Source: Euglena gracilis (lineage: Eukaryota). From it: a stretch of 64,000 bases of DNA. Numbering within the stretch: position 1 is the first letter of the stretch; each line of letters opens with the position of its first letter. The notes beneath the pieces were generated by a model. That model searched no databases. It was not told the origin of the DNA and was given only the letters and a program-made list of their open reading frames with translations. Location: positions 34,829,703 to 34,893,702 of the forward strand of contig CP154954.1 in assembly GCA_039621445.1 (NCBI GenBank), written 5' to 3'. Position numbers and translations under genes: made by a program. Shown here in pieces: positions 1 through 64,000 of this stretch.

Positions 1-741
1 AGGCAGTGGATGAGAAAAGGTTTTTCCTCGTGAGGGGGCAATCATTCAGTGCGTGGCATTGCATCCCCTTTTTGGTGAATCTTTTATCCTGTCAGTAACC
101 ACATTTTGTGTAATGCTGTGCTCTTTGCTGTTTGCTGGATGGCGCCATGAGCCAACACACATTTGAGGCATATGTTTGCTGGCGGCCATGCGGTCTGGCA
201 GCCTGACGGGGTGGCGGCTTAGTATTCAGTTGCAGGGGAATCAAAACACTGCCCGATGAAGCTTTTTAAAAGGTTTGAATTTGGGTCCCCAGTGAAAATT
301 CTCCTTGCTTGGTGAGTTCGATTCTTTTTGACCCCAAAATTGGCTGAAAATGGCCATGGAAAAGTCAAACAGGACGATTCTTCAAACTTCAAATTTAAAA
401 TGGCCATAAATCGTGCTTGCCGTGGAGTTACAGGAGAAATAAAATCATTGTTAGATGAGACGTTCCAAGGGTTTTGTTTTATCTTTGGCAGCCGGATTCG
501 CATTTAAGCTTTTTTATTTTTATTTTCATTTATTTAGCTATTTATTTTTATTTGCGCACTTGCGCAAATTTCCGATTTTTTTTGATTCTTCTTTGATTCG
601 GTTGTATGGCCCAGGGGGTTTGAAAACACGTTGACAAGAGAGTGCAAAAAAATGAGCGAAATTCTGATTTTGGCAGTGTGACCCCTGGGACTTTGGCAAA
701 AATGGTGTTGTTTTTTGGGGTGTCCGAAAATGGACTTTGTA

Positions 742-995
742 CCCCCCCCCCCTAGTCGTACGACCACCCCTCATTTACGACCACCCCCCGGTCACAGGTT
801 GCAGGTCATGGGGTGTTATGACCACCCCCCCGGTCACAGGTTGCAGGTTACAAAAATTTTAACACCATTTCACCTCTGACCGCCCCCGCATTTACGACCA
901 CCCCCGGGTCACAGGTTGCAGGTTATGGGGGTGTTACGACCACCCCCCCCGGTCACAGGTTGCAGGAACCCGGTCGTACGATTAGGGGGGAGGGG
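742..995. mobile_element. MITE with TA target duplication and internal tandem repeats
   Basis: Terminal inverted repeats CCCC..CTAGTCGTACGACC / GGTCGTACGATTAGGGG, flanked by TA (740-741, 996-997); four internal copies of ACCACCCCCCGGTCACAGGTTGCAGG. Confidence 0.7.
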
Positions 996-1609
996 TACGT
1001 CGAAACCCCTCGGGGGGGGGGGGGGCTGGACTGCAGCTAGTCCAATTTTGGCTAGTGGTATTGCTAGCTAGTGGAATTTTTTTTCCAGTGACCGGCGCAA
1101 AGCGCCAGAATTTTTTTGGGACCCCCAAAAATGGCCAAAAATGCCCGTTTTTGGCCATTTTTGGGATTTTTTTTGGAACAAAACCAGCCAAAAACGTATT
1201 AAAAACCTCATTTCCACCTCGGCGCGCAGCGCCGGAGGAATTTTTTTTCCAGTTGGGGGGACCCCCGGACTCCCCCCCCCCCCCGGGGGAGGGGGTCTAG
1301 CTAGTCCATTTTTTCCAGTGTCCAGCCAATTGGCTAGCCAGCACCCCCCCCCCCCCCCCCGCCCCGGGGGTCCTTGAGCAAAAGCCTGGTGCGGGGAGGA
1401 AGTGCCGGGGGGTGTGGGTGTGGTGTGACCAAGCGGGTGGGAAGGACACAAGGGAAGGAAGTTAAGTGCGGGGTGCTTGGCAAGGGACGCGCAGAGGGGA
1501 AGAAATAGGGTCCGCAGGGAATGAAGGGGACGGGTGTCTCCCACCCAGCTTATACGCGGGGTCTGCACAACCAGTTGTGCGGCAAAGAACCCAGCGGAAG
1601 AAGCCCAAC

Positions 1610-2338
1610 CCTTGAAGGACAAAATTGTGTTTATTTGTGCAATGCGCGCACCAACCAGGCTTGTGCTTAGTCGGGTGCCTACCCCACGGGGGGGGGTGGG
1701 TGCTAGGGGCAGGCACCCCATAGCACCCGATCCGACCCCCCCCCCGGGGGGGGGTAGGGTTTTGGGGGGTGCCTGCCCCTAGCAGGCACCCCCCTCCGAC
1801 CCCGGCGCCGAAGGCGCCGGGGGCCCGGAAAAGGCCATTTTCAATGAAAATTTTCTGGGTCCGGCCCGGACCCCTATCCCCCCCCGGGGGGGGGTGTGCC
1901 TGCTAGGGGCAGGCATCCTATAGCACCCACCACCCCCCCTCCCCCCCCCGGTCGGTAAGCACAAGCATGGCACCAACATGTTTATGTTTATTTGCACATT
2001 TGCGCAAATAAACATAAACATGTCCTTCAAGGATTGGGCTTTAGTACCCATGAAAAACGGCGTGACAAAGAAGCTGTGAGTGCGCAGACCAACGGGCCGT
2101 CCAGTTGGTGGGTTTGTCACACTGTTTGTTGACGGCGCAGGCTTATGGGCGCAAATGCGCACACAAACACAAATTATGTTTTTGCGCGCATTTGCGCAAA
2201 TGCGCAAACAAACATGTTTTTTGTTTTTTTGCGCAAATGCGCAAATAAACACAAAGAAGAACGCTGTGACGGAAACATAACTGTCAAACACCAACAGCAG
2301 ATGTGGTTCATTTGCGCATTCACGTTGTTTGTGGGCGC
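1610..2338. repeat. Foldback-like repeats built from the ATTTGCGCAAAT palindrome
   Basis: Many TTTGCGCAAA(T)/TTTGCGCATTT words; inverted ends CCTTGAAGGACA (1610) / TGTCCTTCAAGG (~2021-2032); family continues at 3409-3540. Confidence 0.65.
1656..1969. mobile_element. Non-autonomous hAT-type MITE
   Basis: TIRs CAGGCTTGTGCTTA / TAAGCACAAGCATG; perfect 8-bp TSD GCACCAAC (1648-1655, 1970-1977). Confidence 0.85.
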
Positions 2339-3408
2339 CAGGCACCTATGGCCGACCAGGGCCGACCAGGGCCGACCAGGGCCGACCAGGGCCGACTATG
2401 ATTTTCAGGACCCCCGTAGGTGGGGGTTCCGACCAGGGCCGACCAGGGCCGACCAGGGCCGACCAGGGCCGACCAGGGCCGACTTGCATGTGATTGGCCG
2501 ACCGAAGGGGAATGGATGAAGGACTTAGGCAGCTTTCCCTCTGAACCAAGCTCCTTTGATGATGCTGGGCGGTGCTGGGCGATGCAGGACGATGCTGGCC
2601 CGGCAGCATCGACCGCGGGTTACCGCGGGTTTCAGGACTGTCATAGGTGGGTTGCCGACCGCAGCCGACCGCAGCCGACCGCAGCCGACCGCAGCCGACC
2701 GTGCAACTTTTTTCCTGACTGATGTCATTTTTTCAGTGAGAATGAGGAATTTTATCCCAGATTTTGAGATTTTTCTGGCTCGTTTGGCTCATGTTGTCAC
2801 TTTTGGCTACTTTTGGCCGCTTTTGGCCACTTTAGGTCGCTTTTGTCCCCTTTTGGCCCATTTGTCACCATAATTCACCAATTTCGACCTATTTTGACAA
2901 TTTTTTGCCACTTTTTGCGCACTTGTTGTAATTTTGGGCCATTTTGTCCTGCTCTGGGGCCATTTTTGACCATTTAAAGCCATTTTCGACCTTTTTTGTT
3001 ATTTTGCCCATTTTTTTGGTCTCTTTTTGGTCCAATTTGACCATTTTTGAGCATTTTGTGCCAGTATATTGTATATTTTGAAAAACTCAACCCATTTTTG
3101 GATAATTTCCCCACAAATCTCCAGTTTTACACCCATTTTGGCCATTACGGATCAGTTTTTGCTAACTGATCCGTACTTTTGCCATTTGTCACTGATTTGG
3201 CAAATATTGGGCTAATTTGGGTCAATGTGAGCATATTTTATGGTATTTTGGCCATTTTATGCCCTTTTGGTAATTTTGGGTCATTTTTCACAATCTTTTT
3301 TTCTGTGACGATACCCCCACCTATGGCCGACTATTTGCCGACCAGGGCCGACCAGGGCCGATCAGGGCCGACCAGAGCACCAAAATGGGAAGTGACCATA
3401 GGTGCCTG
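2339..3408. mobile_element. Non-autonomous hAT-type DNA transposon with 10-mer subterminal repeats
   Basis: TIR CAGGCACCTATGG / CCATAGGTGCCTG; 8-bp TSD GTGGGCGC (2331-2338, 3409-3416); tandem ACCAGGGCCG and ACCGCAGCCG arrays; T-rich core. Confidence 0.85.
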
Positions 3409-3912
3409 GTGGGCGCAAATGCGCAAATAAACTGCATGAAGAAACTGCACAATTTGCATCTGGTTTATTTGCGCATTTGCCCCAAAAAGCAACGTGATGC
3501 GCGCAAATGCACAAATGAACAACCAATGGAGAAGTAAAAATTGGCCACCTAAGACCTGTGCAAAGAACATCAAGCGTGTTGATTTGTGCTCGCCTGCATC
3601 GACGTGGGTGTTGCGGTGTTCTGAACCTCACAATTGAAAATTTTCTAAGTCCCCCCAAGCAGAAATGTGTATACCCGATATCAATTTTTCCGCAATTTTT
3701 CCGCAATTTCCGCAATTTTTCCGCAATTTTCCCGCAATTTTTCCGAAGGCCTCCGATATCAATTCCCCCCCCCCTGTATTATGGTGCCATTTTTGGACCA
3801 TTGACAGGTCCCAAAAAAGATGGAGACAGATGATTTCCTGAAGGTGGGTGCGCAGCCACCCAGTAATGGTACATCTCCACCGGCACCAATTTTTGGGTCC
3901 CAAGGGCCCTAC

Positions 3913-4774
3913 CAGGGTTTGATATCATACATCTCTCTAAGGTTTTGCGAACCCCCCGGGGGGGGGGGCGGCTGCAGCCAGCCCCGATTTGGGCCCAGCC
4001 CAGCCGCAGCAGCACCCCCCCCCCCCCCCGGGGGGTGCTGCTAGCCCAGCTAGCCAGCCCCTTTTTTGGGGGTCCAGCACAAAATTTTTCGGCGCGAAGC
4101 GCCGAAATTTTTTGAAAAATTGTCTTCAAAAGTGGGCAAAAATGGGGTTTGGGGGGCGTTTGGGGCATTTTTGGGGGGTTTCAGATGCATCATTTTTTCA
4201 AAACTGTGTTCTGCAGGTCATTTTTGGGCATTTTTCCAATTTCAGTCCAGCTCGCTCCGGTTCGGGTCCAGCCGGGGCCTAGCCCCCCCCCGGGGGGGGG
4301 GGGGGCGGGCTAGCCAGCCCAAATTTCTAGCCAGCCCAAATTTCTAGCCCTAGCCCAGCACCCCCCCCGGGGTCCTTAAAGAGATGTATGTTTGATATAA
4401 GGAGGGCGTACATGGTTTAGGTGGGGGGGGTGTCCCCCCCACACCCCCCCCCCCCTCCTGGCCCGCAGGGGGGTCCGGATCCCCCCCACACCTGCCAGGG
4501 GGGTCCGGACCGACCCTCGGGGGGGGGGGGTTCCGGGACCCCCCCAAAAGGGTCAATTTTTTCCTGCGGCGCTTTGCGCCGAAAATTTTTTGCATTTTGG
4601 CACATTTTTGCCCAAAAAGTGCCCAAAATGGCACTTTTGGTCGTTTTGGGGGGTCAAAAATTTTCGGTAACCCAGACCGCGCAACTGTTTAGGTGGGGGG
4701 GTGCCCCTCACCCCCCCCCCTCCTGGCCCGCAGGGGGGTCCGGACCCCCCCACCTGTCCTTATATCGAACCCTG
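3913..4774. mobile_element. hAT-type MITE (outer)
   Basis: TIR CAGGGTTTGATATAAGG (rebuilt after removing the nested MITE) / CCTTATATCGAACCCTG; TSD GGCCCTAC / GGCCCTGC (7 of 8 match). Confidence 0.8.
3926..4390. mobile_element. hAT-type MITE nested in the TIR of the outer MITE
   Basis: TIR CATACATCTCTCTAAGG / CCTTAAAGAGATGTATG; 8-bp TSD TTTGATAT (3918-3925, 4391-4398). Confidence 0.85.
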
Positions 4775-5489
4775 GGCCCTGCCACTGGCCCGCGACCTCG
4801 GCTCCGCTTCTGCAGCCACATCAGCTGCTAATACTTCAGCACCCACCAGACCGGCATCGATCTTCCCGGTGCAACAACACCCAGCTTTAGCGGCCACGTT
4901 ATTCCCCGCAGTCGGGGTGTGAGACTGGGGGGACAATGTGGTGCCAGTCCATGGCAACCAGCAGCCGGAGAAAGGTGGCCCTCAAACACCCATTGCTTTG
5001 GGTGTAAGGAAGTCTTGAACCTTCACCACTGGATTGGTCGCATCAAAGCTGTGCGACTCATCCCCCCCAAATTATGCACAAAAATTGGTGTGTTTTACAT
5101 TTTTCAAGGGAAAAATGGTGGAGAATAACCATAAAACGGATTACGGCCCGACACGTCCCAGGTGTTTCAGGTGCCAAATATTGACTTCTTGTAACGTAGT
5201 CCTGTTGCAGAAAAGGTGTCGAACAGTCACAGGTCGTTTGCATGTCATCATTTCATTACGTTTAACTGCCAAACGGATGACGCCAAAACAACAGGCCGTT
5301 CGGGCCAGGGAACAGCAGTGCAAATGTACACACGTAAGGCCGGCAAATTTTGGCCAGTGAGATGCCATGTTCCAGTGAACATTACACACTACCTCTCACC
5401 ACAAATTTCATCACCACGTAATCGTGGTGCAACTCAATGGTTGGCGTAAGGAATTGCGTTCGCCAGCTTTCACAGACGAGGAGATGGTA

Positions 5490-6075
5490 TCTCACAACCG
5501 ATGTTTTGTTCATTTGCGCAAATAAACAAACTTTGTTTGTGTGCGTTAAGGCTCGCTGAAACACATCACTTTGAAGCGGTTTATTAAATGTTTATTTGCG
5601 CATTTGCACAAATGCGCGCACAAACGTAATTGTGTTTATTTGCGCAATTGCGCGCACCAACACGCCCGTCACGTTTTAAAACCTCGTAGTGTCATGGTCC
5701 TCTTTGGTGTCTTTTAACATGGAAAATAAAAATACATGTTTATTTGCGCATTTGCGCAAATAAACATAATTTTATTTGTGCGCGCATTTGCGCAAATGCG
5801 CCCGCAAAAAAATTTGTTTATGGGCGCATTTGCGCAAATAAAACACAAAACATTGAAAATAAAAATACATGTTTATTTGCGCATTTGCGCAAATAAACAT
5901 AATTTTATTTGTGCGCGCATTTACGCAAATGCGCCCGCAAATAAAATTTGTTTATGGGCGCATTTGCGCCCACAAACATGTATTTTTATTTTCAATGTTT
6001 TGCGTTTTATTTGCGCAAATGCGCCCATAAACATATTTTTTTTATTTGCGCAATTGCGCCCACAAACACACATCA
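5490..6075. repeat. ATTTGCGCAAAT-rich palindromic/tandem repeat cluster
   Basis: Repeated AAAATAAAAATACATGTTTATTTGCGCATTTGCGCAAATAAACATAATTTT units (~5724, ~5856) and an inverted copy near 5975-6040. Confidence 0.7.
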
Positions 6076-6705
6076 GTTGTGTGACGGCTGGGGAACGTAG
6101 TCTGTGGTGTGTGATGTAATGAGGCTTCGTGTGTTCTTACCGGCGGCGGCAGTATCCAAGCCAGTTCAGCCAGGACTTCATCACCATTTCTAAGTGTCGT
6201 AACAAGGGGTGTGTGCCTCTCTCCTGTTTGATGTACAAGAGCACCAATCTCACCCTCCGCCCTCTCTGCGTCACACGGTAAGTAACATGCGTACCAAACC
6301 ACCGGGAGTTACATCCCCTCAAGAATGGGGTGTAACAGTTCATATCTGTGTCAAGGTACAGGGTCCAGGAATTTCGTAAAATTTATGTATTTGCGCAAAT
6401 GCGCAAATTCTAAAGGAAAAACCCTTAAGTGCGAATCCGGCCACCTAAGTTATGTCGCCAGGCATTTCCTTTGATTTTGCTTCAGTTCTGAGAAATTTTG
6501 GAAAAATCAATCTCCCCCCAAACAACCCGAAAACACCCAAAATGGCCAATTTGGCCTACAAAAAAAAACAACCAGAATTCGGGTCAGGTGTGTCGGCTGC
6601 CAAAAGGGTGCACGGGGGGATGCACTTCCAGGATGGTTTGGTTTGTGTCTCAAAGTGCATATTTTTCATTGCTGGATTTCAAGTGACCTCAACTGTTTTT
6701 TGCAG

Positions 6706-6783
6706 GTGGCATGATGCCCCCACCTGGAATGCCACCTCCACCAGGAATGCCCAATATGGGCATGATGGGTCGCGGAATGCCAG
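6706..6783 (+). CDS. Penultimate coding exon of host gene with Pro/Met/Gly-rich C-terminus (GMMPPPGMPPPPGMPNMGMMGRGMP)
   Basis: Acceptor tttttgcAG at 6705, donor GT at 6784; phase 1-1, 78 bp; in frame with the exon at 8299. Confidence 0.75.
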
Positions 6784-7727
6784 GTGTTTGACTTGCACAC
6801 TGCACGGCTAGAACCGGGGGGTTTCCTGAGTGGAAAAGAATATCCCCCGCTGGTGTGCCTCAAGGTGGAAATGAGGGTTTAATGTTATTTTTGGCTGATT
6901 TTGTTCCAACGGCCGAAACCGGGTATTTTTGGACATTTTTGGAGGACCAAATTTTTTCCCGGCGCTTGCCAATTTTTTTCTTTGCGCTGGCCACTGGAAA
7001 AAAATTCCATTAGCCCTGGTCCCCCAAAATAAGGGGATATGGATTGGCATTCATCAAGTTTCCCCATCTGTCCCAGACGCAACGTGCCTTCGCAAGCATT
7101 TATTTTTGGAACGTTGTCAAAACTTGCCAAAATTCTTTAAATTATCGGGACATTTTGGTTTTGTTTAATCAGTTATTCATTTTTTGTAGTTATCAGACAG
7201 AGATTTATCACAAATTCGTGCCATGAACAATCACTGATGATCATGAACCAGCATAATCACGAATAATCGCAAATGACCATGACAGATTTTTGGCTTTTGG
7301 GGGGAAGGGATGACCAGGGCAAATTTGGGGTCATTAATCAATTCTTGTTTTTTGTGTAATCAGCAGTTTTTTTTGGCACATTTTTTCGGTTTCATGTTTT
7401 GCTACTCTGTTTGAATCTGAGTCAAGCCCAGTTCCAGCCATAAGCTTTTTTTGCGCTGAAAATTTTTTAAAAAATGCCCCAAAATGACCAAGGATGAGAA
7501 TGGGCTTTGGGTTTTTGGGCGATTTTTTTTGGGTTGTCAGATGCTCATTTCTTTTCAACACAGTGTTTTGCGGGTCATTTTTTGTGCAGTTGTCCGATTT
7601 TGGCACCCTGGCCCGGGGGGGGCAAGCATTGCGTAAAAACCAGCGACTGACACGCAAACTGTTTGTGTCAAGGGAATTTTATTCACTTTTTTTGTTGTTC
7701 ATGTCGAACCATAGAATCAGTCATATA

Positions 7728-7916
7728 CCCTCACCCCCCCCCCCCCCCCGGGGCAGTGGCCACCCTCCAGGTACCGTGAGACCCCAAAATGGCCACTCTG
7801 AGGGTGGGGACACCTGGGGGGGGGTCAAAATCAGCACCGAAGGAAAATCTCCACTTTGCGGAGGGAGTAATCACAAAATTTGCCAAATTTTTTAGTCACT
7901 TTGTGGGGGGTGAGGG
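7728..7916. mobile_element. Small MITE with TA target duplication
   Basis: TIR CCCTCACCCCCC / GGGGGGTGAGGG with TA on both sides. Confidence 0.55.
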
Positions 7917-8298
7917 TAGTCACTGCCCTCAGACAGAGTTTTGGAGGAAAATCCTACAAGCAATGGCTGCATTGTGTGGAACCGGAAGAAGAGGCTACTT
8001 TTTCTGTTTTTTTGGGAGATTCCCTCCTGGTTGGGATTTGAGTGGCTGCTTTGTCTTTTTTGAAAGTGGAAGGCGACCATTGAGGGGTGGGGGATGATTT
8101 GCCCCCCATCAACCTTCTTGTGGGCTCAATCTCAATAGTTTTGGTGGTTGCTTTTCTGAACAGTCAAAAAAAAATCGGAACCCTTTGATGAAGATGCCCT
8201 AAAACATATTTTTGAGGAGCATTTTGGTGGAGACAATGGTGGAGTTTTGCATTCTGAATCAAGCTCCCTCGCGCTCCCCCCTCTCTCCTTATCGACAG

Positions 8299-8405
8299 GA
8301 AAAGGGATGCCTCCTCCGCCGGGGATGCCGGGGATGCCACCGCCTGGAATGGCAGGGATGCCTGGCCTACCACCGGGCATGCCACCACCTCCAGGGCGGC
8401 GTTGA
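8299..8405 (+). CDS. Terminal coding exon (GKGMPPPPGMPGMPPPGMAGMPGLPPGMPPPPGRR*), SmB/B'-like or other spliceosomal PPPGM tail
   Basis: Pyrimidine tract plus cAG at 8298; split codon G|GA keeps the frame from the 6706-6783 exon; TGA at 8403-8405. PPPGM repeats are typical of SmB, U1C and SF3B4 tails. Confidence 0.75.
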
Positions 8406-9083
8406 CACACTCCCGTTGGATTTTTTGACTTTGTGCTGCAGCACCGGCTGCGCGTGCAATCATTTCTCAATCAACTGTGGATCTGCACCTGTCTCTTTGG
8501 CCCAGAAAACTTTGCTGCATTTGCCGCATTTGGGGTTTTGCTTATGCTGGCGTTTGAATCAGCCACCTTCCAATGTTTCCCTAACTGCCTGATTTGGGGG
8601 GGGGGTTGACGCAAACCCACTGAAAACATCAATAAAATGGCAACAAGACTGGAAACTGTGGAACAAATGAAAAGAAAAATTTTTTTGGTCTTCCCCAACA
8701 ATGCTGTCTTCCTCCGAAGGGAAAGAGGAGGGCCCGGCGCGCTCCGGCGACAACAGGCATTTCGCAGCAACGCCTGGCTCAGCGCGCCAAAATCGACAAA
8801 GAAAACCGCCGGCGGACAAGGCTATGGCCGCACAAGGGCAGAGTGTGGAGCCCGAGGTTTCCGGTATCACCAAATTCGGCACTGAGCAGGGACTCCTAAC
8901 CGAGCGCGAAAATACAACGCAGACAGACAACACTGCCGGCGAACGACGCATGGCATCACAGCGGCAAGGTTTGGACCTCAAGGTGTCGCTGCTCTTTTTT
9001 AGGACCATAGTCCTTTTGCGACAGCCCGTCGCTTGGGACATAAGACTCTGGCAGCCACCCATTCCACTCTACAGACAAAATGG

Positions 9084-9210
9084 CACCTCGGGCTCCGCAT
9101 TTTGCCATTGTGAGGCCATGCCTTGCTCGCCGGCGGTTTGTTGTGCGATTGGTCGCTGCGCTGGGTTAGGAGGTCCCGCTTAGTGCCTTTTTTCGCCGGA
9201 GTTGGCTGAT
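9084..9210 (+). repeat. DIRS left inverted terminal repeat
   Basis: CACCTCGGGCTCCGCATTTTGCCATTGTGAGGCCA matches the ICR half at ~33096-33130; the rest matches 32787-32887. Confidence 0.8.
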
Positions 9211-9373
9211 TCCTAAATTGCCCTTCGACACCCAGAAGAAAGGAAAAGAGTTCACGAACGAAGAAGAACCAAGAAAAGAAGCCAATATCAATTCAATATA
9301 CAGAAGGACACGAACCAGACGAATATCAAATCAAAAGTCAATTATCAAATTTCGAATTTGACTTCAATGAACA

Positions 9374-10110
9374 ATGCAGTTGAGAAGAAATTGGAATTTC
9401 ACGGCCGCGGACGTCGTGGTGCAGATGCCGCAGCAGCTGGTGAACTTGGAGATGCGGTCATCACGTGGCAAACCGTGGCCGTTCTTCCCACCCAGCCCCC
9501 CACCCCAGAAATTTCCCAGCCCAAAACCCCCCCCCAGTGACGGCCACGGTCCTTGGACCACAGTGGCCAGAAGGCCCAGAAGACAGAAGCCAGCACCAGC
9601 CCTTTGTGGGCAAAGAATGGGCCATGGGGGCCCAAAATGCTTCAAATGCAAAATGCTTGGCCAATCAAAGCCCACACATCAGGGGCATCTCCCCCAAAGG
9701 CGCCCAGCAGCCTGGGCACAAATTGGTCAGAAGATGGGGAGATGGAATCAAGGCCAAGGAGGTCAACACCACAGGGGCCATGGGGGCCAGTTTTTCAAGC
9801 AAATCCCCTCAGGAAGGGGCAGAAAAGGTCTGTCCAACCCCCCCAATTCATCTATCACAACAGCCCCTCTCAAGGGGACAAGGGGGGGCCACAGCAGCCC
9901 CCCCAGATTTCCAATGGGGTTGGAGGCCAAGAAGAAATCAAGGCCTGGAAGACCCCAAGATGGATTATGGAAAAAAATTTATACATGGAAACCTTGGAGA
10001 CCAGCAGGGTGGACCCACAGTGGCCACCAAGAAGCTAAAGCACCGGCAGGGTGGACCCACAGTGGCCACCAAGAAGCTAAGGCAGCTGCTGGAGAAATCC
10101 CCCGAGGGAC
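9374..10110 (+). pseudogene. gag: DIRS gag-like ORF, cut by the TRIM insertion
   Basis: Pro-rich region, degenerate knuckle CFKCKMLG; GGACCCACAGTGGCC repeats continue after the insertion at 19831. Confidence 0.55.
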
Positions 10111-10443
10111 TGTATACGTTGGTCGTCACCACCCGCCGTTGGACGGCCACAGGGCAGCTCATACTGCTTGCCGTGGCACGCCCTCAGGCGGGGAACTACA
10201 CCCAAGGTCCGGCCAACCAGTGTCTCGTCCTTGGGCGCAGTTACACGCGCCGGTCGATCCCCGCGGTATGCCCTCTGCCCGTACGGGATCGACCAGGACT
10301 CACACGGCGGGACCTGGGTCTCGAACCCACGACCTCCCGCGTGTGAGCCCAGCACCTTACCGAATAAGCTACTCGAGCGATACTCGGCTTGGTACTACGC
10401 GCCGGCTACCAACCTCCGTAGGATCTCCCGTCTGCCGCACACA
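10111..10443 (-). repeat. TRIM 3' LTR
   Basis: Direct repeat of 19498-19830; two substitutions seen (TTGGGC vs TTATGC). Confidence 0.93.
10305..10378 (-). pseudogene. tRNA-derived segment (Val-CAC-like) with Pol III A/B boxes inside the TRIM LTR
   Basis: Minus strand GCTCGAG-TAGCTTATTCGGTAAGG-TGCTGGG-CTCACAC-GCGGG-AGGTC-GTGGGTTCGAGACCCAG: A box, CT-CAC-A loop, AGGTC variable loop, T arm/B box. Acceptor and anticodon stems are degenerate. Confidence 0.75.
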
Positions 10444-10781
10444 CTCCCCTCCCAAGAGCCTTACTACACAAGCCCACTGCGTCACTATGGCCGTGGCCCC
10501 TGCAGCTCGGGTTATGCCTCACACGGCCCTAGTTGACTGAGTGCCTCTCACGAGTACTGCGTCACCAGGCTGCCGACCCCTGCAGCTCGGGTTTGCTATT
10601 GCCGGCAGTTTACGTGTTGTCGACTTCCACGGGCTCTGCCGCCTTGGAGCGTCCCCCTTGGCATCGGCTTGAGACTTTGGAACGGTGTAGGAGTTTCAGT
10701 CGCCCTAGACTCGGCGCGTCCGCCTCCGCCTTCCGGGCGCCGTGGGGTCAGGCTCTGATTTCCCGGTTCGTGTGACATTAG

Positions 10782-11099
10782 AGTGTACGTCTGATTCCCA
10801 ATTCCCCTTTCCCAATTCCCAAAAGCCTTCGCTTTCGCCTTGGCGCACCTACTTGGGAACTGAAAATCAGAGTAACAGTAAAAACCCTTTTCCCACTTCC
10901 CAAGAAGCAAAGCACGGAGCAATGCAGGGAGGACGGACTGGATAACCAAGTCCGGTCCGGAGAAAAGGAAAGACAAACAGAATATAAAAGAATACCACCT
11001 GTGGAGAGAGAAGGGGCACCCATTAGGAGATCCTAATAGGATCTGCTTCCATCCTAACTTCCTCAACGGAAGGGGACAGAAGCATACGCCTGGTACACA
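10782..11099 (-). repeat. Family C 3' LTR
   Basis: Matches 19155-19472 (two substitutions seen) and 45316-45631 (more diverged). Confidence 0.92.
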
Positions 11100-11922
11100 T
11101 CCCCCTCCCAGGGCTATGCCCGATTTCCCCTTTGGACCAGGCATTCTGGCCACAGGGATTTCGGACACAGACCTGGTCTGTGGGAGGTGCACCCTGGCGC
11201 ATCCACAGGGGCCCTTTCCGTCGCACAGGGGTCCACTCAAAGGGGGGGGGCGGAAAGGGGGCGGACCCAAAAAGCCCAAAACGCGCAAAATGGTTTCACC
11301 TATTTTGCGGTGGCTTATGGGTGTATAGTATATTATAGCCCACTGGGGAAAATGGGGCTGGCAGGTTTCCTTGCCAAGCAAACCCATCCACCCAGTTTGG
11401 GTGTGCCAAAGGCACTTGGGGTTGGTCCATGGGCATTCCAGGAAAACCCATGGGGAGGGTGTGGAAGGAGGGGGCCTCTGACCAGTCAAACCTGGGCAGG
11501 GCGCATGGCCAGTCAAACCTGACCACGCAAAAGGAAATCCTACTCTACAAAACCAACTGCCGGCGACAGCATTTGCCCCGGGGGGAAAGTAGAGAGGAGT
11601 GGGGGGTTGTCTTAGGCCAGAAAAATGGTGCTGTCTGGCAGCCTTAAGGCCTCAAACGGCCGAAAATAAAAGAAAGGGAAAGGAAAAGAGGCCGTCGGCC
11701 CTGTGCGCTGCGTGTCGCACGCCCGCGAGAGGGGAGAGGCGAGAGGGGTGTGCATGCATGCGCACGGAATCCTGCACATGGCAGCATCCCGGTGGGAACT
11801 TACTAGCGGCGAATACCGCAAAGAGTCTTCGAAGGGGCTGTTCGGGCGAATACCCAAACAGGGTGTCAGGCGAATACCTGACGAGGGTCCTGAAAGGCGC
11901 CGCATTGGCGCTGACAGACACC

Positions 11923-13797
11923 TCACCTGCCTTTATCGGCTGGACGTTCGCGGACCTCACGCCAGTAGTCGTGTTGGGGATCCCCTAATGGGTCCTCAAC
12001 CAACTCCAGTTGGCGTGGGGAACGCGGCGGAGCTGATTCACTCCGGATGGTGTTGAGCTCCGGATCGTTGACATCAAAGGAAGGGGTCTCCCAGTCCTTG
12101 ATCCAGTTATCCGGCAGCTTCTCCCTGGTACGTTCAGCATGATGCTGAAGATACCGTTGGAGCTGCTCCCTGAAAATTCTGGGCAGCATCACCGGCCAGA
12201 TGATGTAATTCATCCGGGGGTGATTCGCAGGCACCTGCGGGGGCATCCCCGGGGTCTGCTTGAAGTTGATGTCATACATCCACCTCGCTGTCCGAGCTCT
12301 TGCGGTATGGGGCCGTAATACAGCCGCCAACCAACCTCTGAAGTCCACCGAATCATGTTCTTCAGGAGGCCACAGTGGCAAGGCGTATCCGCCATGCTGA
12401 CGCTTGGAGAACAGGGGGTAAACCTGTGTCTCCCAGTCGCCATCAGTCCAGAGGTAAGGCATTCTTACCTTGGCGTGTTCCTCGACGGCGAGGCGCATTG
12501 CCCCAGCGTCGATCTGGAACTCACGGGCCATTCCCGTGTGGCGGTAGCTTTCTACCTTTCGGAAGTCGGAGTGCTTCAGGCGGCCTTCCACCTGCTTGTA
12601 CTCCTTCTTCCACTTCTCCAGTGTCTCCCAGTGCTGGGGGACAATGGTGGTGACTGCTCCATCAGCAGTCTGCACGAACTTGCCTCCTATACAGTTGATG
12701 CACAAGGCAGGGATATCCCTGTCGTGAGCATTCTCACTGTAGGAGTAGTTCAAGCTGTGCTTCCATGCATTCAGGCGCTCGCCACATACGAGCGCCACAC
12801 AGTTCGGCACATATGCCCTGTGATGGAACCACGAGGATTGCACCTGCCGCTTGCACACATGCACAAGCGGTTGGTTATGCCGCACATGGTGGCATACGGT
12901 GCACGTCCAGGCAAAGGACGTGCCGTGCTGGAAATCCAACACGCAGTCCTCGCCAAAGTACTGTGCCAGTACTCTGGGTGAGCGCCTGTTCCAGAATGTT
13001 CAGGTATGTTCCGGGACATAGTGGAAAGGTTCTCCGCGGACGAAGAGGGGCTGAATCCATCGATTCAGGGACCCTGCCTGGTGCCTAATAGCAGCCAGTT
13101 TATTCGTCCTTTCTTCCACGGTGCCTAGTCTGGTCAGGATATCCTGGGTCCAGAGCTGGGCATCCGCAGACACAGGAGGTGAAGCAGGTTCATCCTGCTC
13201 CTCATCCGTCGATCCGGTGGAAGATTGGGCCTGTCGACCACGAGCCTTACCTTTCGGTTTGCTCTGGCCGTACCCGGACGATGCAACGGCCGAATAGTCG
13301 TGCATTGTCGTAGGGCCTTTCGGCTGTCCGCCAGTCTGACCTCCAGCGCCACCTTTCGGTGGTGGTTTCCCATCACCGCCTTTGGAAGGGGGCTTACAGG
13401 GTGCAGCACCCGGTTTGCCTCCTTTCGGCTTCGCACTCCCGGAATCAGGAGGTGACGCCTGCGGCTTACTCCTGGTATCAGGAGCCGATGATGCCGGAGT
13501 AGACGTTTGCCGTCTGGGCGAAGCGGGCATACTGACCGCTGGGTCGCGCATGACGCTCCGAGGGGTCGGCACTCGTTCCTGGGGTTGTTCAGCCGGTCGT
13601 CGCCGAGCAGGTTCATCCTGTCCGACGAGGCGTGGCACTGTGGTCGTCACCGGAATCGGTGCTTCCACAGGCGCTGGCACTCCCAGAAACTCTGCCATTG
13701 CCCTCGGGACGGCAGGGACCCTGCGCGGTGTCGGTGGTCGTGGGGGTATCTCCTCCACTTCCATTTCGACATCCTGTCTAGGAGGTTGATCCTCCAC
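11923..13797 (-). pseudogene. Cargo ORF of unknown function (~620 codons, one in-frame TGA at 13000); low-complexity N-half, Cys/His-rich globular C-half
   Basis: ORFs 13000-13797 and 11923-12942 share a frame; CTVCHH..HVC..C..C..CINC cluster; the C-terminal WIKDWETPS..SESAP segment recurs at 22186-22290. Confidence 0.6.
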
Positions 13798-14350
13798 AAC
13801 CGCTGGCGCAGGTGCTACAGGAGGTTGATCCTCCGCTGTAGCCGGTGCGACAGATGGCTCTGTCGGCTGGGGTTCATCCCCTGCCGGAGATGGGGTTGTG
13901 TGTATAAGTTGGGATGCGCTGTTGTAGCTGCTGGGGGGTGTACAGATGTATCTGAAAGCGATACATCTGGTGGAAAACGGGGTATTAGTGCAGCTGGGCG
14001 ACTACTCGACACCGTTATAACTTCAGGCCTTTGGGCTTTCGTCTTGTAACCCAGTGAAACGAGGGGGGTACCGCTACTCGCTTGCCCTGCCTCATGGGGA
14101 ACGGAAGTTGGTGTGTCAATGGGCAGGGGGTGAACTTTCTCGGTACACCCGGTGTGGGAAACGTTGGTTGGTGTGGTTGGTAACGGGGTAAAAGTTTTCG
14201 AAAACGGTGTGGAAAATTTGGTGGCTATCGCGGTTGACGCCACAGGTGATGAAGGTTTGGGGGGCAATGAGGAGAGCGGTGATGTGCGCAAACCGTGGGA
14301 GTGGCAATCCACTACCAGCCGGTGCTGACGTAAAAAGGGGTATCCCAGAA

Positions 14351-14896
14351 TTACGTCAGAACCATGGATTCCGGATTCATATCCCCAGGTATCCGGAAAA
14401 TTTTGCGGTTGGGGGGGTGTGAGTGGTGCTTGGGGATGAGGGGTAGGACAATGTCCAAAAAGCATCCCAAGTCACCACCGCACATGGGGGTGTTGTCAGC
14501 CGTCGTAATTTTGATCGGCTTCTTGGCTTGCACCAAGAGGGGGGTTGGTATCAACCCGAACCGAAAAAGTAGTGCAATGCGACAACCAGTGTCAATGAGT
14601 ATTTTGACTTTTGCACAAAAATTTTGGATTTTGATTTCCGCTTGGACCAAAAGTTCCATGGGGGGTAAGCAAAGTGAAGGGTCTGGCGAAAATACGTTTT
14701 CTTGCCAGCTTTCCCATGAACCCTTTCCTACTTTGCACAACATTCCGAGCGGAAAGTTGGAGTGGGGGGTGGGGGACCCGAAAATTTTCCGGGTACCGAC
14801 CAGAAAGGCAGATGGGCAGGGGGGACAGGGTTGATCAGGTCCTACCTCCATCTGTTCATCAGCCCAGAGGTCCGTGCCCTCGGACCTCGGGCTCCC
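14351..14896 (-). CDS. pro: Aspartic protease (retropepsin), start of pol; frameshifts near 14430
   Basis: KILIDTGCRIALL catalytic motif, ITTAD flap region; DVILGYPFL in the adjacent frame. Confidence 0.85.
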   Translation of the reverse strand, partial: GSPRSEGTDLWADEQMEVGPDQPCPPCPSAFLVGTRKIFGSPTPHSNFPLGMLCKVGKGSWESWQENVFSPDPSLCLPPMELLVQAEIKIQNFCAKVKILIDTGCRIALLFRFGLIPTPLLVQAKKPIKITTADNTPMCGGDLGCFLDIVLPLIPKHHSHPPNRKIFRIPGDMNPESMVLT

Positions 14897-15706
14897 CTAC
14901 TCCAGGTCCGAACCGGCCGAATAGCCGGCTATGGGCCTTTTAGAGGTATAAACGGATTTCAACGTGCGCACCGCCATGCGGGCCTCGTCGAAATCGGTAT
15001 CCGTGGTCTCATCCCCCTCCCTGCCCGAAGCCGGGGTGTCATCCTCCAAACAAGATATCTTGAAACCGACTTTATGGCGGTTGGAGGAGTGACCCTTGTC
15101 ACCGCGATTCATACCGCGATGACGTTGGCCAGGGCGGGGAGAACGAGAACGCGGACATTTGGATGAGTGGTGATCACTCGATCCACAAAGCGAACACCGA
15201 GATTTGTGTCGCGAATCTGGATAACGGGGGGATCGGTTTCCCGATTTCCCGTCAAACCGTCGTGGTGACCGGGTATCCCGTCGACCATGACCGGTGTATC
15301 GGGGTTTTCCCGATGAGGATCGCGAAGAGGATGATCCGCTTCGCGAACGCGATCGCGATGTCTCGCGATGAGAATCACGCTTCTTGGCCGGGGCACCGGG
15401 TGACCTACCCCGAGGGGTACCGTGTTTCCGCTCATCGCGGAACGGGATCCGGGGGCTAATACCACCGGAACGGGGACCCGATGACCGTGAATTGCCCGAT
15501 TGGCGTGAAAACGCGGAGGAACCCGAACCTCGTGATGAGGTCGAGCCTCGCGGACTCTGAATACGCTTTCGCGCTTCAGGGTTAGGACATTCCCGAGACA
15601 TATGTCCCGATTTGTTGCACAAAAAGCACACTTTATCCGTGGCTTGGTCCGAAGAACGCGGGTATCGCGTTTTCGATCCTGTGGTTGGTGAAGCGGGTGA
15701 AACCGG
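14897..15706 (-). CDS. gag: Gag nucleocapsid region: two CCHC zinc knuckles around an RS-rich tract
   Basis: CFLCNKSGHMSREC and CSLCGSSDHHSSKC; in frame with the upstream gag across the TGA at 15707. Confidence 0.85.
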   Translation of the reverse strand, partial: PVSPASPTTGSKTRYPRSSDQATDKVCFLCNKSGHMSRECPNPEARKRIQSPRGSTSSRGSGSSAFSRQSGNSRSSGPRSGGISPRIPFRDERKHGTPRGRSPGAPAKKRDSHRETSRSRSRSGSSSSRSSSGKPRYTGHGRRDTRSPRRFDGKSGNRSPRYPDSRHKSRCSLCGSSDHHSSKCPRSRSPRPGQRHRGMNRGDKGHSSNRHKVGFKISCLEDDTPASGREGDETTDTDFDEARMAVRTLKSVYTSKRPIAGYSAGSDLE

Positions 15707-18700
15707 TCATTTTTGCAATGCGTTCACCGAACCAGCCGGTAATCCAGCGGTTGGGTGTGCGGTATACGTGGATTGAATCTGACCAAGAAGCTGTGATAGC
15801 TTCAGTTGCTTGGAAACATAATTCCAGCGTTGGTCAAGTGTCATTGCATTACCTGCCAACTCCTCACGATGGATATCCTTGATGAGGCTAGGCGTGAAAT
15901 GCATGAGAACAGCGTCAAACTGTTCGCGCATTTGCCTTTCACTGAGTTCATCCACTTCAGCGGCAAGTCCTAACCATTTGGCATACCAAAGGTCAATGGA
16001 CTTCCACTTGCGGTCGGGTGGGGCGCATTGCCGCCACTTGGTCTCCAGGGTAATCCTAGCGACCAAACTTGAACTGGTGGAAGCGTATTGCTCCACCGGG
16101 TCATCAAAGGAAACGCGGTAGCGAATGACGAGTTGTCGCGCGTGCTCCTTCTCATCCCTAGGGAGGCAATCGATGAATTCCATCTTGATCACCTCCGGGT
16201 TTGTGTCCTGGGTTGGCCCTTTCAATGCCCAGTAGTACTCCCAGTCCCGGAAAAACTGTCTCCATGTGGTTGGATCGCCGTCCCATTGGGGTTTCACCTT
16301 ATTCGCGATTGCGATGGTGCCCTTGAAGTCTTTCTGAAAAACCCGTTGGCCCTCGGTGGTATTCCGTGGATTCGGGCCCGGGTACGCTCGAGCACCAAGC
16401 GTATCCTTTCCGGATTCTTGTCGGAATTGCGAAATTTCTGGTGAAGGTGAATCCTGGTACCGGAAATCCGGTCGCAAACCCTGTTGGTCACCCGTAATAG
16501 GGGGACACTCCGATGTGGGGGTATGTCGCGCATGCAACATGTGACCCACTCCCGGTGTACGGGTTTGGCTCATTCCACTAAAAAGCATGGAATGATGGAT
16601 TTCTTGGTGGAGACTTGGCGGAATCGCCGTGTTTTCCGCGAATTCGGTTCCCGTAATGGGAGATTCATCCGAAAACTGGTTTTGAGTTGTGGGCAAGGCC
16701 AATGGTGGCACAATTCGTGGAATCGCGGATTGTGACACTCGGGACACGGGTGGTGGTGGTGCATGTGCACCCAGATTCGGGTTGTGGAAACGCGAATCTG
16801 GAGCATTTGGCGCATCTTCGGCAATGCATACTGCCGAATTGCGGTGTGAAACCCGCTGTTGGTTGGACATATTATCCAAACCCACAGACAAGTCATGCAC
16901 ACTTTGCTCCAAATGCTCAACGAGTTGGAGTTGGCCGCAAATACGGTCAACTTCATCCTCCAAAGCGCGAATACGCTTGCGGTAACGGGAAAAGTCATCC
17001 AAGTGCAGAATCCTTTCGGAAATTCCGGTAACATCTTGGACAAGTTTCCCGTGAGACTTATCCAATAATTGGAGTTGTCCCATTAATGCTTTTACAGCAT
17101 TTGAGAGAATCTGCAAAGGTGATGTCACCTTGGTTGGTGTGGTGGTGGGTGCAACCGGTGTAGGGTTATCCGACAACACGGTTGTGGTACCCATGGGCAA
17201 ATTTCCAGGTTGTGGGTTATCCAACAACGCGGAAATTCGCTCATCCAACCTGGTAATCTCACCTTGCGTGGATCGGGCATTCCGATTCACCGATTCGTCA
17301 AGCCGTAATAGGCTGTTGCAGAAATCTTGCAAGGTTTCCTGATTGTTAGTGAGCATTTTGTCATAAAATGCCTTGAAATCAGGGTTCTCGGTAATCCGAG
17401 ATCTGGAACCTGCAGGCAAAGACTGCATTTCCGTTATTTTGGTAGACACCGATGCATACCGGGTCTGGAGTTCTCCAATAGCAGCCTGAATACCGCTAAT
17501 GTCCTGAACTCGGTGGGAAAGTGCGGAATAGCTTTGTTGCAAACCCTCAATGGCCGAGTTAATCCCGCCAATGTCGGATTGCAACTGCAACTGCAGGGAA
17601 TCCTGCCGTTGTGCCATTTCCGCCACTTTCGCGCTCAGATTGGATAATCCAACCCGATTCGCGTCACAATAGCAGGTTTTCTGCTCCAAACGGGAAAGTC
17701 GCTCCTCCAACTGCCGCACATACGTGTGGGGAGCAAAATTCTCGTTGGCTTGTGACTGGAATTGCCGAAACTTTTCCGTTTCATCGCACAACTGCATAAT
17801 GCGGTGTTGCGATTCATGGAAAGTTGCGGACAATGTGGTGAAATGGTCCATAGACACAAATCCACCACTGCTGGATGTTGCAGACGAGGAATCTCGTGCA
17901 TGCAACTGTTGTTGCAAATGCAACAACGCAGATGAACAGGACTCCATTTGTCCCGATAACTGTTGTAGTGAGCCATGCAAGTGCAGAAACTTGGAGTCAT
18001 TCCGCGTTTCCGCTTCATGCATGCATTCACTAATTTGCCGGAAGTTTTGCGGGAGCTGTTGGCATATTCTGTCAAAGGTTTCCCGAAAGTTTGCAAGGTC
18101 AATACCCGCACTTTCGAAATTCCTCTGGCAATATCTGCCAACTTCCTGCAAGTAATTCCAGCAGTGTTCCAGCTTGGTTAAGACATGTTTCTGGTTGTCC
18201 TCATCAAACTGAAGCACTTTGTTCAATGCGGTTGCACACTCTGCAACGCATTGTTGCACATGGTTGAACTGCCTCACAAGGGGGTGATCCCCTGGAAGCC
18301 GAGCAACAATATCCTGCACATCCTCAGCAGTGAGGAGCTCACCAGTGCCCTTCCCATAGTCATCCATGGGTTGGGATGTACCGGAGAATTCCGGCACCAC
18401 GAGGCGAGTCTCCGGTTGCCAAGGTAGTACGGGATAGCACCCGATATCGGGGGGTGGTGGCAAAGCTCTGTAAGGGCTTGCCGGTGGAAGAACGGGTGGT
18501 GGTTGAAAGAAACACGGGGTTTCCAGTCCACCATCACCAGAGAAGCCCGGTGGCGGAATCACCACGGGTCTCTCCGGTGTGCGCAGCTGCACCATTGCCG
18601 CAGACAGAGGCGAATACCCTCGTTGTGGCAAGGTGAGTGCGGAAGAGGCCGCATTAGCCTCTGAAGCCAATGATGTGGAGGGCTCATCGCCGACCACTGT

Positions 18701-18874
18701 CAATGATGACAAATGTTGCAATCTTGACAATTGAACCAATTGTGCCTCATCGGCGTGGGAACTGGAAGCACTTTCACATAAAAGCTTCCAATCCCCATTT
18801 TCTTGGTCAATGTCTTGCAATGATGCCTGTAATAAGGCATAATTGAATTGATGGTTGGGGCCTGTGCTTTGCAT
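15707..18874 (-). CDS. gag: Large Gag-like protein (coiled-coil region plus capsid-like C-terminus)
   Basis: >1000 uninterrupted codons downstream of the PBS; PQWDGDPTTWRQFFRDWE capsid-type motif. Confidence 0.8.
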   Translation of the reverse strand: MQSTGPNHQFNYALLQASLQDIDQENGDWKLLCESASSSHADEAQLVQLSRLQHLSSLTVVGDEPSTSLASEANAASSALTLPQRGYSPLSAAMVQLRTPERPVVIPPPGFSGDGGLETPCFFQPPPVLPPASPYRALPPPPDIGCYPVLPWQPETRLVVPEFSGTSQPMDDYGKGTGELLTAEDVQDIVARLPGDHPLVRQFNHVQQCVAECATALNKVLQFDEDNQKHVLTKLEHCWNYLQEVGRYCQRNFESAGIDLANFRETFDRICQQLPQNFRQISECMHEAETRNDSKFLHLHGSLQQLSGQMESCSSALLHLQQQLHARDSSSATSSSGGFVSMDHFTTLSATFHESQHRIMQLCDETEKFRQFQSQANENFAPHTYVRQLEERLSRLEQKTCYCDANRVGLSNLSAKVAEMAQRQDSLQLQLQSDIGGINSAIEGLQQSYSALSHRVQDISGIQAAIGELQTRYASVSTKITEMQSLPAGSRSRITENPDFKAFYDKMLTNNQETLQDFCNSLLRLDESVNRNARSTQGEITRLDERISALLDNPQPGNLPMGTTTVLSDNPTPVAPTTTPTKVTSPLQILSNAVKALMGQLQLLDKSHGKLVQDVTGISERILHLDDFSRYRKRIRALEDEVDRICGQLQLVEHLEQSVHDLSVGLDNMSNQQRVSHRNSAVCIAEDAPNAPDSRFHNPNLGAHAPPPPVSRVSQSAIPRIVPPLALPTTQNQFSDESPITGTEFAENTAIPPSLHQEIHHSMLFSGMSQTRTPGVGHMLHARHTPTSECPPITGDQQGLRPDFRYQDSPSPEISQFRQESGKDTLGARAYPGPNPRNTTEGQRVFQKDFKGTIAIANKVKPQWDGDPTTWRQFFRDWEYYWALKGPTQDTNPEVIKMEFIDCLPRDEKEHARQLVIRYRVSFDDPVEQYASTSSSLVARITLETKWRQCAPPDRKWKSIDLWYAKWLGLAAEVDELSERQMREQFDAVLMHFTPSLIKDIHREELAGNAMTLDQRWNYVSKQLKLSQLLGQIQSTYTAHPTAGLPAGSVNALQK

Positions 18875-19154
18875 TTTTCTGGTGACAAAAGCAGCAAAAA
18901 CCCACAAAACTAAGCAGTTGTGCTGGCACCAGAGGGGCTGTAACGGGTAATACCGTACAGAACCTTCCGGAGCTTGCTCGTCTGCTTAGACGTTGACTAG
19001 AAGCCGGGAGCTGACGCTGCGACCGTGTAATAACGGTGCAGGGGCTCTCCGCTGCCAGTCAGCGTAGGATCGAACCAATCTGCTACCAAGTGTAAAACCT
19101 GGTAGCCTTTCTTTCTGTGAAGTATGTGTAGGATCGTAACCAAATCTGCTACCA

Positions 19155-19472
19155 AGTGTACATCTGATTCCCAATTCCCCTTTCCCAATTCCCAAAAGCC
19201 TTCGCTTTCGCCTTGGCGCACCTACTTGGGAACTGAAAATCAGAGTAACAGTGAAAACCCTTTTCCCACTTCCCAAGAAGCAAAGCACGGAGCAATGCAG
19301 GGAGGACGGACTGGATAACCAAGTCCGGTCCGGAGAAAAGGAAAGACAAACAGAATATAAAAGAATACCACCTGTGGAGAGAGAAGGGGCACCCATTAGG
19401 AGATCCTAATAGGATCTGCTTCCATCCTAACTTCCTCAACGGAAGGGGACAGAAGCATACGCCTGGTACACA
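19155..19472 (-). repeat. Family C 5' LTR
   Basis: TGTGTAC...GTACACT termini, directly followed by the PBS. Confidence 0.92.
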
Positions 19473-19497
19473 ATTAGACGGGTTCCCTCTGCTACCA

Positions 19498-19830
19498 TGT
19501 ATACGTTGGTCGTCACCACCCGCCGTTGGACGGCCACAGGGCAGCTCATACTGCTTGCCGTGGCACGCCCTCAGGCGGGGAACTACACCCAAGGTCCGGC
19601 CAACCAGTGTCTCGTCCTTATGCGCAGTTACACGCGCCGGTCGATCCCCGCGGTATGCCCTCTGCCCGTACGGGATCGACCAGGACTCACACGGCGGGAC
19701 CTGGGTCTCGAACCCACGACCTCCCGCGTGTGAGCCCAGCACCTTACCGAATAAGCTACTCGAGCGATACTCGGCTTGGTACTACGCGCCGGCTACCAAC
19801 CTCCGTAGGATCTCCCGTCTGCCGCACACA
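19498..19830 (-). repeat. TRIM 5' LTR (tRNA-like segment at ~19692-19765)
   Basis: Direct repeat of 10111-10443, followed by a Met-i-type PBS. Confidence 0.93.
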
Positions 19831-20419
19831 GGGACCCACAGAGGCACTCTGCCAAAAATGGGGGAAAAAGGGACCCACAGTGGCCCTTTCATTGACCCAG
19901 TTCCAGGAGGAAAAGGGACCCACAGTGGCCCTTATGGAGGGAGGGGCAGGAACCCCTCCAACAATTATTCCTCAATTCCCAATGATTCAATCAAGGGGGG
20001 GACCCACAGAGGCCCCCCTATGGTATGTGAACCAACCACATCAACCTGGAGAAGACCAGATAGACCAAACAGGGGCATCAAGCCCTATGGTATGTCTTCC
20101 AACAACAAGATCATCCAGAGAGGTGAGCAGAGAGGGAGAGAGTGCATGCACATACCCCCAGAAAAAATTTCTTTTTCCAAGGGCCCAAGCCCTAGGGGAC
20201 CTAGGGGTGCAATGTCCAACACCCCCAACCCAGCCCCCCCAGAATCATCTTATCCAGAAAATAAATTCAATTGGGGAAAGAGGGGGAGACACCCCCCTCC
20301 ATCAAAGGTTGCAAAAAAGCCTAAAATGTCCAACACCCCCAGCCCAGCCCCCCCAAAATCATCTGATCCAAGAAATAAATTCCATGGAGGAAAAATGGGG
20401 AGACACCCCCCTCCATCAA

Positions 20420-21830
20420 AGGCTGCAAAACAGCCTAAAATGGTGGACAAAAAATGCCCACCCAACAACATGTCAACTCATCAGGGATGGCATTCAACCC
20501 CCCTGGCTCAGCCCACCAAAATTGTCCACCCACCCAAAACCCAGAGCCAACCTGGACCTGAACCAGGCAGAAAAAATCCTGTTGGATTACGAAAAAACTG
20601 GGTCAATAAAACGAGTTTGGAATTCAGAAACCCAGCATTTAATCCCATGGTTTCTAATTTCGAAACCAGAAGGGGGAACAACCAAATGGAGAATGATCAG
20701 CGACTGCAGAGAACTAAATCAGCAGTTTCAAGTGAAACCTTTCAAGCTGGATCACATCAAGCACATTTTTCCAGTTTTGGAAAAGGGCCACTGGGCAGCC
20801 AGAATAGACCTGAAAGATGCCTATTTTCATATTCCAGTAAGTCCAGGCCTAAGGCCATTTTTAAGGCATCAGGTGGGGGGGCAGACCTGGGAATTCCAGG
20901 CAGGCCGTTTTGGCCTGAATGTAATGCCTCAAATTTTCATGTAAGTCATGAAAACATTCGAAAAGCTGTGGAGGAAAAGGTGCATCCAGGTATTAATTTA
21001 CCTGGACGACATTTTGCTGGTGGCCCCAACACAAATCGTCTTACAAAATCACCTGAACACAGTGGTCAGGGATTTAATCAAATCAGGGTTCAAAATCAAT
21101 GTAAAAAAGTCCACCCAAATCGTAAATCATCTTGGATTTCAACTAAACTTCCAAGAGGGAAAATTACAGGTGCCCCCACAGAAAATAAAAAACAGTAAAA
21201 AAGGAGCTGGTAAAAATGGTGAAAAAAGATTACATGTCAAAAAGGCAATTGGCTGCCATTTTGGGCAAATCAGATGCAATCTCATGGCCCTGCCCTTTCT
21301 AAGGGCCTTTACGGATGCCCTGGCAATTTTTTTAGTGGAAAATTCCACAGCCCCCTGGGACTCAAAAAAACCCCATCTCCCAAAGAATAAAGGACCAATT
21401 AAGAGAAATAAAAAACCTGCTGGACACCTGGGGGGGCAGACCCTTCCCCCAAAGTGCAACCAGAGGGTTGCACTCAGACAGCAGCACCCATGCCTGGGGG
21501 GGGGGCTGGACATTCGAACAGGAAAAATTGTGCAAGAATTTTGGAGGGAAAACTCCATTCTGCACATAAATGTCAAAGAATTAGGTGCAGCAATAAGCAC
21601 AGTTCAAAGCCTCAGCCAGCCAGGGGAAAGTGTGTCCCTATCCGTGGACAATCAAGTAATTTACTATTACTTAACAAAAGGGGGGGGGCAGAAAAGACCC
21701 CTTCAATTCCATGCTAAGACCCTTCTTCAAATGGTGCATGGAACACAACATAAACCTGCAAGTAAAGTGGGTCCCCTCAAAAGAATGCCTGGCAGACCCC
21801 ATAAGCAGGTGGGAAATGGACAGGGGGGAT
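20420..21830 (+). pseudogene. DIRS reverse transcriptase plus RNase H
   Basis: WRMISDCRELN, IDLKDAYFHIPV, FGLN..PQIF, YLDD; RNase H DSS..AWG, HINVKEL, DN, ADPISR; contains stops and frameshifts. Confidence 0.92.
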
Positions 21831-22185
21831 TATTCCCTAGACCCCCAACTTTTTCAATGGCTGAGGCAGCAGTTCAAAAATTACATAAGCCTGAAAACAG
21901 ACCTTTTTGACTCACCCGGCAACAAAAAACTGCCACAACCTGTGGCCAGGTGGCCCCACTGGGAAGCCACAGCAGTGGATGCATTGCAATGTCCACTGGA
22001 CAACATGGGGGGCCTTTATGCAAATCCCCCCTGGTCTGTAATTCAAAAATTTCTCCCCAGATTAAGAAGGATTCCTCAAGCCAAAGTTTTGATGGTTACC
22101 CCATACTGGGATTCAGCCACATGGTGGCGCCAGTTAATAAAAATGAAAGTACCAGGGTCCCCCTGCCTGAAAATCACCACTTACA
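21830..22185 (+). CDS. DIRS Dam-like N6-adenine methyltransferase domain (C-terminus displaced to 34112, minus strand)
   Basis: DLFDSPGNKKL, DAL, LYANPPW, VTPYWDSATWW: the established DIRS1 MT domain. Confidence 0.9.
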
Positions 22186-25100
22186 ATTGGCGTGGGGAAC
22201 GCTGCGGAGCTGATTCGCTCCGTATGGTGTTGTGCTCCGGATCATTGACATCAGAGGATGGGGTCTCCCAGTCCTTGATCCAACTGTCGGTGTCTCCACG
22301 ACCTCAGCGGCGGAGCCTGACGCTACGCCTCCACCTGGTAGCGTTAGTTCTGCAGCCACGGCTGTGATACCAGTGACCACGGCGCCGAGTACACGGCCTC
22401 CTAATGAGGTGCGTGCTGCGGGGCTGGAATTTTCTTCGAGGATATCCTCGATGACCATGCCAGTCACCTCGGCGGGAGGCTCAGCCGTTGGGACAGGCGT
22501 AGCGGCCACAGGTATATTCCCTGCAGGTTCTTCGACTGGCCTAGGCTGTGCCGGAGCAGGGAGAGCAGCGTGGAGGATATCCTCCACGAACTCGCCTTCC
22601 TCCTGAGGGAGTTCTTGGTCTCCACCTACCGGTGGACAGACGGGAGCCGCCGCGGGGGCCGGGGAAACTGATCGTTCCCCTGCCGCTCGCACGGCAGAGA
22701 CGAAGGATACAGCCGTTCCTGTCCGAGGCGGCGGTGCTGCCTCCAGAATGGTGACGGAGGGGCTGCGTTTGCGTTCATCCCGCCGCGGAATCGCGGTGGT
22801 GTAAGCGACTGACGCCTCACGTCTCCTTAGCGCCAGAGGTTCATCCTCCGGGACGATGAAGGCGCGCAGATCTTGGGGCAAACGAGGATCGGCGGGGTAC
22901 CATCGGCATCCCTGAGCATCCGCCAGCCTGTAAAAGGCCAGCGTACTGCTACTGGCGCTGTTGGGCCAGGGTGGCGGCCATGATGGCTGCACCCAGGCGT
23001 TGGGAGGCCTTTTCGGGCACAGGAATCCGCTGTAACGCGTATCCTCTTAGACCTCGAGAAAGCCCTCCTCGAACTCCTGATACTCATGCCAGAATCAGCA
23101 TACACATGTCGAGGATGGCCTTCGGGTGCACCATCAACTGGCGGAGTACCTCCCTGTCGAGGGTACCGCCAAACTGTCGCCGTAAATGTTCTTTCAGGTT
23201 GATATCATCCAGGTTCCAGTTAGGGCGCAGGTCGGCGATGACCGGACGACGATAAGGACCCTCAATGTCCGGTAGCAAGCTTTCCATACCAGGCCTATCG
23301 TCCCGGGGTCATTGAGATGCAAATACACCTACATGACGTAGGTGGTCCAGGCTCGCCACCAGAACTGCTGCAGCATAAAAATATGCTGCTTGCGGACGCG
23401 ACGACTTCTGCGCTGGAGAACCGGGGCGTCGCGGCACACATGCAAAAGCATGCGGCGTCCCATCTCCAGACCCGGGTTATCCCGAGGCGGTGGAGGACTT
23501 CCGCGGACGCCGAATCCCCAGGAGTAGACAGGGAATTCCTGCTTACAGTAATTACAACAGAGGTCATACCTCTGTGGGTAAGCCAGGGAAACGCGCCGAA
23601 CGCGGAAGGTTGAGCCGTAATGGCTCACCAGCCACACCTGGAGGTTGTTGCACCACAACACCCCGATCAAGCGTTCGATGTCGGGCTTCAGTGGGTAGCA
23701 TTGCCACTGGACTCCGAGGGGTCCTATCGAATGAATACATTCGATGTTGGCCTTCAGCCTCCGAGCCAACACATGCTGGTCCCGGAATCCCAGTTGGTGC
23801 AGGTAACTGCGACCAGTGGAATCGGTGAAGAGACCCCAGTTTTGGCAGGGCCAACCAGATCTCCCAGAAACCTGGTTGGGCATCCATCAAGGGTCTGCCA
23901 CCTTCACCTTCGAAGGCGTACAGATCATTTCTGTAATGTAATTCTCTGACTTTGTTCTCGGTGTGGTGTAATACCACATCGATGACTGCTCGTGGAGGGG
24001 TGACGGGGCTGTTTCCTGCAACGTGGTAATCGTGCTGCATTCTCCAGCCTTCGTCCTCCAGCTCCTCCTTGAACCTGAGCATTTGCTCAAAGTCCGAGAG
24101 GACTTCCGCTGGTTCGTATTCCTCCTCACGTCCTGTACCCTTACCTTAACCCTCACCTTTGCCCTCACCCTTACCTTTGCCGGCCACGCCTGTGCCATCT
24201 CCTTGCCTTTGCCCCCAGCCTCTCCAGTGTCCTTCCCCGTCTGGCGAATACGGGTCGGGCGCTCGGTGCCGCAGGAGTCGGATCGGATCCTTCACATTCC
24301 ATCTCTGTTGAGGGACCTGGCCGATCCGCTGCACGTCGCGGTGATGCCGTGGCTGGGCGTTGGCTAGGAGCCTGGTGTGGGCTTGGCTTCGACGCAGGGG
24401 GTCGTGGCTCCATACCGGAGGGATCGGCGGTGGCATTGCGGCAACAGGACGAACCATCTCCCTCTGTGTCTCAGCCGGTGGTCGTCCACCCGTGGTATCC
24501 TGGCCAGCTTCCACCTGCATTGCCACACCGCCTTCCGCGTCCCGTGGGCTGGGTCGCCAGGGCTGTGGGGTAAGGTTCTCCGTAGCCCTGTCGCGCTTCA
24601 GAGTGGCGGGTAATACTGCCACACCTGTTGGGGGCTCACGGGGTAATACCAGGGTTGCCACCAGCAGCTGCGGCTGGTACGGATGGTATGGGGTGTATCC
24701 ACGGCCCTGAAGGGCAGCCAGAGAGGCGTAATACCTCGTCCGGTGCTCTTCAGATGCGAATACTGGCTCCTGCAGGAAGTGCCGAGCAAGCTCATCCTGC
24801 TCGGTTCTCGGAGGCGCCATGTGGTAGTAGGGAGTCTCCTGCCGACGGAGGATATCCCCGGTCTGGACAGGAGGTGCACTGGGCGGTCGGGCTGCCACAC
24901 GGTGGGGAGGTTCATCCTCCAACACTATGGGATCCACCTGCCGCCGTTGCTCAACGCCAGGGTCAGGGGCGACCGGCGATGCCTGTTGCATCCAGTGCGC
25001 AAACATGTGTTGGACGTATGCCTCAGGGGGCACGTCCGACTGTCCAGCAGGGACCACGCATGCGCCGCGCGGGTAATCCGCGTGCGTCGCGTACTGCGAG

Positions 25101-25780
25101 ACAAATTGCTCCGCTGGCGGCTCGCGCGGCGGCATTCGCTGCGGCGAGGGCGGGCGAGCAAAAATTCTCGTCATCCCAGGTGGGACATGCACAGCCTCTC
25201 CTACCGGTGGGGGCGTGTGCTCACGCATATGCACGGTGTGGGATCCCACCGGCGACTGCGTTTGCAGCGTGGGCGGTACATACACGCCCAGGTCCATCAT
25301 TGTCTCGCCAGGCTCAAATCCGGAATCGGATGCCGACGAGAATTACCGGCTCCCCGTCATCAGGGCTTGACCACGGGGACACCACTGAGCCACATGCGCG
25401 TTTGCGACCACCAACAACTGAGCACGGTATGCATCCCAAAGGGCTTGCATAAATGGCTCCGTTGGGGGTGTGCGCACATACGCATTTCCTGCTCCAACAT
25501 CTCCGTAGTGCGGAAGATCCTCTCTTCTGCATACTGGGGCAGACACAATCTGCGCTGCACTGGTGGCTGGGGTGCCGGCTGCTGGATGGCAGATGGATCT
25601 GGTACGGCATATGCGGACCGGCTGCTGGTAGCCGCGGCGAATACCGGGGCTGAAACCCTCTCAGCATGTGGGGCACCCGGAATCGGGGGTTCAGCATACT
25701 GAGGGTACTGAGGGTATGGCGCGCCGGAAGGCTGCGTCCATGGTGGACCTGGTCCAGGTCCGCACCAAGGCAGCAAGATG
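22186..25780 (-). pseudogene. Cargo ORF region of a third family-C copy (frameshifted, Pro-rich, GKG repeats, unknown globular segment)
   Basis: Chain of minus-strand ORFs 25360-25875, 24146-25300, 23564-24082, 23329-23883, 22174-22992; last ~105 bp homologous to 12005-12115. Confidence 0.55.
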
Positions 25781-25879
25781 CACATAAACAAAAACACTTT
25801 ATGAAACGCTTTCGTTTTGGACAATGCGTGTGTGTTATGTGAATGTTTCGTGTTTATACCCCCCCTGCACTTCATTTTC

Positions 25880-28800
25880 CGTCTTTCTCACAGGGTTTTT
25901 GGTTAAGATAGAAGTCTTCTTTTTTCAGTGCAACAGCACTAAAACCGACTGACAACAAGGTTTCCCTTCGTTGCAGTCGTCGTTCGGGTAACAGAATTTG
26001 AGAAAAAACTGAACTTCCAGGTGCACTGGAAAAGCCTAAGGACAAAAAGAAAAAGTTTGAAAAATTAGGCTTCGAAGCCCGGCGGCCGCCTCAAAAAACA
26101 GCCGAGGCCGAAGGGTCCGCAAAAACATCGAACAAAGGAAGGGTTTTCATGGAGGTCCTACCCGGATCCTCCGGCCAGAGCGAGGCGCGCCAGGCAGCTG
26201 AAGCAGAAGAAAGACAAAGAAAAAAGACAAGAAAGAACTTTCAAGCCGAAGCAACAACAAAAACATTGTCGAAGCTGAGCGGTATTGAAGCTGCGCGCGG
26301 TACAGAAGCTGTGGACACATACAACACGCGACAAGGGTGTGCCAGCATACAACCCCCAACCACAGCCAACCACAGCTACTAAAGAACCCGAAGAATGGTA
26401 GGCATTCAGAAGTGTCTTTGGTGAAACGGTGCATTCCATCTGCAGAATTTTCAGAAAGATCATTTTTTGCCAAATTTACTTGTTGCATCACCACAGATTT
26501 TTCAGAAAAGTGAAATCCCAGCAGATTTTCATGGGTGACCACTGAATTTTCAGACACGAGAAGGTATTTCACAGTTAAATTGGCCAAACTTCAGCAAGAA
26601 TTACGATGAGGACCCTGAATTTTCTGGAATTTTCTGAAGTCTCCCCACAGTTTTTGCCAACGGAATTCATTTTCAGCAAGATTTGTTGTCGAAGGCAGGG
26701 TCCCATTTGCAAAGTGGCACGGATTTTCCCCCACAAAAAAAACCCAGGTGTTGTCTCACCCAAGGATCTTTCAGTTTTCAAGTGAAAAAAGTGAATTTTC
26801 CCTTTCCTTGTCACAGAAATTTCCTGTGACTTTGGCAGATTTTCAGCCAAAACGGTCAGAGATGGGTGATATCCTCCGTACGGGACAACTTTCCCTTGTG
26901 CCACAGATTTTTGCTGTGGTCTTCATATTTTTTCAGCCAAACTTGTCGAAGATGTGTGGAATCCTCCGTACGTGAAATTTTTCCCTTTTGCCCCGCCAGG
27001 CTGGGAGTGGGCACGGATCAACCTTTTTGGCTGGTGGAGGAGAAACGGGAATTGTCCTCCTCACACAAATTTCAGTCCCCACCGTGCAAACGGAGATGGA
27101 GGAGGGAAACAAAGATCCTTGGTAAGAACGTGCAAGGAGGAGAGTGCACGAAATAGTTCAGTTTCTGGTGCTTGGCGAAGAATGTTGTCAATTTCCCTGG
27201 GCAATGTTGGAAAAAAACTACAGATCCCCCAGATTCAAAAATAGAAACCGCTTTGGTCAAAGGTGATCAAAATTCAGCGGAATTCCAGCCCAATTTTACT
27301 TTGGACGACAGCGCCAAAAGGCAAGAACTTTTTGACGAGAAATTACCTGTTTTGGGTTTGGAAAACTCAAATCAAACGCCGTTTCAGGCAGTTTTGCTGA
27401 AAGTTAAAGGGTTTGTTTAAATTTCCACTTTGGTTATTGGGATTGAGCGATGCTTTTCTCAATTAGAGGGTCTCGGAATTTTCAAACAGACAGAATCCCA
27501 GTTTATTGCGGAAGGGGGTCAACGAGGGCAGTGATTTCCCCCTGCCCAGATCACTGGCCGCCAATTTTGTTTTCACACCCCGGGAAGGACGACCCCCAAC
27601 CCCGGCGTCGCTGTGGTGGCGGCGTCCGGGGGCCCACTCCCCCGCACTGCTGTGGTGGCGGTGCAGGGGGGCCCAGGAGCACCCAGAGCAGCGACGAGTA
27701 CCCCACCCAGGAGCTATGGGTTGGGACTGAGCTATGGGTTGGGACCACGGTTGGGACTTGAAGCGATGAGAAGGCCTGGGTTGGGACCTGAAGGAACGAG
27801 AAGGAGAATCCCAGAGAGAGAGAGTGGGTTGGTTTTTCAATTTTTCAATTTTTCCCCCCGTCGATCCCTACTCGGGCAACCTAGGCCCAGAGGTAGGCTT
27901 TTCGGGCAACAGTGCTGTAGTGGTAGTCTTGCCCAAATGGGAGGAGCACCTTAAGGTTGTCTCTACCCCTGTTGGCAAAGCCACACTTTGCACGTTCCCA
28001 TTACCCAACCCACAACAGTTTTTACCCCCCTCACTCTGTTTTTTGTTTCCCCCAGAATGGTGGATTTTCCTTCCGTAAGTTTGGAAGTAACAGCCTCACA
28101 AACAATAACCCCTTTGAATGCCCCCCAACGAAGCGTGCTGGAATTTCCCCCTGAAACGAATGAAAAATTTCCATCTCTGTGGATCCGGTGCAAATTTTGC
28201 TCACAGGGATGGGGGCAGGGGTAGGGATGATGGGGAAGGCACCGTTTTTGGTTGCCAGATTTCAATTTTTGTTGGTATCCCCTTTTGGGACATGGTGGAA
28301 AAAGAGGCAAAAATCAAAGATTTCAGGTCACAGGCCTGAATTTTCTTTTCGTTGGCATATTTTTACAACGAAACTGTCCAGATTGTCAACAACGTATTTT
28401 GGGGAAGTTTTGAAACATTTTGAGACAGAATTGTTGACGATTCAGGATTTTTTTCAAATCTCATGCACACCTGTCATGTGCTAAGACGGGAAATTCCCCA
28501 GACTTTTCACAAAGAAAGGAAGAATGAAAACCAGAGCGAAGAAAAAATCACAACGGAGTTGGCAAGGGACAAAAATTCGCTTCTTTCACTCAATGAGTGG
28601 TCATTTGGACAAAAATTGCTGTTTTCCTCCAACGATTTTCATATCCCCCCAGCTCAAATCATGTGAATGACACAGGGATGCCTTGAACAAGCGGAGGGGA
28701 GATGGAATTTAAAGGGCCAGGTGCCCTCCCCGCTGAAACGAGTCAACCCCCGATTGGATGGGGGGACCAAATTCATTCAGAAAGCGCGGAACGAGAATTT

Positions 28801-30870
28801 TTTTCAGAATTTCACCAGAAATCGTCAAGAAAGGGGGGCGCTGTCAAAAAATTCTTCATATGTGAAAGAAGCACCGCTCCCAAACCCCAACCACACAACC
28901 TGTGCAATCAGAGCACCGTGTAAGTGTTGTGGTGAGGTTGGAAATAATGCCTCTAACTGTTGGACAAAACTTCTGGATGCAAATCAAGCTCCCCCCACAC
29001 CCAGTTTTCGGCCCCATGCCCATGGGGGGGAGGACGAGGCAAGGGGGGTGGGACGACCAATTTTAATGGCAAAGGTTAGGAAACTGCCCAAGGAAAAAAT
29101 GGTGGCCAACGATTCAGGGGCAGCACTTTTGTTCAAGTGCCCCCAGCGCAAAATTTGTTTCAGAAAATGTTTGCGCCACAGTCAAACACTTTTGTGGACA
29201 AACTCCAGCGATTTTTCGGGCCAAAAGTACCAAAGGGTTTGAAGCTTTTTACAGGAACAAAATCTGGAGGGGGGTGGACTTGACCTTTGCATCCGTGCTG
29301 CAAACGAAATATGGTCACGCCCCACCACGTGTGAAAGAAATTTGGAGTATGCCGATACCCGCACAAAAATGACACTTTCTACACCAAATTTTTACAACTC
29401 CTCACAATTTTCATTAAAGTTCCCCGAAACGGCCTCATGAAGGACCGTGACTTTTTGAAATGGCTGATTTTTTTTAATTTTGATTTTGTCAGTGCAGTCC
29501 CTTTGACTACAAAAAGCCCACTCGTATACGGGGAATGGTGGAGGGTTTGCCAAACCGTTCGTGGCCGGGTTTTTGGTGCAAGTTCACCATCCCAGGTCCA
29601 AAGGACAATTTCGCCGTTTTGGTGGAAACATTTTTGGTGGCACGTCACATAAAAAATACCGATTCCCAGATTTGGTCTTTTTTCAGGGGGACGGGAAAGA
29701 GGAAAGGCATATTCCAAAGGGAAAGGGGGAGGGTTTGGTGTTGGTCCCCCAGGGTAACCCTTCACGAATGACCCATGACGTAAGCGAATTTGGGATTTGG
29801 ATGAACCCCAGATTTTGGGAAACGGTGTTGGAAGTGTTGATTTTCAGGTGGAAAAGGAAGAGGGGAGGGTTGACACGCCTTTTGAAACCCCTCAAATCTC
29901 CCAAGTGGAAAATAGTGAATTATTTCAATTTTCTTCCGCCAATTTGGGGAAAGAGAAGAAAAAACAGGTTGAACGGTCGTCCAATGAAAATTTTGAGTCT
30001 GCCGATATTACCCAAGGCACAAAATCTGACGCTTTTATTGGGCAAGTGTGGGAGGTGGAATCTGTTCAATCTTACGGGTCGTGTTGTGTGGAAGAAAGGA
30101 ATAAAGTTGGAAAGAACAAAAAGGGGATGAGCCCCACTCATTCGGAGGCGAGTGAGTGGGGGGCGTTCCAACGAAAAGTCGACGTGTTGTACCGACACAA
30201 TTTCAGGGAATTTAAGGGTGTTATTTACAGAGAGGAGGTGAAACCCAACCCCCCCGTAAAGGAAGGTGTGCAGGATTTTCAGAGAATTTTTGGAACGAAA
30301 CTTGCCCTGGCATGGGACATGGCCGACAATTTTGTCGGTGAGGCTCCCGTAAGTACCACCCAAGGAATTTCGGGGTTCGGAGGAACACTTTTTGGAATGG
30401 CAAGGAGGTGAGAACTTCACAGATTTGGATTTGCTTTTTGAAAAGCAAAAGAGGGCCAGATTTCTCAGCACATTTTATTTATTTAAAAGTGGTGGAAATT
30501 TTTAGCCAAGATTTGACAGATGTCGCGGGAGGGCACGGGTTGATGTGACACCCCCACAAAAAAGGGTCAGTGAGTCACATTCCCGTTACGGTTGTGGGAA
30601 AAGTGATGAATTGTCATTGCGGGGAACCAATCCCGCGGTTTGCGGGGTTGTTTTCGTTGATTCTGATTTTTGGTGTTTGGTCCCGACAAGCAACAGATCA
30701 CGAAATTCAACAATCGCCCCAACAAAAAAGTTGCATAACTTGCTCCTCAAAGAGGGATTAAGCAAAAACCCCAACAAAAAATGGCCCAACCAACAAAAAA
30801 AGGAGTTTGCTCCTTAAGAGAAAGAATCCCTAACGGAAGGCTAGCCTAAACATCAAAAAACCCTGAAGTC
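25880..30870 (+). mobile_element. Heavily decayed retroelement (gag-like) remnant
   Basis: Fragmented ORFs; degenerate knuckle CKCCGEVGNNASNC (~28919-28960); 26016-26148 repeated at 31838-31968. Confidence 0.4.
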
Positions 30871-31461
30871 TAACAACCAGATCTCTTGAAAGACGGTTAG
30901 TCAAAAAAAAAAACGGTTCGCAAGGGTTGGAAACGCGAAACCATGCCTAGGCCCCATTGTGGCTCGGCGTGCAACTTTCGTAGTTGCAACCCGACCCGCC
31001 TTGGGTGCCCGCAAAGTGTCATTCTAAGCATGAGTGTCGTGTGGTGCGTGGGACAAAAAATAGCATACCATATTGTGATTGTGAACACAGGACTCACACA
31101 TACGCGGTACCGTGGCAACCACCTCGAGTGGGAGGCGGCGGTTGCGGCGACGGCGTACGCAGCTGAGTTGTGCCGCACCGTTGCCCACGCACCGTTGCCC
31201 CACACTGATTTTCCGCATGACCTGTTGCACCGTTGCATCATCTCCCCCCCCCCGGGTGCGGTGTGGTCCGTTGGGCTGCCCCCCCGCCGCCGTTACCTAC
31301 GCGGGGTGGCCTTTTTGGCTGCACCCTCCCCTCTAGTTGCTCTTACCAACCGCACACATACTTCTTTTTTTCGCAAACCAAATTTTTTCTTTCGTTCGGA
31401 CCCCTTCTTTTTTACTTTTGTTTTTCAAAATCTCCCCGATATTTTTCTAAATGGGGGAGTG

Positions 31462-31810
31462 TAAAGGGGTCCTAACCCAAAATTTGTCCAAAATCTGCCT
31501 GAGTGGGGCCGAAAATCACTGAAATACCATTTTTTGGTTTTCAGTCGAACTTAACCTTGGGAAAAGATTATTGTGGTTCGGCTGGAAGGCCTGAACTAAA
31601 TTTTTGACCTTGCTGGGCCGATTGTTTGAAATTTTCAAGAGCGGCCGACCAATTTTCCACAGTAGGACTTGCCATTTTTCCCTAATTAACCTAAGAAAGC
31701 CCCCACTCGTACCCACCAATTTCACACCAATCTCACCCATAGGGTTATTTGCCCACCCAATGCACTGGTACAAGACTACAAAAAATATCAATTGATTGTG
31801 CACGCAAGAA
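31462..31810 (-). repeat. Copy of the family-C post-chromodomain spacer
   Basis: Direct repeat of 34779-35125. Confidence 0.85.
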
Positions 31811-31968
31811 CCAGGAAGCTGAAAAAAATGAATTGCAAGGTTCACTGGCAAAAGTACAAGGACAAAAAAGAAGACATTGAAAAGTTTGGCTTCGAAGCCC
31901 GGCGGCCGCCTCAACAAAAAGCCGAGGCCGAAGTATCCGCAGAAACAGCGAACCAAGGAAGGGTTTTC

Positions 31969-32430
31969 AGTATTCCCCACTTGGGAGCTGTGATAAATTT
32001 GGAGGAAGGAAAACTTCCAGTCCCACCTCAAAAAAATAGAAAACCCTTAGAAAATAAATAGGAAAGTTTTTGGTTGCAAATCACCTCAACTGTCGAAAAA
32101 TGGTTGCAATTCTGGATCAAATTCGTTCAAACAGCACCCCCCCTACGATTTTTAAGGGCATTCACCAACACCCTCAAAGATTTTGTAGACCTTGATAAAA
32201 CCCACAGCTGGGATTATCAGGTGCCCGTTCCCCAACCAGTAAAAGAACAGTTTTTGACTCTAAAGCCCTTTCTTGCAGAGGCCCGTGGGCCACCATTTTT
32301 GGCCCATCCCAACAGAGATTTTGTGTCCAAACAGTTCCAGTGAAGGGTGGGGGGGCCTGGATCTAAATTTTCGTCAAAAACTGCACAATTTTTGGAGAAG
32401 CAATCATGGATGGTACATAAATTTGAAAGC
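31969..32430 (+). pseudogene. Fragment of a related DIRS RT/RNase H
   Basis: HLGAVINLEEGKLPVPPQK, FLRAFT, SSEGWGGLD, YINLK parallel 21125-21580. Confidence 0.75.
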
Positions 32431-32727
32431 GCTCACCCAGCCCTTGTGCTTCGCCCTCCTGGTCATGTCCTCCTTGTTTCCTAAAGGTCCCAGAGTGCAT
32501 CGGTTCGTCACGTTGAAACCGCACCACCAGGTCCCCCAGATGGCGCTAAATGATCCGCCCGTTGTACAGATTGCCGAGTCGATCGCTTCACTGTGTTACA
32601 AACCGCAAATGGCATTGCGCTTCAAATCGTAGACTTGGATTTTTTTCTGGTTTTGGTACTCTTTTGGCTCTGGGTGTTGTTCATTGACATTCCGTATTTA
32701 CCTTCCAAGGGACAGATGCGCAAAGTA

Positions 32728-34112
32728 GTACTCCCTCGAGGCATACCGAGAAGGGAGGAAGGGACACCGAGGGCGAAGCACAAAGACATTGTGAGGCCAT
32801 GCCTTGCTCGCCGGCGGTTTGTTGTGTGATTGTTCGCTGCGCTGGGTTAGGAGCTCCCGCTTAGTGCCGCCTCGCCGGAGTTGGCTGCATTGTCTCCGAC
32901 GTGGCGACCATGGCGCTGTCTTTTCCCCTGGGGGGGTCCCCCCCCTCTGCCTCCCCCTGGCCCCCATCTTCTGACCGAGGGCGTTTGAAGACAAATTTTC
33001 GTATGTGGGTGGGGGGGGTCGGGCTCACAATGTCTTTGTGCTTCGCCCTCGGTGTCCCTTCCTCCCTTCTCGGTCTGCCTTGAGGGAGTACGAGACACCT
33101 CGGGCTCCGCACTTTGCCATTGTGAGGCCAGATTGTGCACTGAAAAAAGGGGGGCCAGGGCATTCTCCAAAGAACCTTGGGCACCAAGTCTTTGATAGTG
33201 GGCTGTGAAAGCCTCCACCCCCTTCCATTGACCAATTTCACAAACTTCTTGGGCAGAAAGGCCCGATTTTTTGAGTAAACCAACCCCTGCCCCTCTGGTG
33301 GAGTGGGGTCCCCAAACCTGGGGGGGTACCCCCTGTTTGGTCAAAAATTCTTTGGTGATAGAAGCAATGGTACATGCCTTAATGGCTTTGTAGGGGGGTT
33401 TTAACGTAATTAACGGGGGGGCCCCAGGTTTCATAAAGAAACGTGTTGCTGCCACATAAGCCATCATTAAATGAAAGGGGCTGATTTGGGGGCACTGGGG
33501 AATGGAGACAACTCTCTCGCACTTATGGAGCGTTTGCCCTTTACGTTTAATTTTGCTGTAGGGTGCCCCCCCCCCAACACACTGGTGGTTCTTTGGACCT
33601 GTGCCAAATCTGAACTTCTGTATAAACAGAGGATGCGTGAACAGAAAATGAGTTGTGTACGCAATGTACGAATATCAGAGGGCAGGAGGGACTGTGCCAG
33701 CCCCAGGAGGATTGGGAGGGGATCCCAGAATGCACCATATTTCTCCAGGTTTTGGTTCCAAAGCCTTTTTTAAGGTGCTAACATGGTATGGAACCTCAGG
33801 CCCCCAATGCCAGGGATTAATAGCATAGCACTGTATGCATTGCGTGTTTGGGCCTTTGAAAATTGAAACAGTTCAATTAAAGCGTCAACCACTTGGTCAG
33901 TGGTGGCTTCAGGGGGGGTACCCCTATTTTGTCCAAAATCACCCATAAAAGCGTAAAAGCGCTTTGATAACGCTTTAAGCTGGGGTTCCCTCCCAGGAAA
34001 TCGTTAATGGATGTATTTTGTATTTGTTTCCCCTCCAGAATTTGCCTGAGCAAACCATGCAAAGTAGGGGCCACCTGCGGGGTGGCATTTCTCCCCCCCT
34101 GCAATTGGTAAA
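32728..34112 (-). mobile_element. DIRS1 3' part: MT C-terminus, tyrosine recombinase, internal complementary region, right ITR
   Basis: FTNCRGGEMPP..WPLLCMVCSG; ICR at 33023-33130; right ITR plus extension at 32728-32887. Confidence 0.88.
33130..34045 (-). pseudogene. Tyrosine recombinase
   Basis: LYRSSDL (R), PHSTRG (HxxR), GQW and AHY catalytic residues; frameshifted. Confidence 0.9.
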
Positions 34113-34775
34113 TGGAGATGGTTGAGAACCCATTAGGGGACCCCCAACACGACTACTGGCGTGAGGTGCAAGAACGTCCAGCCGATAAAGGCAGGTGAGG
34201 CGGCTGTCTTTCAGAACCCTCGTCAGGTATGCCTGACACCCTGTTCGGTTATTTGCCCGAACACCCCTTCGAAGACCCTGTGCGGTACTCGCCGCTAGTA
34301 AGTTCCCACCAGGATGCTGCCATATGCAGGATTCCGTGCACATGCATGCACACCCCTCTCTCCTCTACCCTCTCGCGGGCTTGCGACACGCAGCGCACAG
34401 GGCCGACGGCCTCTTTTCCTTTCCTTTTTCTTTTCGGCCGTTTGAGGCCATAAGGCTGCCAGACAGCACAAGTTTTCTGAACTAATACAACCCCTCACTC
34501 TTCTTTATTCCCCCCCCCGGGGCAAATGCTGTCGCCAGCAGTAGGTGTTGTAGAGTAGGATTTCCTTTTGCGTGGTCAGGTTTGACTGGCCATGCGCCTT
34601 GCCCAGATTTGACTGGTCAGAGGCCCTCTCCTTCAACACCCTCCGCATGGGTTGTCCTGGAATGCCCATGAACCCTACCCCAAGTGCCTTTGGTACATAC
34701 AAACTGCGTGAATTGGTTTGTTTGGCAAGGAAACCTGCCAGCCCCATTTTCCCCAGTAGATTATAATATACTATA
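34113..34775 (+). mobile_element. 3' segment of family-C copy 3 (inverted copy of 11324-12005)
   Basis: Reverse complement aligns with 11324-12005. Confidence 0.88.
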
Positions 34776-35106
34776 TGGTAAAGGGGTCGTAACCCAAAAA
34801 TTGGCCAAATTTTGCCTGAGTGGGGCCGAAAATCACTGAAATACCATCATTTTGGTTTTCAGTCGAATTTAACCTAGGGAAAAGATTATTGTGGTTCTGC
34901 TTGAAGGCTTGAACTCAGTTTTTGACCTTGCAGGGCCGATTCTTTGCATTTTTCAAGACAGGTTGACCAATTTTACACAGTAGGATTTGCCATATTTCCG
35001 TAATTAGCCTAAGAAAGCCCCCACTCGTACCCACCAATTTCACACCAAATCTCATACACAGGGTTCTTTACCAACCCAATGCACTGGTACAAGACTACAA
35101 AAAAAA

Positions 35107-35310
35107 TCAATTGATTGTGCATGCAAGATCTATGTTATAGCGCTTGTTCCACAGCTTCCAATCCTGCTGGATATATCCAACAAAAGTTGATGCTGGCTCC
35201 CAAGTGTCCTCCTCTGGCCCATACCCTTTCCAGCGAACCTTCCAGTAGTGCACACCCCTGTCGACCTTGTGGTCTTTTATCTTGTCGACCACAAAGTAGT
35301 TCGTTTCAGG
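35107..35310 (-). CDS. Chromodomain at the integrase C-terminus
   Basis: YFVVDKIKDHK..YWKVRWKGYGPEEDTWEP. Confidence 0.92.
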   Translation of the reverse strand, partial: PETNYFVVDKIKDHKVDRGVHYWKVRWKGYGPEEDTWEPASTFVGYIQQDWKLWNKRYNIDLACTIN

Positions 35311-35336
35311 TAATCTGGAACGGGGCTTGAAATATA

Positions 35337-35687
35337 GGGGGTGTTCCCCCCGTGACCTCCCCGTGACCCCCCCGTGACCCTCCCGTGACCAGAACAAGGA
35401 CCCTTTTCGACGAAATTTTGTAGAAAATTTTGGCCGGTGATGACTAATTTGATAAAATTCTCAAGCAGATTCCTAATCCTGTGGCTTAAATTTTTCAAAT
35501 TTTGGCTTGGTGATTCCTAATTTGGTGACAAAATCCTAATTTTGGGTGTGGGGATTCCTAATTTGTGGAAATTTTTCCCAAAAATTAAGGCTCGGTGATT
35601 CCTAATTTTGCTACCAAAAACGTGGCGTTCTCCCCGTGACCCCCTTCGTGACCCCCCCCGTGACCCCCCGTGACCCGAACCACCCCC
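35337..35687. mobile_element. MITE inserted between integrase and chromodomain
   Basis: Ends GGGGGTGTTC / GAACCACCCCC; CCCCGTGACC and ATTCCTAAT internal repeats; interrupts AIPC|YFKP. Confidence 0.6.
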
Positions 35688-35689
35688 AT

Positions 35690-37480
35690 GGACAGGGGAT
35701 AGCTTTTCAGTCTGGGGGGCTTAGGTACGGTTTGAAGCCGTCCATATGGACGTCCTCAATCCCGTTGGGCAAGGCAACTTTATGTCGCCCGCTACTACCT
35801 AACCTCTCCAAAATTTTGCATGCGCCGAGCCAAAGAAGATCCGGCTTGGAAATTTGCTTTCGGGTGTGGTTATTCCGTACTCACACGTGGTGACCTGGAA
35901 TATACACAGGTGTGTTGTAGTTTTGTAAGAACGCTTTCCGTTGGTTGGAATTAATTTCTGTGATACGTGATTGGAGTGCATAGCGGAGTGATTCCACTTC
36001 TGCAAACCACGTTTCAAAGCCGACACTGCTTCGGGCGGGTCTGTTCGAGGGTATATCCCCTGTGGCCGGAGGGTCTCGTCCGAAAACAATTTTGTACGGT
36101 GAGTGTGGTAATACCAACCCTGGCAAGGTATTGATGTGAAATAAACACCAATGAAGAACGGATAACCAATTCTTACCCCAGTCAGTCAGTGAAATTGCGA
36201 AGCATATTCACAACGTATTTCACGGCTGCCTCGGCTCTACCATTGCCTTTCGGGCGTTATATAATGAAACAAAAATGCTGCTCAATGCCGAGTAAACCGC
36301 ACAAAGTTGTGAAAAACCACCAAGAGATCAAGTGATCTTGATCACTCAGGATTTCGTTCGGTAAACCCATTAAGCATATACATTTCTCCAGGAATATGGA
36401 TGCCAAAATTTGTGCTGTCAACCCTGCCTTCCGGCATGGAATGGCTACTATGTACCAACTCAGCCGACAGACGACAACAAAAACGTAATCGTAAATTTTT
36501 TCGTCTTGTCCTTTGCAAGGTTCATGTTCGAGAAAATCCATTCAGATGGACGTAAAAATGTCTGGTGGTACGGGTTCTAATACCAACCCCTGGCAGTATT
36601 GAGTGAAAAAACACCATGAAACAAAAAAAACGGAAAAAAAAAAAAAAAACATTAAAATGTCAAAAAAAATTAAAAAAACAAACACGAAAAACACAATTCC
36701 ACGCTGCCTTACACACTCTTCAAACCAATATAATGAAACAAAAAGCTGCCACATAAAAAAAAAACAAAGTTGTGAAAAACCACCAAGAAAAAATGATCGC
36801 GTTATCTAAAAACCAAAAAAAAATCCACAATATGGAAAAACCAAAAAAAAACTAACGCACAAAAGGAAAAAAAAAAAAAACAAAAAAAAAAAAAAAAAAA
36901 AAAAACAAAACAAAAAAAACCAAACAAAAAAAACAAAAGAAAAAAACTTTAAAATAAAAAAAAAAAAACAAAACCACAAAAAAAAAAAAAAACAAAAAAT
37001 CTTTTTCACCTAACCCACAAGAAACCAAAACCCTAAACAACCAAAAAAAAAAAAACCCACCGACAAAAACTCAAAAAATAAACACCAAAAAACATCGCAC
37101 ACCTACAAAAAAACCACCTCAGCAGAAAACCAACACAAAAAACAAAAAACAAAAAGTAAACCTCGCGTCCCCAGATCACCACAAAACAAAAATCGTAAAT
37201 CTTAAAGCACAGGGAAAAAAACTCCAAAAAAAAAGTCCATCGTACCAGGGGGGGTACGTCTGTGTGGTTTCGCAGCCTGACAAAATTGGCACCGTTGGGA
37301 AATTCGCAAACGGCGCGAATATAAATCTTTTTCACTCAGTGTTGTGCAATATCTGCGACCCACTAGTGAAAGAAATTCTGCGGCCCCAGGGTGACCTGGG
37401 TAAACAATATTTATAACCAGAAGCATTCCGGAAAATAAGTCACAATGGTGATGGAGAGTAATTCTCTCTGCATTCACCAT
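35690..37480 (-). pseudogene. Integrase (zinc finger HPG..CQFCQ; core MDF, SDQD), with an A-rich garbled duplicate at 36575-37235
   Basis: GHPG, CQFCQAAKP, MDFLE, VVCRLS, ILSDQDH, GKAE, SPYKIVFGRD. Confidence 0.85.
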
Positions 37481-37779
37481 TACGAAGTCTATTCGCAATG
37501 GTACTATATATTAGGTCACGCGAAAAATCACATTCACGTAAAAGTAGGGAGGTAGGAGTTTCCGTACGCGTAGTGAGACGGGGTCTGGCAGTGCGTCCAC
37601 GCCGGCGTCTTTCACACAGTGGTGAAAAGGCGATGATGCGATATCCCCGGGAAATAGGTAGTGAAGCAGGCATGTTGTGCGCAGCGTCGGATCGACGTGC
37701 AAACTCGTCAGCCTCAGTCAGTCGCATCACCCTCATCCGGGTTCCCAAGATAATACCAGGGGGCTCGGCTGAGAGGATC

Positions 37780-39150
37780 CGCAACGTTTTGCGTGTGACC
37801 TGTGGCATAGATAACCACCAGGTTAAACTGGCTCAAGAACTCATGCCATCGGCATCTTCTGCCAACTGATGACATGGCCTTGTTCAGGTCCTCGGTATAT
37901 CAGTGTTGAAGGCTCTCATGATCCGTCAACACGAGTATCTGGACCAAGCTGCCTGGCTATCCAGCTGCGGAATTGCTGTGGAATAAGCACAATGGGATAT
38001 GTCTCCTTTTCGCGAACGCTCCATTTAACCTGTCCTTACCCGTTGTCGCCCTGTAGCTTCCTGTTGAAGAAAGCCACAGGTCGGAGTTCATTCGCCGCAT
38101 TATGCTAGCTAAGAACCCCGTCAAGGGCGTAATCGCTGCTGTCGACTATCAGGACACATGGTTTGTATGAATCCGCGATATCGAGAACCACGTCCTCGAG
38201 GAGCAAGTCCTTGATTTTATTCACGGACTCACACATTTGCATTATCAGGTGTCCGATTTTTGAGTTGTCGGGTTAATGGTACCGCGATTGTTTGCCAAAT
38301 CTTTCATGTAATTCGGGTAATATTGAGCTAATCACCAAAATCCTTTTAAGTGCGTTAAGGTCTTAATGACCTCAGGAGTCCATTTCTTAATGGCCTCCAT
38401 ATTGCTGGGTGCGGCTTTACACTGCCAGTTGCTCAGGATGTGCCCGCAAAACTTAATAAATTCGCGAAACAGGTGCATTTTGGAACCCTTCACAAAATCA
38501 CATGCTTTTGGAACGCGGATAATAACGCCCGCACATCGCGATAATGCCGTTCAAGGATATCCTTGCCCGATTTCGTTTATGGTGGTTGGGTTCCCACCAG
38601 TGCATCATCGATGTATACCAGAGCAAACGGCAAATCACGCAAAACCCACTGGATCATGCGTTGATACATGACCGGGCCAATCTTCCCATGACTGGGTCCA
38701 TTGGTACACACCCTTGGATGTCACGAATGACGTGTACGTTGCGAATCAGGATGCAAATGCATCTGATGGACACCGTCTTCCAGAAAAAAGATTGACCACA
38801 ACCGGTTATCCGATCGTTTAGTGATCAAATCCTCGATCAGCGGTAACGGGAGGGTGTCATCCTTCATTTGGGAGTTCAGGTACCGGTAATCCAGCACCAG
38901 TCTCCACTTCTTCTGACCAGACTGGTCAGCGGGTTTGGGCACCACAAAACCTTGTGATGTCCACTCGTTCCTGGAAGGGATAATCCATTTCCGCTAGATG
39001 AGCTTCTCAATCATCTCGTTGGGAGCTTGTTCGCGTTCACACAAAAAACGGAATATTTTCGGGTGCATGAGCTTAGCGCCTTCCTTGAGCTCGATTTTGC
39101 AAACACCGAACGCCCGCCAGTCGCGGGGTCGATGTCGCAGGCGTAAACTG
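37780..39150 (-). pseudogene. Reverse transcriptase plus RNase H
   Basis: KWRLVLDYRYLN, LPLIEDL, VYIDD (~38605-38617), VDSSDYA, REKETY. Confidence 0.88.
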
Positions 39151-39363
39151 GGTTATCCAGTACATCATGGAATTCGCGAGTGATTCGTGAACAAATAGTC
39201 ATCTGACTTGGTGTGTTGGTCCGCACTCTTGATAACCGCAGAAATCTGTGTTGAGGGTGTGGCCTCCCCATTGGTACCAAGGCATCATGGCACACGCAAA
39301 ACGGATATTCCGAATGCGACAAAGAAACAAACGTGAAAAATGTATTCTTTAACAGCTGTAATA

Positions 39364-39730
39364 CTATACTGCAAAAATCCTCGAATAGTGGTTCATCAGA
39401 GGGTTAATCCCACCAATGAAAACACACACATACAATAGCTGCTGAACCCAATCCGCATTCGGATTGACGGGTATGATGAGAGCTCCTCGCGCTTCATCGC
39501 GGAGGATTTTCTGCACCCCATCCGGAAGAAGTTTTGGGGTAGGGTGCATCCACAGCACCGTATCACCCCAGAAATTTAGAAACGCGTTGGAATGTCACGA
39601 CCAATATCGCGAGAAGCGCGCATGCGCTTGTGATGAAAACGCATCAATTTCCAGCGACAAATCGAGGGAATCAGCCAACATCGCGATTTTGGAGAACGAT
39701 TCCTCCAAAATACGGTATTGGCCAAAATTA
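39364..39730 (-). pseudogene. Dam-like adenine methyltransferase domain between PR and RT
   Basis: Manual translation QYRILEESF..LEIDAFSSQAHARFSRYWS*HSNAFLNFWGDTVLWMHPTPKLLPDGVQKILRDEARGALIIP..ADW. Confidence 0.72.
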
Positions 39731-40499
39731 AATGCATTCTATACGCGCATCGCGTATCTGTCGACCTGGTTCGCGGGTTGAAGGGCGGAATTGCAATTCA
39801 GGGATCCGCAAACATCAGTCAAGGGTGTGCCATCCACACTCCCAAGGGGCGTTCCCAAGCGTTTATGGGTCGGATGGGTGCATACCCAGTCCTATCATGC
39901 CAGATGGAGGTGGGGGAGGTTACTTGATGTAGGGTCGCGCATTGTGATCAGCAACCAAGTGTATGTAGGTGAAAAATCGGGATAAATGTTGGTGCTTGGA
40001 CTAAACATCCACAATCGAAATCTGGCTGGGGGAAATTCTCCCTGGAAGGAAGTGTCGGAGTAGTGGTCCTGGTCGCGCATGTTTGTCTCGTGGGGGTGTG
40101 TGTAAAAGCTGGGATGCGCTTTTGTAGCTGCTGGGGGGTGTACAGATGTATCTGAAAGCGGTACATCTGGTGGAAAACGGCGTATTGTTGCAGCTGGGCG
40201 ACTACTCGACACCGTACGTACTTCAGGCCTTTGGGCTGTCGCCTTGTAACCTAGTGGAACGAGGGGGGTGCCGCTACTCATTTGCCCTGCCTCATGGGGA
40301 ACGGAGGTTGGTGTGTCATTGGGCAGGGGGAGAACTTTCTCGGTACACCCAGTTTGGAAAACGTTGGTTGGTGTGGTTGATAACGGGGTAAAATTTTTCG
40401 AAAACGGTGCGGAAAAATTGGTGGTCGTCGTGGTTGACACCACAGGTGATGAAGGTTTTAGGGGCAATGAAGAGAATGGTGATGTGCGCAAACCGTGGG

Positions 40500-43400
40500 A
40501 GTGGCAATCCACTACCAGCCGGTGTTGACGTAAAACGGGAATCCCAGAATGACGTCCGAACCATGCATTCCGGCTTCGTATCCCCAGGTATCCAGAAAAA
40601 TTTGCGGTTGGGAGGGGTGTGAGTGGTGCTTGGGGATGAGGGGTAGGACAATGTCCTAAAAGCATCCTAAGTCACGACCGCACATGAGGGTGTTGTCAGC
40701 CGTCGTAATTTTGATCGGCTTCTTGGCTTTCACGAAGGGGGGGGGGTTGGCATCAACCCGAACCGAAAAAGTAGTGCAATGCGACAACCAGTGTCAATGA
40801 GAATTTTGAATTTTGCACAAAAATTTTGGATTTAGATTTCCGCTTGCACCAAAAGTTTCCATGGAGGGTAAGCAAAGTGAAGGGTCTGGCGAAAATACGG
40901 TTTCTTGCCAACTTTCCCATGAACCGTTTCCTACTTTGCACAACATTCTGAGCGCAAAATTGGAGTGGAGGGTGGGGGACCGACAATTTTCCGGGTACCG
41001 ACCGGAAAGGCAGATGGGCAGGGGGGGGGCAGGGTTGATCAGGTCCTACCTCCATCTTTTCATCAGCCCAGAGGTCCGTGCCCTCGGACCTCGGGCTCCC
41101 CTACTCCAGGTCCGAACCGGCCGAATAGCCGGCTATTGGCGTTTTAGAGGTATAAATGGACTTCAACGTGCGCAACGCCCTGCAGGCCTCGTCGAAATCG
41201 GTATCCGTGGTCTCGTCCCCCATCCTGCCCGAAGCTGGGGTGTCATCGTCCAAACAAGATATCTTGAAACCGACTTTATGGCGGTTGGAGGAGTGACCCT
41301 TGTCACCGCGATTCATACCGCGATGACGTTGGCCAGCGCCGGGAGAATGTAAAATTTGGATGAGTGGTGGTCACTCGATCCACAAAGCGAACACTGAGCT
41401 TTGTGTCGCCATTCCGGGTAACGGGGGATCGGTTTCCTGATTTCCCGTCAAACCGTCGTGGTGAGCGGGCATCACGTCGAACATGACCGGTGTGTCGGGG
41501 TTTTCCGGATGAGGATCGCGAAGAGGATGATCCGCTTCGCGAACCCGATTGCGCTGTCTCGCGATAAGAATCACGGTTCTTGGCCGGGGCACCAGGTGAC
41601 CTACCCCGGGGGGTACCGTGTTTCCGCTCATCGCGGAACGGGATCCGGGGGATAATACCACCGGAACGGGGACCCGATGACCGTGAATTGCCCGATTGGC
41701 GTAAAAATGCGGAAGAACCCAAACCTCGTGATAAGGTCGAGCCTCGCGGACTCTGAATACTCTTTCGGGCATCAGGATTAGGACGTTCCCGAGACATATG
41801 TCGCGCTTTGTTGCACAAAAAGCACACTTTATCCGTGGTTTGGTCCGAAGTTGGCAGATATCGTGTTTTCGATCCTGTGGTGGGTGAAGTGGGTGAAACC
41901 GGTCATTTTTACAATGCGTTCACCGAACCAGCCGGTAATCCAGCGGTTGGGTGTGCGTTATACGCGGCTTCAATTTGACCGAGAAGCTGTGATACCTTCA
42001 ATTGCTTGGAAACGTAGTTCCAGCGTTGGTCAAGAGTCATTGGATGACTTGCCAACTCCTCACGGTGTATATCCTTGATGAGGCTAGGCGTGAAATGTAT
42101 GAGAACAGCATCAAACTGTTCGCGCATTTGCTTTTCACTGAGTTCATCCACCTCGGTGGCAAGTCCTAACCATTTAGCATTCCAAAGGGTAATGGACTTC
42201 CACTTGCGATGGGGAGCGTTGCCGCCACTTTGTCTCTATGGTAATCCTAGCGACCAAAGGTGAACTGGTGTAAGCGTATTGCCCAACCAGGTCATCAAAG
42301 GAAACGCGGTAGCGAATCACAAGTTGTCGCGCGCGCTGCTTATCATCCCTTGGGAGGCAATTGATGAGTCCCATCTTTATCCCCTCCGGGTTTGTGCCTT
42401 AGGTTGGCCCTTTCAATGCCCAGTAGTATTCCCAGTCCCGGAAAAAGTGTCTCCATGTGGTTTGATCACCGTGCCTTTAGGGTTTCACCTTTTCGCGATT
42501 GCGATGGTGCCCTTGAAGTCTTTCGGAGGAACCCATTGACCCTCAGTGGTATTCCGCGGTTTTGGGCCTGGGTCCGCTCGAGAACTAAGCATATCCTTTC
42601 CAGATTTTTGTCGGAATCACGAAATTTCTCGCGAAGGGGAACCCTGGTACCGAAAACGTGGTCGCAAACCCTGTTGGTCACCCGTAATATGGGGACTCTC
42701 GGGTGTAGGGGTATGTCGCGCCTGCAACATGTGGTCCTCTCCTGGTGTACGGGTTTGCTCCTTTCACGCACAAGCATGGAATGGTGAATTTCTTGGTTGA
42801 GACTTGGCGGAATCGCCGTGGTTTCCGAAAATTCGGTTCCCGTAATGGGAACTTCGTCGGAAAACTGGGTTTGGTTTGAGGACAGGGTCAATGGTGGCAC
42901 AATTCGCGGAGTCGCGGGTTGTGACACTCAGGACACGGGTGGTGATGGTGCATGTGCACCCAGATTAGTGTTGTGGAAACACAAATCTGGAGTATTTGGC
43001 GCATCTTCGGCAATGCATACTGCCGAATTGCGGTGTGAAACCCGCTGTTGGTTGGACACATTATCCAACCCCACAGACAAGTCATGCAAACTTTGCTCCA
43101 AATGCTCAACGAGTTGAAGTTGGCCGCAAATACGGTCAACGTCATCCTTCAAAGCGCGAATACGCTTGCGGTAACGCAAAAAACCATCCAAGTGCGGATT
43201 GTTTTCGGGAATTACGGTGACATCTTGGACAAGTTTCCTGTGAGATTAATCCAATAATTGGAGTTGTCCCGTTAATGCTTTTACAGCTTTTGAGAGAATC
43301 TGCAAAGGTGTTTGCCCCTTGGTTGGTGTGGTGTTGGCTGCAACCGGTGCGGGGTTATCCGACAACGCGGTTGTGGTACCCACGGTCAAATTTGCGGGTT

Positions 43401-45040
43401 GTGGGTTATCCAACAACGCAGAAATTCGCTCGTCCAACCTGGTAATCTCACCTTGCGTGGATCGGGCATTCCGATTCACCGATTCCTCAAGCCGTAATAG
43501 GCTGTTGCAGAAACCTTGCAAGGTGTCCTGATTGCCACTGAGCATTTTGTTAAAAAATGCTTTGAAATCAGGGTTCTCGGTAATCCGGGAACTGGAACCT
43601 GCAGGTAAAGACTGCATTTCAGTTACTTTGGTAGATACCGATGCGTACCGGGTCTGGAGTTCCACAATAGCAGCCTGAATACCGCTAATGTCCGGAACCC
43701 GGTGGGAAAGTGCGGAATAGATTTGTTGCAAACTAGCAAATGGCCGAGTTAATCCCGCCAGTGTCGGATCGCAGCTGCAACTGCAGGGAATCCTGCCGTT
43801 GTGCTACTTCCGCGACTTTCGCGTTCAGAGAGGATAATCCAACCTGATTTGTGTCACAAAAGCAGGTTTTCTGCTCCAAACGGGAAAGTCGCTCCTCCAA
43901 CTGCCGCACTGGATAAACTTCTCGTTGGCTTGTGAGTGGATTTGCCGAAACTTTTCTGTTTCATCACACAATTGCGTAATGCGGTGTTGCGATTCATGGA
44001 AAGTTGCGGACAGGGTGGTGAAGTGCTCCATAGACACAAATCCACCAGCACCGGATGTTGCAGACGAGGAATCCCGTGCATGCAACTGTTGTTGAAAGTG
44101 CAACAGCGCGGATGAACAGGACTCCATTTGTCCCAATAACTGTCGTAGTGAGTCATGCAAGTGCAGAAACGTGGTGTCATTCCGCGTTTCCGCTTCGTGC
44201 ATGCATTCACTAATTTGCTGGAAGTTTTGTGGGAGCTGTTGGCACATTTTGTCGAAGGTTCCCCAAAAGTTTTCAAGGTCAATACCCGCACTTTCGAAAT
44301 TCCTCTGACAATATTTGCCAACTTCCTGCAAGTAATTCCAGCAGTATTCCAGCTTGGTGAAGTCATGTTTTGGTTGTACGCATCAAACTGAAGCACTTTG
44401 TTCTGTGCGGTTGCAAAATGTGCAGCGAATTCTTTCACATGGTTGAACTGCCTCACAAGGGGGTGACCCCCTGGAAGCACATCCTCAGCAGTGAGTAGCT
44501 CCCCCGTGCCCTCCACATAACCATCCATGGGTTGGGACATACCGGAGAATTCCGGAACCAATAGGCGTGTCTCCGGCTGCCAACTTAATGCGGGATAGCA
44601 CCCGAGATCGGGTGGTGGTGGCAAAGCTCTGTAAGGGCTTGCTGGTGGAAGAGCGGGTGGTGGTTGAAAAAAATCACGGGGCTTCTAGCCCACCATCACC
44701 AGAGAAGCCCGGTGGCGGAATTACCACCGGTCTGTCCGGTGTGCACAACTGCGCCATTTCCGTATACAGAGGCGAATCCCCCCGTTGTGGCAAGATGAGT
44801 GCGGAGAAGGCCTTATTAGCCTCTGAAGCCAATGATGCGGAGGGCTCATCGCCGACCACTGTCAATGATGACAAGAGCTACAGTTTTGACAATCGAACAA
44901 ATTGTGCCTCATTGGCGTGGGAACTGGAAGCACTTTCACATAAAAGCTTCCAAATCCCCTGTTTCTTGGTCAATGTCTTGAAATGATGCCTGTAATATGG
45001 CATAGTTGAATTAATGCTTGGGGCCAGTGCTTTGCGTCTT
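40500..45040 (-). pseudogene. gag: Decayed gag, NC and protease of copy 2
   Basis: Collinear with 14300-18880, with many frameshifts. Confidence 0.88.
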
Positions 45041-45315
45041 TCTGATACCAAAAACAGCAAAAACCCACAAAACTAATTAATTGTGCTAGCACCAGAGGGG
45101 ATATAACGTGTAGTACCGTACGGAGCCTTCCGGAGCCTGCTCGTCCGCTTAGACGTTGACTAGAAGCCAGGAGCTTACGCTGTGACCGTGCAATAACGGC
45201 GTGGGGGCCCTCCCTGCGAGTCAGCGTAGGATCGAACCAATCTGCCACCAAATGAAATACCTGGTAGCCTTTCTTTCTGTGAAGTATGTGTAGGATCGTA
45301 ACCAATCTGCTACCA

Positions 45316-45631
45316 AGTGTACGTCTGATTCCAAATTCCCCTTTCCGAATTCCTAAAAAAGCCTTCGCTTTCGCCTTGGCGCACCTATTTGGGAACTGAA
45401 AATCAGAGTAACGGAAAAACCCGTTTCCCACTTCCAAAGAAGCAAAGCACGGAGCAATGCAGGGAGGACGGACTGGATATCCAAGTCCGGTCCGTAGAAA
45501 AGGAAGGAAACAAGAATGTAAATAATTCAACATGGGAGAGAGAAGGGGCATCCATTGGGAAATCCTAAAAGGATCTGCTTCCATCCTAACTTCCTTAACG
45601 GAAGTGGACAGAAGCATACGCCTGGCACGCA
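45316..45631 (-). repeat. Family C 5' LTR (copy 2)
   Basis: Homologous to 19155-19472; abuts the satellite. Confidence 0.88.
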
Positions 45632-48625
45632 GTGCCCTGGCTTTGGAGGCGTCCTGTAACACCCACTTGGTTACTCGGAGTAAGGCCCATTTTGGACCAT
45701 TTTTTATATTGTAACCTGGGCAGACCAGGTAAATGTCCACCGAAATGGTCAAATGCACCCATCCAAATGTGCTCATTTCTTGCAACCAACACTCCCGCTG
45801 CATGTTTTTCTTACCATTAAAAAACGACAATCATGAAACCCACGGGTGCCCTGGCTTTGAAGGCCTCCTAGAACACCCATTCGGTTACTCGGAGTAAGGC
45901 CCATTTCGGTGCATTTTTTTTTACATCGTAACCTGGGCAGACCAGTTAAATGTCCGTCGAAATGGTCAAATGGTCCCATCTAGATGTGCTCATTTCTTGC
46001 AACCAACCTTCTGGCTGCATTTTTCTTCACCATTCAACCACGATAATCATGAAAGCCACGGGTGCCCTGGCTTTGGAGGCTTCCTGGAACACCGATTTGG
46101 TTACTCGGAGTAAGGCCCATTTTTGACAACATTTTACATGGTAACCCGGGCAGAGCAGGAAAATGTCCACCGAAATGATCGAATTGCACCAATCTAGGTG
46201 TGCTCTTTTCTTGCATCCAACTTTCCGGCTGCATGTTTTTCTTACCATTAAACCACGATAATCAAGAAACCATCGTGTGCCCTGGGTTTGGAGGCCTCCT
46301 GTAAAACCCGTTCGGTTACTCGGAGTAAGGCCCATTTTGCACCACTTTTTACATGGTAATCTGGGCAGACCAGGTAATTGTCCACCGAAATGGTCGAATG
46401 CCACCATCTAGATGTGCTCAATTCTTGCAACCAACATTCCCGCTGCATGAATTTTTTACCATTAAACCTCAATAATCATGAAACCCACGGGTGCCGTGGC
46501 TTTGGAGGTCTCCTGGAACACCCATTCGGTTGCTCGTAGTAAGGCCCATTTTGGACCCTTTTTTACATGGTAACCTCTGCAGACGAGGTAAATGTCCACC
46601 GAAATGGTCGAATGCACCCATCTAGAGGTGCTCATTTTGTTGCAACCAACCTTTCCGCTGCATGTTTTTCTTACCATTAAACCACGATAGTCATGAAACC
46701 CACGGCTGCCCTGGCTTTGGAGGCCTGATGGAACACCCATTCGGTTACTCCGAGTTAGGCCCATTCTGGACCACTTTTTACATGGTAACCCGGGCAGACC
46801 AGGTAAATGTCCACCGAAATGGTCGAATGCACCCATCTAAATGTGCTCATTTCTTGCAAACAACCTTCCCGCTGCATGTTTTTCTTACCATCAAACCAGG
46901 ATAGTTTGAAACTCATGGGTGCCCTGGCTTTGGAGGCCTCCTGGAACACCCATTCGGTTACTCAGAGTTAGGCCCAGTTGGCACCACTTTTTACGTGGTA
47001 ACTCGCGCAGACCAGGTAACTGTCCACCGAAATGGTCGAATGCACCCATCTAGATGTGCTCATTTCTTGCAACCAACATTCCCGCTGCATGTTTTTCTTA
47101 CCATCAAAACCACGATAATCATGGAAACCACGGGTGGCTTTGGAGGCCTCCTGTAACACCAATTAGGTTACTCGGAGAAAGGTCCATTTTGGACCAGTTT
47201 TTTCATGGTAACACGGGCAGACCAGGAAAATGTCCACCGAAATAGTCGAATTCACCCATCTAGATGTGCTCTCTTCTTGCAACCAACCTTCCCGCTGCAT
47301 GTTGTTTTGCCATTAAACCACGATAATCATGAAACCCACAGGTTCCCTGTCTTTGGAGGCCAACCAACCTTCCCGCCGCGTGTATTAATTGCCATTAAAC
47401 CACGATATTTATGAAAACCACGGGTTCCCTGGCTTTGGAGGCCTCCTGGAACACCCATTCGGTTACTCGGAGTTAGGCCCGTTTGGGACCACTTTTCACT
47501 TGGTAACCCGGGCAGACCAGGTAAATGTCCACCGAAATGGTCAAATGCACCCATCTAGATGTGCTCATTTCTTGCAATCAACCTTCCCGCTGCATGTTTT
47601 TTCTTACCATCAAACCACGATAATTCTGGAACTCATTGGTTCCCTGGCTTTGGAAGCCTCCTGGAACACCCTTTCGGTTACTCAGAGTTAGGCCCATTTG
47701 GGACCACTTTTTACATGGTAATCTGGGCGGACCAGGTAAATGTCCACCGAAATGGTCGAATGCACCCATCTAGATGTGCTCTTTTCTTGCAACCAACACT
47801 CCCGCTGCCTGATTTTCTTACCATTAAACTAAGATAATCATGAAACCCACGGGTAACCTGGCTTTGGAGGCCTCCTGTAACACCCATTCGGTTACTGGGG
47901 GTTAAGGCCTATTTGGGACCACTTTTTATGTGGTAACCTGCGATGACCAGGTAAATGTCCACCCAAATGGTCGAATGCACCCATTTGGATGTGCTCATTT
48001 ATTGCAAGTAATATTCCTGCTGCATGATTTTCTTACCACTAAACCACCATAGTCATGAAACCCACGGTTGCCCTTGCTTTGGAGGCCTCATGGAACACCC
48101 GTTCGGTTACTCGGAGTAAGGGCCAATTTGGTCCATTTTTACATGGTAACCTGGGCAGACCAGGTAAATGTCTACCGGAAGTGGTCGAATGAACCCACCT
48201 TGATGTGCTCATTTCTTGCAACCAACCTTCCGGCTGCATGTTTTTCTTCCATTAAACCACTATAATCATGAAACTCATGGGTGCCCTGGATTTGGAGGCT
48301 TCCTGGAACGCCCATTCGGTCACTCAGAGTTAGGCCCATTTGGGACCACTTTTTACGTGGTAACCTGGGCAGACCAGGTAAATGTCCGCCGAAATGATCG
48401 AATTCACCCATCTAGATGTGCTCATTTCTTGCAACCAACCTTCCCGCTGCACGTTTTTCTTACCATTAAACCACGATAATCATGAAACCCACGGGTCCGC
48501 TGGATTTAGAGGCCTCCTGGATCACCCATTCGGTTACTCAGAGTAAGGCCCATTTTGGACCACTTTTTACAGGGTAACCTGGGTAGACCAGGTAAATGTC
48601 CCCGGAATGGTCGAATGCACCCATC
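45632..48625. repeat. Tandem satellite, ~215-bp unit, ~14 copies
   Basis: GTGCCCTGGCTTTGGAGGC recurs at ~45632, 45846, 46062, 46277, 46491, 46706, 46919 ... 48494; one short unit near 47341-47424. Confidence 0.95.
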
Positions 48626-49999
48626 CTTTCCCAATGGAAAAATCGGCAAGGGGGACTTACTTCGCATCCTTGGTATGTGCCCCCCACTCTATTTGCTCTT
48701 GCGACCATGTGCGAATGAAACAGGCAGCATTTCCTCCCTTTTTTTCATCGTTGTGGGGAGAAAATGTCCCCCCCCCATGGAATGTTGTATCCCTCTCCAA
48801 AAAGAGATAACTTGAAAATCCATGGGGGAAGGCCCAACTTGAACCTACTGAACAATCTTTGGTGAACAATGTGAGGGTGAATCAACCTTGGAAACCAAGA
48901 AGCGTCCTACGTGATTGCAAACAAAAAGAATACAAAACCTGTCAACTCACCCGGTGAACAAAAAGGAATTGGTGTCACAAACATAAGATTGCTTCGGGCT
49001 CGGAGCCATTGCTTCGGTCCAATGGAAATCCTTGGCGCAGGGAATGGCACATAGCCCGCCCCCCTTTCACTAGGGGGAAAATACATGGCAGCTCCTCACT
49101 TCGCAAGGAGAAAATTGATTGTCCCCCCTTTTGGGGGTAATGAAAAATTGCCCCCCTTTCTTCCGGGGGGGTTCAAAATTCGCCCTCCTCCCCCTGGGTG
49201 GGAAAAAATACGCCTCCCTCCGGGGGGAAAATAAAAATTCACCCTCCCCCCCTGCAGGGGAGTTCAAAAAATCGGTCTTCATCCCCCGGGGGGAAATTTG
49301 CTCACAACTCCATCTCCTGGAAGGGCTTCAAAAAATTGGGGGAAAAATTCCGAAAAGAATTCTTGTGAGTGTCCAACCGATACCACATGGGCTATGGCCA
49401 TCCAACAAATCTCACACTCTCCCTACTTACATTTTTGGTCTCGGGACTCTCCAACTGCCGGGGGGGGGGTAGGCGCGTGCGTGTGGGTAGGGATGCGTGG
49501 GGGGGCAGGGATGAGTAACGGTTATAAATGAGGTGCGAATCGTTGATGTAAAGGTTGCGGTAGGGGTGAAAGGGGCCTTCCTTCGTACCGCCGCCGATCG
49601 TTCTTCCCGGGGAGATGTCGATGTTGGTACAGATTTGTGCTGCGATGTCATGCCCGTGTGGTGGTGTAGAGGTGATGGAGGCGGCAAAGGTAGCGATGTC
49701 GGAGTTGGCGATCGTAGTTGCCGAGGGGACCCCCAACATCTTTCCATCCTTCCTCCCATACCTTTGAAAGCATGAAAATTTACAATGTCGGGGCTCCCGA
49801 TGTGCTGGGGCTTCCCGGCTTCTTTCCTGAGACAAAGAGGCCAATGCATACACAATGACGCGGGCAAGCTAAGCAAAATAATGTGTGCACATGTGTGCAC
49901 GCAAAGCAAAATGATGCGTGCGTGTATGTGCCCGCACCCATAGGAAAACGTGAACATGTAAAATGGAGGATAGAGGTGAGCGGAGGAGCGTGAAATCAA

Positions 50000-52225
50000 G
50001 CCCCCCCCAGGTGCCGTACGGCACTTGGCCCCGTTTCACCTCCCAGAGCTCCTAAAAATTGAGCTCACCTTCAAATAAAATCCAAAAGCAAAACAAAATT
50101 GAGCCTCAATGAAATTGTCTCACAAAGATTTTTGAAGCTCCCCCATTAAATTGACCTTCAATTTTTTGTGTGCACAATACCGAACCAACTCATGGCTAAA
50201 CCGATGAGTGAAATTTCCAATGGGTTCCCAGGTTTCTTCCCCCTCCTCATAACCAACCCACTTGGTGAAAAATTCCCACGTATCCCCCTTCCTACGGTGG
50301 GCCAAATTTTTCTCAACCTCTGATTCATCGGGCATTGCCTCCTCCTCTTTTTCTGTCCGTTTGAAAAAATACAAAGGAACTCCTTTGCCAAAAACTGGTG
50401 GTTCCTTATACTCCTTGAGAGAACTTCGGTGTGTTTTAATTTGCACACCTGGTTTGGTTTCCACAACGTAACTCCTCTCCCCCTCCCGAGCTTTGAAAAT
50501 ACCGGGACCAATACACCTCGAGTTTAATTTTTCACCCGAACCCTCGGGTCGTTTGTACCACACATGGGTTCCAATATTTAATGGTTCCTTTTCTCTTCAA
50601 CCTTGGTTAATCCGTTTGGCTTGGACCTCATGGGTGTGGTTTAAAACCTTTGCCACCGTTTCATCGATTAGCTTCATTCGACGAAAAAAATGTTGGGCAT
50701 CCCCACACACGTTAGAGGCTTGGTAAGGTATCCCCCCAAGGGGAGGTTCCCTACCGGTCATAATTTGGTATGGGCTAAAACCACCCTCACCCTTAACATC
50801 ATGAATCACATCCAAAGTTTGGGGTAGAGCTTCAACCCAATTCATTTTTCCGTCCACAAAGAGTTTCCTCAAAATCTCCATTACTTGTTGACCAGCCCTT
50901 TTCACCCGCCTGTTGACTTGGTGGTGGTAGGCTTGATAAAAAGCTTGCCGAATTCCCAAAAACGAACACATGGTTTGCAACCTTGTGTTCACGAAATGAC
51001 TCCCTTGGTCACTAGAAATGATTGAAGGAATCCGTAAAGGCCTCCAATGGTTGAGCATTGCCTTTGCCAATTTTGAACCCGTGAATCCTTTTTCTAAAAA
51101 TGGTATGGCCACGATCCAGCCGGAGTGCCGGTCAACACACACCGTCATAATATTGTAATTTTCTCCCTCATACTTTACCAATGGCGTTTTGAAAAGATCT
51201 AAGGCCACACTCACCATGGGTGCCAGTGGAATGGGTGTTGAATCTATGGGTCCCTTCAAAGTCTCCTCCCTTTAACTTGCTTGGCACGTGACACAATTTT
51301 TGGAACAACTTTCATTGAAAACACGTGCCCTTTTTTCATCAGCCCATGCGTACCGCAAAATGATGAAATTACACACTTTTTCCGGACCAACATGTCCCAA
51401 GACTTCATGAACCTCTTGTACAATGAATTCTTGAAAAGAAAGTGGGACACACAATTTCTCCTCAAAAAACGTTCGGTCCTTGTGAACTTTCACACCCTTT
51501 GGCCACTCACCGTCATTTTGAGTTGCAAGCCAAATTTCCTTCCAGGTGGGGCATTCGGTATACGCAACCACCCAATCCCTCTCCAAAACTGATTTTGTTA
51601 GCTTAGGGGTTGCACTTGGAGTTGGTGGGGCCCCACATCCTCCAGTTCCCCCCTCGGTAACTCATTAGTGGGAAGTTTCAGTTGGTCATCAAATTTCTCG
51701 CAGGGTCCACTCCATCCCAAAAGGTAACTCTCTTCTTACCCTTTTTCGAACCAAATTCCCTAGGCCCTTGTGAGTGAGCGTCTTCGGTGGTGTTTATTCC
51801 TCCCGGACCTTCTACACTCTCGGTACCCCTCCCTGACGCATCATCCACAAAATTTGGTGCCTCCACTTTTCCGCTGCGGGTTACCACCCCCCTTATCCAC
51901 AATTTACGAGCGTTAGGCTGATTTTTGACTTTGACCAACAAGCAATTTTTCTCATCTTCCCTCTCCTCTCTTATGAGCTCCTCCATTTCCCTCTTATCTT
52001 CGGCCGAACCATGTTTACTAATGTCCCTTAGGGCTTGCGAAGCGGTGTATGCCCACGGACTTAAAATGTCGGCAATGGTGTTTTCCTTCCCCGGAATATA
52101 CCCCACTGTCAAATCGTATTTTGAGAAAAATTGGTGACATCGTACCCTCCTCCCCACCGGTCCACTTGGGGTTTCGAGCACTTTTTTTGCACATGCCTGC
52201 AAACTTTGTTGATCGGTCAACGCAG
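50000..52225 (-). mobile_element. Family D 3' fragment (RNase H end, integrase, chromodomain), inverted relative to 60598-62790
   Basis: GKENTIADILS, HEVLGH..CVTCQ, SDQGSHF, KWVGYEEGEETWEP. Confidence 0.9.
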
Positions 52226-52725
52226 TTCATTGGACGAGTTATGTTGACTCAACACTCCGCCAACAGCATAGTCACTGCTGTCGACCTCCAGTACGTATTA
52301 CTTGTACGGGTCAGCAATGTCAAGTACAACATTGTCCAACATCAGTTGTTTGATTGTCGTTAGCGATTCTCGCATTATGTCATCCAATTGGCATCGTTGT
52401 ATTGTCAGGCGCGCGATTTTTGAGTTTTCGCGTCAGTAGTACCGCGATTTTCGCGAAATCCTTCATGTAAATCGCGTAGTACTGCGCTAAACCCAAAAAT
52501 CCTTTTAAATGGGTAATTGTTTTGATGTTTTCAGGTGTCCACTTCTCTATAGCTTCCACTTTACTTGGAGATGCTCTCCTTTGTCCGTTGTTAAGAATGT
52601 TTCCACAAAATTTTATCGTTTCGTGAAACAAATGCATTTTCGCACCTTTGACGAAAAGCAAATGTTTTTGAAGCGTTGTCAGCACGGAACGTATATCACG
52701 GTAGTGAATATCAAGAATATCACTA
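52226..52725 (-). pseudogene. RT/RNase H fragment of a family-C-like Gypsy
   Basis: LFVKGAKMHLF, HLKGFLGLAQYY, DIADPY..VDSSDYAVGGVLSQ, similar to 38100-38520. Confidence 0.8.
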
Positions 52726-52926
52726 CCCGAATTTTCAAGTGGGGGTGAACCTGTACTTTTACTGGAGGACAGATTTTCAGTTAACCGTGGATTAACGGCC
52801 AGCGAGGGGATGTTAATTTGGACACAGCCAGCCACTGAAAATTTAACATCAGCAGTTTTAATGACTGAATCTTCCAGTCTGGCCGTAGGGGGGCCAGCCG
52901 GGCTGTTAAATCAAGTAGCGTCTAAC

Positions 52927-55813
52927 ATGGAAATCAGCGGGGATGAGGAAATAGAACCAGAATTGTCTGCTTTTCAGCCCCCTGTTTTTGGACCACAGCC
53001 CCCCGAATCAAATTGTCAAATACTGGGGGGGTGATGATTCTGACTCATGGGACGAATGGGCATATGGGGTGGATTGCTATTTGCAGGAATTGAGCCGAAG
53101 TATAACAAATTGGGAAAGCATAAGTCCCCCCCAGGTTGTAATTGAAAATCGGCTGGAAAATTTTGAGAAGAACTTGGCTGAAAAAAATGCTCGAGCACAG
53201 ACAGAAGTTTTGCATTTCATCCATGACAATTTGGAGAAACAAACTGCTGAAATGTGCAGCCAGTTTGAGCACGAAAAGCAAAAAATTCAGGAACAAATTC
53301 AGCAATCAGTCAGCCAATTTATTTTACGATGCCAGGAGCGGGGGAGTGCTGTTGAAAACGTTGCAAATTTCCACAAACAACTTTTGGGGATTGAAGTTCA
53401 AAGGCAGATCAAAGGAAAATTTCATGATTTTGAGAAAAAAGTTACGAGATTTTCTGGGCAACGAGCTGGCACAACTTGAGAGCCGTGGAAACAATGTCCA
53501 AAACAAATTGTTTTCACCAGATGGGTTGGTCGAGCAAGTTGGAATTTGTTTACATTCTGTCGAGGGAATAAAGTCAGATTTTCAGAAAGAATTTTTGGCA
53601 ATTCGACAAGCAAATCGTGAGCTATGCTATGGGGTGGACAGAAAATTTGCTGACGTCGCTGCTGGGCTGAAAATGGTGGGGGAGGAATCAAAATCAAGTT
53701 TTGGAACCTTAACACAGGAAATTCAGCAGCGATTTGAAGCAATTAAAAACGACAGCAAAGCTCTGGGGGGCAGTATCACAGCAATTGAGAAATTTCTGGG
53801 AAGGCAGGAGGTGCCTTGGGATAAGGTGGTTGAAATGCTGGGAAAATCAGAAGCAGCAATTCAACTGGAAATTCGGAGGGAAATGGCAACCCAGGTCAGA
53901 AAAATGATGGAAAGTATGATGGTGCAAATGATGAATGAACAGCTGAGGCAAAACCAAAAGGAAGAACACTTTGAAAAATTGCAAACTGACATTGAAAATC
54001 GAGTGAAACAGCAATTTTTTCACAGTTTTGATGAACATGCAGACAGATTTTCAGCGTGAAAAGAGTCAACGGGAGGGTTTGCAAAAACTGTGTCAAACTT
54101 TGCAGACTCGTTTGGATTTCATTGAGGGGAGGGTTCAGGAAATTTCAGCCAAAAAAACACAACAAATTGACCCCAGGGCACCTGAAGTGGCCCAGCCCAA
54201 GACAGTAAATCAGCCGAATTCTGGGATTTTTGGCATTAAGGGGGTGTCACCGACTCAATCATATAGGATTTTCGGGATTAAGGGGGTAACCCCAATGATG
54301 CCATGTGAAATCTGGGATGTTGATCTGGGCGGGTGCACACCATCAAGTAGTTCACAGGGGGGTGCATTTGCAATTAATCAGGTCAGTGGCATTTGTGCCA
54401 TTGGGGGGGCACCACAGCGACCACCAGTCATAAGTGTTGGTAACCCAGCAGTGCAGCATGTCTTGAGAAATTTGACTGCACCAAAATGTTCAGGGAAATC
54501 TCAAGTTTGGCAGCAATTTTCAGAGGATTGGCAAGCATTTTCACGGAAACTGAATTCTGCAGGGGAGGAAGTGAGTGAAGATTTGAAAGTTGCTCTTTTG
54601 GAGGATTGTCTTGACGAAACGAGCAAAAAAGTTCTGAAGCTCCATCTCAAGGAAGGGGGGATCAATTTTAATGCCAGGTGGGGTCACCTGGAAATGACAC
54701 TTTCACAGATTCAGGAATCTGGGGCAAGGCCAAATTGGCAGCAGGTGAGCCTTTTTAATATGGGCAAAGTTACCCTTGAGCACTGGCTTGAATTTCAGGC
54801 TAATTTCAAGATGGCCAAATGAAAGGTTAAGCATGCCGGGGAGTGGGAAGCAAAACGACTTTTGTTGCAGAAACTTCCCCCATTCATCCTAAAATGGGTT
54901 TCAGATGAGGAGGAATGGAGGCTGAATTATCAGCCGACTTTACGCCTAAAGGTGCCAGGGAATAGGAATTCAGAATCGGTTGCAGAAATACTGGGGAGAA
55001 TACTTGGGAAAAGACCCACAAAAGTGTCGGAAATTCACGAGGGGGAATTTGAAATCATTTTCCCTGACATTTCTGCCTATGAAAAAGTCAAGAGGTTTCA
55101 TGGCAAAGAGTTTGACGATTCAAACGTTTTGTTTCAGGTTCAGGAAATTGAACCGGTTTTGACCACCGAGGACATTTTCAACCTCGTGAAAAAAGAATTG
55201 GCACTCAGAAACAAACATGATGCCTTACAAAGTTCTGCTTCATCCCCAGGCTATCAAGGGTTTAGGCGTTCAAGGTCGGTGGGTGCTGAAAATCGAGGGG
55301 GGAGGCAATCGGGGAGTCGGAAGAGTTCACCTGGGTCGACCCCGGGTAGGACAACGACACCCCCCCCGCCAGAAGCAAATCACAAATCAGCGAAACAGCA
55401 AAACCTGATCAATTTGTTGCGGTTTCATCTTCAAATGTGCAGCCATCAAGCAATTCTTCAAGGCTTTCAACGGTGGAGAACCCACCCAATGTGCAAAGAC
55501 CGGTGGTGGGGGGGCACAATGGATCCCACCCCCCTCACAACCAACAATGCCGTATGTTGCTAGACAAGCCCCGTGGAACAGAAACAATTTTCAGCCGTAT
55601 GGCAAGGGCAGCCAATGGAAAGGGGGGAATAATTCCCAGGGACATGGGGCAAATAACTCCCAATGGTATGGGGGTAACCAACAGGGGTACAAGGGGGAGG
55701 GTGGTAAGGGAAGGGGGAGAGGCAAAGGATTTGACCAGAATTTCGGTTCCAAAGTGGGGAAGGGCAATAACAATAACCCAACGCCAGCGGTGGCCCACCA
55801 TATTCGTCATTAG
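52927..55813 (+). pseudogene. gag: Family D gag (coiled-coil, capsid-like, GKG/RG-rich tail)
   Basis: PKCSGKSQVWQQFSEDWQAF capsid-type motif; tail GKGRGRGKG; ends TAG at 55811-55813. Confidence 0.7.
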
Positions 55814-56227
55814 GGACGCCGGGGTCATGTTTTTGAGGGGTTTACATCCTCGTGCATAGAAACCCCCAAGGCATTTTGCATAACCCGACCACGTCTTCAC
55901 ATGGAGAATATTACCGTGGTGGAGAATGTGTGTCTTTGTCTTCCAATCCCTTCACCTCAGGTTCAAAATCAGGCAATGAAGAGTGTGCAATGTCGAAGAC
56001 GAGCAACGGCGCCATTTCAATGATTTCAATGAGTTCATCCTCGACAGCCAACTCGAGAAGACAAGTGGCCTTGAGCCTTGATGCCTTGAGTGGCCAATGG
56101 CAGCCCGTGTCGAGGAAGTGCAAACCGTGGACCAGGTGTGCAAGCCAGGAGAGTGCACGGCCCAGGTTCAACAATTATTATGGTTTTATTGAGCGAAAGA
56201 CTATCCATCAAAGGTGTGGGAAGTTGG

Positions 56228-56840
56228 AAAGTTCCCAAGGCGTTGGATTTGTTTTCGGGAAAAGGGTCCGTTGGGAGGTGTTTGGAGGAAAACGGGTAAA
56301 AGGTGGTATCCTTGGATGTGAACCCAAAATTTCACCCAACCCACGTTACGGATATTCTGGAGTGGAATTATCGAAAATACCCCGTGGATAGTTTCAAGTC
56401 ATAACGGCAAGTGTGCCTTGCACGGAGTATAGCCGTGCTAAGACGGTGGGAGAAAGAAAGTTGGAATGGGCAGACCAACTTGTGACAAAAACGTTGGAAA
56501 TTGTGGAATATTTTCAGCCCAAATAATGGTGGATTGAAAATCCCCGAACGTGACTTTTGCCAAAAGGCATTGTGTGCAAAGTTTGAATTTCATTGATGTG
56601 GATTATTGCCAATTTTCAGATTGAGGATATCAAAAACCCACTCCTATTTGGGGGAGGCAAAATTTGTTGAGTTTGAAGGACAAACGTTGTGATGGGAAGA
56701 CCTGCCCCCATTTGATTGTGAGTGAGGGGGGTGGTTTTGGTTCACAAAGAACAATTGGGAGGAAACGGAATGAGGGTGAGCACTCAACACAAATGGAGAG
56801 TACCTGAGAAGTTGGTCAAGTACCTTCTTTCGGCCCTTGA
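56228..56840 (+). pseudogene. C5-cytosine DNA methyltransferase domain
   Basis: Across frames: ALDLFSGKGS (motif I), VVSLD (II), DILEWNY (III), ITASVPCTEYS (IV, PC at 56416-56421), WWIENP (VI), VDYCQF..GYQKPT.IW (VII-VIII), WRVPEKLV (C-terminal). Confidence 0.88.
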
Positions 56841-56869
56841 TTTTAAGGAGGAGAAATTTTCCTTCAAAC

Positions 56870-57265
56870 GTGAGGACTATGCCGTTCGAAATTCATTTGT
56901 GCAAATGATTGAGGAGAATTTTCAAAGGAGGGCCGAGGTGGATTGTTTTGCTTCTACCCCAAATTCTCAGTGCACGTCATATTTGACCGAGAAGGAAAAT
57001 GCTTTGGCTGTACCACGGGGAGGGGGAGGCACGGTTTGGTTGAACCCTCCCTGGTCATTGTGGCCAAAGGTGGCAAAGAAATTGCAAAAGGACCCTTGTG
57101 ATGCCATTTGCATTTTACCCGATTGGAACAGAGGTTGGGTGAGGGAACTTGTTCGGAAGGCATCAAAAAAGTTGTCTTTTCCACCCAGAACCAAAGCTTT
57201 TTGAGGTCGATGGGAAACCAGTGGGGGGTGTGAGGTGGGGAGTTTGGGCCTTGTTGATAGAGGGT
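56870..57265 (+). CDS. Dam-like N6-adenine DNA methyltransferase domain (one frameshift near 57200)
   Basis: EDYAV..EVDCFASTPNSQC..ENAL..VWLNPPW (57043-57054)..ICILPDW..W..RWGVWA. Confidence 0.88.
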
Positions 57266-57369
57266 AATAAGCCCCCCGCCAACACTAGCAACCACAAGAA
57301 ACCAAAGGTGGTACATTTGAAATCACGGATGGATAAAAAGAGATACCCACGCACAGGGATTGAGAAATT

Positions 57370-57790
57370 TTCTAAGAACCGACAACTTCTGATCCGGACA
57401 AGGGTTGTTTTGGGAAACGGGGAGGAACGACGTATGGATATTTTGGTGGACACCGGTGCCGAAGCTAACCTCATAAGGCAAGGTTTAGTGAGTGACCACC
57501 TAATGTATTCAGCCGAACACCCCTTAAGGTTTGAAACCGCCGACGGTCAAGCCTTGTGTGGTGGGGGGAGGTGCACTAAGGTGATTATGAAATTGCAAGG
57601 GGAGGTGAGTGAGAACACCCCACCCACAGATTGTGAGTATGATGGGGAATTTTATGAAGCTAACATCAAAGTGGACGCAATTTTGTCATACCCGTGGCTT
57701 GTGCAAACAAAAATTGGAATTTTTCCACATCATCGTGCTTTGGTAGTGGAGGAACCCGAGTTGACATTTTTGTTCGGTGTGAGAGATCAT
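57370..57790 (+). CDS. pro: Aspartic protease
   Basis: DILVDTGAEANLI, FETADG, DAILSYPWL. Confidence 0.9.
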
Positions 57791-58570
57791 AGGAGAAAAC
57801 GACAAGGAAAGGTCCCTAACACACTACCCCAAAGGGGGGGTGTGACAAATTTGGAAAAGTTTGGTTTCCAACTTCCTATGGAGGGTTTTGATCAAAGAGA
57901 AGCCTTGGACAACCACTCGCTCAAAATTTTGGACAAGAATTTGGAGAATGCAAATGAACACCCCCTACCTATTCGCAAAATGATCATTGCAAGGGAGGGG
58001 GAGGGGAAAAATGAAACGGAATCCAAAGAGGAAGAGAGAATAAGGGAGCTGAGAGAGGAGATTTTTGGAAGGTATGGTGGAACCGAATTTCGGTCTAAGG
58101 TACAACCCGACCCACCCGTAAGAGGACCATATGGTTATGCATTCATACCTTTGCAAGAAGGAGCGCGGCCCACCCGACAAAAACCATTTTTCATGCACGG
58201 GGAACGAGAAGAAGCTTTGTAAAAAATCACTCAAGATTGGATCGATATGAAATTCATCGAGCCAGCCACAACAAAAAAATCAGAATGGCTCTCACAAACT
58301 TTCCCCGTGCCCAAAAAGTCAGCCGATTTTCCTTGGAGGGGGGTTGTTGACATGAGGGGACCCAACAGCCAATCCCGTAGATGCAACTACCCTCTTCCGA
58401 AAATCGAAGACATCCTGGTGAAGCATGGCGCAAACCAAATGTTCTCCATTTTGGACTTAAAACAAGATTTCCACCAACTGCCACTTCACCCGGATAGTAG
58501 GCCTATAACTTGCTCCTTCACACCAAAGGGTCTTTACCAATGGAGGGTGAATGTAATGGGGTTAACTAAC

Positions 58571-59800
58571 AAAGGTTCGAAATTTTGGTAATTTTTCATT
58601 TCAATTGAAAAATTCGAAAAATTGGAATTTTCTGAAAATTTCAAATTTCGCGGAACGCGAATCTGGGTATTCCTAATTCATCGGGAAATGATTTTTGTGG
58701 ACTGTGCAGACAACTCTAAGATGCCAGCGGGATGCAGGAGCATGTGGTAAATTTGCCAATTCTTTTAGTGAATGTACATTTTTCTGTGTTGCAGACCTCA
58801 CGGCAAGAAATTACTCAAGTCTATCACGCTTGAAACGAACTTATTGGAAGGAGATTGGTAATCTGGACCTGAGCATGTCCCTGCTAAACTGCTCAGTTTG
58901 TATTACGGCCAACAACGTGTGTGTTTTCTGATTCCTGTTGCTGTTCCTGTTTGCTTTTCAATGGCAAAGAACTGGCCAGTTTTGGGCCAGATTTGGTGTC
59001 CAGTTTTCGGCCGAATGTGCTAGCCAGTTTTGGGCAGAAGTGCTGGCCAGTTTTGGGCCACATGCTGCCGGTTTTGGGCCTGATTGGTGGCCAGTTTTGG
59101 GCCACAGTTTTGGGCAGAAGCGCTGGCCAGTTTTGGGCCAGATTGGTGGCCAGTTTTGGGCCACACGTGCTGGCCACTTTTGGGCAGGCTGGCAGTTTTC
59201 GGCCACATGCCGGCCAGTTTTGGGCCACATGCTGGCCAGTTTTGAGCCAGATATAGAGAACGTTGGCGTACGGGCCAAATTTTCCGGGCCCTTTTTTGAA
59301 AATCCTGCCTCAAAAATTTCAAAATCTCCTCTTTTCCATCATCTTGCAAACAAAACCTGCCACTTTTTTCTGGCCGTTTTCAGGTTTGGCACCAGTTTTT
59401 TCGGCTTTAAGTCCCCCCCCCCCCCGGTACGGGGTGGGGTTATCTGGGGGACGGGGTTGGATTTTTGTTTATTTCATCGGGAGGGTTTCTGCCGAGTAAA
59501 GGTGGACTTCTGCAACAGCCGGGGGGCCGGCAAAAATAATCTTTTTTTGTCACCGACAGGATTTTCCGCAGACGGAAGGCAAAATTCATCTGAATTACCT
59601 CTCGATGGTGTTTTTCTGTCTTCGAGTACCTTGAAAATGCCGTTATCCTTGGAAGGACTTTGGCCGGCGGCGAAAAAAACACATCCCTGTTGCAGTGCTT
59701 CACCCTGTGGAAATTTTGGAAATTTTCCTCCCGAAAAATTCGAATAATTCAACCTGGAAAAATTCGAATTATTCGAAGCGGAAAAATACGCCGAACCCTG
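58571..59800. mobile_element. Non-autonomous hAT-type element inside RT
   Basis: 8-bp TSD TAACTAAC (58563-58570, 59801-59808); ends AAAGGTTCG / CGAACCCTG; AATTCGAA subterminal repeats. Confidence 0.88.
58970..59252. repeat. GGCCAGTTTTGGGCCA minisatellite (~22-bp period)
   Basis: About 13 degenerate copies. Confidence 0.85.
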
Positions 59801-61239
59801 TAACTAACGCCTCACAACAATTCCAACAAATGATGGATGACCGTTTAGCACCCGTAAGGGATATTGCTACCCCATACATTGATGACACTTTGGTAGGGAC
59901 CACCGTCGGGGAGGGGGAGGATCTCCTCGAGGCACACAAAAGGAATTTGTGTAGGGTGTTGGATTTACTCGCCGAGGAAATTTTTGTAGTGGACCCAAAA
60001 AAAGCGGAATTACTCATCAAAGAAGTGGAATCTTGTGGCCAGATTTTGGGGCATGGCATGCGTCGGCCGGCCACCGGCAAATTACGTGCCACTGAAAAAT
60101 GGGAGGTTTCAACAACCATAACGGCCTTAAGGGCTTTCCTCGGCTTCACAAATTATTACAACACCTACATACACATGTATGCTCAAGTTGCGGCACCTTT
60201 GCAAGATAAGTTAAAGGTGTCTAGGGAGGAAGGCAAGAAAGGGAGCAAAAAATGGGATGAATTCGGGGAGGTTGAACACAAAGCATTTGAGGAGTTAAAG
60301 AAACGGTTGTGTTCCGGATTAATTCTTCAAAGGGTAAACCCCGATAAACCCTATGCTTTGAGAGGTGATGCGAGTGGGTATGCCGTAGGAGCAACTTTAG
60401 AACAACTCAAAGAAGGAAACGGTACGCCCAAGCCCCAAGATATTTTGGACAATAAAACGGTGCCTGTTGCTTTTATGTCCCGAAAGCTCGGGACATAAGG
60501 GCAAAGAGAATGGACCCCCCGGGAATTGGAGACATATGCCATAATTTTGGCACTCCAAAAATGGGAAAGTTGGATTGGTCTCCAACCCATTTTGGTGTTG
60601 ACGGATCACCAAAGTTTGGAGGCATGGGCAAAAAAAGTGCTCGACACCCCAAGTGGACCGGTGGGGAGGAGGGCACGATGGCATCAAATTTTCTCAAAAT
60701 ACGATTTGACAGTGGGGTATATTCCGGGGAAGGAAAACACCATTGCCGATATTTTAAGTCGGTGGGCATACCCCGCTTCGCAAGCTCTAAGAGACATTAG
60801 TAAACATGGTCCGGCCGAAGATAAGAGGGAAGTGGAGGAGCTCATAAGAGAGGAGAGGGAAGATGAGAAAAATTGCTTGTTGGTCAAAGTCAAAAATCAG
60901 CCTAACGCTCGTAATTTGTGGATAAGGGGGGTGGTAACCCGCAGCGGAAAAGTGGAGGCACCCAACGTTGTGGATGATGCATCAGGGAGAGGAACCGAGA
61001 GTGTAGAAAGTCCGGGAGGAATAAACACCACCGAAGACGCTCACTCACAAGGGCCTAGGGAATTTGGTTCGAAAAAGGGTAAGAAGAGAGTTACCTTTTG
61101 GGATGGAGTGGACCCTGCATGAAATTTGGTGACCAACCCAAAACTTCCGACTAATGAGTTACCGAGGGGGGGAACTGGAGGTGGTGGGGCCCCACCAACT
61201 CCAAGTGCAACCCCTAAGCTAACAAAATCAGTTTTGGAG

Positions 61240-62701
61240 AGAGATTGGGTGGTTGCATATACCGAATGCCCCACTTGGAGGGAAATTTGGCAAGCAACGC
61301 CAGAAAATGGCGAGTGGCCAAAGGGTGTGAAAGTGCACAAAAGACAAATGCTTCCGGAAGAGAAGTTGTGCGTTCCACTGGGTTTCAAGAAATGATCATC
61401 CTTAAAAACCACAAATTCCTTGGACATGTAGGTCCGGAAAAGGTGTAGAGACACGTCAATTTGAGGTATGCATGGGCTGATGAAAAGAAGGCAAAAGTTT
61501 TCACCGACAGTTGTAGCAAAAATTGCACAACATGTCAAGCAAGCTCGAGGGGGGAGACATTGAAAGGACCCGTTGATTCAACACCCATACCACCCGCACA
61601 CATGGTAAGTGTGGCAATCGATCTTTTCAAAATGCCGAAGGTTGTACGAGGAGGGGGAGTACAACACAATGGCTGTTTGTGTGGACCGACATTCCGGCTG
61701 GTTTGTAGCCATACCATGTTTTGATAAGGGACTAACGGGTGCAAAGTTGGCCAAGGAAATGCCTAAGTTCCAATGGAAACCTTTTCGGGTACCCTCAATA
61801 ATTTCAAGTGACCAAGGGAGCCATTTTGTCAACACATGGTGGCAAACCATGTGTTCACTCATGGGGATTAGACAAGCATTTTCCCGAGCTTACCACCACC
61901 AAGCGAATGGGAGGGTGGAAAGAGCCGGTCAACAAATTATGGAAGTCCTCCGATAATTGTTTGTGCAGGAAAAAACGAATTGGGTGGAAGGTCTTCCCCA
62001 AGTTTTGGATCGTATTCATGACAACAAGGAGGAGAGTGGTTTTAGTCCTTACGACAGTTTGTTCGGAAGGGATAGACCCATTGGGGGGATACCCTATGAA
62101 CCAACAAAGGAGTGTGAGGACGCTCAAAGAGCCGAATGAGGGAGATGGATGAGAAAGTTGCAAAAGTTCTCAACCACACACATTGGGTTCAGGCGAGTTG
62201 GTCAACCAAGGGAGGAGGGAGTTGGTACCCTTAAAATTAGGAACCCAAGTGTGGTATAGCAGACCCGAAGGATCCGGCGAAAAATTGGATTCCAGATGGA
62301 TTGGACCTGGGATTATCAAAGCCCGGGAGCGGGAGAGGAGTTACCTTATTGAAAATAAGCCCGGGGTGGAAATTAAGACTCACCGTAGTTTCCTTAAGGA
62401 GTACAAAGAACCTGAAGTTTTTGGTGAGGGGGTTCCTTTGTTCTTTTTCAAAAGAACCGAAAAAGAGGAAGAAGCAATGCCTGCTGAGTGAGAGGTGGAA
62501 AAAATTATCAATCATTGCAAGAGGGGGGGAACCTGGGAGTTCCTCACAAAATGGGTTGGATATAATGATGGGGAGGAAACTTGGGAGCCGGTGGGAAATT
62601 TTATATACCGGTTTAGTGAGGAGTTGGTAAGGTATTGCTCGAAGAAAAATCTAGGGGTCGATTTGATGTCGGAATTAAAAAAATCTTTGAAACCCTGGTG
62701 A
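61240..62701 (+). pseudogene. Integrase plus chromodomain
   Basis: HKFLGH..CTTCQ, IDLF, SDQGSHF, YHHQANGRVER, WIGP, KWVGYNDGEETWEP. Confidence 0.93.
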
Positions 62702-63044
62702 GCCAAAAGTTGAAGGCTCGGTTCATTTTGCTTTTTTTGGATGGGGGAGCCCAAATGTTTGAGGCTCTTGTTTTGAATCGGGCCAAGTGCTGTTTCGGCG
62801 AGTTATATGTGTGCTATATATGCATTGCTTGTGCATCGCATGTTTTGTTTTTGAATACACGATTCTCATGTGTTTTGATTTCTCGAGCATATGATGAATT
62901 CTCTCTCTTTCTCTCTCTCTCTCTTTCCCTGCATATTTTGTGCTTGCTCTTCTCTTTCGCTTTGCTCTCACAGGTTTTGAGGACTTGGAGGCTCCAAGCA
63001 CACCCAAGGGAGCCCCAAGGGAAAAGTGCGAGCACACCACCGCA

Positions 63045-63135
63045 AGGAGGCGACGCAAGCAAGGAGGCGAGGCAAGGAGCGAGGAGACGAAGCAAGGAGC
63101 GAGGAGACGAGGCAAGGAGCGAGGAGACGAGGAGA
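63045..63135 (+). repeat. Purine-rich GCAAGGAGCGAGGAGACGA tandem repeat
   Basis: Three to five short copies. Confidence 0.7.
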
Positions 63136-64000
63136 TGTTACACAACCAACCGAATGCACCACAACCCAATTTGTCCATAGCCCAGCCCCGTTGGGGCTTT
63201 CCTCTTTATAAACGGCCCCATCACACGCTACCCGAGCCCCGAGCCCCGCTGCCCATATTCCTCACACAAACCTCACCACTCCTTGCCATACCGTGAATGG
63301 AAAGGATGACCGCAGGATTTGGATTTTTTTTCAATGTCGAGCCATAGCCCCTGTAGGAGAGCGGCCCAAGGTGTATGGAGTTTCGATGATTTATTTGGAT
63401 ACCGAGTCATTGGTGAATGTTGCGGGGGGGAAGAAGCCTCGCCTTCTCCGTGGGAGCTGGGGGGGGCTGAATTTTCTCCGATGTTTGGGTGAGCTCCCTA
63501 CAAAAGTGTTTTGATCGAGGGGGGGGGCGCCCATTCCCATTCCCATGTCCAAAGGATGGTGTTATGGAGACCGCCTAATTTTTCAGTTGATGTATGATAC
63601 ACCGCGCGACGACCCTGTGAATTGTTATTTTTTTGAATTTCACCGGATGTCATTCATGAAGGGTTGGTTGCGTTTCGGATGTCCGCAAGGAGTGGGTCAT
63701 GCAAGAGAACGCCTGACAATCCAAGAACCCGATTTTTTTGGTATGCCATGAGAAAGGGAGACACAAGCGCCCGGGGGGGGTGCTGTCCGAACTCTCCCCA
63801 AAGCGGTCAAACCGAACGTTCGGGGGGGATTCTCCCTCCAAAATTATCCCTCCGGGTGCAAAAGGTCAGAACGCTCCCCACGATAGGTTTTCGATGGGGG
63901 GGGGGCTAGCCAAGTTTTTGTTTAATTTTCAATGGATTTCACAGAGTTCGTGGCAATTTTTTCTGTTGGCAGCTTTTTTTATTCCCCCAACCTGTGGGGG

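Follow-up and report, generated by a model that had tools for sequence, protein, structure and literature searches.

Analysis of a 64-kb window (64,000 nucleotides, the whole stretch of DNA examined) revealed a TRIM of 1,024 bp that reads on the minus strand and carries a decayed tRNA-Val(CAC)-like unit in each of its two LTRs. Because a second LTR element is nested in its internal region, the TRIM spans 9.7 kb of the window (10111-19830). Structurally, it is very probably a TRIM with tRNA-like LTRs of the Helenus type. The unit is a candidate for a working Pol III promoter, a role to which we give about an even chance.

The 5' LTR (19498-19830, minus strand) and the 3' LTR (10111-10443, minus strand) are direct repeats of 333 bp that begin with TG and end with CA. 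They are identical at 331 of 333 positions, and the two differences are adjacent (LTR positions 210-211). The TRIM is a young insertion. It is bordered by the target site duplication (TSD) GGGAC, with the left copy at 10106-10110 (junction read and empty-site contigs of the public sequencing run X1) and the right copy at 19831-19835 (junction read). The empty site is seen in X1 contigs that pass from 10110 directly into sequence resembling that from 19836 onward. Immediately after the 5' LTR, within the first 25 nt of the internal region (19473-19497, minus strand; junction read), comes the PBS, TGGTAGCAGAGG..., which may match the 3' end of initiator tRNA-Met. In run contigs this PBS is continuous with the remainder of the internal region, which comprises 333 nt of non-coding sequence (10444-10776, minus strand). 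This part contains the PPT, GGGAGGGGAG (10444-10453, minus strand), which adjoins the 3' LTR. With the nested element subtracted, the internal portion measures 358 bp, and the longest ATG-started ORF of the TRIM encodes 90 aa. The full set of TRIM features (LTR pair, PBS, PPT, TSD, small size, and lack of ORFs) was thereby found. An imperfect repeat of ~38 nt was also noted inside the internal region (10444-10776).

The nested element (10782-19472, minus strand; 8.7 kb) was delimited by direct repeats and the junction read and does not belong to the TRIM. The LTRs of the nested element, again direct repeats, lie at 10782-11099 and 19155-19472 (minus strand), and its insertion duplicated ATTAG (plus strand; 10777-10781 and 19473-19477), alternatively read as CTAAT or TCTAAT. 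It contains gag-like and zf-CCHC ORFs and a weak protease-like match. Its 1,092-aa ORF had no homologue among proteins of 600-1911 aa, and an Atlas search with the nested element returned weak Gag-like leads only. The start of the PBS is common to both elements, and their PPTs and LTR ends are similar. Despite these similarities, the nested element was rejected as the autonomous partner of the TRIM, as RT and IN were searched for in it and neither was found. A neighbouring RT has a relative in EG_transcript_6737 (66% identity). Identifiers of this style occur in 10 papers, and the 8 of these that were listed all deal with Euglena gracilis or euglenozoans, which makes a euglenid host a lead short of proof.

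Each LTR carries the tRNA-Val(CAC)-like unit in sense orientation at LTR positions 66-138, 65 bp from the LTR start. The unit of the 5' LTR (19693-19765, minus strand) has box A at 19747-19758 and box B at 19704-19714. It is identical to the unit of the 3' LTR (10306-10378, minus strand), in which the boxes lie at 10360-10371 and 10317-10327. Box A, TAGCTTATTCGG, occupies tRNA positions 8-19 and box B, GGTTCGAGACC, tRNA positions 52-62. Both boxes are intact, and the anticodon loop reads CUCACAC, with a CAC anticodon. In the covariance alignment, non-standard pairs were flagged in the acceptor and anticodon stems. The first-pass annotation had described a non-coding LTR element of ~1 kb with TSD, PBS, and PPT, and, some 65 bp from the start of each LTR and in the sense of the element, a tRNA-derived unit with a CAC anticodon loop and decayed acceptor and anticodon stems; all of these points are borne out by the boundaries given above, by the anatomy of the unit, and by the comparisons with tRNAs that follow.

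The tRNA derivation of the unit was assessed by several comparisons, and these bear on two further explanations of the resemblance. One is a chance similarity arising in a GC-rich, hairpin-forming LTR. The Rfam tRNA model aligns with the unit over its full length (model positions 1-71). In favor of chance, the 15.8 bits obtained are below the gathering score of 29. The corresponding E on 161 bases is 0.67, and three miRNA families match the same bases with similar E. At the gathering score no Rfam family matched anywhere in the 64-kb window. ARAGORN called no tRNA at the unit with default settings; it reported the LTR only with -ps80 and then as a different fold, tRNA-Pro (agg), a result without discriminating power because the window yields 58 calls at this setting. 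Against chance similarity, an nhmmer profile built from 19 non-Val tRNAs of unrelated contigs found the two units as the only significant matches in the 64 kb (E 7.5e-5 each; next match E 0.8). A 31-base pattern derived from the unit (23 fixed bases) matched 39 viral contigs, with 28 of the 39 matches inside ARAGORN tRNA-Val(cac) genes, which is the Val(cac) signature of the unit; the remaining matches were cut by locus ends (5/39) or had no ARAGORN call (6/39). Compared with the unit, the most similar real tRNA-Val(cac) is identical at 55 of 73 bases and, in a local alignment that starts in the anticodon loop and reaches the T loop, at 31 of 33. Among 200 shuffled versions of the unit, the highest identity with any of 13 Val(cac) genes was 39.4 on average and in no case above 50. 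The two-box pattern with its spacing gave three matches in metagenome_contigs, all inside called tRNA genes and none of them a family copy. An exact 31-mer of the unit had no match in metagenome_contigs or in genome_contigs. Chance similarity is largely refuted and, in our estimate, highly improbable. The other explanation, a working tRNA-Val gene spread through the genome by the TRIM, would fit the anticodon loop, variable loop, and T arm, which are near those of real tRNA-Val(cac) genes, and the available text of Kojima (2024, PMC10886601) allows that a few Helenus families might encode a tRNA. However, the non-standard pairs in the acceptor and anticodon stems, a score 13 bits under the curated Rfam threshold, the missing ARAGORN call, and a minimum-energy fold of the 73 nt that is not a cloverleaf all oppose it. 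This explanation is close to refuted, and we regard it as extremely improbable. As judged by sequence comparison, the unit is a tRNA-derived, decayed tRNA-Val(CAC)-like sequence.

The TRIM is a member of an abundant family, and other copies lack the nested insertion. In contigs of three of four runs (X15, X17, and X19), 10782 is directly connected with the PBS and LTR. In run X1, 4,664 contig pieces were placed on the 1-kb TRIM stretch, and at least half of the sampled words of the element are present in 20 runs from 17 studies. The element thus belongs to a repeated family and is not a single accident. The unit region was covered in all four runs, and an X17 contig of 170 nt matches 10294-10463 without differences; the run contigs speak against a tRNA-like segment private to the present copy. 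Among the 40 variant sites listed, none falls in 10294-10410. Two points weaken the promoter reading here: among the sites listed, X1 has 14 common variant sites in 671 nt, at which density a gap of 117 nt is expected by chance with a probability of ~7%, and in one X1 contig, box A is lost through deletion of 10353-10430. The X19 run, a metatranscriptome, contains the element, but also flanking repeats, and DNA is possible in such libraries, so that its occurrence there does not demonstrate transcription.

Two further observations concern the surroundings of the unit. The summed X1 depth is 2-5 times higher over 10256-10425 than elsewhere in the TRIM, which hints that other repeats may contain this segment too, though summed contig depth cannot rank parts of the element. 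In one X19 contig the unit is shared from 10315 rightwards, and the divergence sets in exactly after the T arm; this contig may stem from a genuine tRNA gene or from a different element that has this head in common.

If the unit is a promoter, the preserved boxes A and B (tRNA positions 8-19 and 52-62) would be recognized by TFIIIC, and Pol III would initiate close to 19766-19772 (minus strand), a few bases before the unit begins, which leaves a U3 of ~60 nt. As the element contains no T-run, the polymerase would read through the whole element and terminate at a T-run in the flank, the first of which lies 134 nt past the 3' LTR in the present copy. Without a terminator inside the LTR, R would have no defined end. 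Packaging of the RNA would follow, then reverse transcription, with a host tRNA as primer at the PBS, and integration that duplicates 5 bp; the enzymes would come from an autonomous LTR element located outside the window. A length of ~1 kb with read-through is long for Pol III, yet within the range of 311-1263 bp published for Helenus (Kojima, 2024, PMC10886601, available text). The statement as a whole, a Helenus-type TRIM whose boxes drive Pol III transcription, with read-through and mobilization in trans, is in our judgment evenly poised between right and wrong.

The main competing explanation holds that the unit is a relic only, namely a tRNA-derived SINE or a tRNA copy that came to lie in an ancestral LTR and was passed on from there, and that Pol II transcribes the TRIM, as it does ordinary TRIMs; in this case, the role of the conserved 5' LTR half would be that of a structured leader RNA (packaging, dimerization, or stability) or of a Pol II control sequence. 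We consider this explanation, both parts taken jointly, plausible at somewhat below even chances. It draws on the fold of LTR positions 44-193 (10251-10400, minus strand), which forms three long hairpins and not a cloverleaf (-84.3 kcal/mol, z -6.3; none of 200 shuffles folded as well). At its tip, a ~14-bp stem formed by the anticodon region and the 3' trailer bears the T arm; a tRNA would have no need of this stem. Since this region folds as hairpins, part of its conservation could serve RNA structure instead of a promoter, and the Rfam matches on the same bases are mostly hairpin families. The element also lacks a Pol III terminator, and the run contigs, which give no starts or strands, leave the use of Pol III so far an inference. 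Against a mere relic, both boxes agree exactly with the consensus positions, whereas decay has affected the acceptor stem, which is dispensable for a promoter; this pattern of broken stem and kept boxes favors the promoter. No TATAWA, AATAAA, or ATTAAA was found in the TRIM, which likewise opposes Pol II transcription, although such TATA-like and poly(A)-signal motifs may not apply in the host. In addition, the boxes have been argued to be functional from their conservation across many Helenus families (Kojima, 2024, PMC10886601, available text). The first-pass annotation had pointed to the lack of a TTTT run between the unit and the PBS. TTTT is indeed absent from the whole TRIM on the element strand, but this absence carries no weight because 51% of mononucleotide shuffles lack TTTT as well.

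TRIMs in which a captured Pol III promoter stands in for the usual Pol II promoter of the LTR make the boundary between SINEs and LTR retrotransposons less sharp, and they can scatter tRNA-like sites, potential TFIIIC binding sites, across the genome. Since elements of this kind have been published before (Cassandra, then Helenus and Ajax), the present copy adds a well-resolved example and not a new principle. What it adds is a very young example with both insertion sites confirmed, and it may extend the host range of the kind to a new eukaryotic lineage. A possible but rather doubtful claim would make this family the first of the Helenus/TRIMp3 kind beyond opisthokonts and plants: a very abundant, recently active family of a euglenid (Euglenozoa), with a tRNA-Val(CAC)-derived promoter placed within long hairpins. 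If this were true, euglenids, being culturable, would offer a practical system for showing Pol III-driven transcription of an LTR retroelement, and it would suggest that the capture of small-RNA promoters by TRIMs recurs across eukaryotic supergroups. For annotation, weak tRNA-like matches in direct repeats of TE-rich protist genomes can be cargo of LTRs and not pseudogenes.

Ajax and the retrozymes resemble the present element in being miniature LTR elements whose LTRs hold a functional RNA module in place of the ordinary Pol II promoter. The modules differ. Retrozymes carry hammerhead ribozymes, and the Rfam scans gave no hammerhead match here. Ajax carries a 5S promoter fragment (Kojima, 2024, PMC10886601, available text), which was not matched in this element either.

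[quoted passage not shown] In contrast to Cassandra, which captured a 5S rRNA gene (type 1), the captured gene here is a tRNA (type 2, boxes A and B). A 5S rRNA-derived sequence was not detected in the LTRs: within 9000-21000 and 10260-10420, 5S_rRNA was not matched by Rfam even with E up to 10, and in the whole window no match reached the gathering score. Cassandra is transcribed from its Pol III promoter, which has been validated experimentally according to the available text of Kojima (2024, PMC10886601), whereas that of the present element is predicted.

With SINE2 elements, the TRIM shares a decayed tRNA head with both boxes preserved, the lack of a terminator of its own, and a dependence on enzymes from another element. 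SINE2 elements have the tRNA head at the 5' end, no LTRs, and a LINE-type or A-rich tail; the head of the present element instead lies 65 bp inside a 333-bp LTR. A head placed within LTRs, together with the PBS, PPT, and 5-bp TSD, means that the element moves as an LTR retrotransposon does and not by LINE-mediated target-primed reverse transcription.

The closest correspondence is with Helenus. The first-pass annotation had implied novelty, which does not hold, since TRIMs with tRNA-like LTR sequences have already been defined as Helenus, class TRIMp3 (Kojima, 2024, PMC10886601). According to the available text of that paper, on which the following comparison is based, 'p3' denotes the captured Pol III promoter, Pol III transcription of Helenus is generally unvalidated, and Helenus is proposed to have originated by insertion of a SINE2 into the LTR of a TRIM. 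The present element agrees with the published description in its short LTR pair, PBS, PPT, TSD, and lack of coding capacity, in its total length (1,024 bp compared to 311-1263 bp), and in an LTR-borne unit that does not resemble a working tRNA and has the boxes TRGCY...YGG and GGTTC, here TAGCT...CGG and GGTTC at tRNA positions 8-19 and 52-56. The 5-bp TSD is as in fungal and plant Helenus, and the Val-CAC type of the unit is as in fish families, aligned to tRNA-Val-CAC according to the legend of Figure 2c. It differs in that its LTR of 333 bp is longer than the longest one reported there (323 bp), and in that a 5-bp TSD is combined with a PBS that putatively matches a tRNA 3' end, whereas animal Helenus have 4-bp TSDs. 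Furthermore, its host is probably a euglenid, while Table 1 of the paper comprises fungi, six animal phyla, and Selaginella only. Placed by the description of published Helenus, the element is a Helenus-type TRIM and a candidate for class TRIMp3.

The miniature LTR retrotransposon (TRIM) is bounded by two 333-bp direct repeats on the minus strand (10111–10443 and 19498–19830), delimited by a repeat scan and sequence reading. The sole mismatches between these LTRs are two adjacent bases at LTR positions 210–211. In minus-strand sense each LTR starts with TG and finishes with CA. Directly 3' of the 5' LTR lies the PBS (TGGTAGCAGAGG...), which opens with the complement of CCA, and a polypurine tract (PPT, GGGAGGGGAG) directly precedes the 3' LTR. 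The target duplication GGGAC is present on both flanks (10106–10110 and 19831–19835). The 9.4-kb gap between the LTRs exists only because a second LTR element sits nested in the internal region. Without this element and one copy of its duplication, the TRIM measures 1,024 bp, with an internal region of 358 bp and no ORF longer than 90 amino acids. The anatomy described in the first-pass annotation (LTRs, PBS, PPT, target duplication, non-coding) was thus confirmed.

Of the words sampled from 10111–10781, half or more occurred in each of 20 public sequencing runs from 17 studies. Four of these runs (X1, X15, X17, and X19) were placed on 9950–10950, all as contigs. The DNA run X1 contributed 4,664 contig pieces, which indicates a high repeat number for both the TRIM family and its neighbours. 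In contigs of X15, X17, and X19, position 10782 was joined straight to the PBS, followed by the LTR; these are TRIM copies lacking the nested element. Furthermore, 29 X1 contigs ran from 10110 into sequence matching 27 of the 30 bases after 19835; these represent sister copies of the host repeat whose TRIM target site is empty. Un-nested copies and empty-site contigs together establish that both insertions are real and their boundaries exact.

The nested element (8.7 kb, 10782–19472, minus strand) has 318-bp LTRs with two differing sites and its own target duplication, CTAAT or TCTAAT. Among its coding sequences are a zinc-knuckle ORF and a 1,092-aa ORF whose only leads, all of them weak, are Gag-like; there is also a weak match to a protease. 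The search turned up neither RT nor RNase H nor integrase, and the element resembles a large non-autonomous one. Its PBS region (19066–19160, minus strand) is doubled, with TGGTAGCAGA at 19079–19088 and 19145–19154, and the PBS complementarity appears to extend over about 25 nt into apparent tRNA T-loop sequence. The same long PBS occurs in sister copies in contigs of other runs. The TRIM and the nested element have the PBS start TGGTAGCAGA in common, and their PPTs and LTR ends are similar; hence, both may rely on the same unseen autonomous element. A second, partial copy of the nested-element family, 86–95% identical to the first, lies at about 40091–45638 (minus strand). Directly adjoining its 5' LTR is a tandem array (45592–48607) of 12–14 copies of an approximately 215-bp unit, 62–91% identical to a reference copy.

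The TRIM lies inserted in a plus-strand element that bears an RT (9371–10110 and 19836–21910). The ORF of this host element (19478–21910) contains a single in-frame stop, located inside the RT domain. Almost all proteins related to it are unnamed metagenome sequences; among those with a name, the best is EukProt EG_transcript_6737, a Euglena gracilis transcript with 66% identity. The host element also contains tandem repeats of 42 bp (10000–10083) and 114 bp (20211–20438). Almost all of the window consists of repeats. The available text of the E. gracilis genome paper reports a 2.37-Gb assembly with 58.84% repeats, and its Table 4 assigns 21.8% of the genome to LTR elements; such a repeat-rich genome fits a high TRIM copy number. 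Elsewhere in the window, AT-rich repeats at 1964–2063, 5716–5815, and 5849–5948 contain the palindrome ATGTTTATTTGCGCA...TGCGCAAATAAACAT and possibly represent the termini of a small DNA transposon. An ORF fragment at 59635–60498 (plus strand) matches an RT-linked RNase H domain (RT_RNaseH_2, E 1.3e-11) and is probably what is left of an autonomous element, Ty3/gypsy-like or related, with no TRIM-type PBS found beside it.

Each TRIM LTR contains a tRNA-like unit at LTR positions 66–138 (10306–10378 and 19693–19765, minus strand), whose alignment covers the full length of the Rfam tRNA model (positions 1–71). This alignment places box A (TAGCTTATTCGG) at tRNA positions 8–19 and box B (GGTTCGAGACC) at positions 52–62. 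The loop of the anticodon arm is CUCACAC, the T arm remains nearly intact, and both the acceptor stem and the anticodon stem contain pairs marked as non-standard. The A box, CAC loop, B box, and decayed stems noted from the sequence alone were therefore recovered. The covariance check proposed at that stage gave a full-model tRNA alignment, but at 15.8 bits, short of the gathering score, 29 (E 0.67 for 161 bases scanned against 4,227 families). Three miRNA families matched the same 161 bases with similar E-values. ARAGORN called no tRNA at the TRIM LTRs under default settings; when relaxed, it reported the LTR with another fold, and not before reaching a setting that produces 58 calls in the window. 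Judged by Rfam and ARAGORN alone, the tRNA identity would fail; three further tests uphold it.

An nhmmer profile was built independently of the unit from 19 distinct ARAGORN-called non-Val tRNAs (Arg, Cys, Gln, Glu, Gly, Lys, Met, Trp) of unrelated phage contigs, with Val and long-arm types left out. The two LTR units were its sole significant matches in 64 kb (E 7.5e-5, profile positions 7–64; next E 0.8). A 31-base pattern from the unit (23 fixed bases, anticodon loop to T loop), whose N positions were chosen with prior knowledge so that the test was not fully blind, matched 39 viral contigs. ARAGORN tRNA-Val(cac) genes enclosed 28 of these matches; five were cut by the locus end and six had no ARAGORN call. 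The closest real tRNA-Val(cac) gene was identical to the unit at 55 of 73 bases, compared to at most 51 of 73 for other isotypes; this gene also matched the unit locally at 31/33 bases, starting in the anticodon loop and reaching into the T loop. For 200 shuffles of the unit against 13 Val(cac) genes, the best identity averaged 39.4 and never exceeded 50. The two boxes and their spacing, taken from the unit alone, matched three metagenome contigs, all inside called tRNA genes. These similarities identify the unit as tRNA-derived, of the Val(CAC) type; it is not a working tRNA. A contig from the leaf-litter metatranscriptome X19 carries the unit to the T-arm end at 10315, followed by 151 unrelated letters, and may represent either an actual tRNA gene or a different repeat sharing this head.

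The first-pass annotation proposed Pol III transcription of the TRIM from a captured tRNA or SINE head. We regard a working Pol III promoter as an even prospect; that the unit is only a relic is a somewhat less likely reading. The boxes lie at canonical positions with motifs reported as conserved in Helenus, TRIMs with tRNA-like LTR sequences (available text of PMC10886601), and the parts dispensable to a promoter have decayed. No TATAWA, AATAAA, or ATTAAA occurs in the TRIM. TTTT is also absent, as had been remarked for the stretch between the unit and the PBS, but the observation carries no weight, as 51% of shuffles lack it likewise, and it leaves the LTR with no terminator. The unit was found in contigs of all four runs, whereas one X1 contig is missing 10353–10430, and box A along with it. 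The 40 variant sites listed all lie outside 10294–10410; however, given the 14 common X1 variant sites listed on 671 nt, such a 117-nt gap would arise by chance in about 7% of cases. Two X15 LTR variants, 26 letters and 4 gaps apart over 10136–10283, both overlap one unit-bearing contig with five differences from the window over 529 nt, which also speaks for a promoter. X19, the sole certain RNA library, covers neighbouring repeats too and is at best neutral.

Part of the conservation around the unit could serve RNA structure. The 73 nt of the unit gave no cloverleaf in RNA fold prediction, and LTR positions 44–193 were predicted to form three long hairpins (-84.3 kcal/mol, z -6.3), a fold equalled by none of 200 shuffles. 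In this prediction, the anticodon region and the 3' trailer form a stem capped by the T arm, and the D-arm region is paired to bases that lie upstream of the unit; hence, the acceptor strands seem replaced rather than merely decayed.

A literature search found no paper joining Euglena with TRIM-type elements, and Table 1 of Kojima 2024 includes no euglenozoan (PMC10886601). In the passages available, later literature naming Helenus alongside 'retrotransposon' merely cites Kojima 2024. The kind of TRIM is not new; its host lineage possibly is. The proposed analogy to Cassandra was right and is already in print as a named class: the available text of PMC10886601 places Cassandra, Helenus, and Ajax together as TRIMp3, with Pol III use validated for Cassandra only. 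It gives Helenus a size range of 311–1263 bp, a longest LTR of 323 bp, and target duplications of 5 bp in fungi and Selaginella and 4 bp in animals. It also aligns fish Helenus families to tRNA-Val-CAC and proposes an origin by insertion of a SINE2 into a TRIM LTR (PMC10886601). Likened to Helenus by this published description, the Euglena TRIM agrees in each structural feature that could be tested, and is a very clean and very young example of an already described kind.

Follow-up and report, generated by a model that had tools for sequence, protein, structure and literature searches.

In the stretch of Euglena gracilis DNA studied here we most probably see the 5′ portion of the pol gene of an 'EpiLTR'-type retrotransposon, Ty3/Gypsy chromovirus-like and now decayed, a reading to which we assign a probability of roughly 80%. 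All positions refer to the window, i.e. the whole 64,000-nucleotide piece of DNA that was analysed. In this family pol is composed, in order, of a Ser/Thr-rich leader, a C5-cytosine DNA methyltransferase (DNMT) of ~200 aa, a truncated Dam domain of ~130 aa, protease (PR), reverse transcriptase (RT), RNase H (RH), integrase (IN) and a chromodomain. Two putative writers of DNA marks together with a reader of histone marks in one mobile element constitute an unusually complete toolkit for manipulating chromatin, and make it testable whether transposons set their own epigenetic state. The dual-methyltransferase chromovirus design is already known: a preprint of May 2026 names such elements EpiLTRs (10.64898/2026.05.21.726589). 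The original prediction, which knew of no described element with this layout, was mistaken on that point. The window copy itself is dead and, being unable to make the protein, can act at most via its family.

Organization of the pol region

The following features were assigned in the window:

54007–55563, + strand: putative gag in two same-frame ORFs on either side of a stop (54820–54822); assigned by position only
55837–56188, + strand: Ser/Thr-rich pol leader 5′ of the DNMT, within ORF 55837–56391; in the window copy its frame is not that of the DNMT
56234–56860, + strand: compact C5-cytosine DNA methyltransferase domain (motifs, Pfam, alignment), in four frame segments with four in-frame stops
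56863–57204, + strand: Dam-type (PF05869) N6-adenine methyltransferase-like domain (Pfam, alignment to relatives), open here, with VDCFAS and NPPW
57143–58222, + strand: ORF with aspartic protease and linker to RT (DTGA; sub-threshold protease matches)
58295–60045, + strand: reverse transcriptase, interrupted by an insertion (YIDD at 59875–59886; tblastn of P0004 and P0001, Pfam positions transferred)
58571–59808, no strand given: insertion of ~1.23 kb, private to the window copy, splitting RT (8-bp direct duplication 58563–58570 / 59801–59808)
60270–60700, + strand: RNase H domain (Pfam in relatives and tblastn)
61390–62130, + strand: integrase, zinc-binding part and DDE core (HHQANG at 61894–61911)
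62492–62701, + strand: C-terminal chromodomain (WEFLTKWVGY at 62534–62563)
50123–52226, − strand: inverted partial copy of RH-IN-chromodomain, 80% identical at the DNA level to 60597–62689

Six related proteins carry both a DNMT and a Dam domain (six of six matches, from 328 candidates). Two of them, P0004 (1763 aa) and P0001 (1804 aa), each consist of one open frame reading DNMT-Dam-PR-RT-RH-IN-chromodomain, in which Pfam finds the order PR-RT-RNase H-integrase (DDE), and both are collinear with the window from 56207 to 62695. The proposal that the methyltransferases are in frame with the remainder of pol is thus borne out by these two proteins. Leaders of 70–170 aa precede the DNMT in P0001 and in a further relative, P0003. 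A profile of the polyprotein matched the Ty3 Gag-Pol (7q5b, E 3.5e-14), the integrases of PFV and HIV, and the chromodomains of HP1, CBX and CDY. The chromodomain family PF00385 is found at residues 1689–1728 of P0004 (37.5 bits), and window positions 62492–62701 align to the relatives' domain at 66%, with a stop (62489–62491) occupying the place of the first aromatic residue. The protease was assigned from the DTGA motif (57449–57460, + strand), its position and two sub-threshold Pfam matches (E 0.012 and 0.018). The gag ORFs gave no Pfam family at E ≤ 1 except for a chance-level coiled-coil match. A search for LTRs found no direct repeat shared between the sequence 5′ of 54 kb and 62.7–64.0 kb; the 3′ repeat may leave the window, and on its 5′ side the element borders on another one. 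No primer-binding site was found for the window copy. An identity as a DIRS element was rejected because the element possesses an rve integrase core and a zinc-binding domain and not a tyrosine recombinase.

The inverted copy at 50123–52226 is truncated before the methyltransferase region and is therefore uninformative on the methyltransferases. The ~1.23-kb insertion in RT contains tandem repeats of 23–24 nt (58954–59252). More generally, fragments of retroelements are patched together in the window, among them another Dam-bearing LTR element and a DIRS-like element with the order RT-RH-Dam at ~19.3–22.4 kb.

The C5 methyltransferase domain

All the motifs on which the original prediction was built are present on the + strand where they had been placed. 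In the C5 domain these are LDLFSGKGS (motif I, 56243–56269), SVPCTEYS (56410–56433, PCTEYS being motif IV), IENP (56533–56544, ENP being motif VI), VDYCQ (56598–56612) and GYQKPT (56625–56642, QKPT(P) being motif VIII-like), to which a CDGKTC cysteine cluster and a motif X-like RVPEKLV can be added. The four pieces of the window copy tile the DNMT-Dam region of the intact relatives without gap or overlap. With Pfam the outcome was mixed: the Dam family scored above its cut-off in the window (see below), while DNA_methylase (PF00145) on the 64-aa piece 56401–56592 remained just below (19.9 bits against 22, E 5.5e-4); the first C5 piece gave a weak D12-methylase match alone (E 0.092) and the third had no Pfam match. 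PF00145 exceeds the cut-off in five of the six relatives (25.3–28.9 bits; 19.1 bits in the sixth, P0001) and matches 59 of the 76 members of the DNMT family, spanning profile positions 2–113 of 324.

Across the 76 DNMT sequences, the catalytic cysteine (C74, of PC) and glutamate (E113, of ENP) are invariant, and P73, D39 and R149 are conserved in at least 90%. The motif VIII arginine, found in at least 90% of relatives, reads proline in the window copy, in which motifs I, IV and VI are present. A family-level AlphaFold (AF2) model is predicted with a pLDDT above 90 over residues 11–210, and a Foldseek search with it retrieved DNMT3A/B/C, DNMT1 and DIM2 with a probability of 1.00 and E ~3e-9. 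Motifs, Pfam and alignment, joined for the C5 domain by this family-level fold, indicate that the C5 and Dam-like domains are real. As had been suggested, the C5 domain is compact and its nearest relatives outside retroelements are viral proteins of ~200 aa, with none of the solved DNMT1/3 structures near it in sequence. It has no sizeable target-recognition domain; the interval between motifs VIII and IX/X is only ~45 residues long and contains conserved Cys/His. The available parts of the EpiLTR preprint and of an earlier study of retrotransposon DNMTs (PMC5890265) contain no activity assay of this compact type.

The Dam-type domain

Within ORF 56722–57204, VDCFAS (56938–56955) and NPPW (57043–57054) lie on the + strand, and the ORF matches Dam (PF05869) with E 9.3e-10 and 38.9 bits at a cut-off of 28.1. 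All six relatives also score above the cut-off (38.6–49.4 bits), and the N and second P of NPPW are invariant in 13 Dam sequences. Compared with prokaryotic and phage Dam the domain is not full-length, the match covering profile positions 16–73 of 169 in the window and at most 12–120 of 169 in the relatives. A structure model of the Dam domain alone was poor (pLDDT 64.9) and a structure search with it matched nothing.

Possible action on the element's own DNA

We can envisage that the two methyltransferases would be synthesized at the N-terminus of Pol and released by the adjoining protease, after which they might act on the DNA of the element itself, either new cDNA or a recent insertion. Through CG methylation the new copy would come to resemble bulk host DNA and 6mA would mimic a host mark of active promoters, while the chromodomain of the integrase could guide insertion to chromatin marked by methyl-lysine. 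That both enzymes are active on the element's own DNA is possible, if somewhat doubtful.

A competing explanation, rather unlikely in our estimate, is that the domains are conserved for something other than methylation of the element: they could bind DNA or RNA, have RNA or the RNA:DNA hybrid as their only substrate, or modify in trans the host chromatin that surrounds insertions, with an influence on the methylome of the host. The preprint lends it some weight in reporting that eukaryotic Dams are without two prokaryotic sub-domains, CD-1 and TR-1, and cause no rise of 6mA in dam-deficient E. coli (10.64898/2026.05.21.726589, section 9). The DNMT region that replaces a target-recognition domain is also very short, and the DNMTs of KnitGypsy-Dnmt3 and SymbioLINE produced no methylation in yeast (PMC5890265, section 10); those of SymbioDIRS methylate CG de novo in the same system (section 10), and purifying selection is reported for these retrotransposon DNMTs (section 9). 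Against this explanation, PC, ENP and NPPW, residues relevant to catalysis alone, are kept across relatives only 40–65% identical, the predicted structure shows a complete DNMT fold at high confidence, and DAM-LTR insertions, those of E. gracilis included, are more often 6mA-methylated than other LTRs (10.64898/2026.05.21.726589, section 10). The same section describes LTR expression in E. gracilis as low or undetectable.

Methylation of the element's own DNA could be extended to a broader scheme, in which DNMT-Dam is a protease-released 'epigenetic writer cassette' that stamps cDNA or insertion with CG 5mC and 6mA, such cassettes having been built repeatedly, with a compact C5 part common to protist giant viruses. 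We regard this scheme as speculative and improbable as a whole. At least three domain orders were found, DNMT-Dam-PR, Dam-PR-DNMT and IN-Chromo-DNMT.

Decay of the window copy and conservation of the module

The window copy had been described as carrying stops and frameshifts, and we counted four in-frame stops (56297–56299, 56524–56526, 56551–56553 and 56622–56624) and five frame changes (near 56188, 56380–56400, 56561, 56735 and 57193), four of the latter within the 1-kb module and that at 56188 just upstream. In the intact relatives, P0004 and P0001 are 63% identical in the DNMT and again in Dam, 62% in the protease and 43–48% in the linkers; sequence comparison shows the catalytic motifs to be conserved across these diverged proteins.

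Other copies of the family were followed in contigs of at least 90% identity to 55800–58590, numbering 1679, 363, 68 and 28 in four runs from at least three studies; the RNA label of these runs is a guess, on which any claim of transcription hangs. One-base length differences occur at all five frame changes in contigs of other copies. The difference is present in all contigs covering 56188, in all contigs of run X1 at 56735 and about half of them at 56561 and 57193, and at 56379 in a minority of X1 but nearly all X2 contigs. At 56299/56300 and 56624, the sites of two of the four stops, these contigs have other letters. A single contig of 854 nt (56410–57264) connects DNMT motif IV with the protease ORF by way of Dam. 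Other copies are without the RT insertion, the loose ends of contigs passing from 58570 straight into the sequence at 59809. What the window contributes here is support, drawn from independent runs, for an undisrupted frame in other copies of the family.

These data bear on the idea that a DIRS-type Dam fragment and an unrelated DNMT gene came to lie inside a Gypsy element by nesting or misassembly, in the window copy alone. The patchwork character of the window would permit such an accident, and the preprint cautions that in E. gracilis insertions may be nested and elements chimeric (10.64898/2026.05.21.726589, section 7). We nevertheless consider it very improbable: DNMT adjoins Dam in six independent relatives of 47–65% identity, two of which are complete open pol frames, contigs from all four runs bridge the junctions, neither domain is flanked in the window by a duplication or an element end, and the DNMTs of the DNMT-Dam-PR layout form one clade (support 91 in one tree and 99 in another). 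A one-off insertion of the domains, which would have undermined the original prediction, is contradicted by the same bridging contigs and shared domains. The chance of a host-derived or domesticated gene cluster merely lying beside a retroelement is smaller still, with nothing in its favour except that no LTRs were detectable in the window, given the continuous frame with PR-RT-RH-IN in relatives, the coverage by many diverged contigs (28–1679 per run) and the repeat-like decay of the window copy.

Relation to known systems

EpiLTRs are LTR elements with DAM, DNMT and a chromodomain, described from Euglena gracilis and Cymbomonas tetramitiformis (10.64898/2026.05.21.726589, May 2026). These three domains stand in the single frames of P0004 and P0001, and the window copy is collinear but broken. 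Like the window element, the E. gracilis EpiLTRs combine a C5 DNMT, a Dam-like domain and a chromodomain in an LTR-type pol, and their genome, like the window, also harbours Dam-bearing DIRS and Dam-LTR elements. CpG is depleted in the window element (observed/expected 0.58), in keeping with a CG-methylated host. The preprint text available gives no domain order for them, whereas the window contributes an explicit one, DNMT and Dam before the protease. The preprint takes the EpiLTR DNMT to be a distinct acquisition. The Cymbomonas EpiLTR KAK3250676.1 (P0139) has a DNMT of the same compact type (47% identity to that of P0004, E 2.6e-35) in a chromovirus-like pol with chromodomain. Its DNMT shares a strongly supported ingroup with the window-type DNMTs in a tree that holds no named Euglena sequence and no DNMT4 reference, but it comes last in pol, 3′ of the integrase chromodomain, while in the window type DNMT and Dam occupy the 5′ end.

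A C5 DNMT within the pol frame is also known from KnitGypsy-Dnmt3 of Klebsormidium nitens and from SymbioDIRS-Dnmt3 and SymbioLINE-DNMT of Symbiodinium; unlike the window element, these have a Dnmt3-type or orphan enzyme and no Dam partner (PMC5890265). DIRS elements share the truncated PF05869-type Dam with D-x-F-A and NPPW motifs, but they encode a tyrosine recombinase and place Dam after RNase H, whereas the window element has a DDE integrase and chromodomain, and Dam upstream of the protease.

Two leads come from the window, a second dual layout and relatives of the DNMT in giant viruses, neither of which is mentioned in the portion of the preprint available. Standalone C5 methyltransferases of giant viruses (Nucleocytoviricota; P0127, L001–L005) are ~41% identical over the entire 200-aa domain (E 8e-37) and equally compact, a large target-recognition domain being absent from them too, but are free-standing viral genes. 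Among five viral records, the NCLDV capsid family was found in four and a T4-type terminase in none. A compact C5 methyltransferase common to protist giant viruses would point to exchange between these viruses and retrotransposons. The second dual layout, DAM-PR-DNMT-RT, was seen in metagenomes of uncultured organisms.

The methyltransferase module and its fusion to pol

The original prediction placed a C5 cytosine methyltransferase (DNMT) and a Dam-like domain between gag and the protease, and a three-frame translation of 55800-57400 with a motif scan recovered every motif that it quoted at the expected place. The module is spread over three frames (coordinate modulo 3):

56234-56401, plus strand: DNMT segment 1, frame 2, LDLFSGKGS
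56401-56561, plus strand: DNMT segment 2, frame 1, SVPCTEYS and IENP
56562-56735, plus strand: DNMT segment 3, frame 0, VDYCQ, GYQKPT and CDGKTC
from 56737, plus strand: DNMT segment 4, frame 1 again, RVPEKLV
57143-58222, plus strand: ORF in the next frame, protease motif DTGA at 57449-57460

The frame of segment 4 continues without a stop through the Dam-like domain (FKREDYAV, VDCFAS, NPPW) and ends at 57204. Against Pfam, this Dam ORF exceeds the curated cut-off of 28.1 bits (38.9 bits, E 9.3e-10), and a 64-aa piece with DNMT motifs IV-VI falls slightly below the PF00145 cut-off of 22 bits (19.9 bits, E 5.5e-4). The motif-I piece gave at most a weak D12-methylase match and the third C5 piece none in the Pfam scan. 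Since the two ORFs upstream (54007-55563) likewise matched no Pfam family, gag is assigned by position only. The stops and frameshifts noted at the outset are there: four in-frame stops (56297-56299, 56524-56526, 56551-56553 and 56622-56624) and four frame changes within the module, with a fifth just 5′ of it near 56188. The motif VIII Arg position is occupied by Pro. The window copy is dead; its four pieces nevertheless tile the DNMT-Dam region of related proteins with nothing lost.

Searching the Dam ORF among longer proteins reduced 328 candidates to six matches, all with Dam above the Pfam cut-off and five with PF00145 above it as well; the sixth, P0001, reaches 19.1 bits for PF00145. Two of these relatives are each encoded by one uninterrupted frame: P0004, of 1763 aa, and P0001, of 1804 aa. 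P0004 is ordered as follows:

residues 15-116: DNMT
residues 227-289: Dam
residues 699-864: reverse transcriptase (RT)
residues 940-1082: RNase H
residues 1314-1488: integrase
residues 1689-1728: chromodomain

Both proteins are collinear with the window over 56207-62695 at 47-65% identity, with one hole at 58586-59799. Contigs of four public sequencing runs were placed on 55800-58590 at an identity of at least 90% (1679, 363, 68 and 28 contigs), and one-base length differences occur in them at all five frame-change sites. The difference at 56188 is found in all contigs, that at 56735 in all contigs of run X1, those at 56561 and 57193 in about half of the X1 contigs, and that at 56379 in a minority of X1 and nearly all of X2. 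Among the positions listed, two of the four stops, at 56299/56300 and 56624, are replaced by another letter in all or nearly all contigs. An 854-nt contig bridges 56410-57264, reaching from motif IV of the DNMT across Dam to the protease ORF. The breaks are thus private to the window copy or to a minority of copies, and the family reads DNMT-Dam-protease in one frame, as judged from these contig differences. With six relatives, two single open frames and bridging contigs, the fusion of both domains to pol is real at family level and not a one-off insertion. The family is present in 19 runs from 12 studies, 18 runs being from one organism and one from a second. In the sole certain RNA run, a leaf-litter metatranscriptome, the family makes up only a small share and its depth is low. 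For run X16 and similar runs the RNA label is a guess, and depths are sums over contigs from which no copy number follows.

Constraint and predicted fold

Between P0004 and P0001 the DNMT (63%), Dam (63%) and protease (62%) are about equally conserved, the linkers less so (43-48%) and RT plus RNase H more so (83-85%). When 76 DNMT sequences are aligned, none departs from the catalytic Cys of PC or the Glu of ENP, and at least 90% keep the SAM-site Asp, the Arg of motif VIII and a Pro of motif X. Three further Cys, of which one lies in DYCQ and two in CDxxxC, are conserved in all or nearly all of the 76, and all four of the closest relatives share the His that follows.

window ~56604-56740 (P0004 residues 137, 164, 169 and ~182, from alignments): Cys-Cys-Cys-His pattern of the DNMT

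This pattern stands where DNMTs usually have their target-recognition domain, and it may form a miniature recognition module that binds zinc.

For residues 1-356 of P0004, an AlphaFold2 model reached a mean pLDDT of 82.9, with the DNMT part above 90. Foldseek matched the DNMT model to the catalytic domains of DNMT3A/B/C, DNMT1 and DIM2 (probability 1.00, E ~3e-9); by sequence alone, solved structures gave marginal DNMT1 matches (E 0.05). The nearest protein-atlas clusters were small viral C5 methylases, at scores of 0.87-0.88 that lie below the reliable level of the atlas tool. For the Dam part, which few sequences cover, modelling it on its own gave a poor result (pLDDT 64.9), and a Foldseek search with that model found no match (best E 0.87), an outcome that is uninformative rather than negative. 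The identity of Dam therefore rests on the Pfam profile and the motifs.

A published design and its variants

The original prediction knew of no described element with this dual layout. That statement is out of date, since the design is already known from a preprint of May 2026 (bioRxiv 10.64898/2026.05.21.726589), the only description returned by a literature search for EpiLTR and for Euglena retrotransposons with DNMT and 6mA. According to the preprint, LTR retrotransposons captured Dam from DIRS elements at least four times, those that add a DNMT and a chromodomain are named EpiLTRs, their DNMT is sister to DNMT4, and the design occurs in only 2 of 880 genomes and transcriptomes. Earlier work found DNMTs of the Dnmt3 type in DIRS and LINE elements of Symbiodinium and in Gypsy elements of Klebsormidium, the DIRS enzymes methylating CG de novo in yeast (PMC5890265), and another report notes orphan eukaryotic DNMTs of viral origin (PMC12344493).

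We searched the DNMT part of P0004 with HMMER against 1.84 billion representative proteins; 3130 of them passed E≤1e-3, 1447 passed E≤1e-10 and 196 passed E≤1e-30. RT and/or integrase accompanied the DNMT in six of nine long matches scanned, and its position varies. It lies ahead of RT in P0051, P0022 and P0073; in P0139, from Cymbomonas tetramitiformis, it lies 3′ of integrase and chromodomain, the 3′ end of pol being where the preprint puts the DNMT of this species. P0047 has Dam first and DNMT second. As Dam is also present in only 4 of the 76 close DNMT sequences, the DNMT-Dam tandem is restricted to the nearest clade. Of 367 stretches found by a metagenome scan, 80 were kept and the P0004 domains mapped onto them; a scan with the related protein P0003 alone found nothing. 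The DNMT stands alone in 73 of the 80. Four contigs (L020-L023) read Dam-protease-DNMT, with RT next in L020 and L023 and RNase H too in L020. Together with P0047 they represent a second dual-methyltransferase layout, in which the DNMT sits between protease and RT, and which the accessible text of the preprint does not mention. Of the remainder, L018 reads protease-DNMT-RT-RNase H-integrase, and two (L017 and L027) have DNMT followed by protease with no Dam in between, so that Dam was gained or lost among close relatives. L027 continues with RT, RNase H, integrase and chromodomain, its RT and RNase H being 68-73% identical to P0004.

Several DNMT matches of ~200 aa are free-standing. One, P0127, lies on a 58.6-kb IMG/VR contig; the contigs bearing its relatives reach 182 kb. 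In five such records (L001-L005) the NCLDV capsid family is present in four (E 1e-49 to 1e-55) and a T4-type terminase in none; one 182-kb record has inverted terminal repeats and is rated complete. In L001 a gene for the small subunit of ribonucleotide reductase lies ~2.7 kb from the DNMT, and one for a homing endonuclease ~2.9 kb from it. The IMG/VR records with free-standing DNMT relatives are giant viruses of eukaryotes. Phage enzymes are further off, at 40% identity or less.

Trees were built with FastTree from all 215 segments and by a quick IQ-TREE run from 57 rows, namely the labelled rows and those unlabelled rows less than 50% identical to any kept row; near-duplicates (L004, L005, L007), one long-branch row, P0008 and most members of the Cymbomonas cluster were left out of the latter. 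The DNMT-Dam-protease group is monophyletic (support 91 in FastTree, 99 in IQ-TREE), the L020-L023 DNMTs form their own clade (97), and the Cymbomonas and giant-virus groups form one clade each (99-100). All four fall into one ingroup (99), inside which the branching order is unsettled, split with support 98 from one unlabelled row and a phage-like outgroup.

A possible role for the module

What is shown here is the order of the domains, their fusion, the conservation of the catalytic motifs and the predicted DNMT fold. A mechanism can be proposed, tentatively, with a probability of about 0.35. The DNMT-Dam pair would be translated as the N-terminus of Pol and released by the adjacent protease, and would then act on DNA of the element itself, either the cDNA or a fresh insertion. 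The CG methylation added would match what a heavily methylated host genome carries by default and the 6mA would be the host's mark of active promoters, and the chromodomain of the integrase would guide insertion. The main rival, almost as probable, is that at least one of the two domains does not methylate DNA in vivo or does its work elsewhere. The preprint reports both that 6mA-methylated insertions are more numerous for Dam-LTRs than for other LTRs and that eukaryotic Dams tested negative for 6mA in E. coli.

Surroundings of the element

The window has the appearance of retroelements nested in one another. No LTR pair of the studied element was found in the window sequence by three methods, no tRNA or Rfam family matched in the 64 kb, and twenty further long ORFs gave retroelement or chance-level family matches only, and no host gene. 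The other features are:

58563-59808: insertion of ~1.23 kb splitting RT, 8-bp direct duplication at 58563-58570 and 59801-59808
50123-52730, minus strand: head-to-head partial copy
35110-39700, minus strand: Dam-bearing LTR-type element without DNMT; degenerate Dam-like stretch at 39433-39693, then RT, RNase H, integrase and chromodomain
19255-22400, plus strand: DIRS-like RT-RNase H-Dam element; Dam at 21750-22142 with DLFDS and NPPW
14414-18985, minus strand: retroelement remnant; protease-like stretch at 14414-14707, CCHC zinc-knuckle ORF at 14897-15706

The insertion splitting RT has short, imperfectly inverted ends and 23-24-nt tandem repeats at 58954-59252, and looks like a small non-autonomous DNA transposon. 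It is missing from the contigs of other copies, whose loose ends at 58566-58570 run on into the sequence that resumes at window position 59809. The RNase H-integrase-chromodomain part of the partial copy is 80% identical in DNA to 60597-62689, and 93% over 52000-52221. Next to it, an RT fragment at 52419-52730 shares no more than 38-48% of its protein sequence with the studied family, which suggests a chimeric or different element.

Three findings agree with what the preprint describes for E. gracilis, namely the presence of a DIRS-like Dam element and a Dam-LTR without DNMT in the window, CpG depletion, and the 19 runs in which the family occurs; a euglenid host is likely. The observed/expected CpG ratio is 0.58 in the studied element and 0.72 in the whole window; the DIRS-like element is strongly depleted, at 0.38. 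The Dam-bearing element without DNMT contains a phenylalanine-rich (T-rich DNA) low-complexity stretch at ~36.5-37.3 kb, and the remnant at 14414-18985 a 1092-aa open frame (15707-18985) with a coiled-coil-like match only. Across the whole window TG and CA are in excess (1.16 and 1.18), and TpA stands at 0.50.
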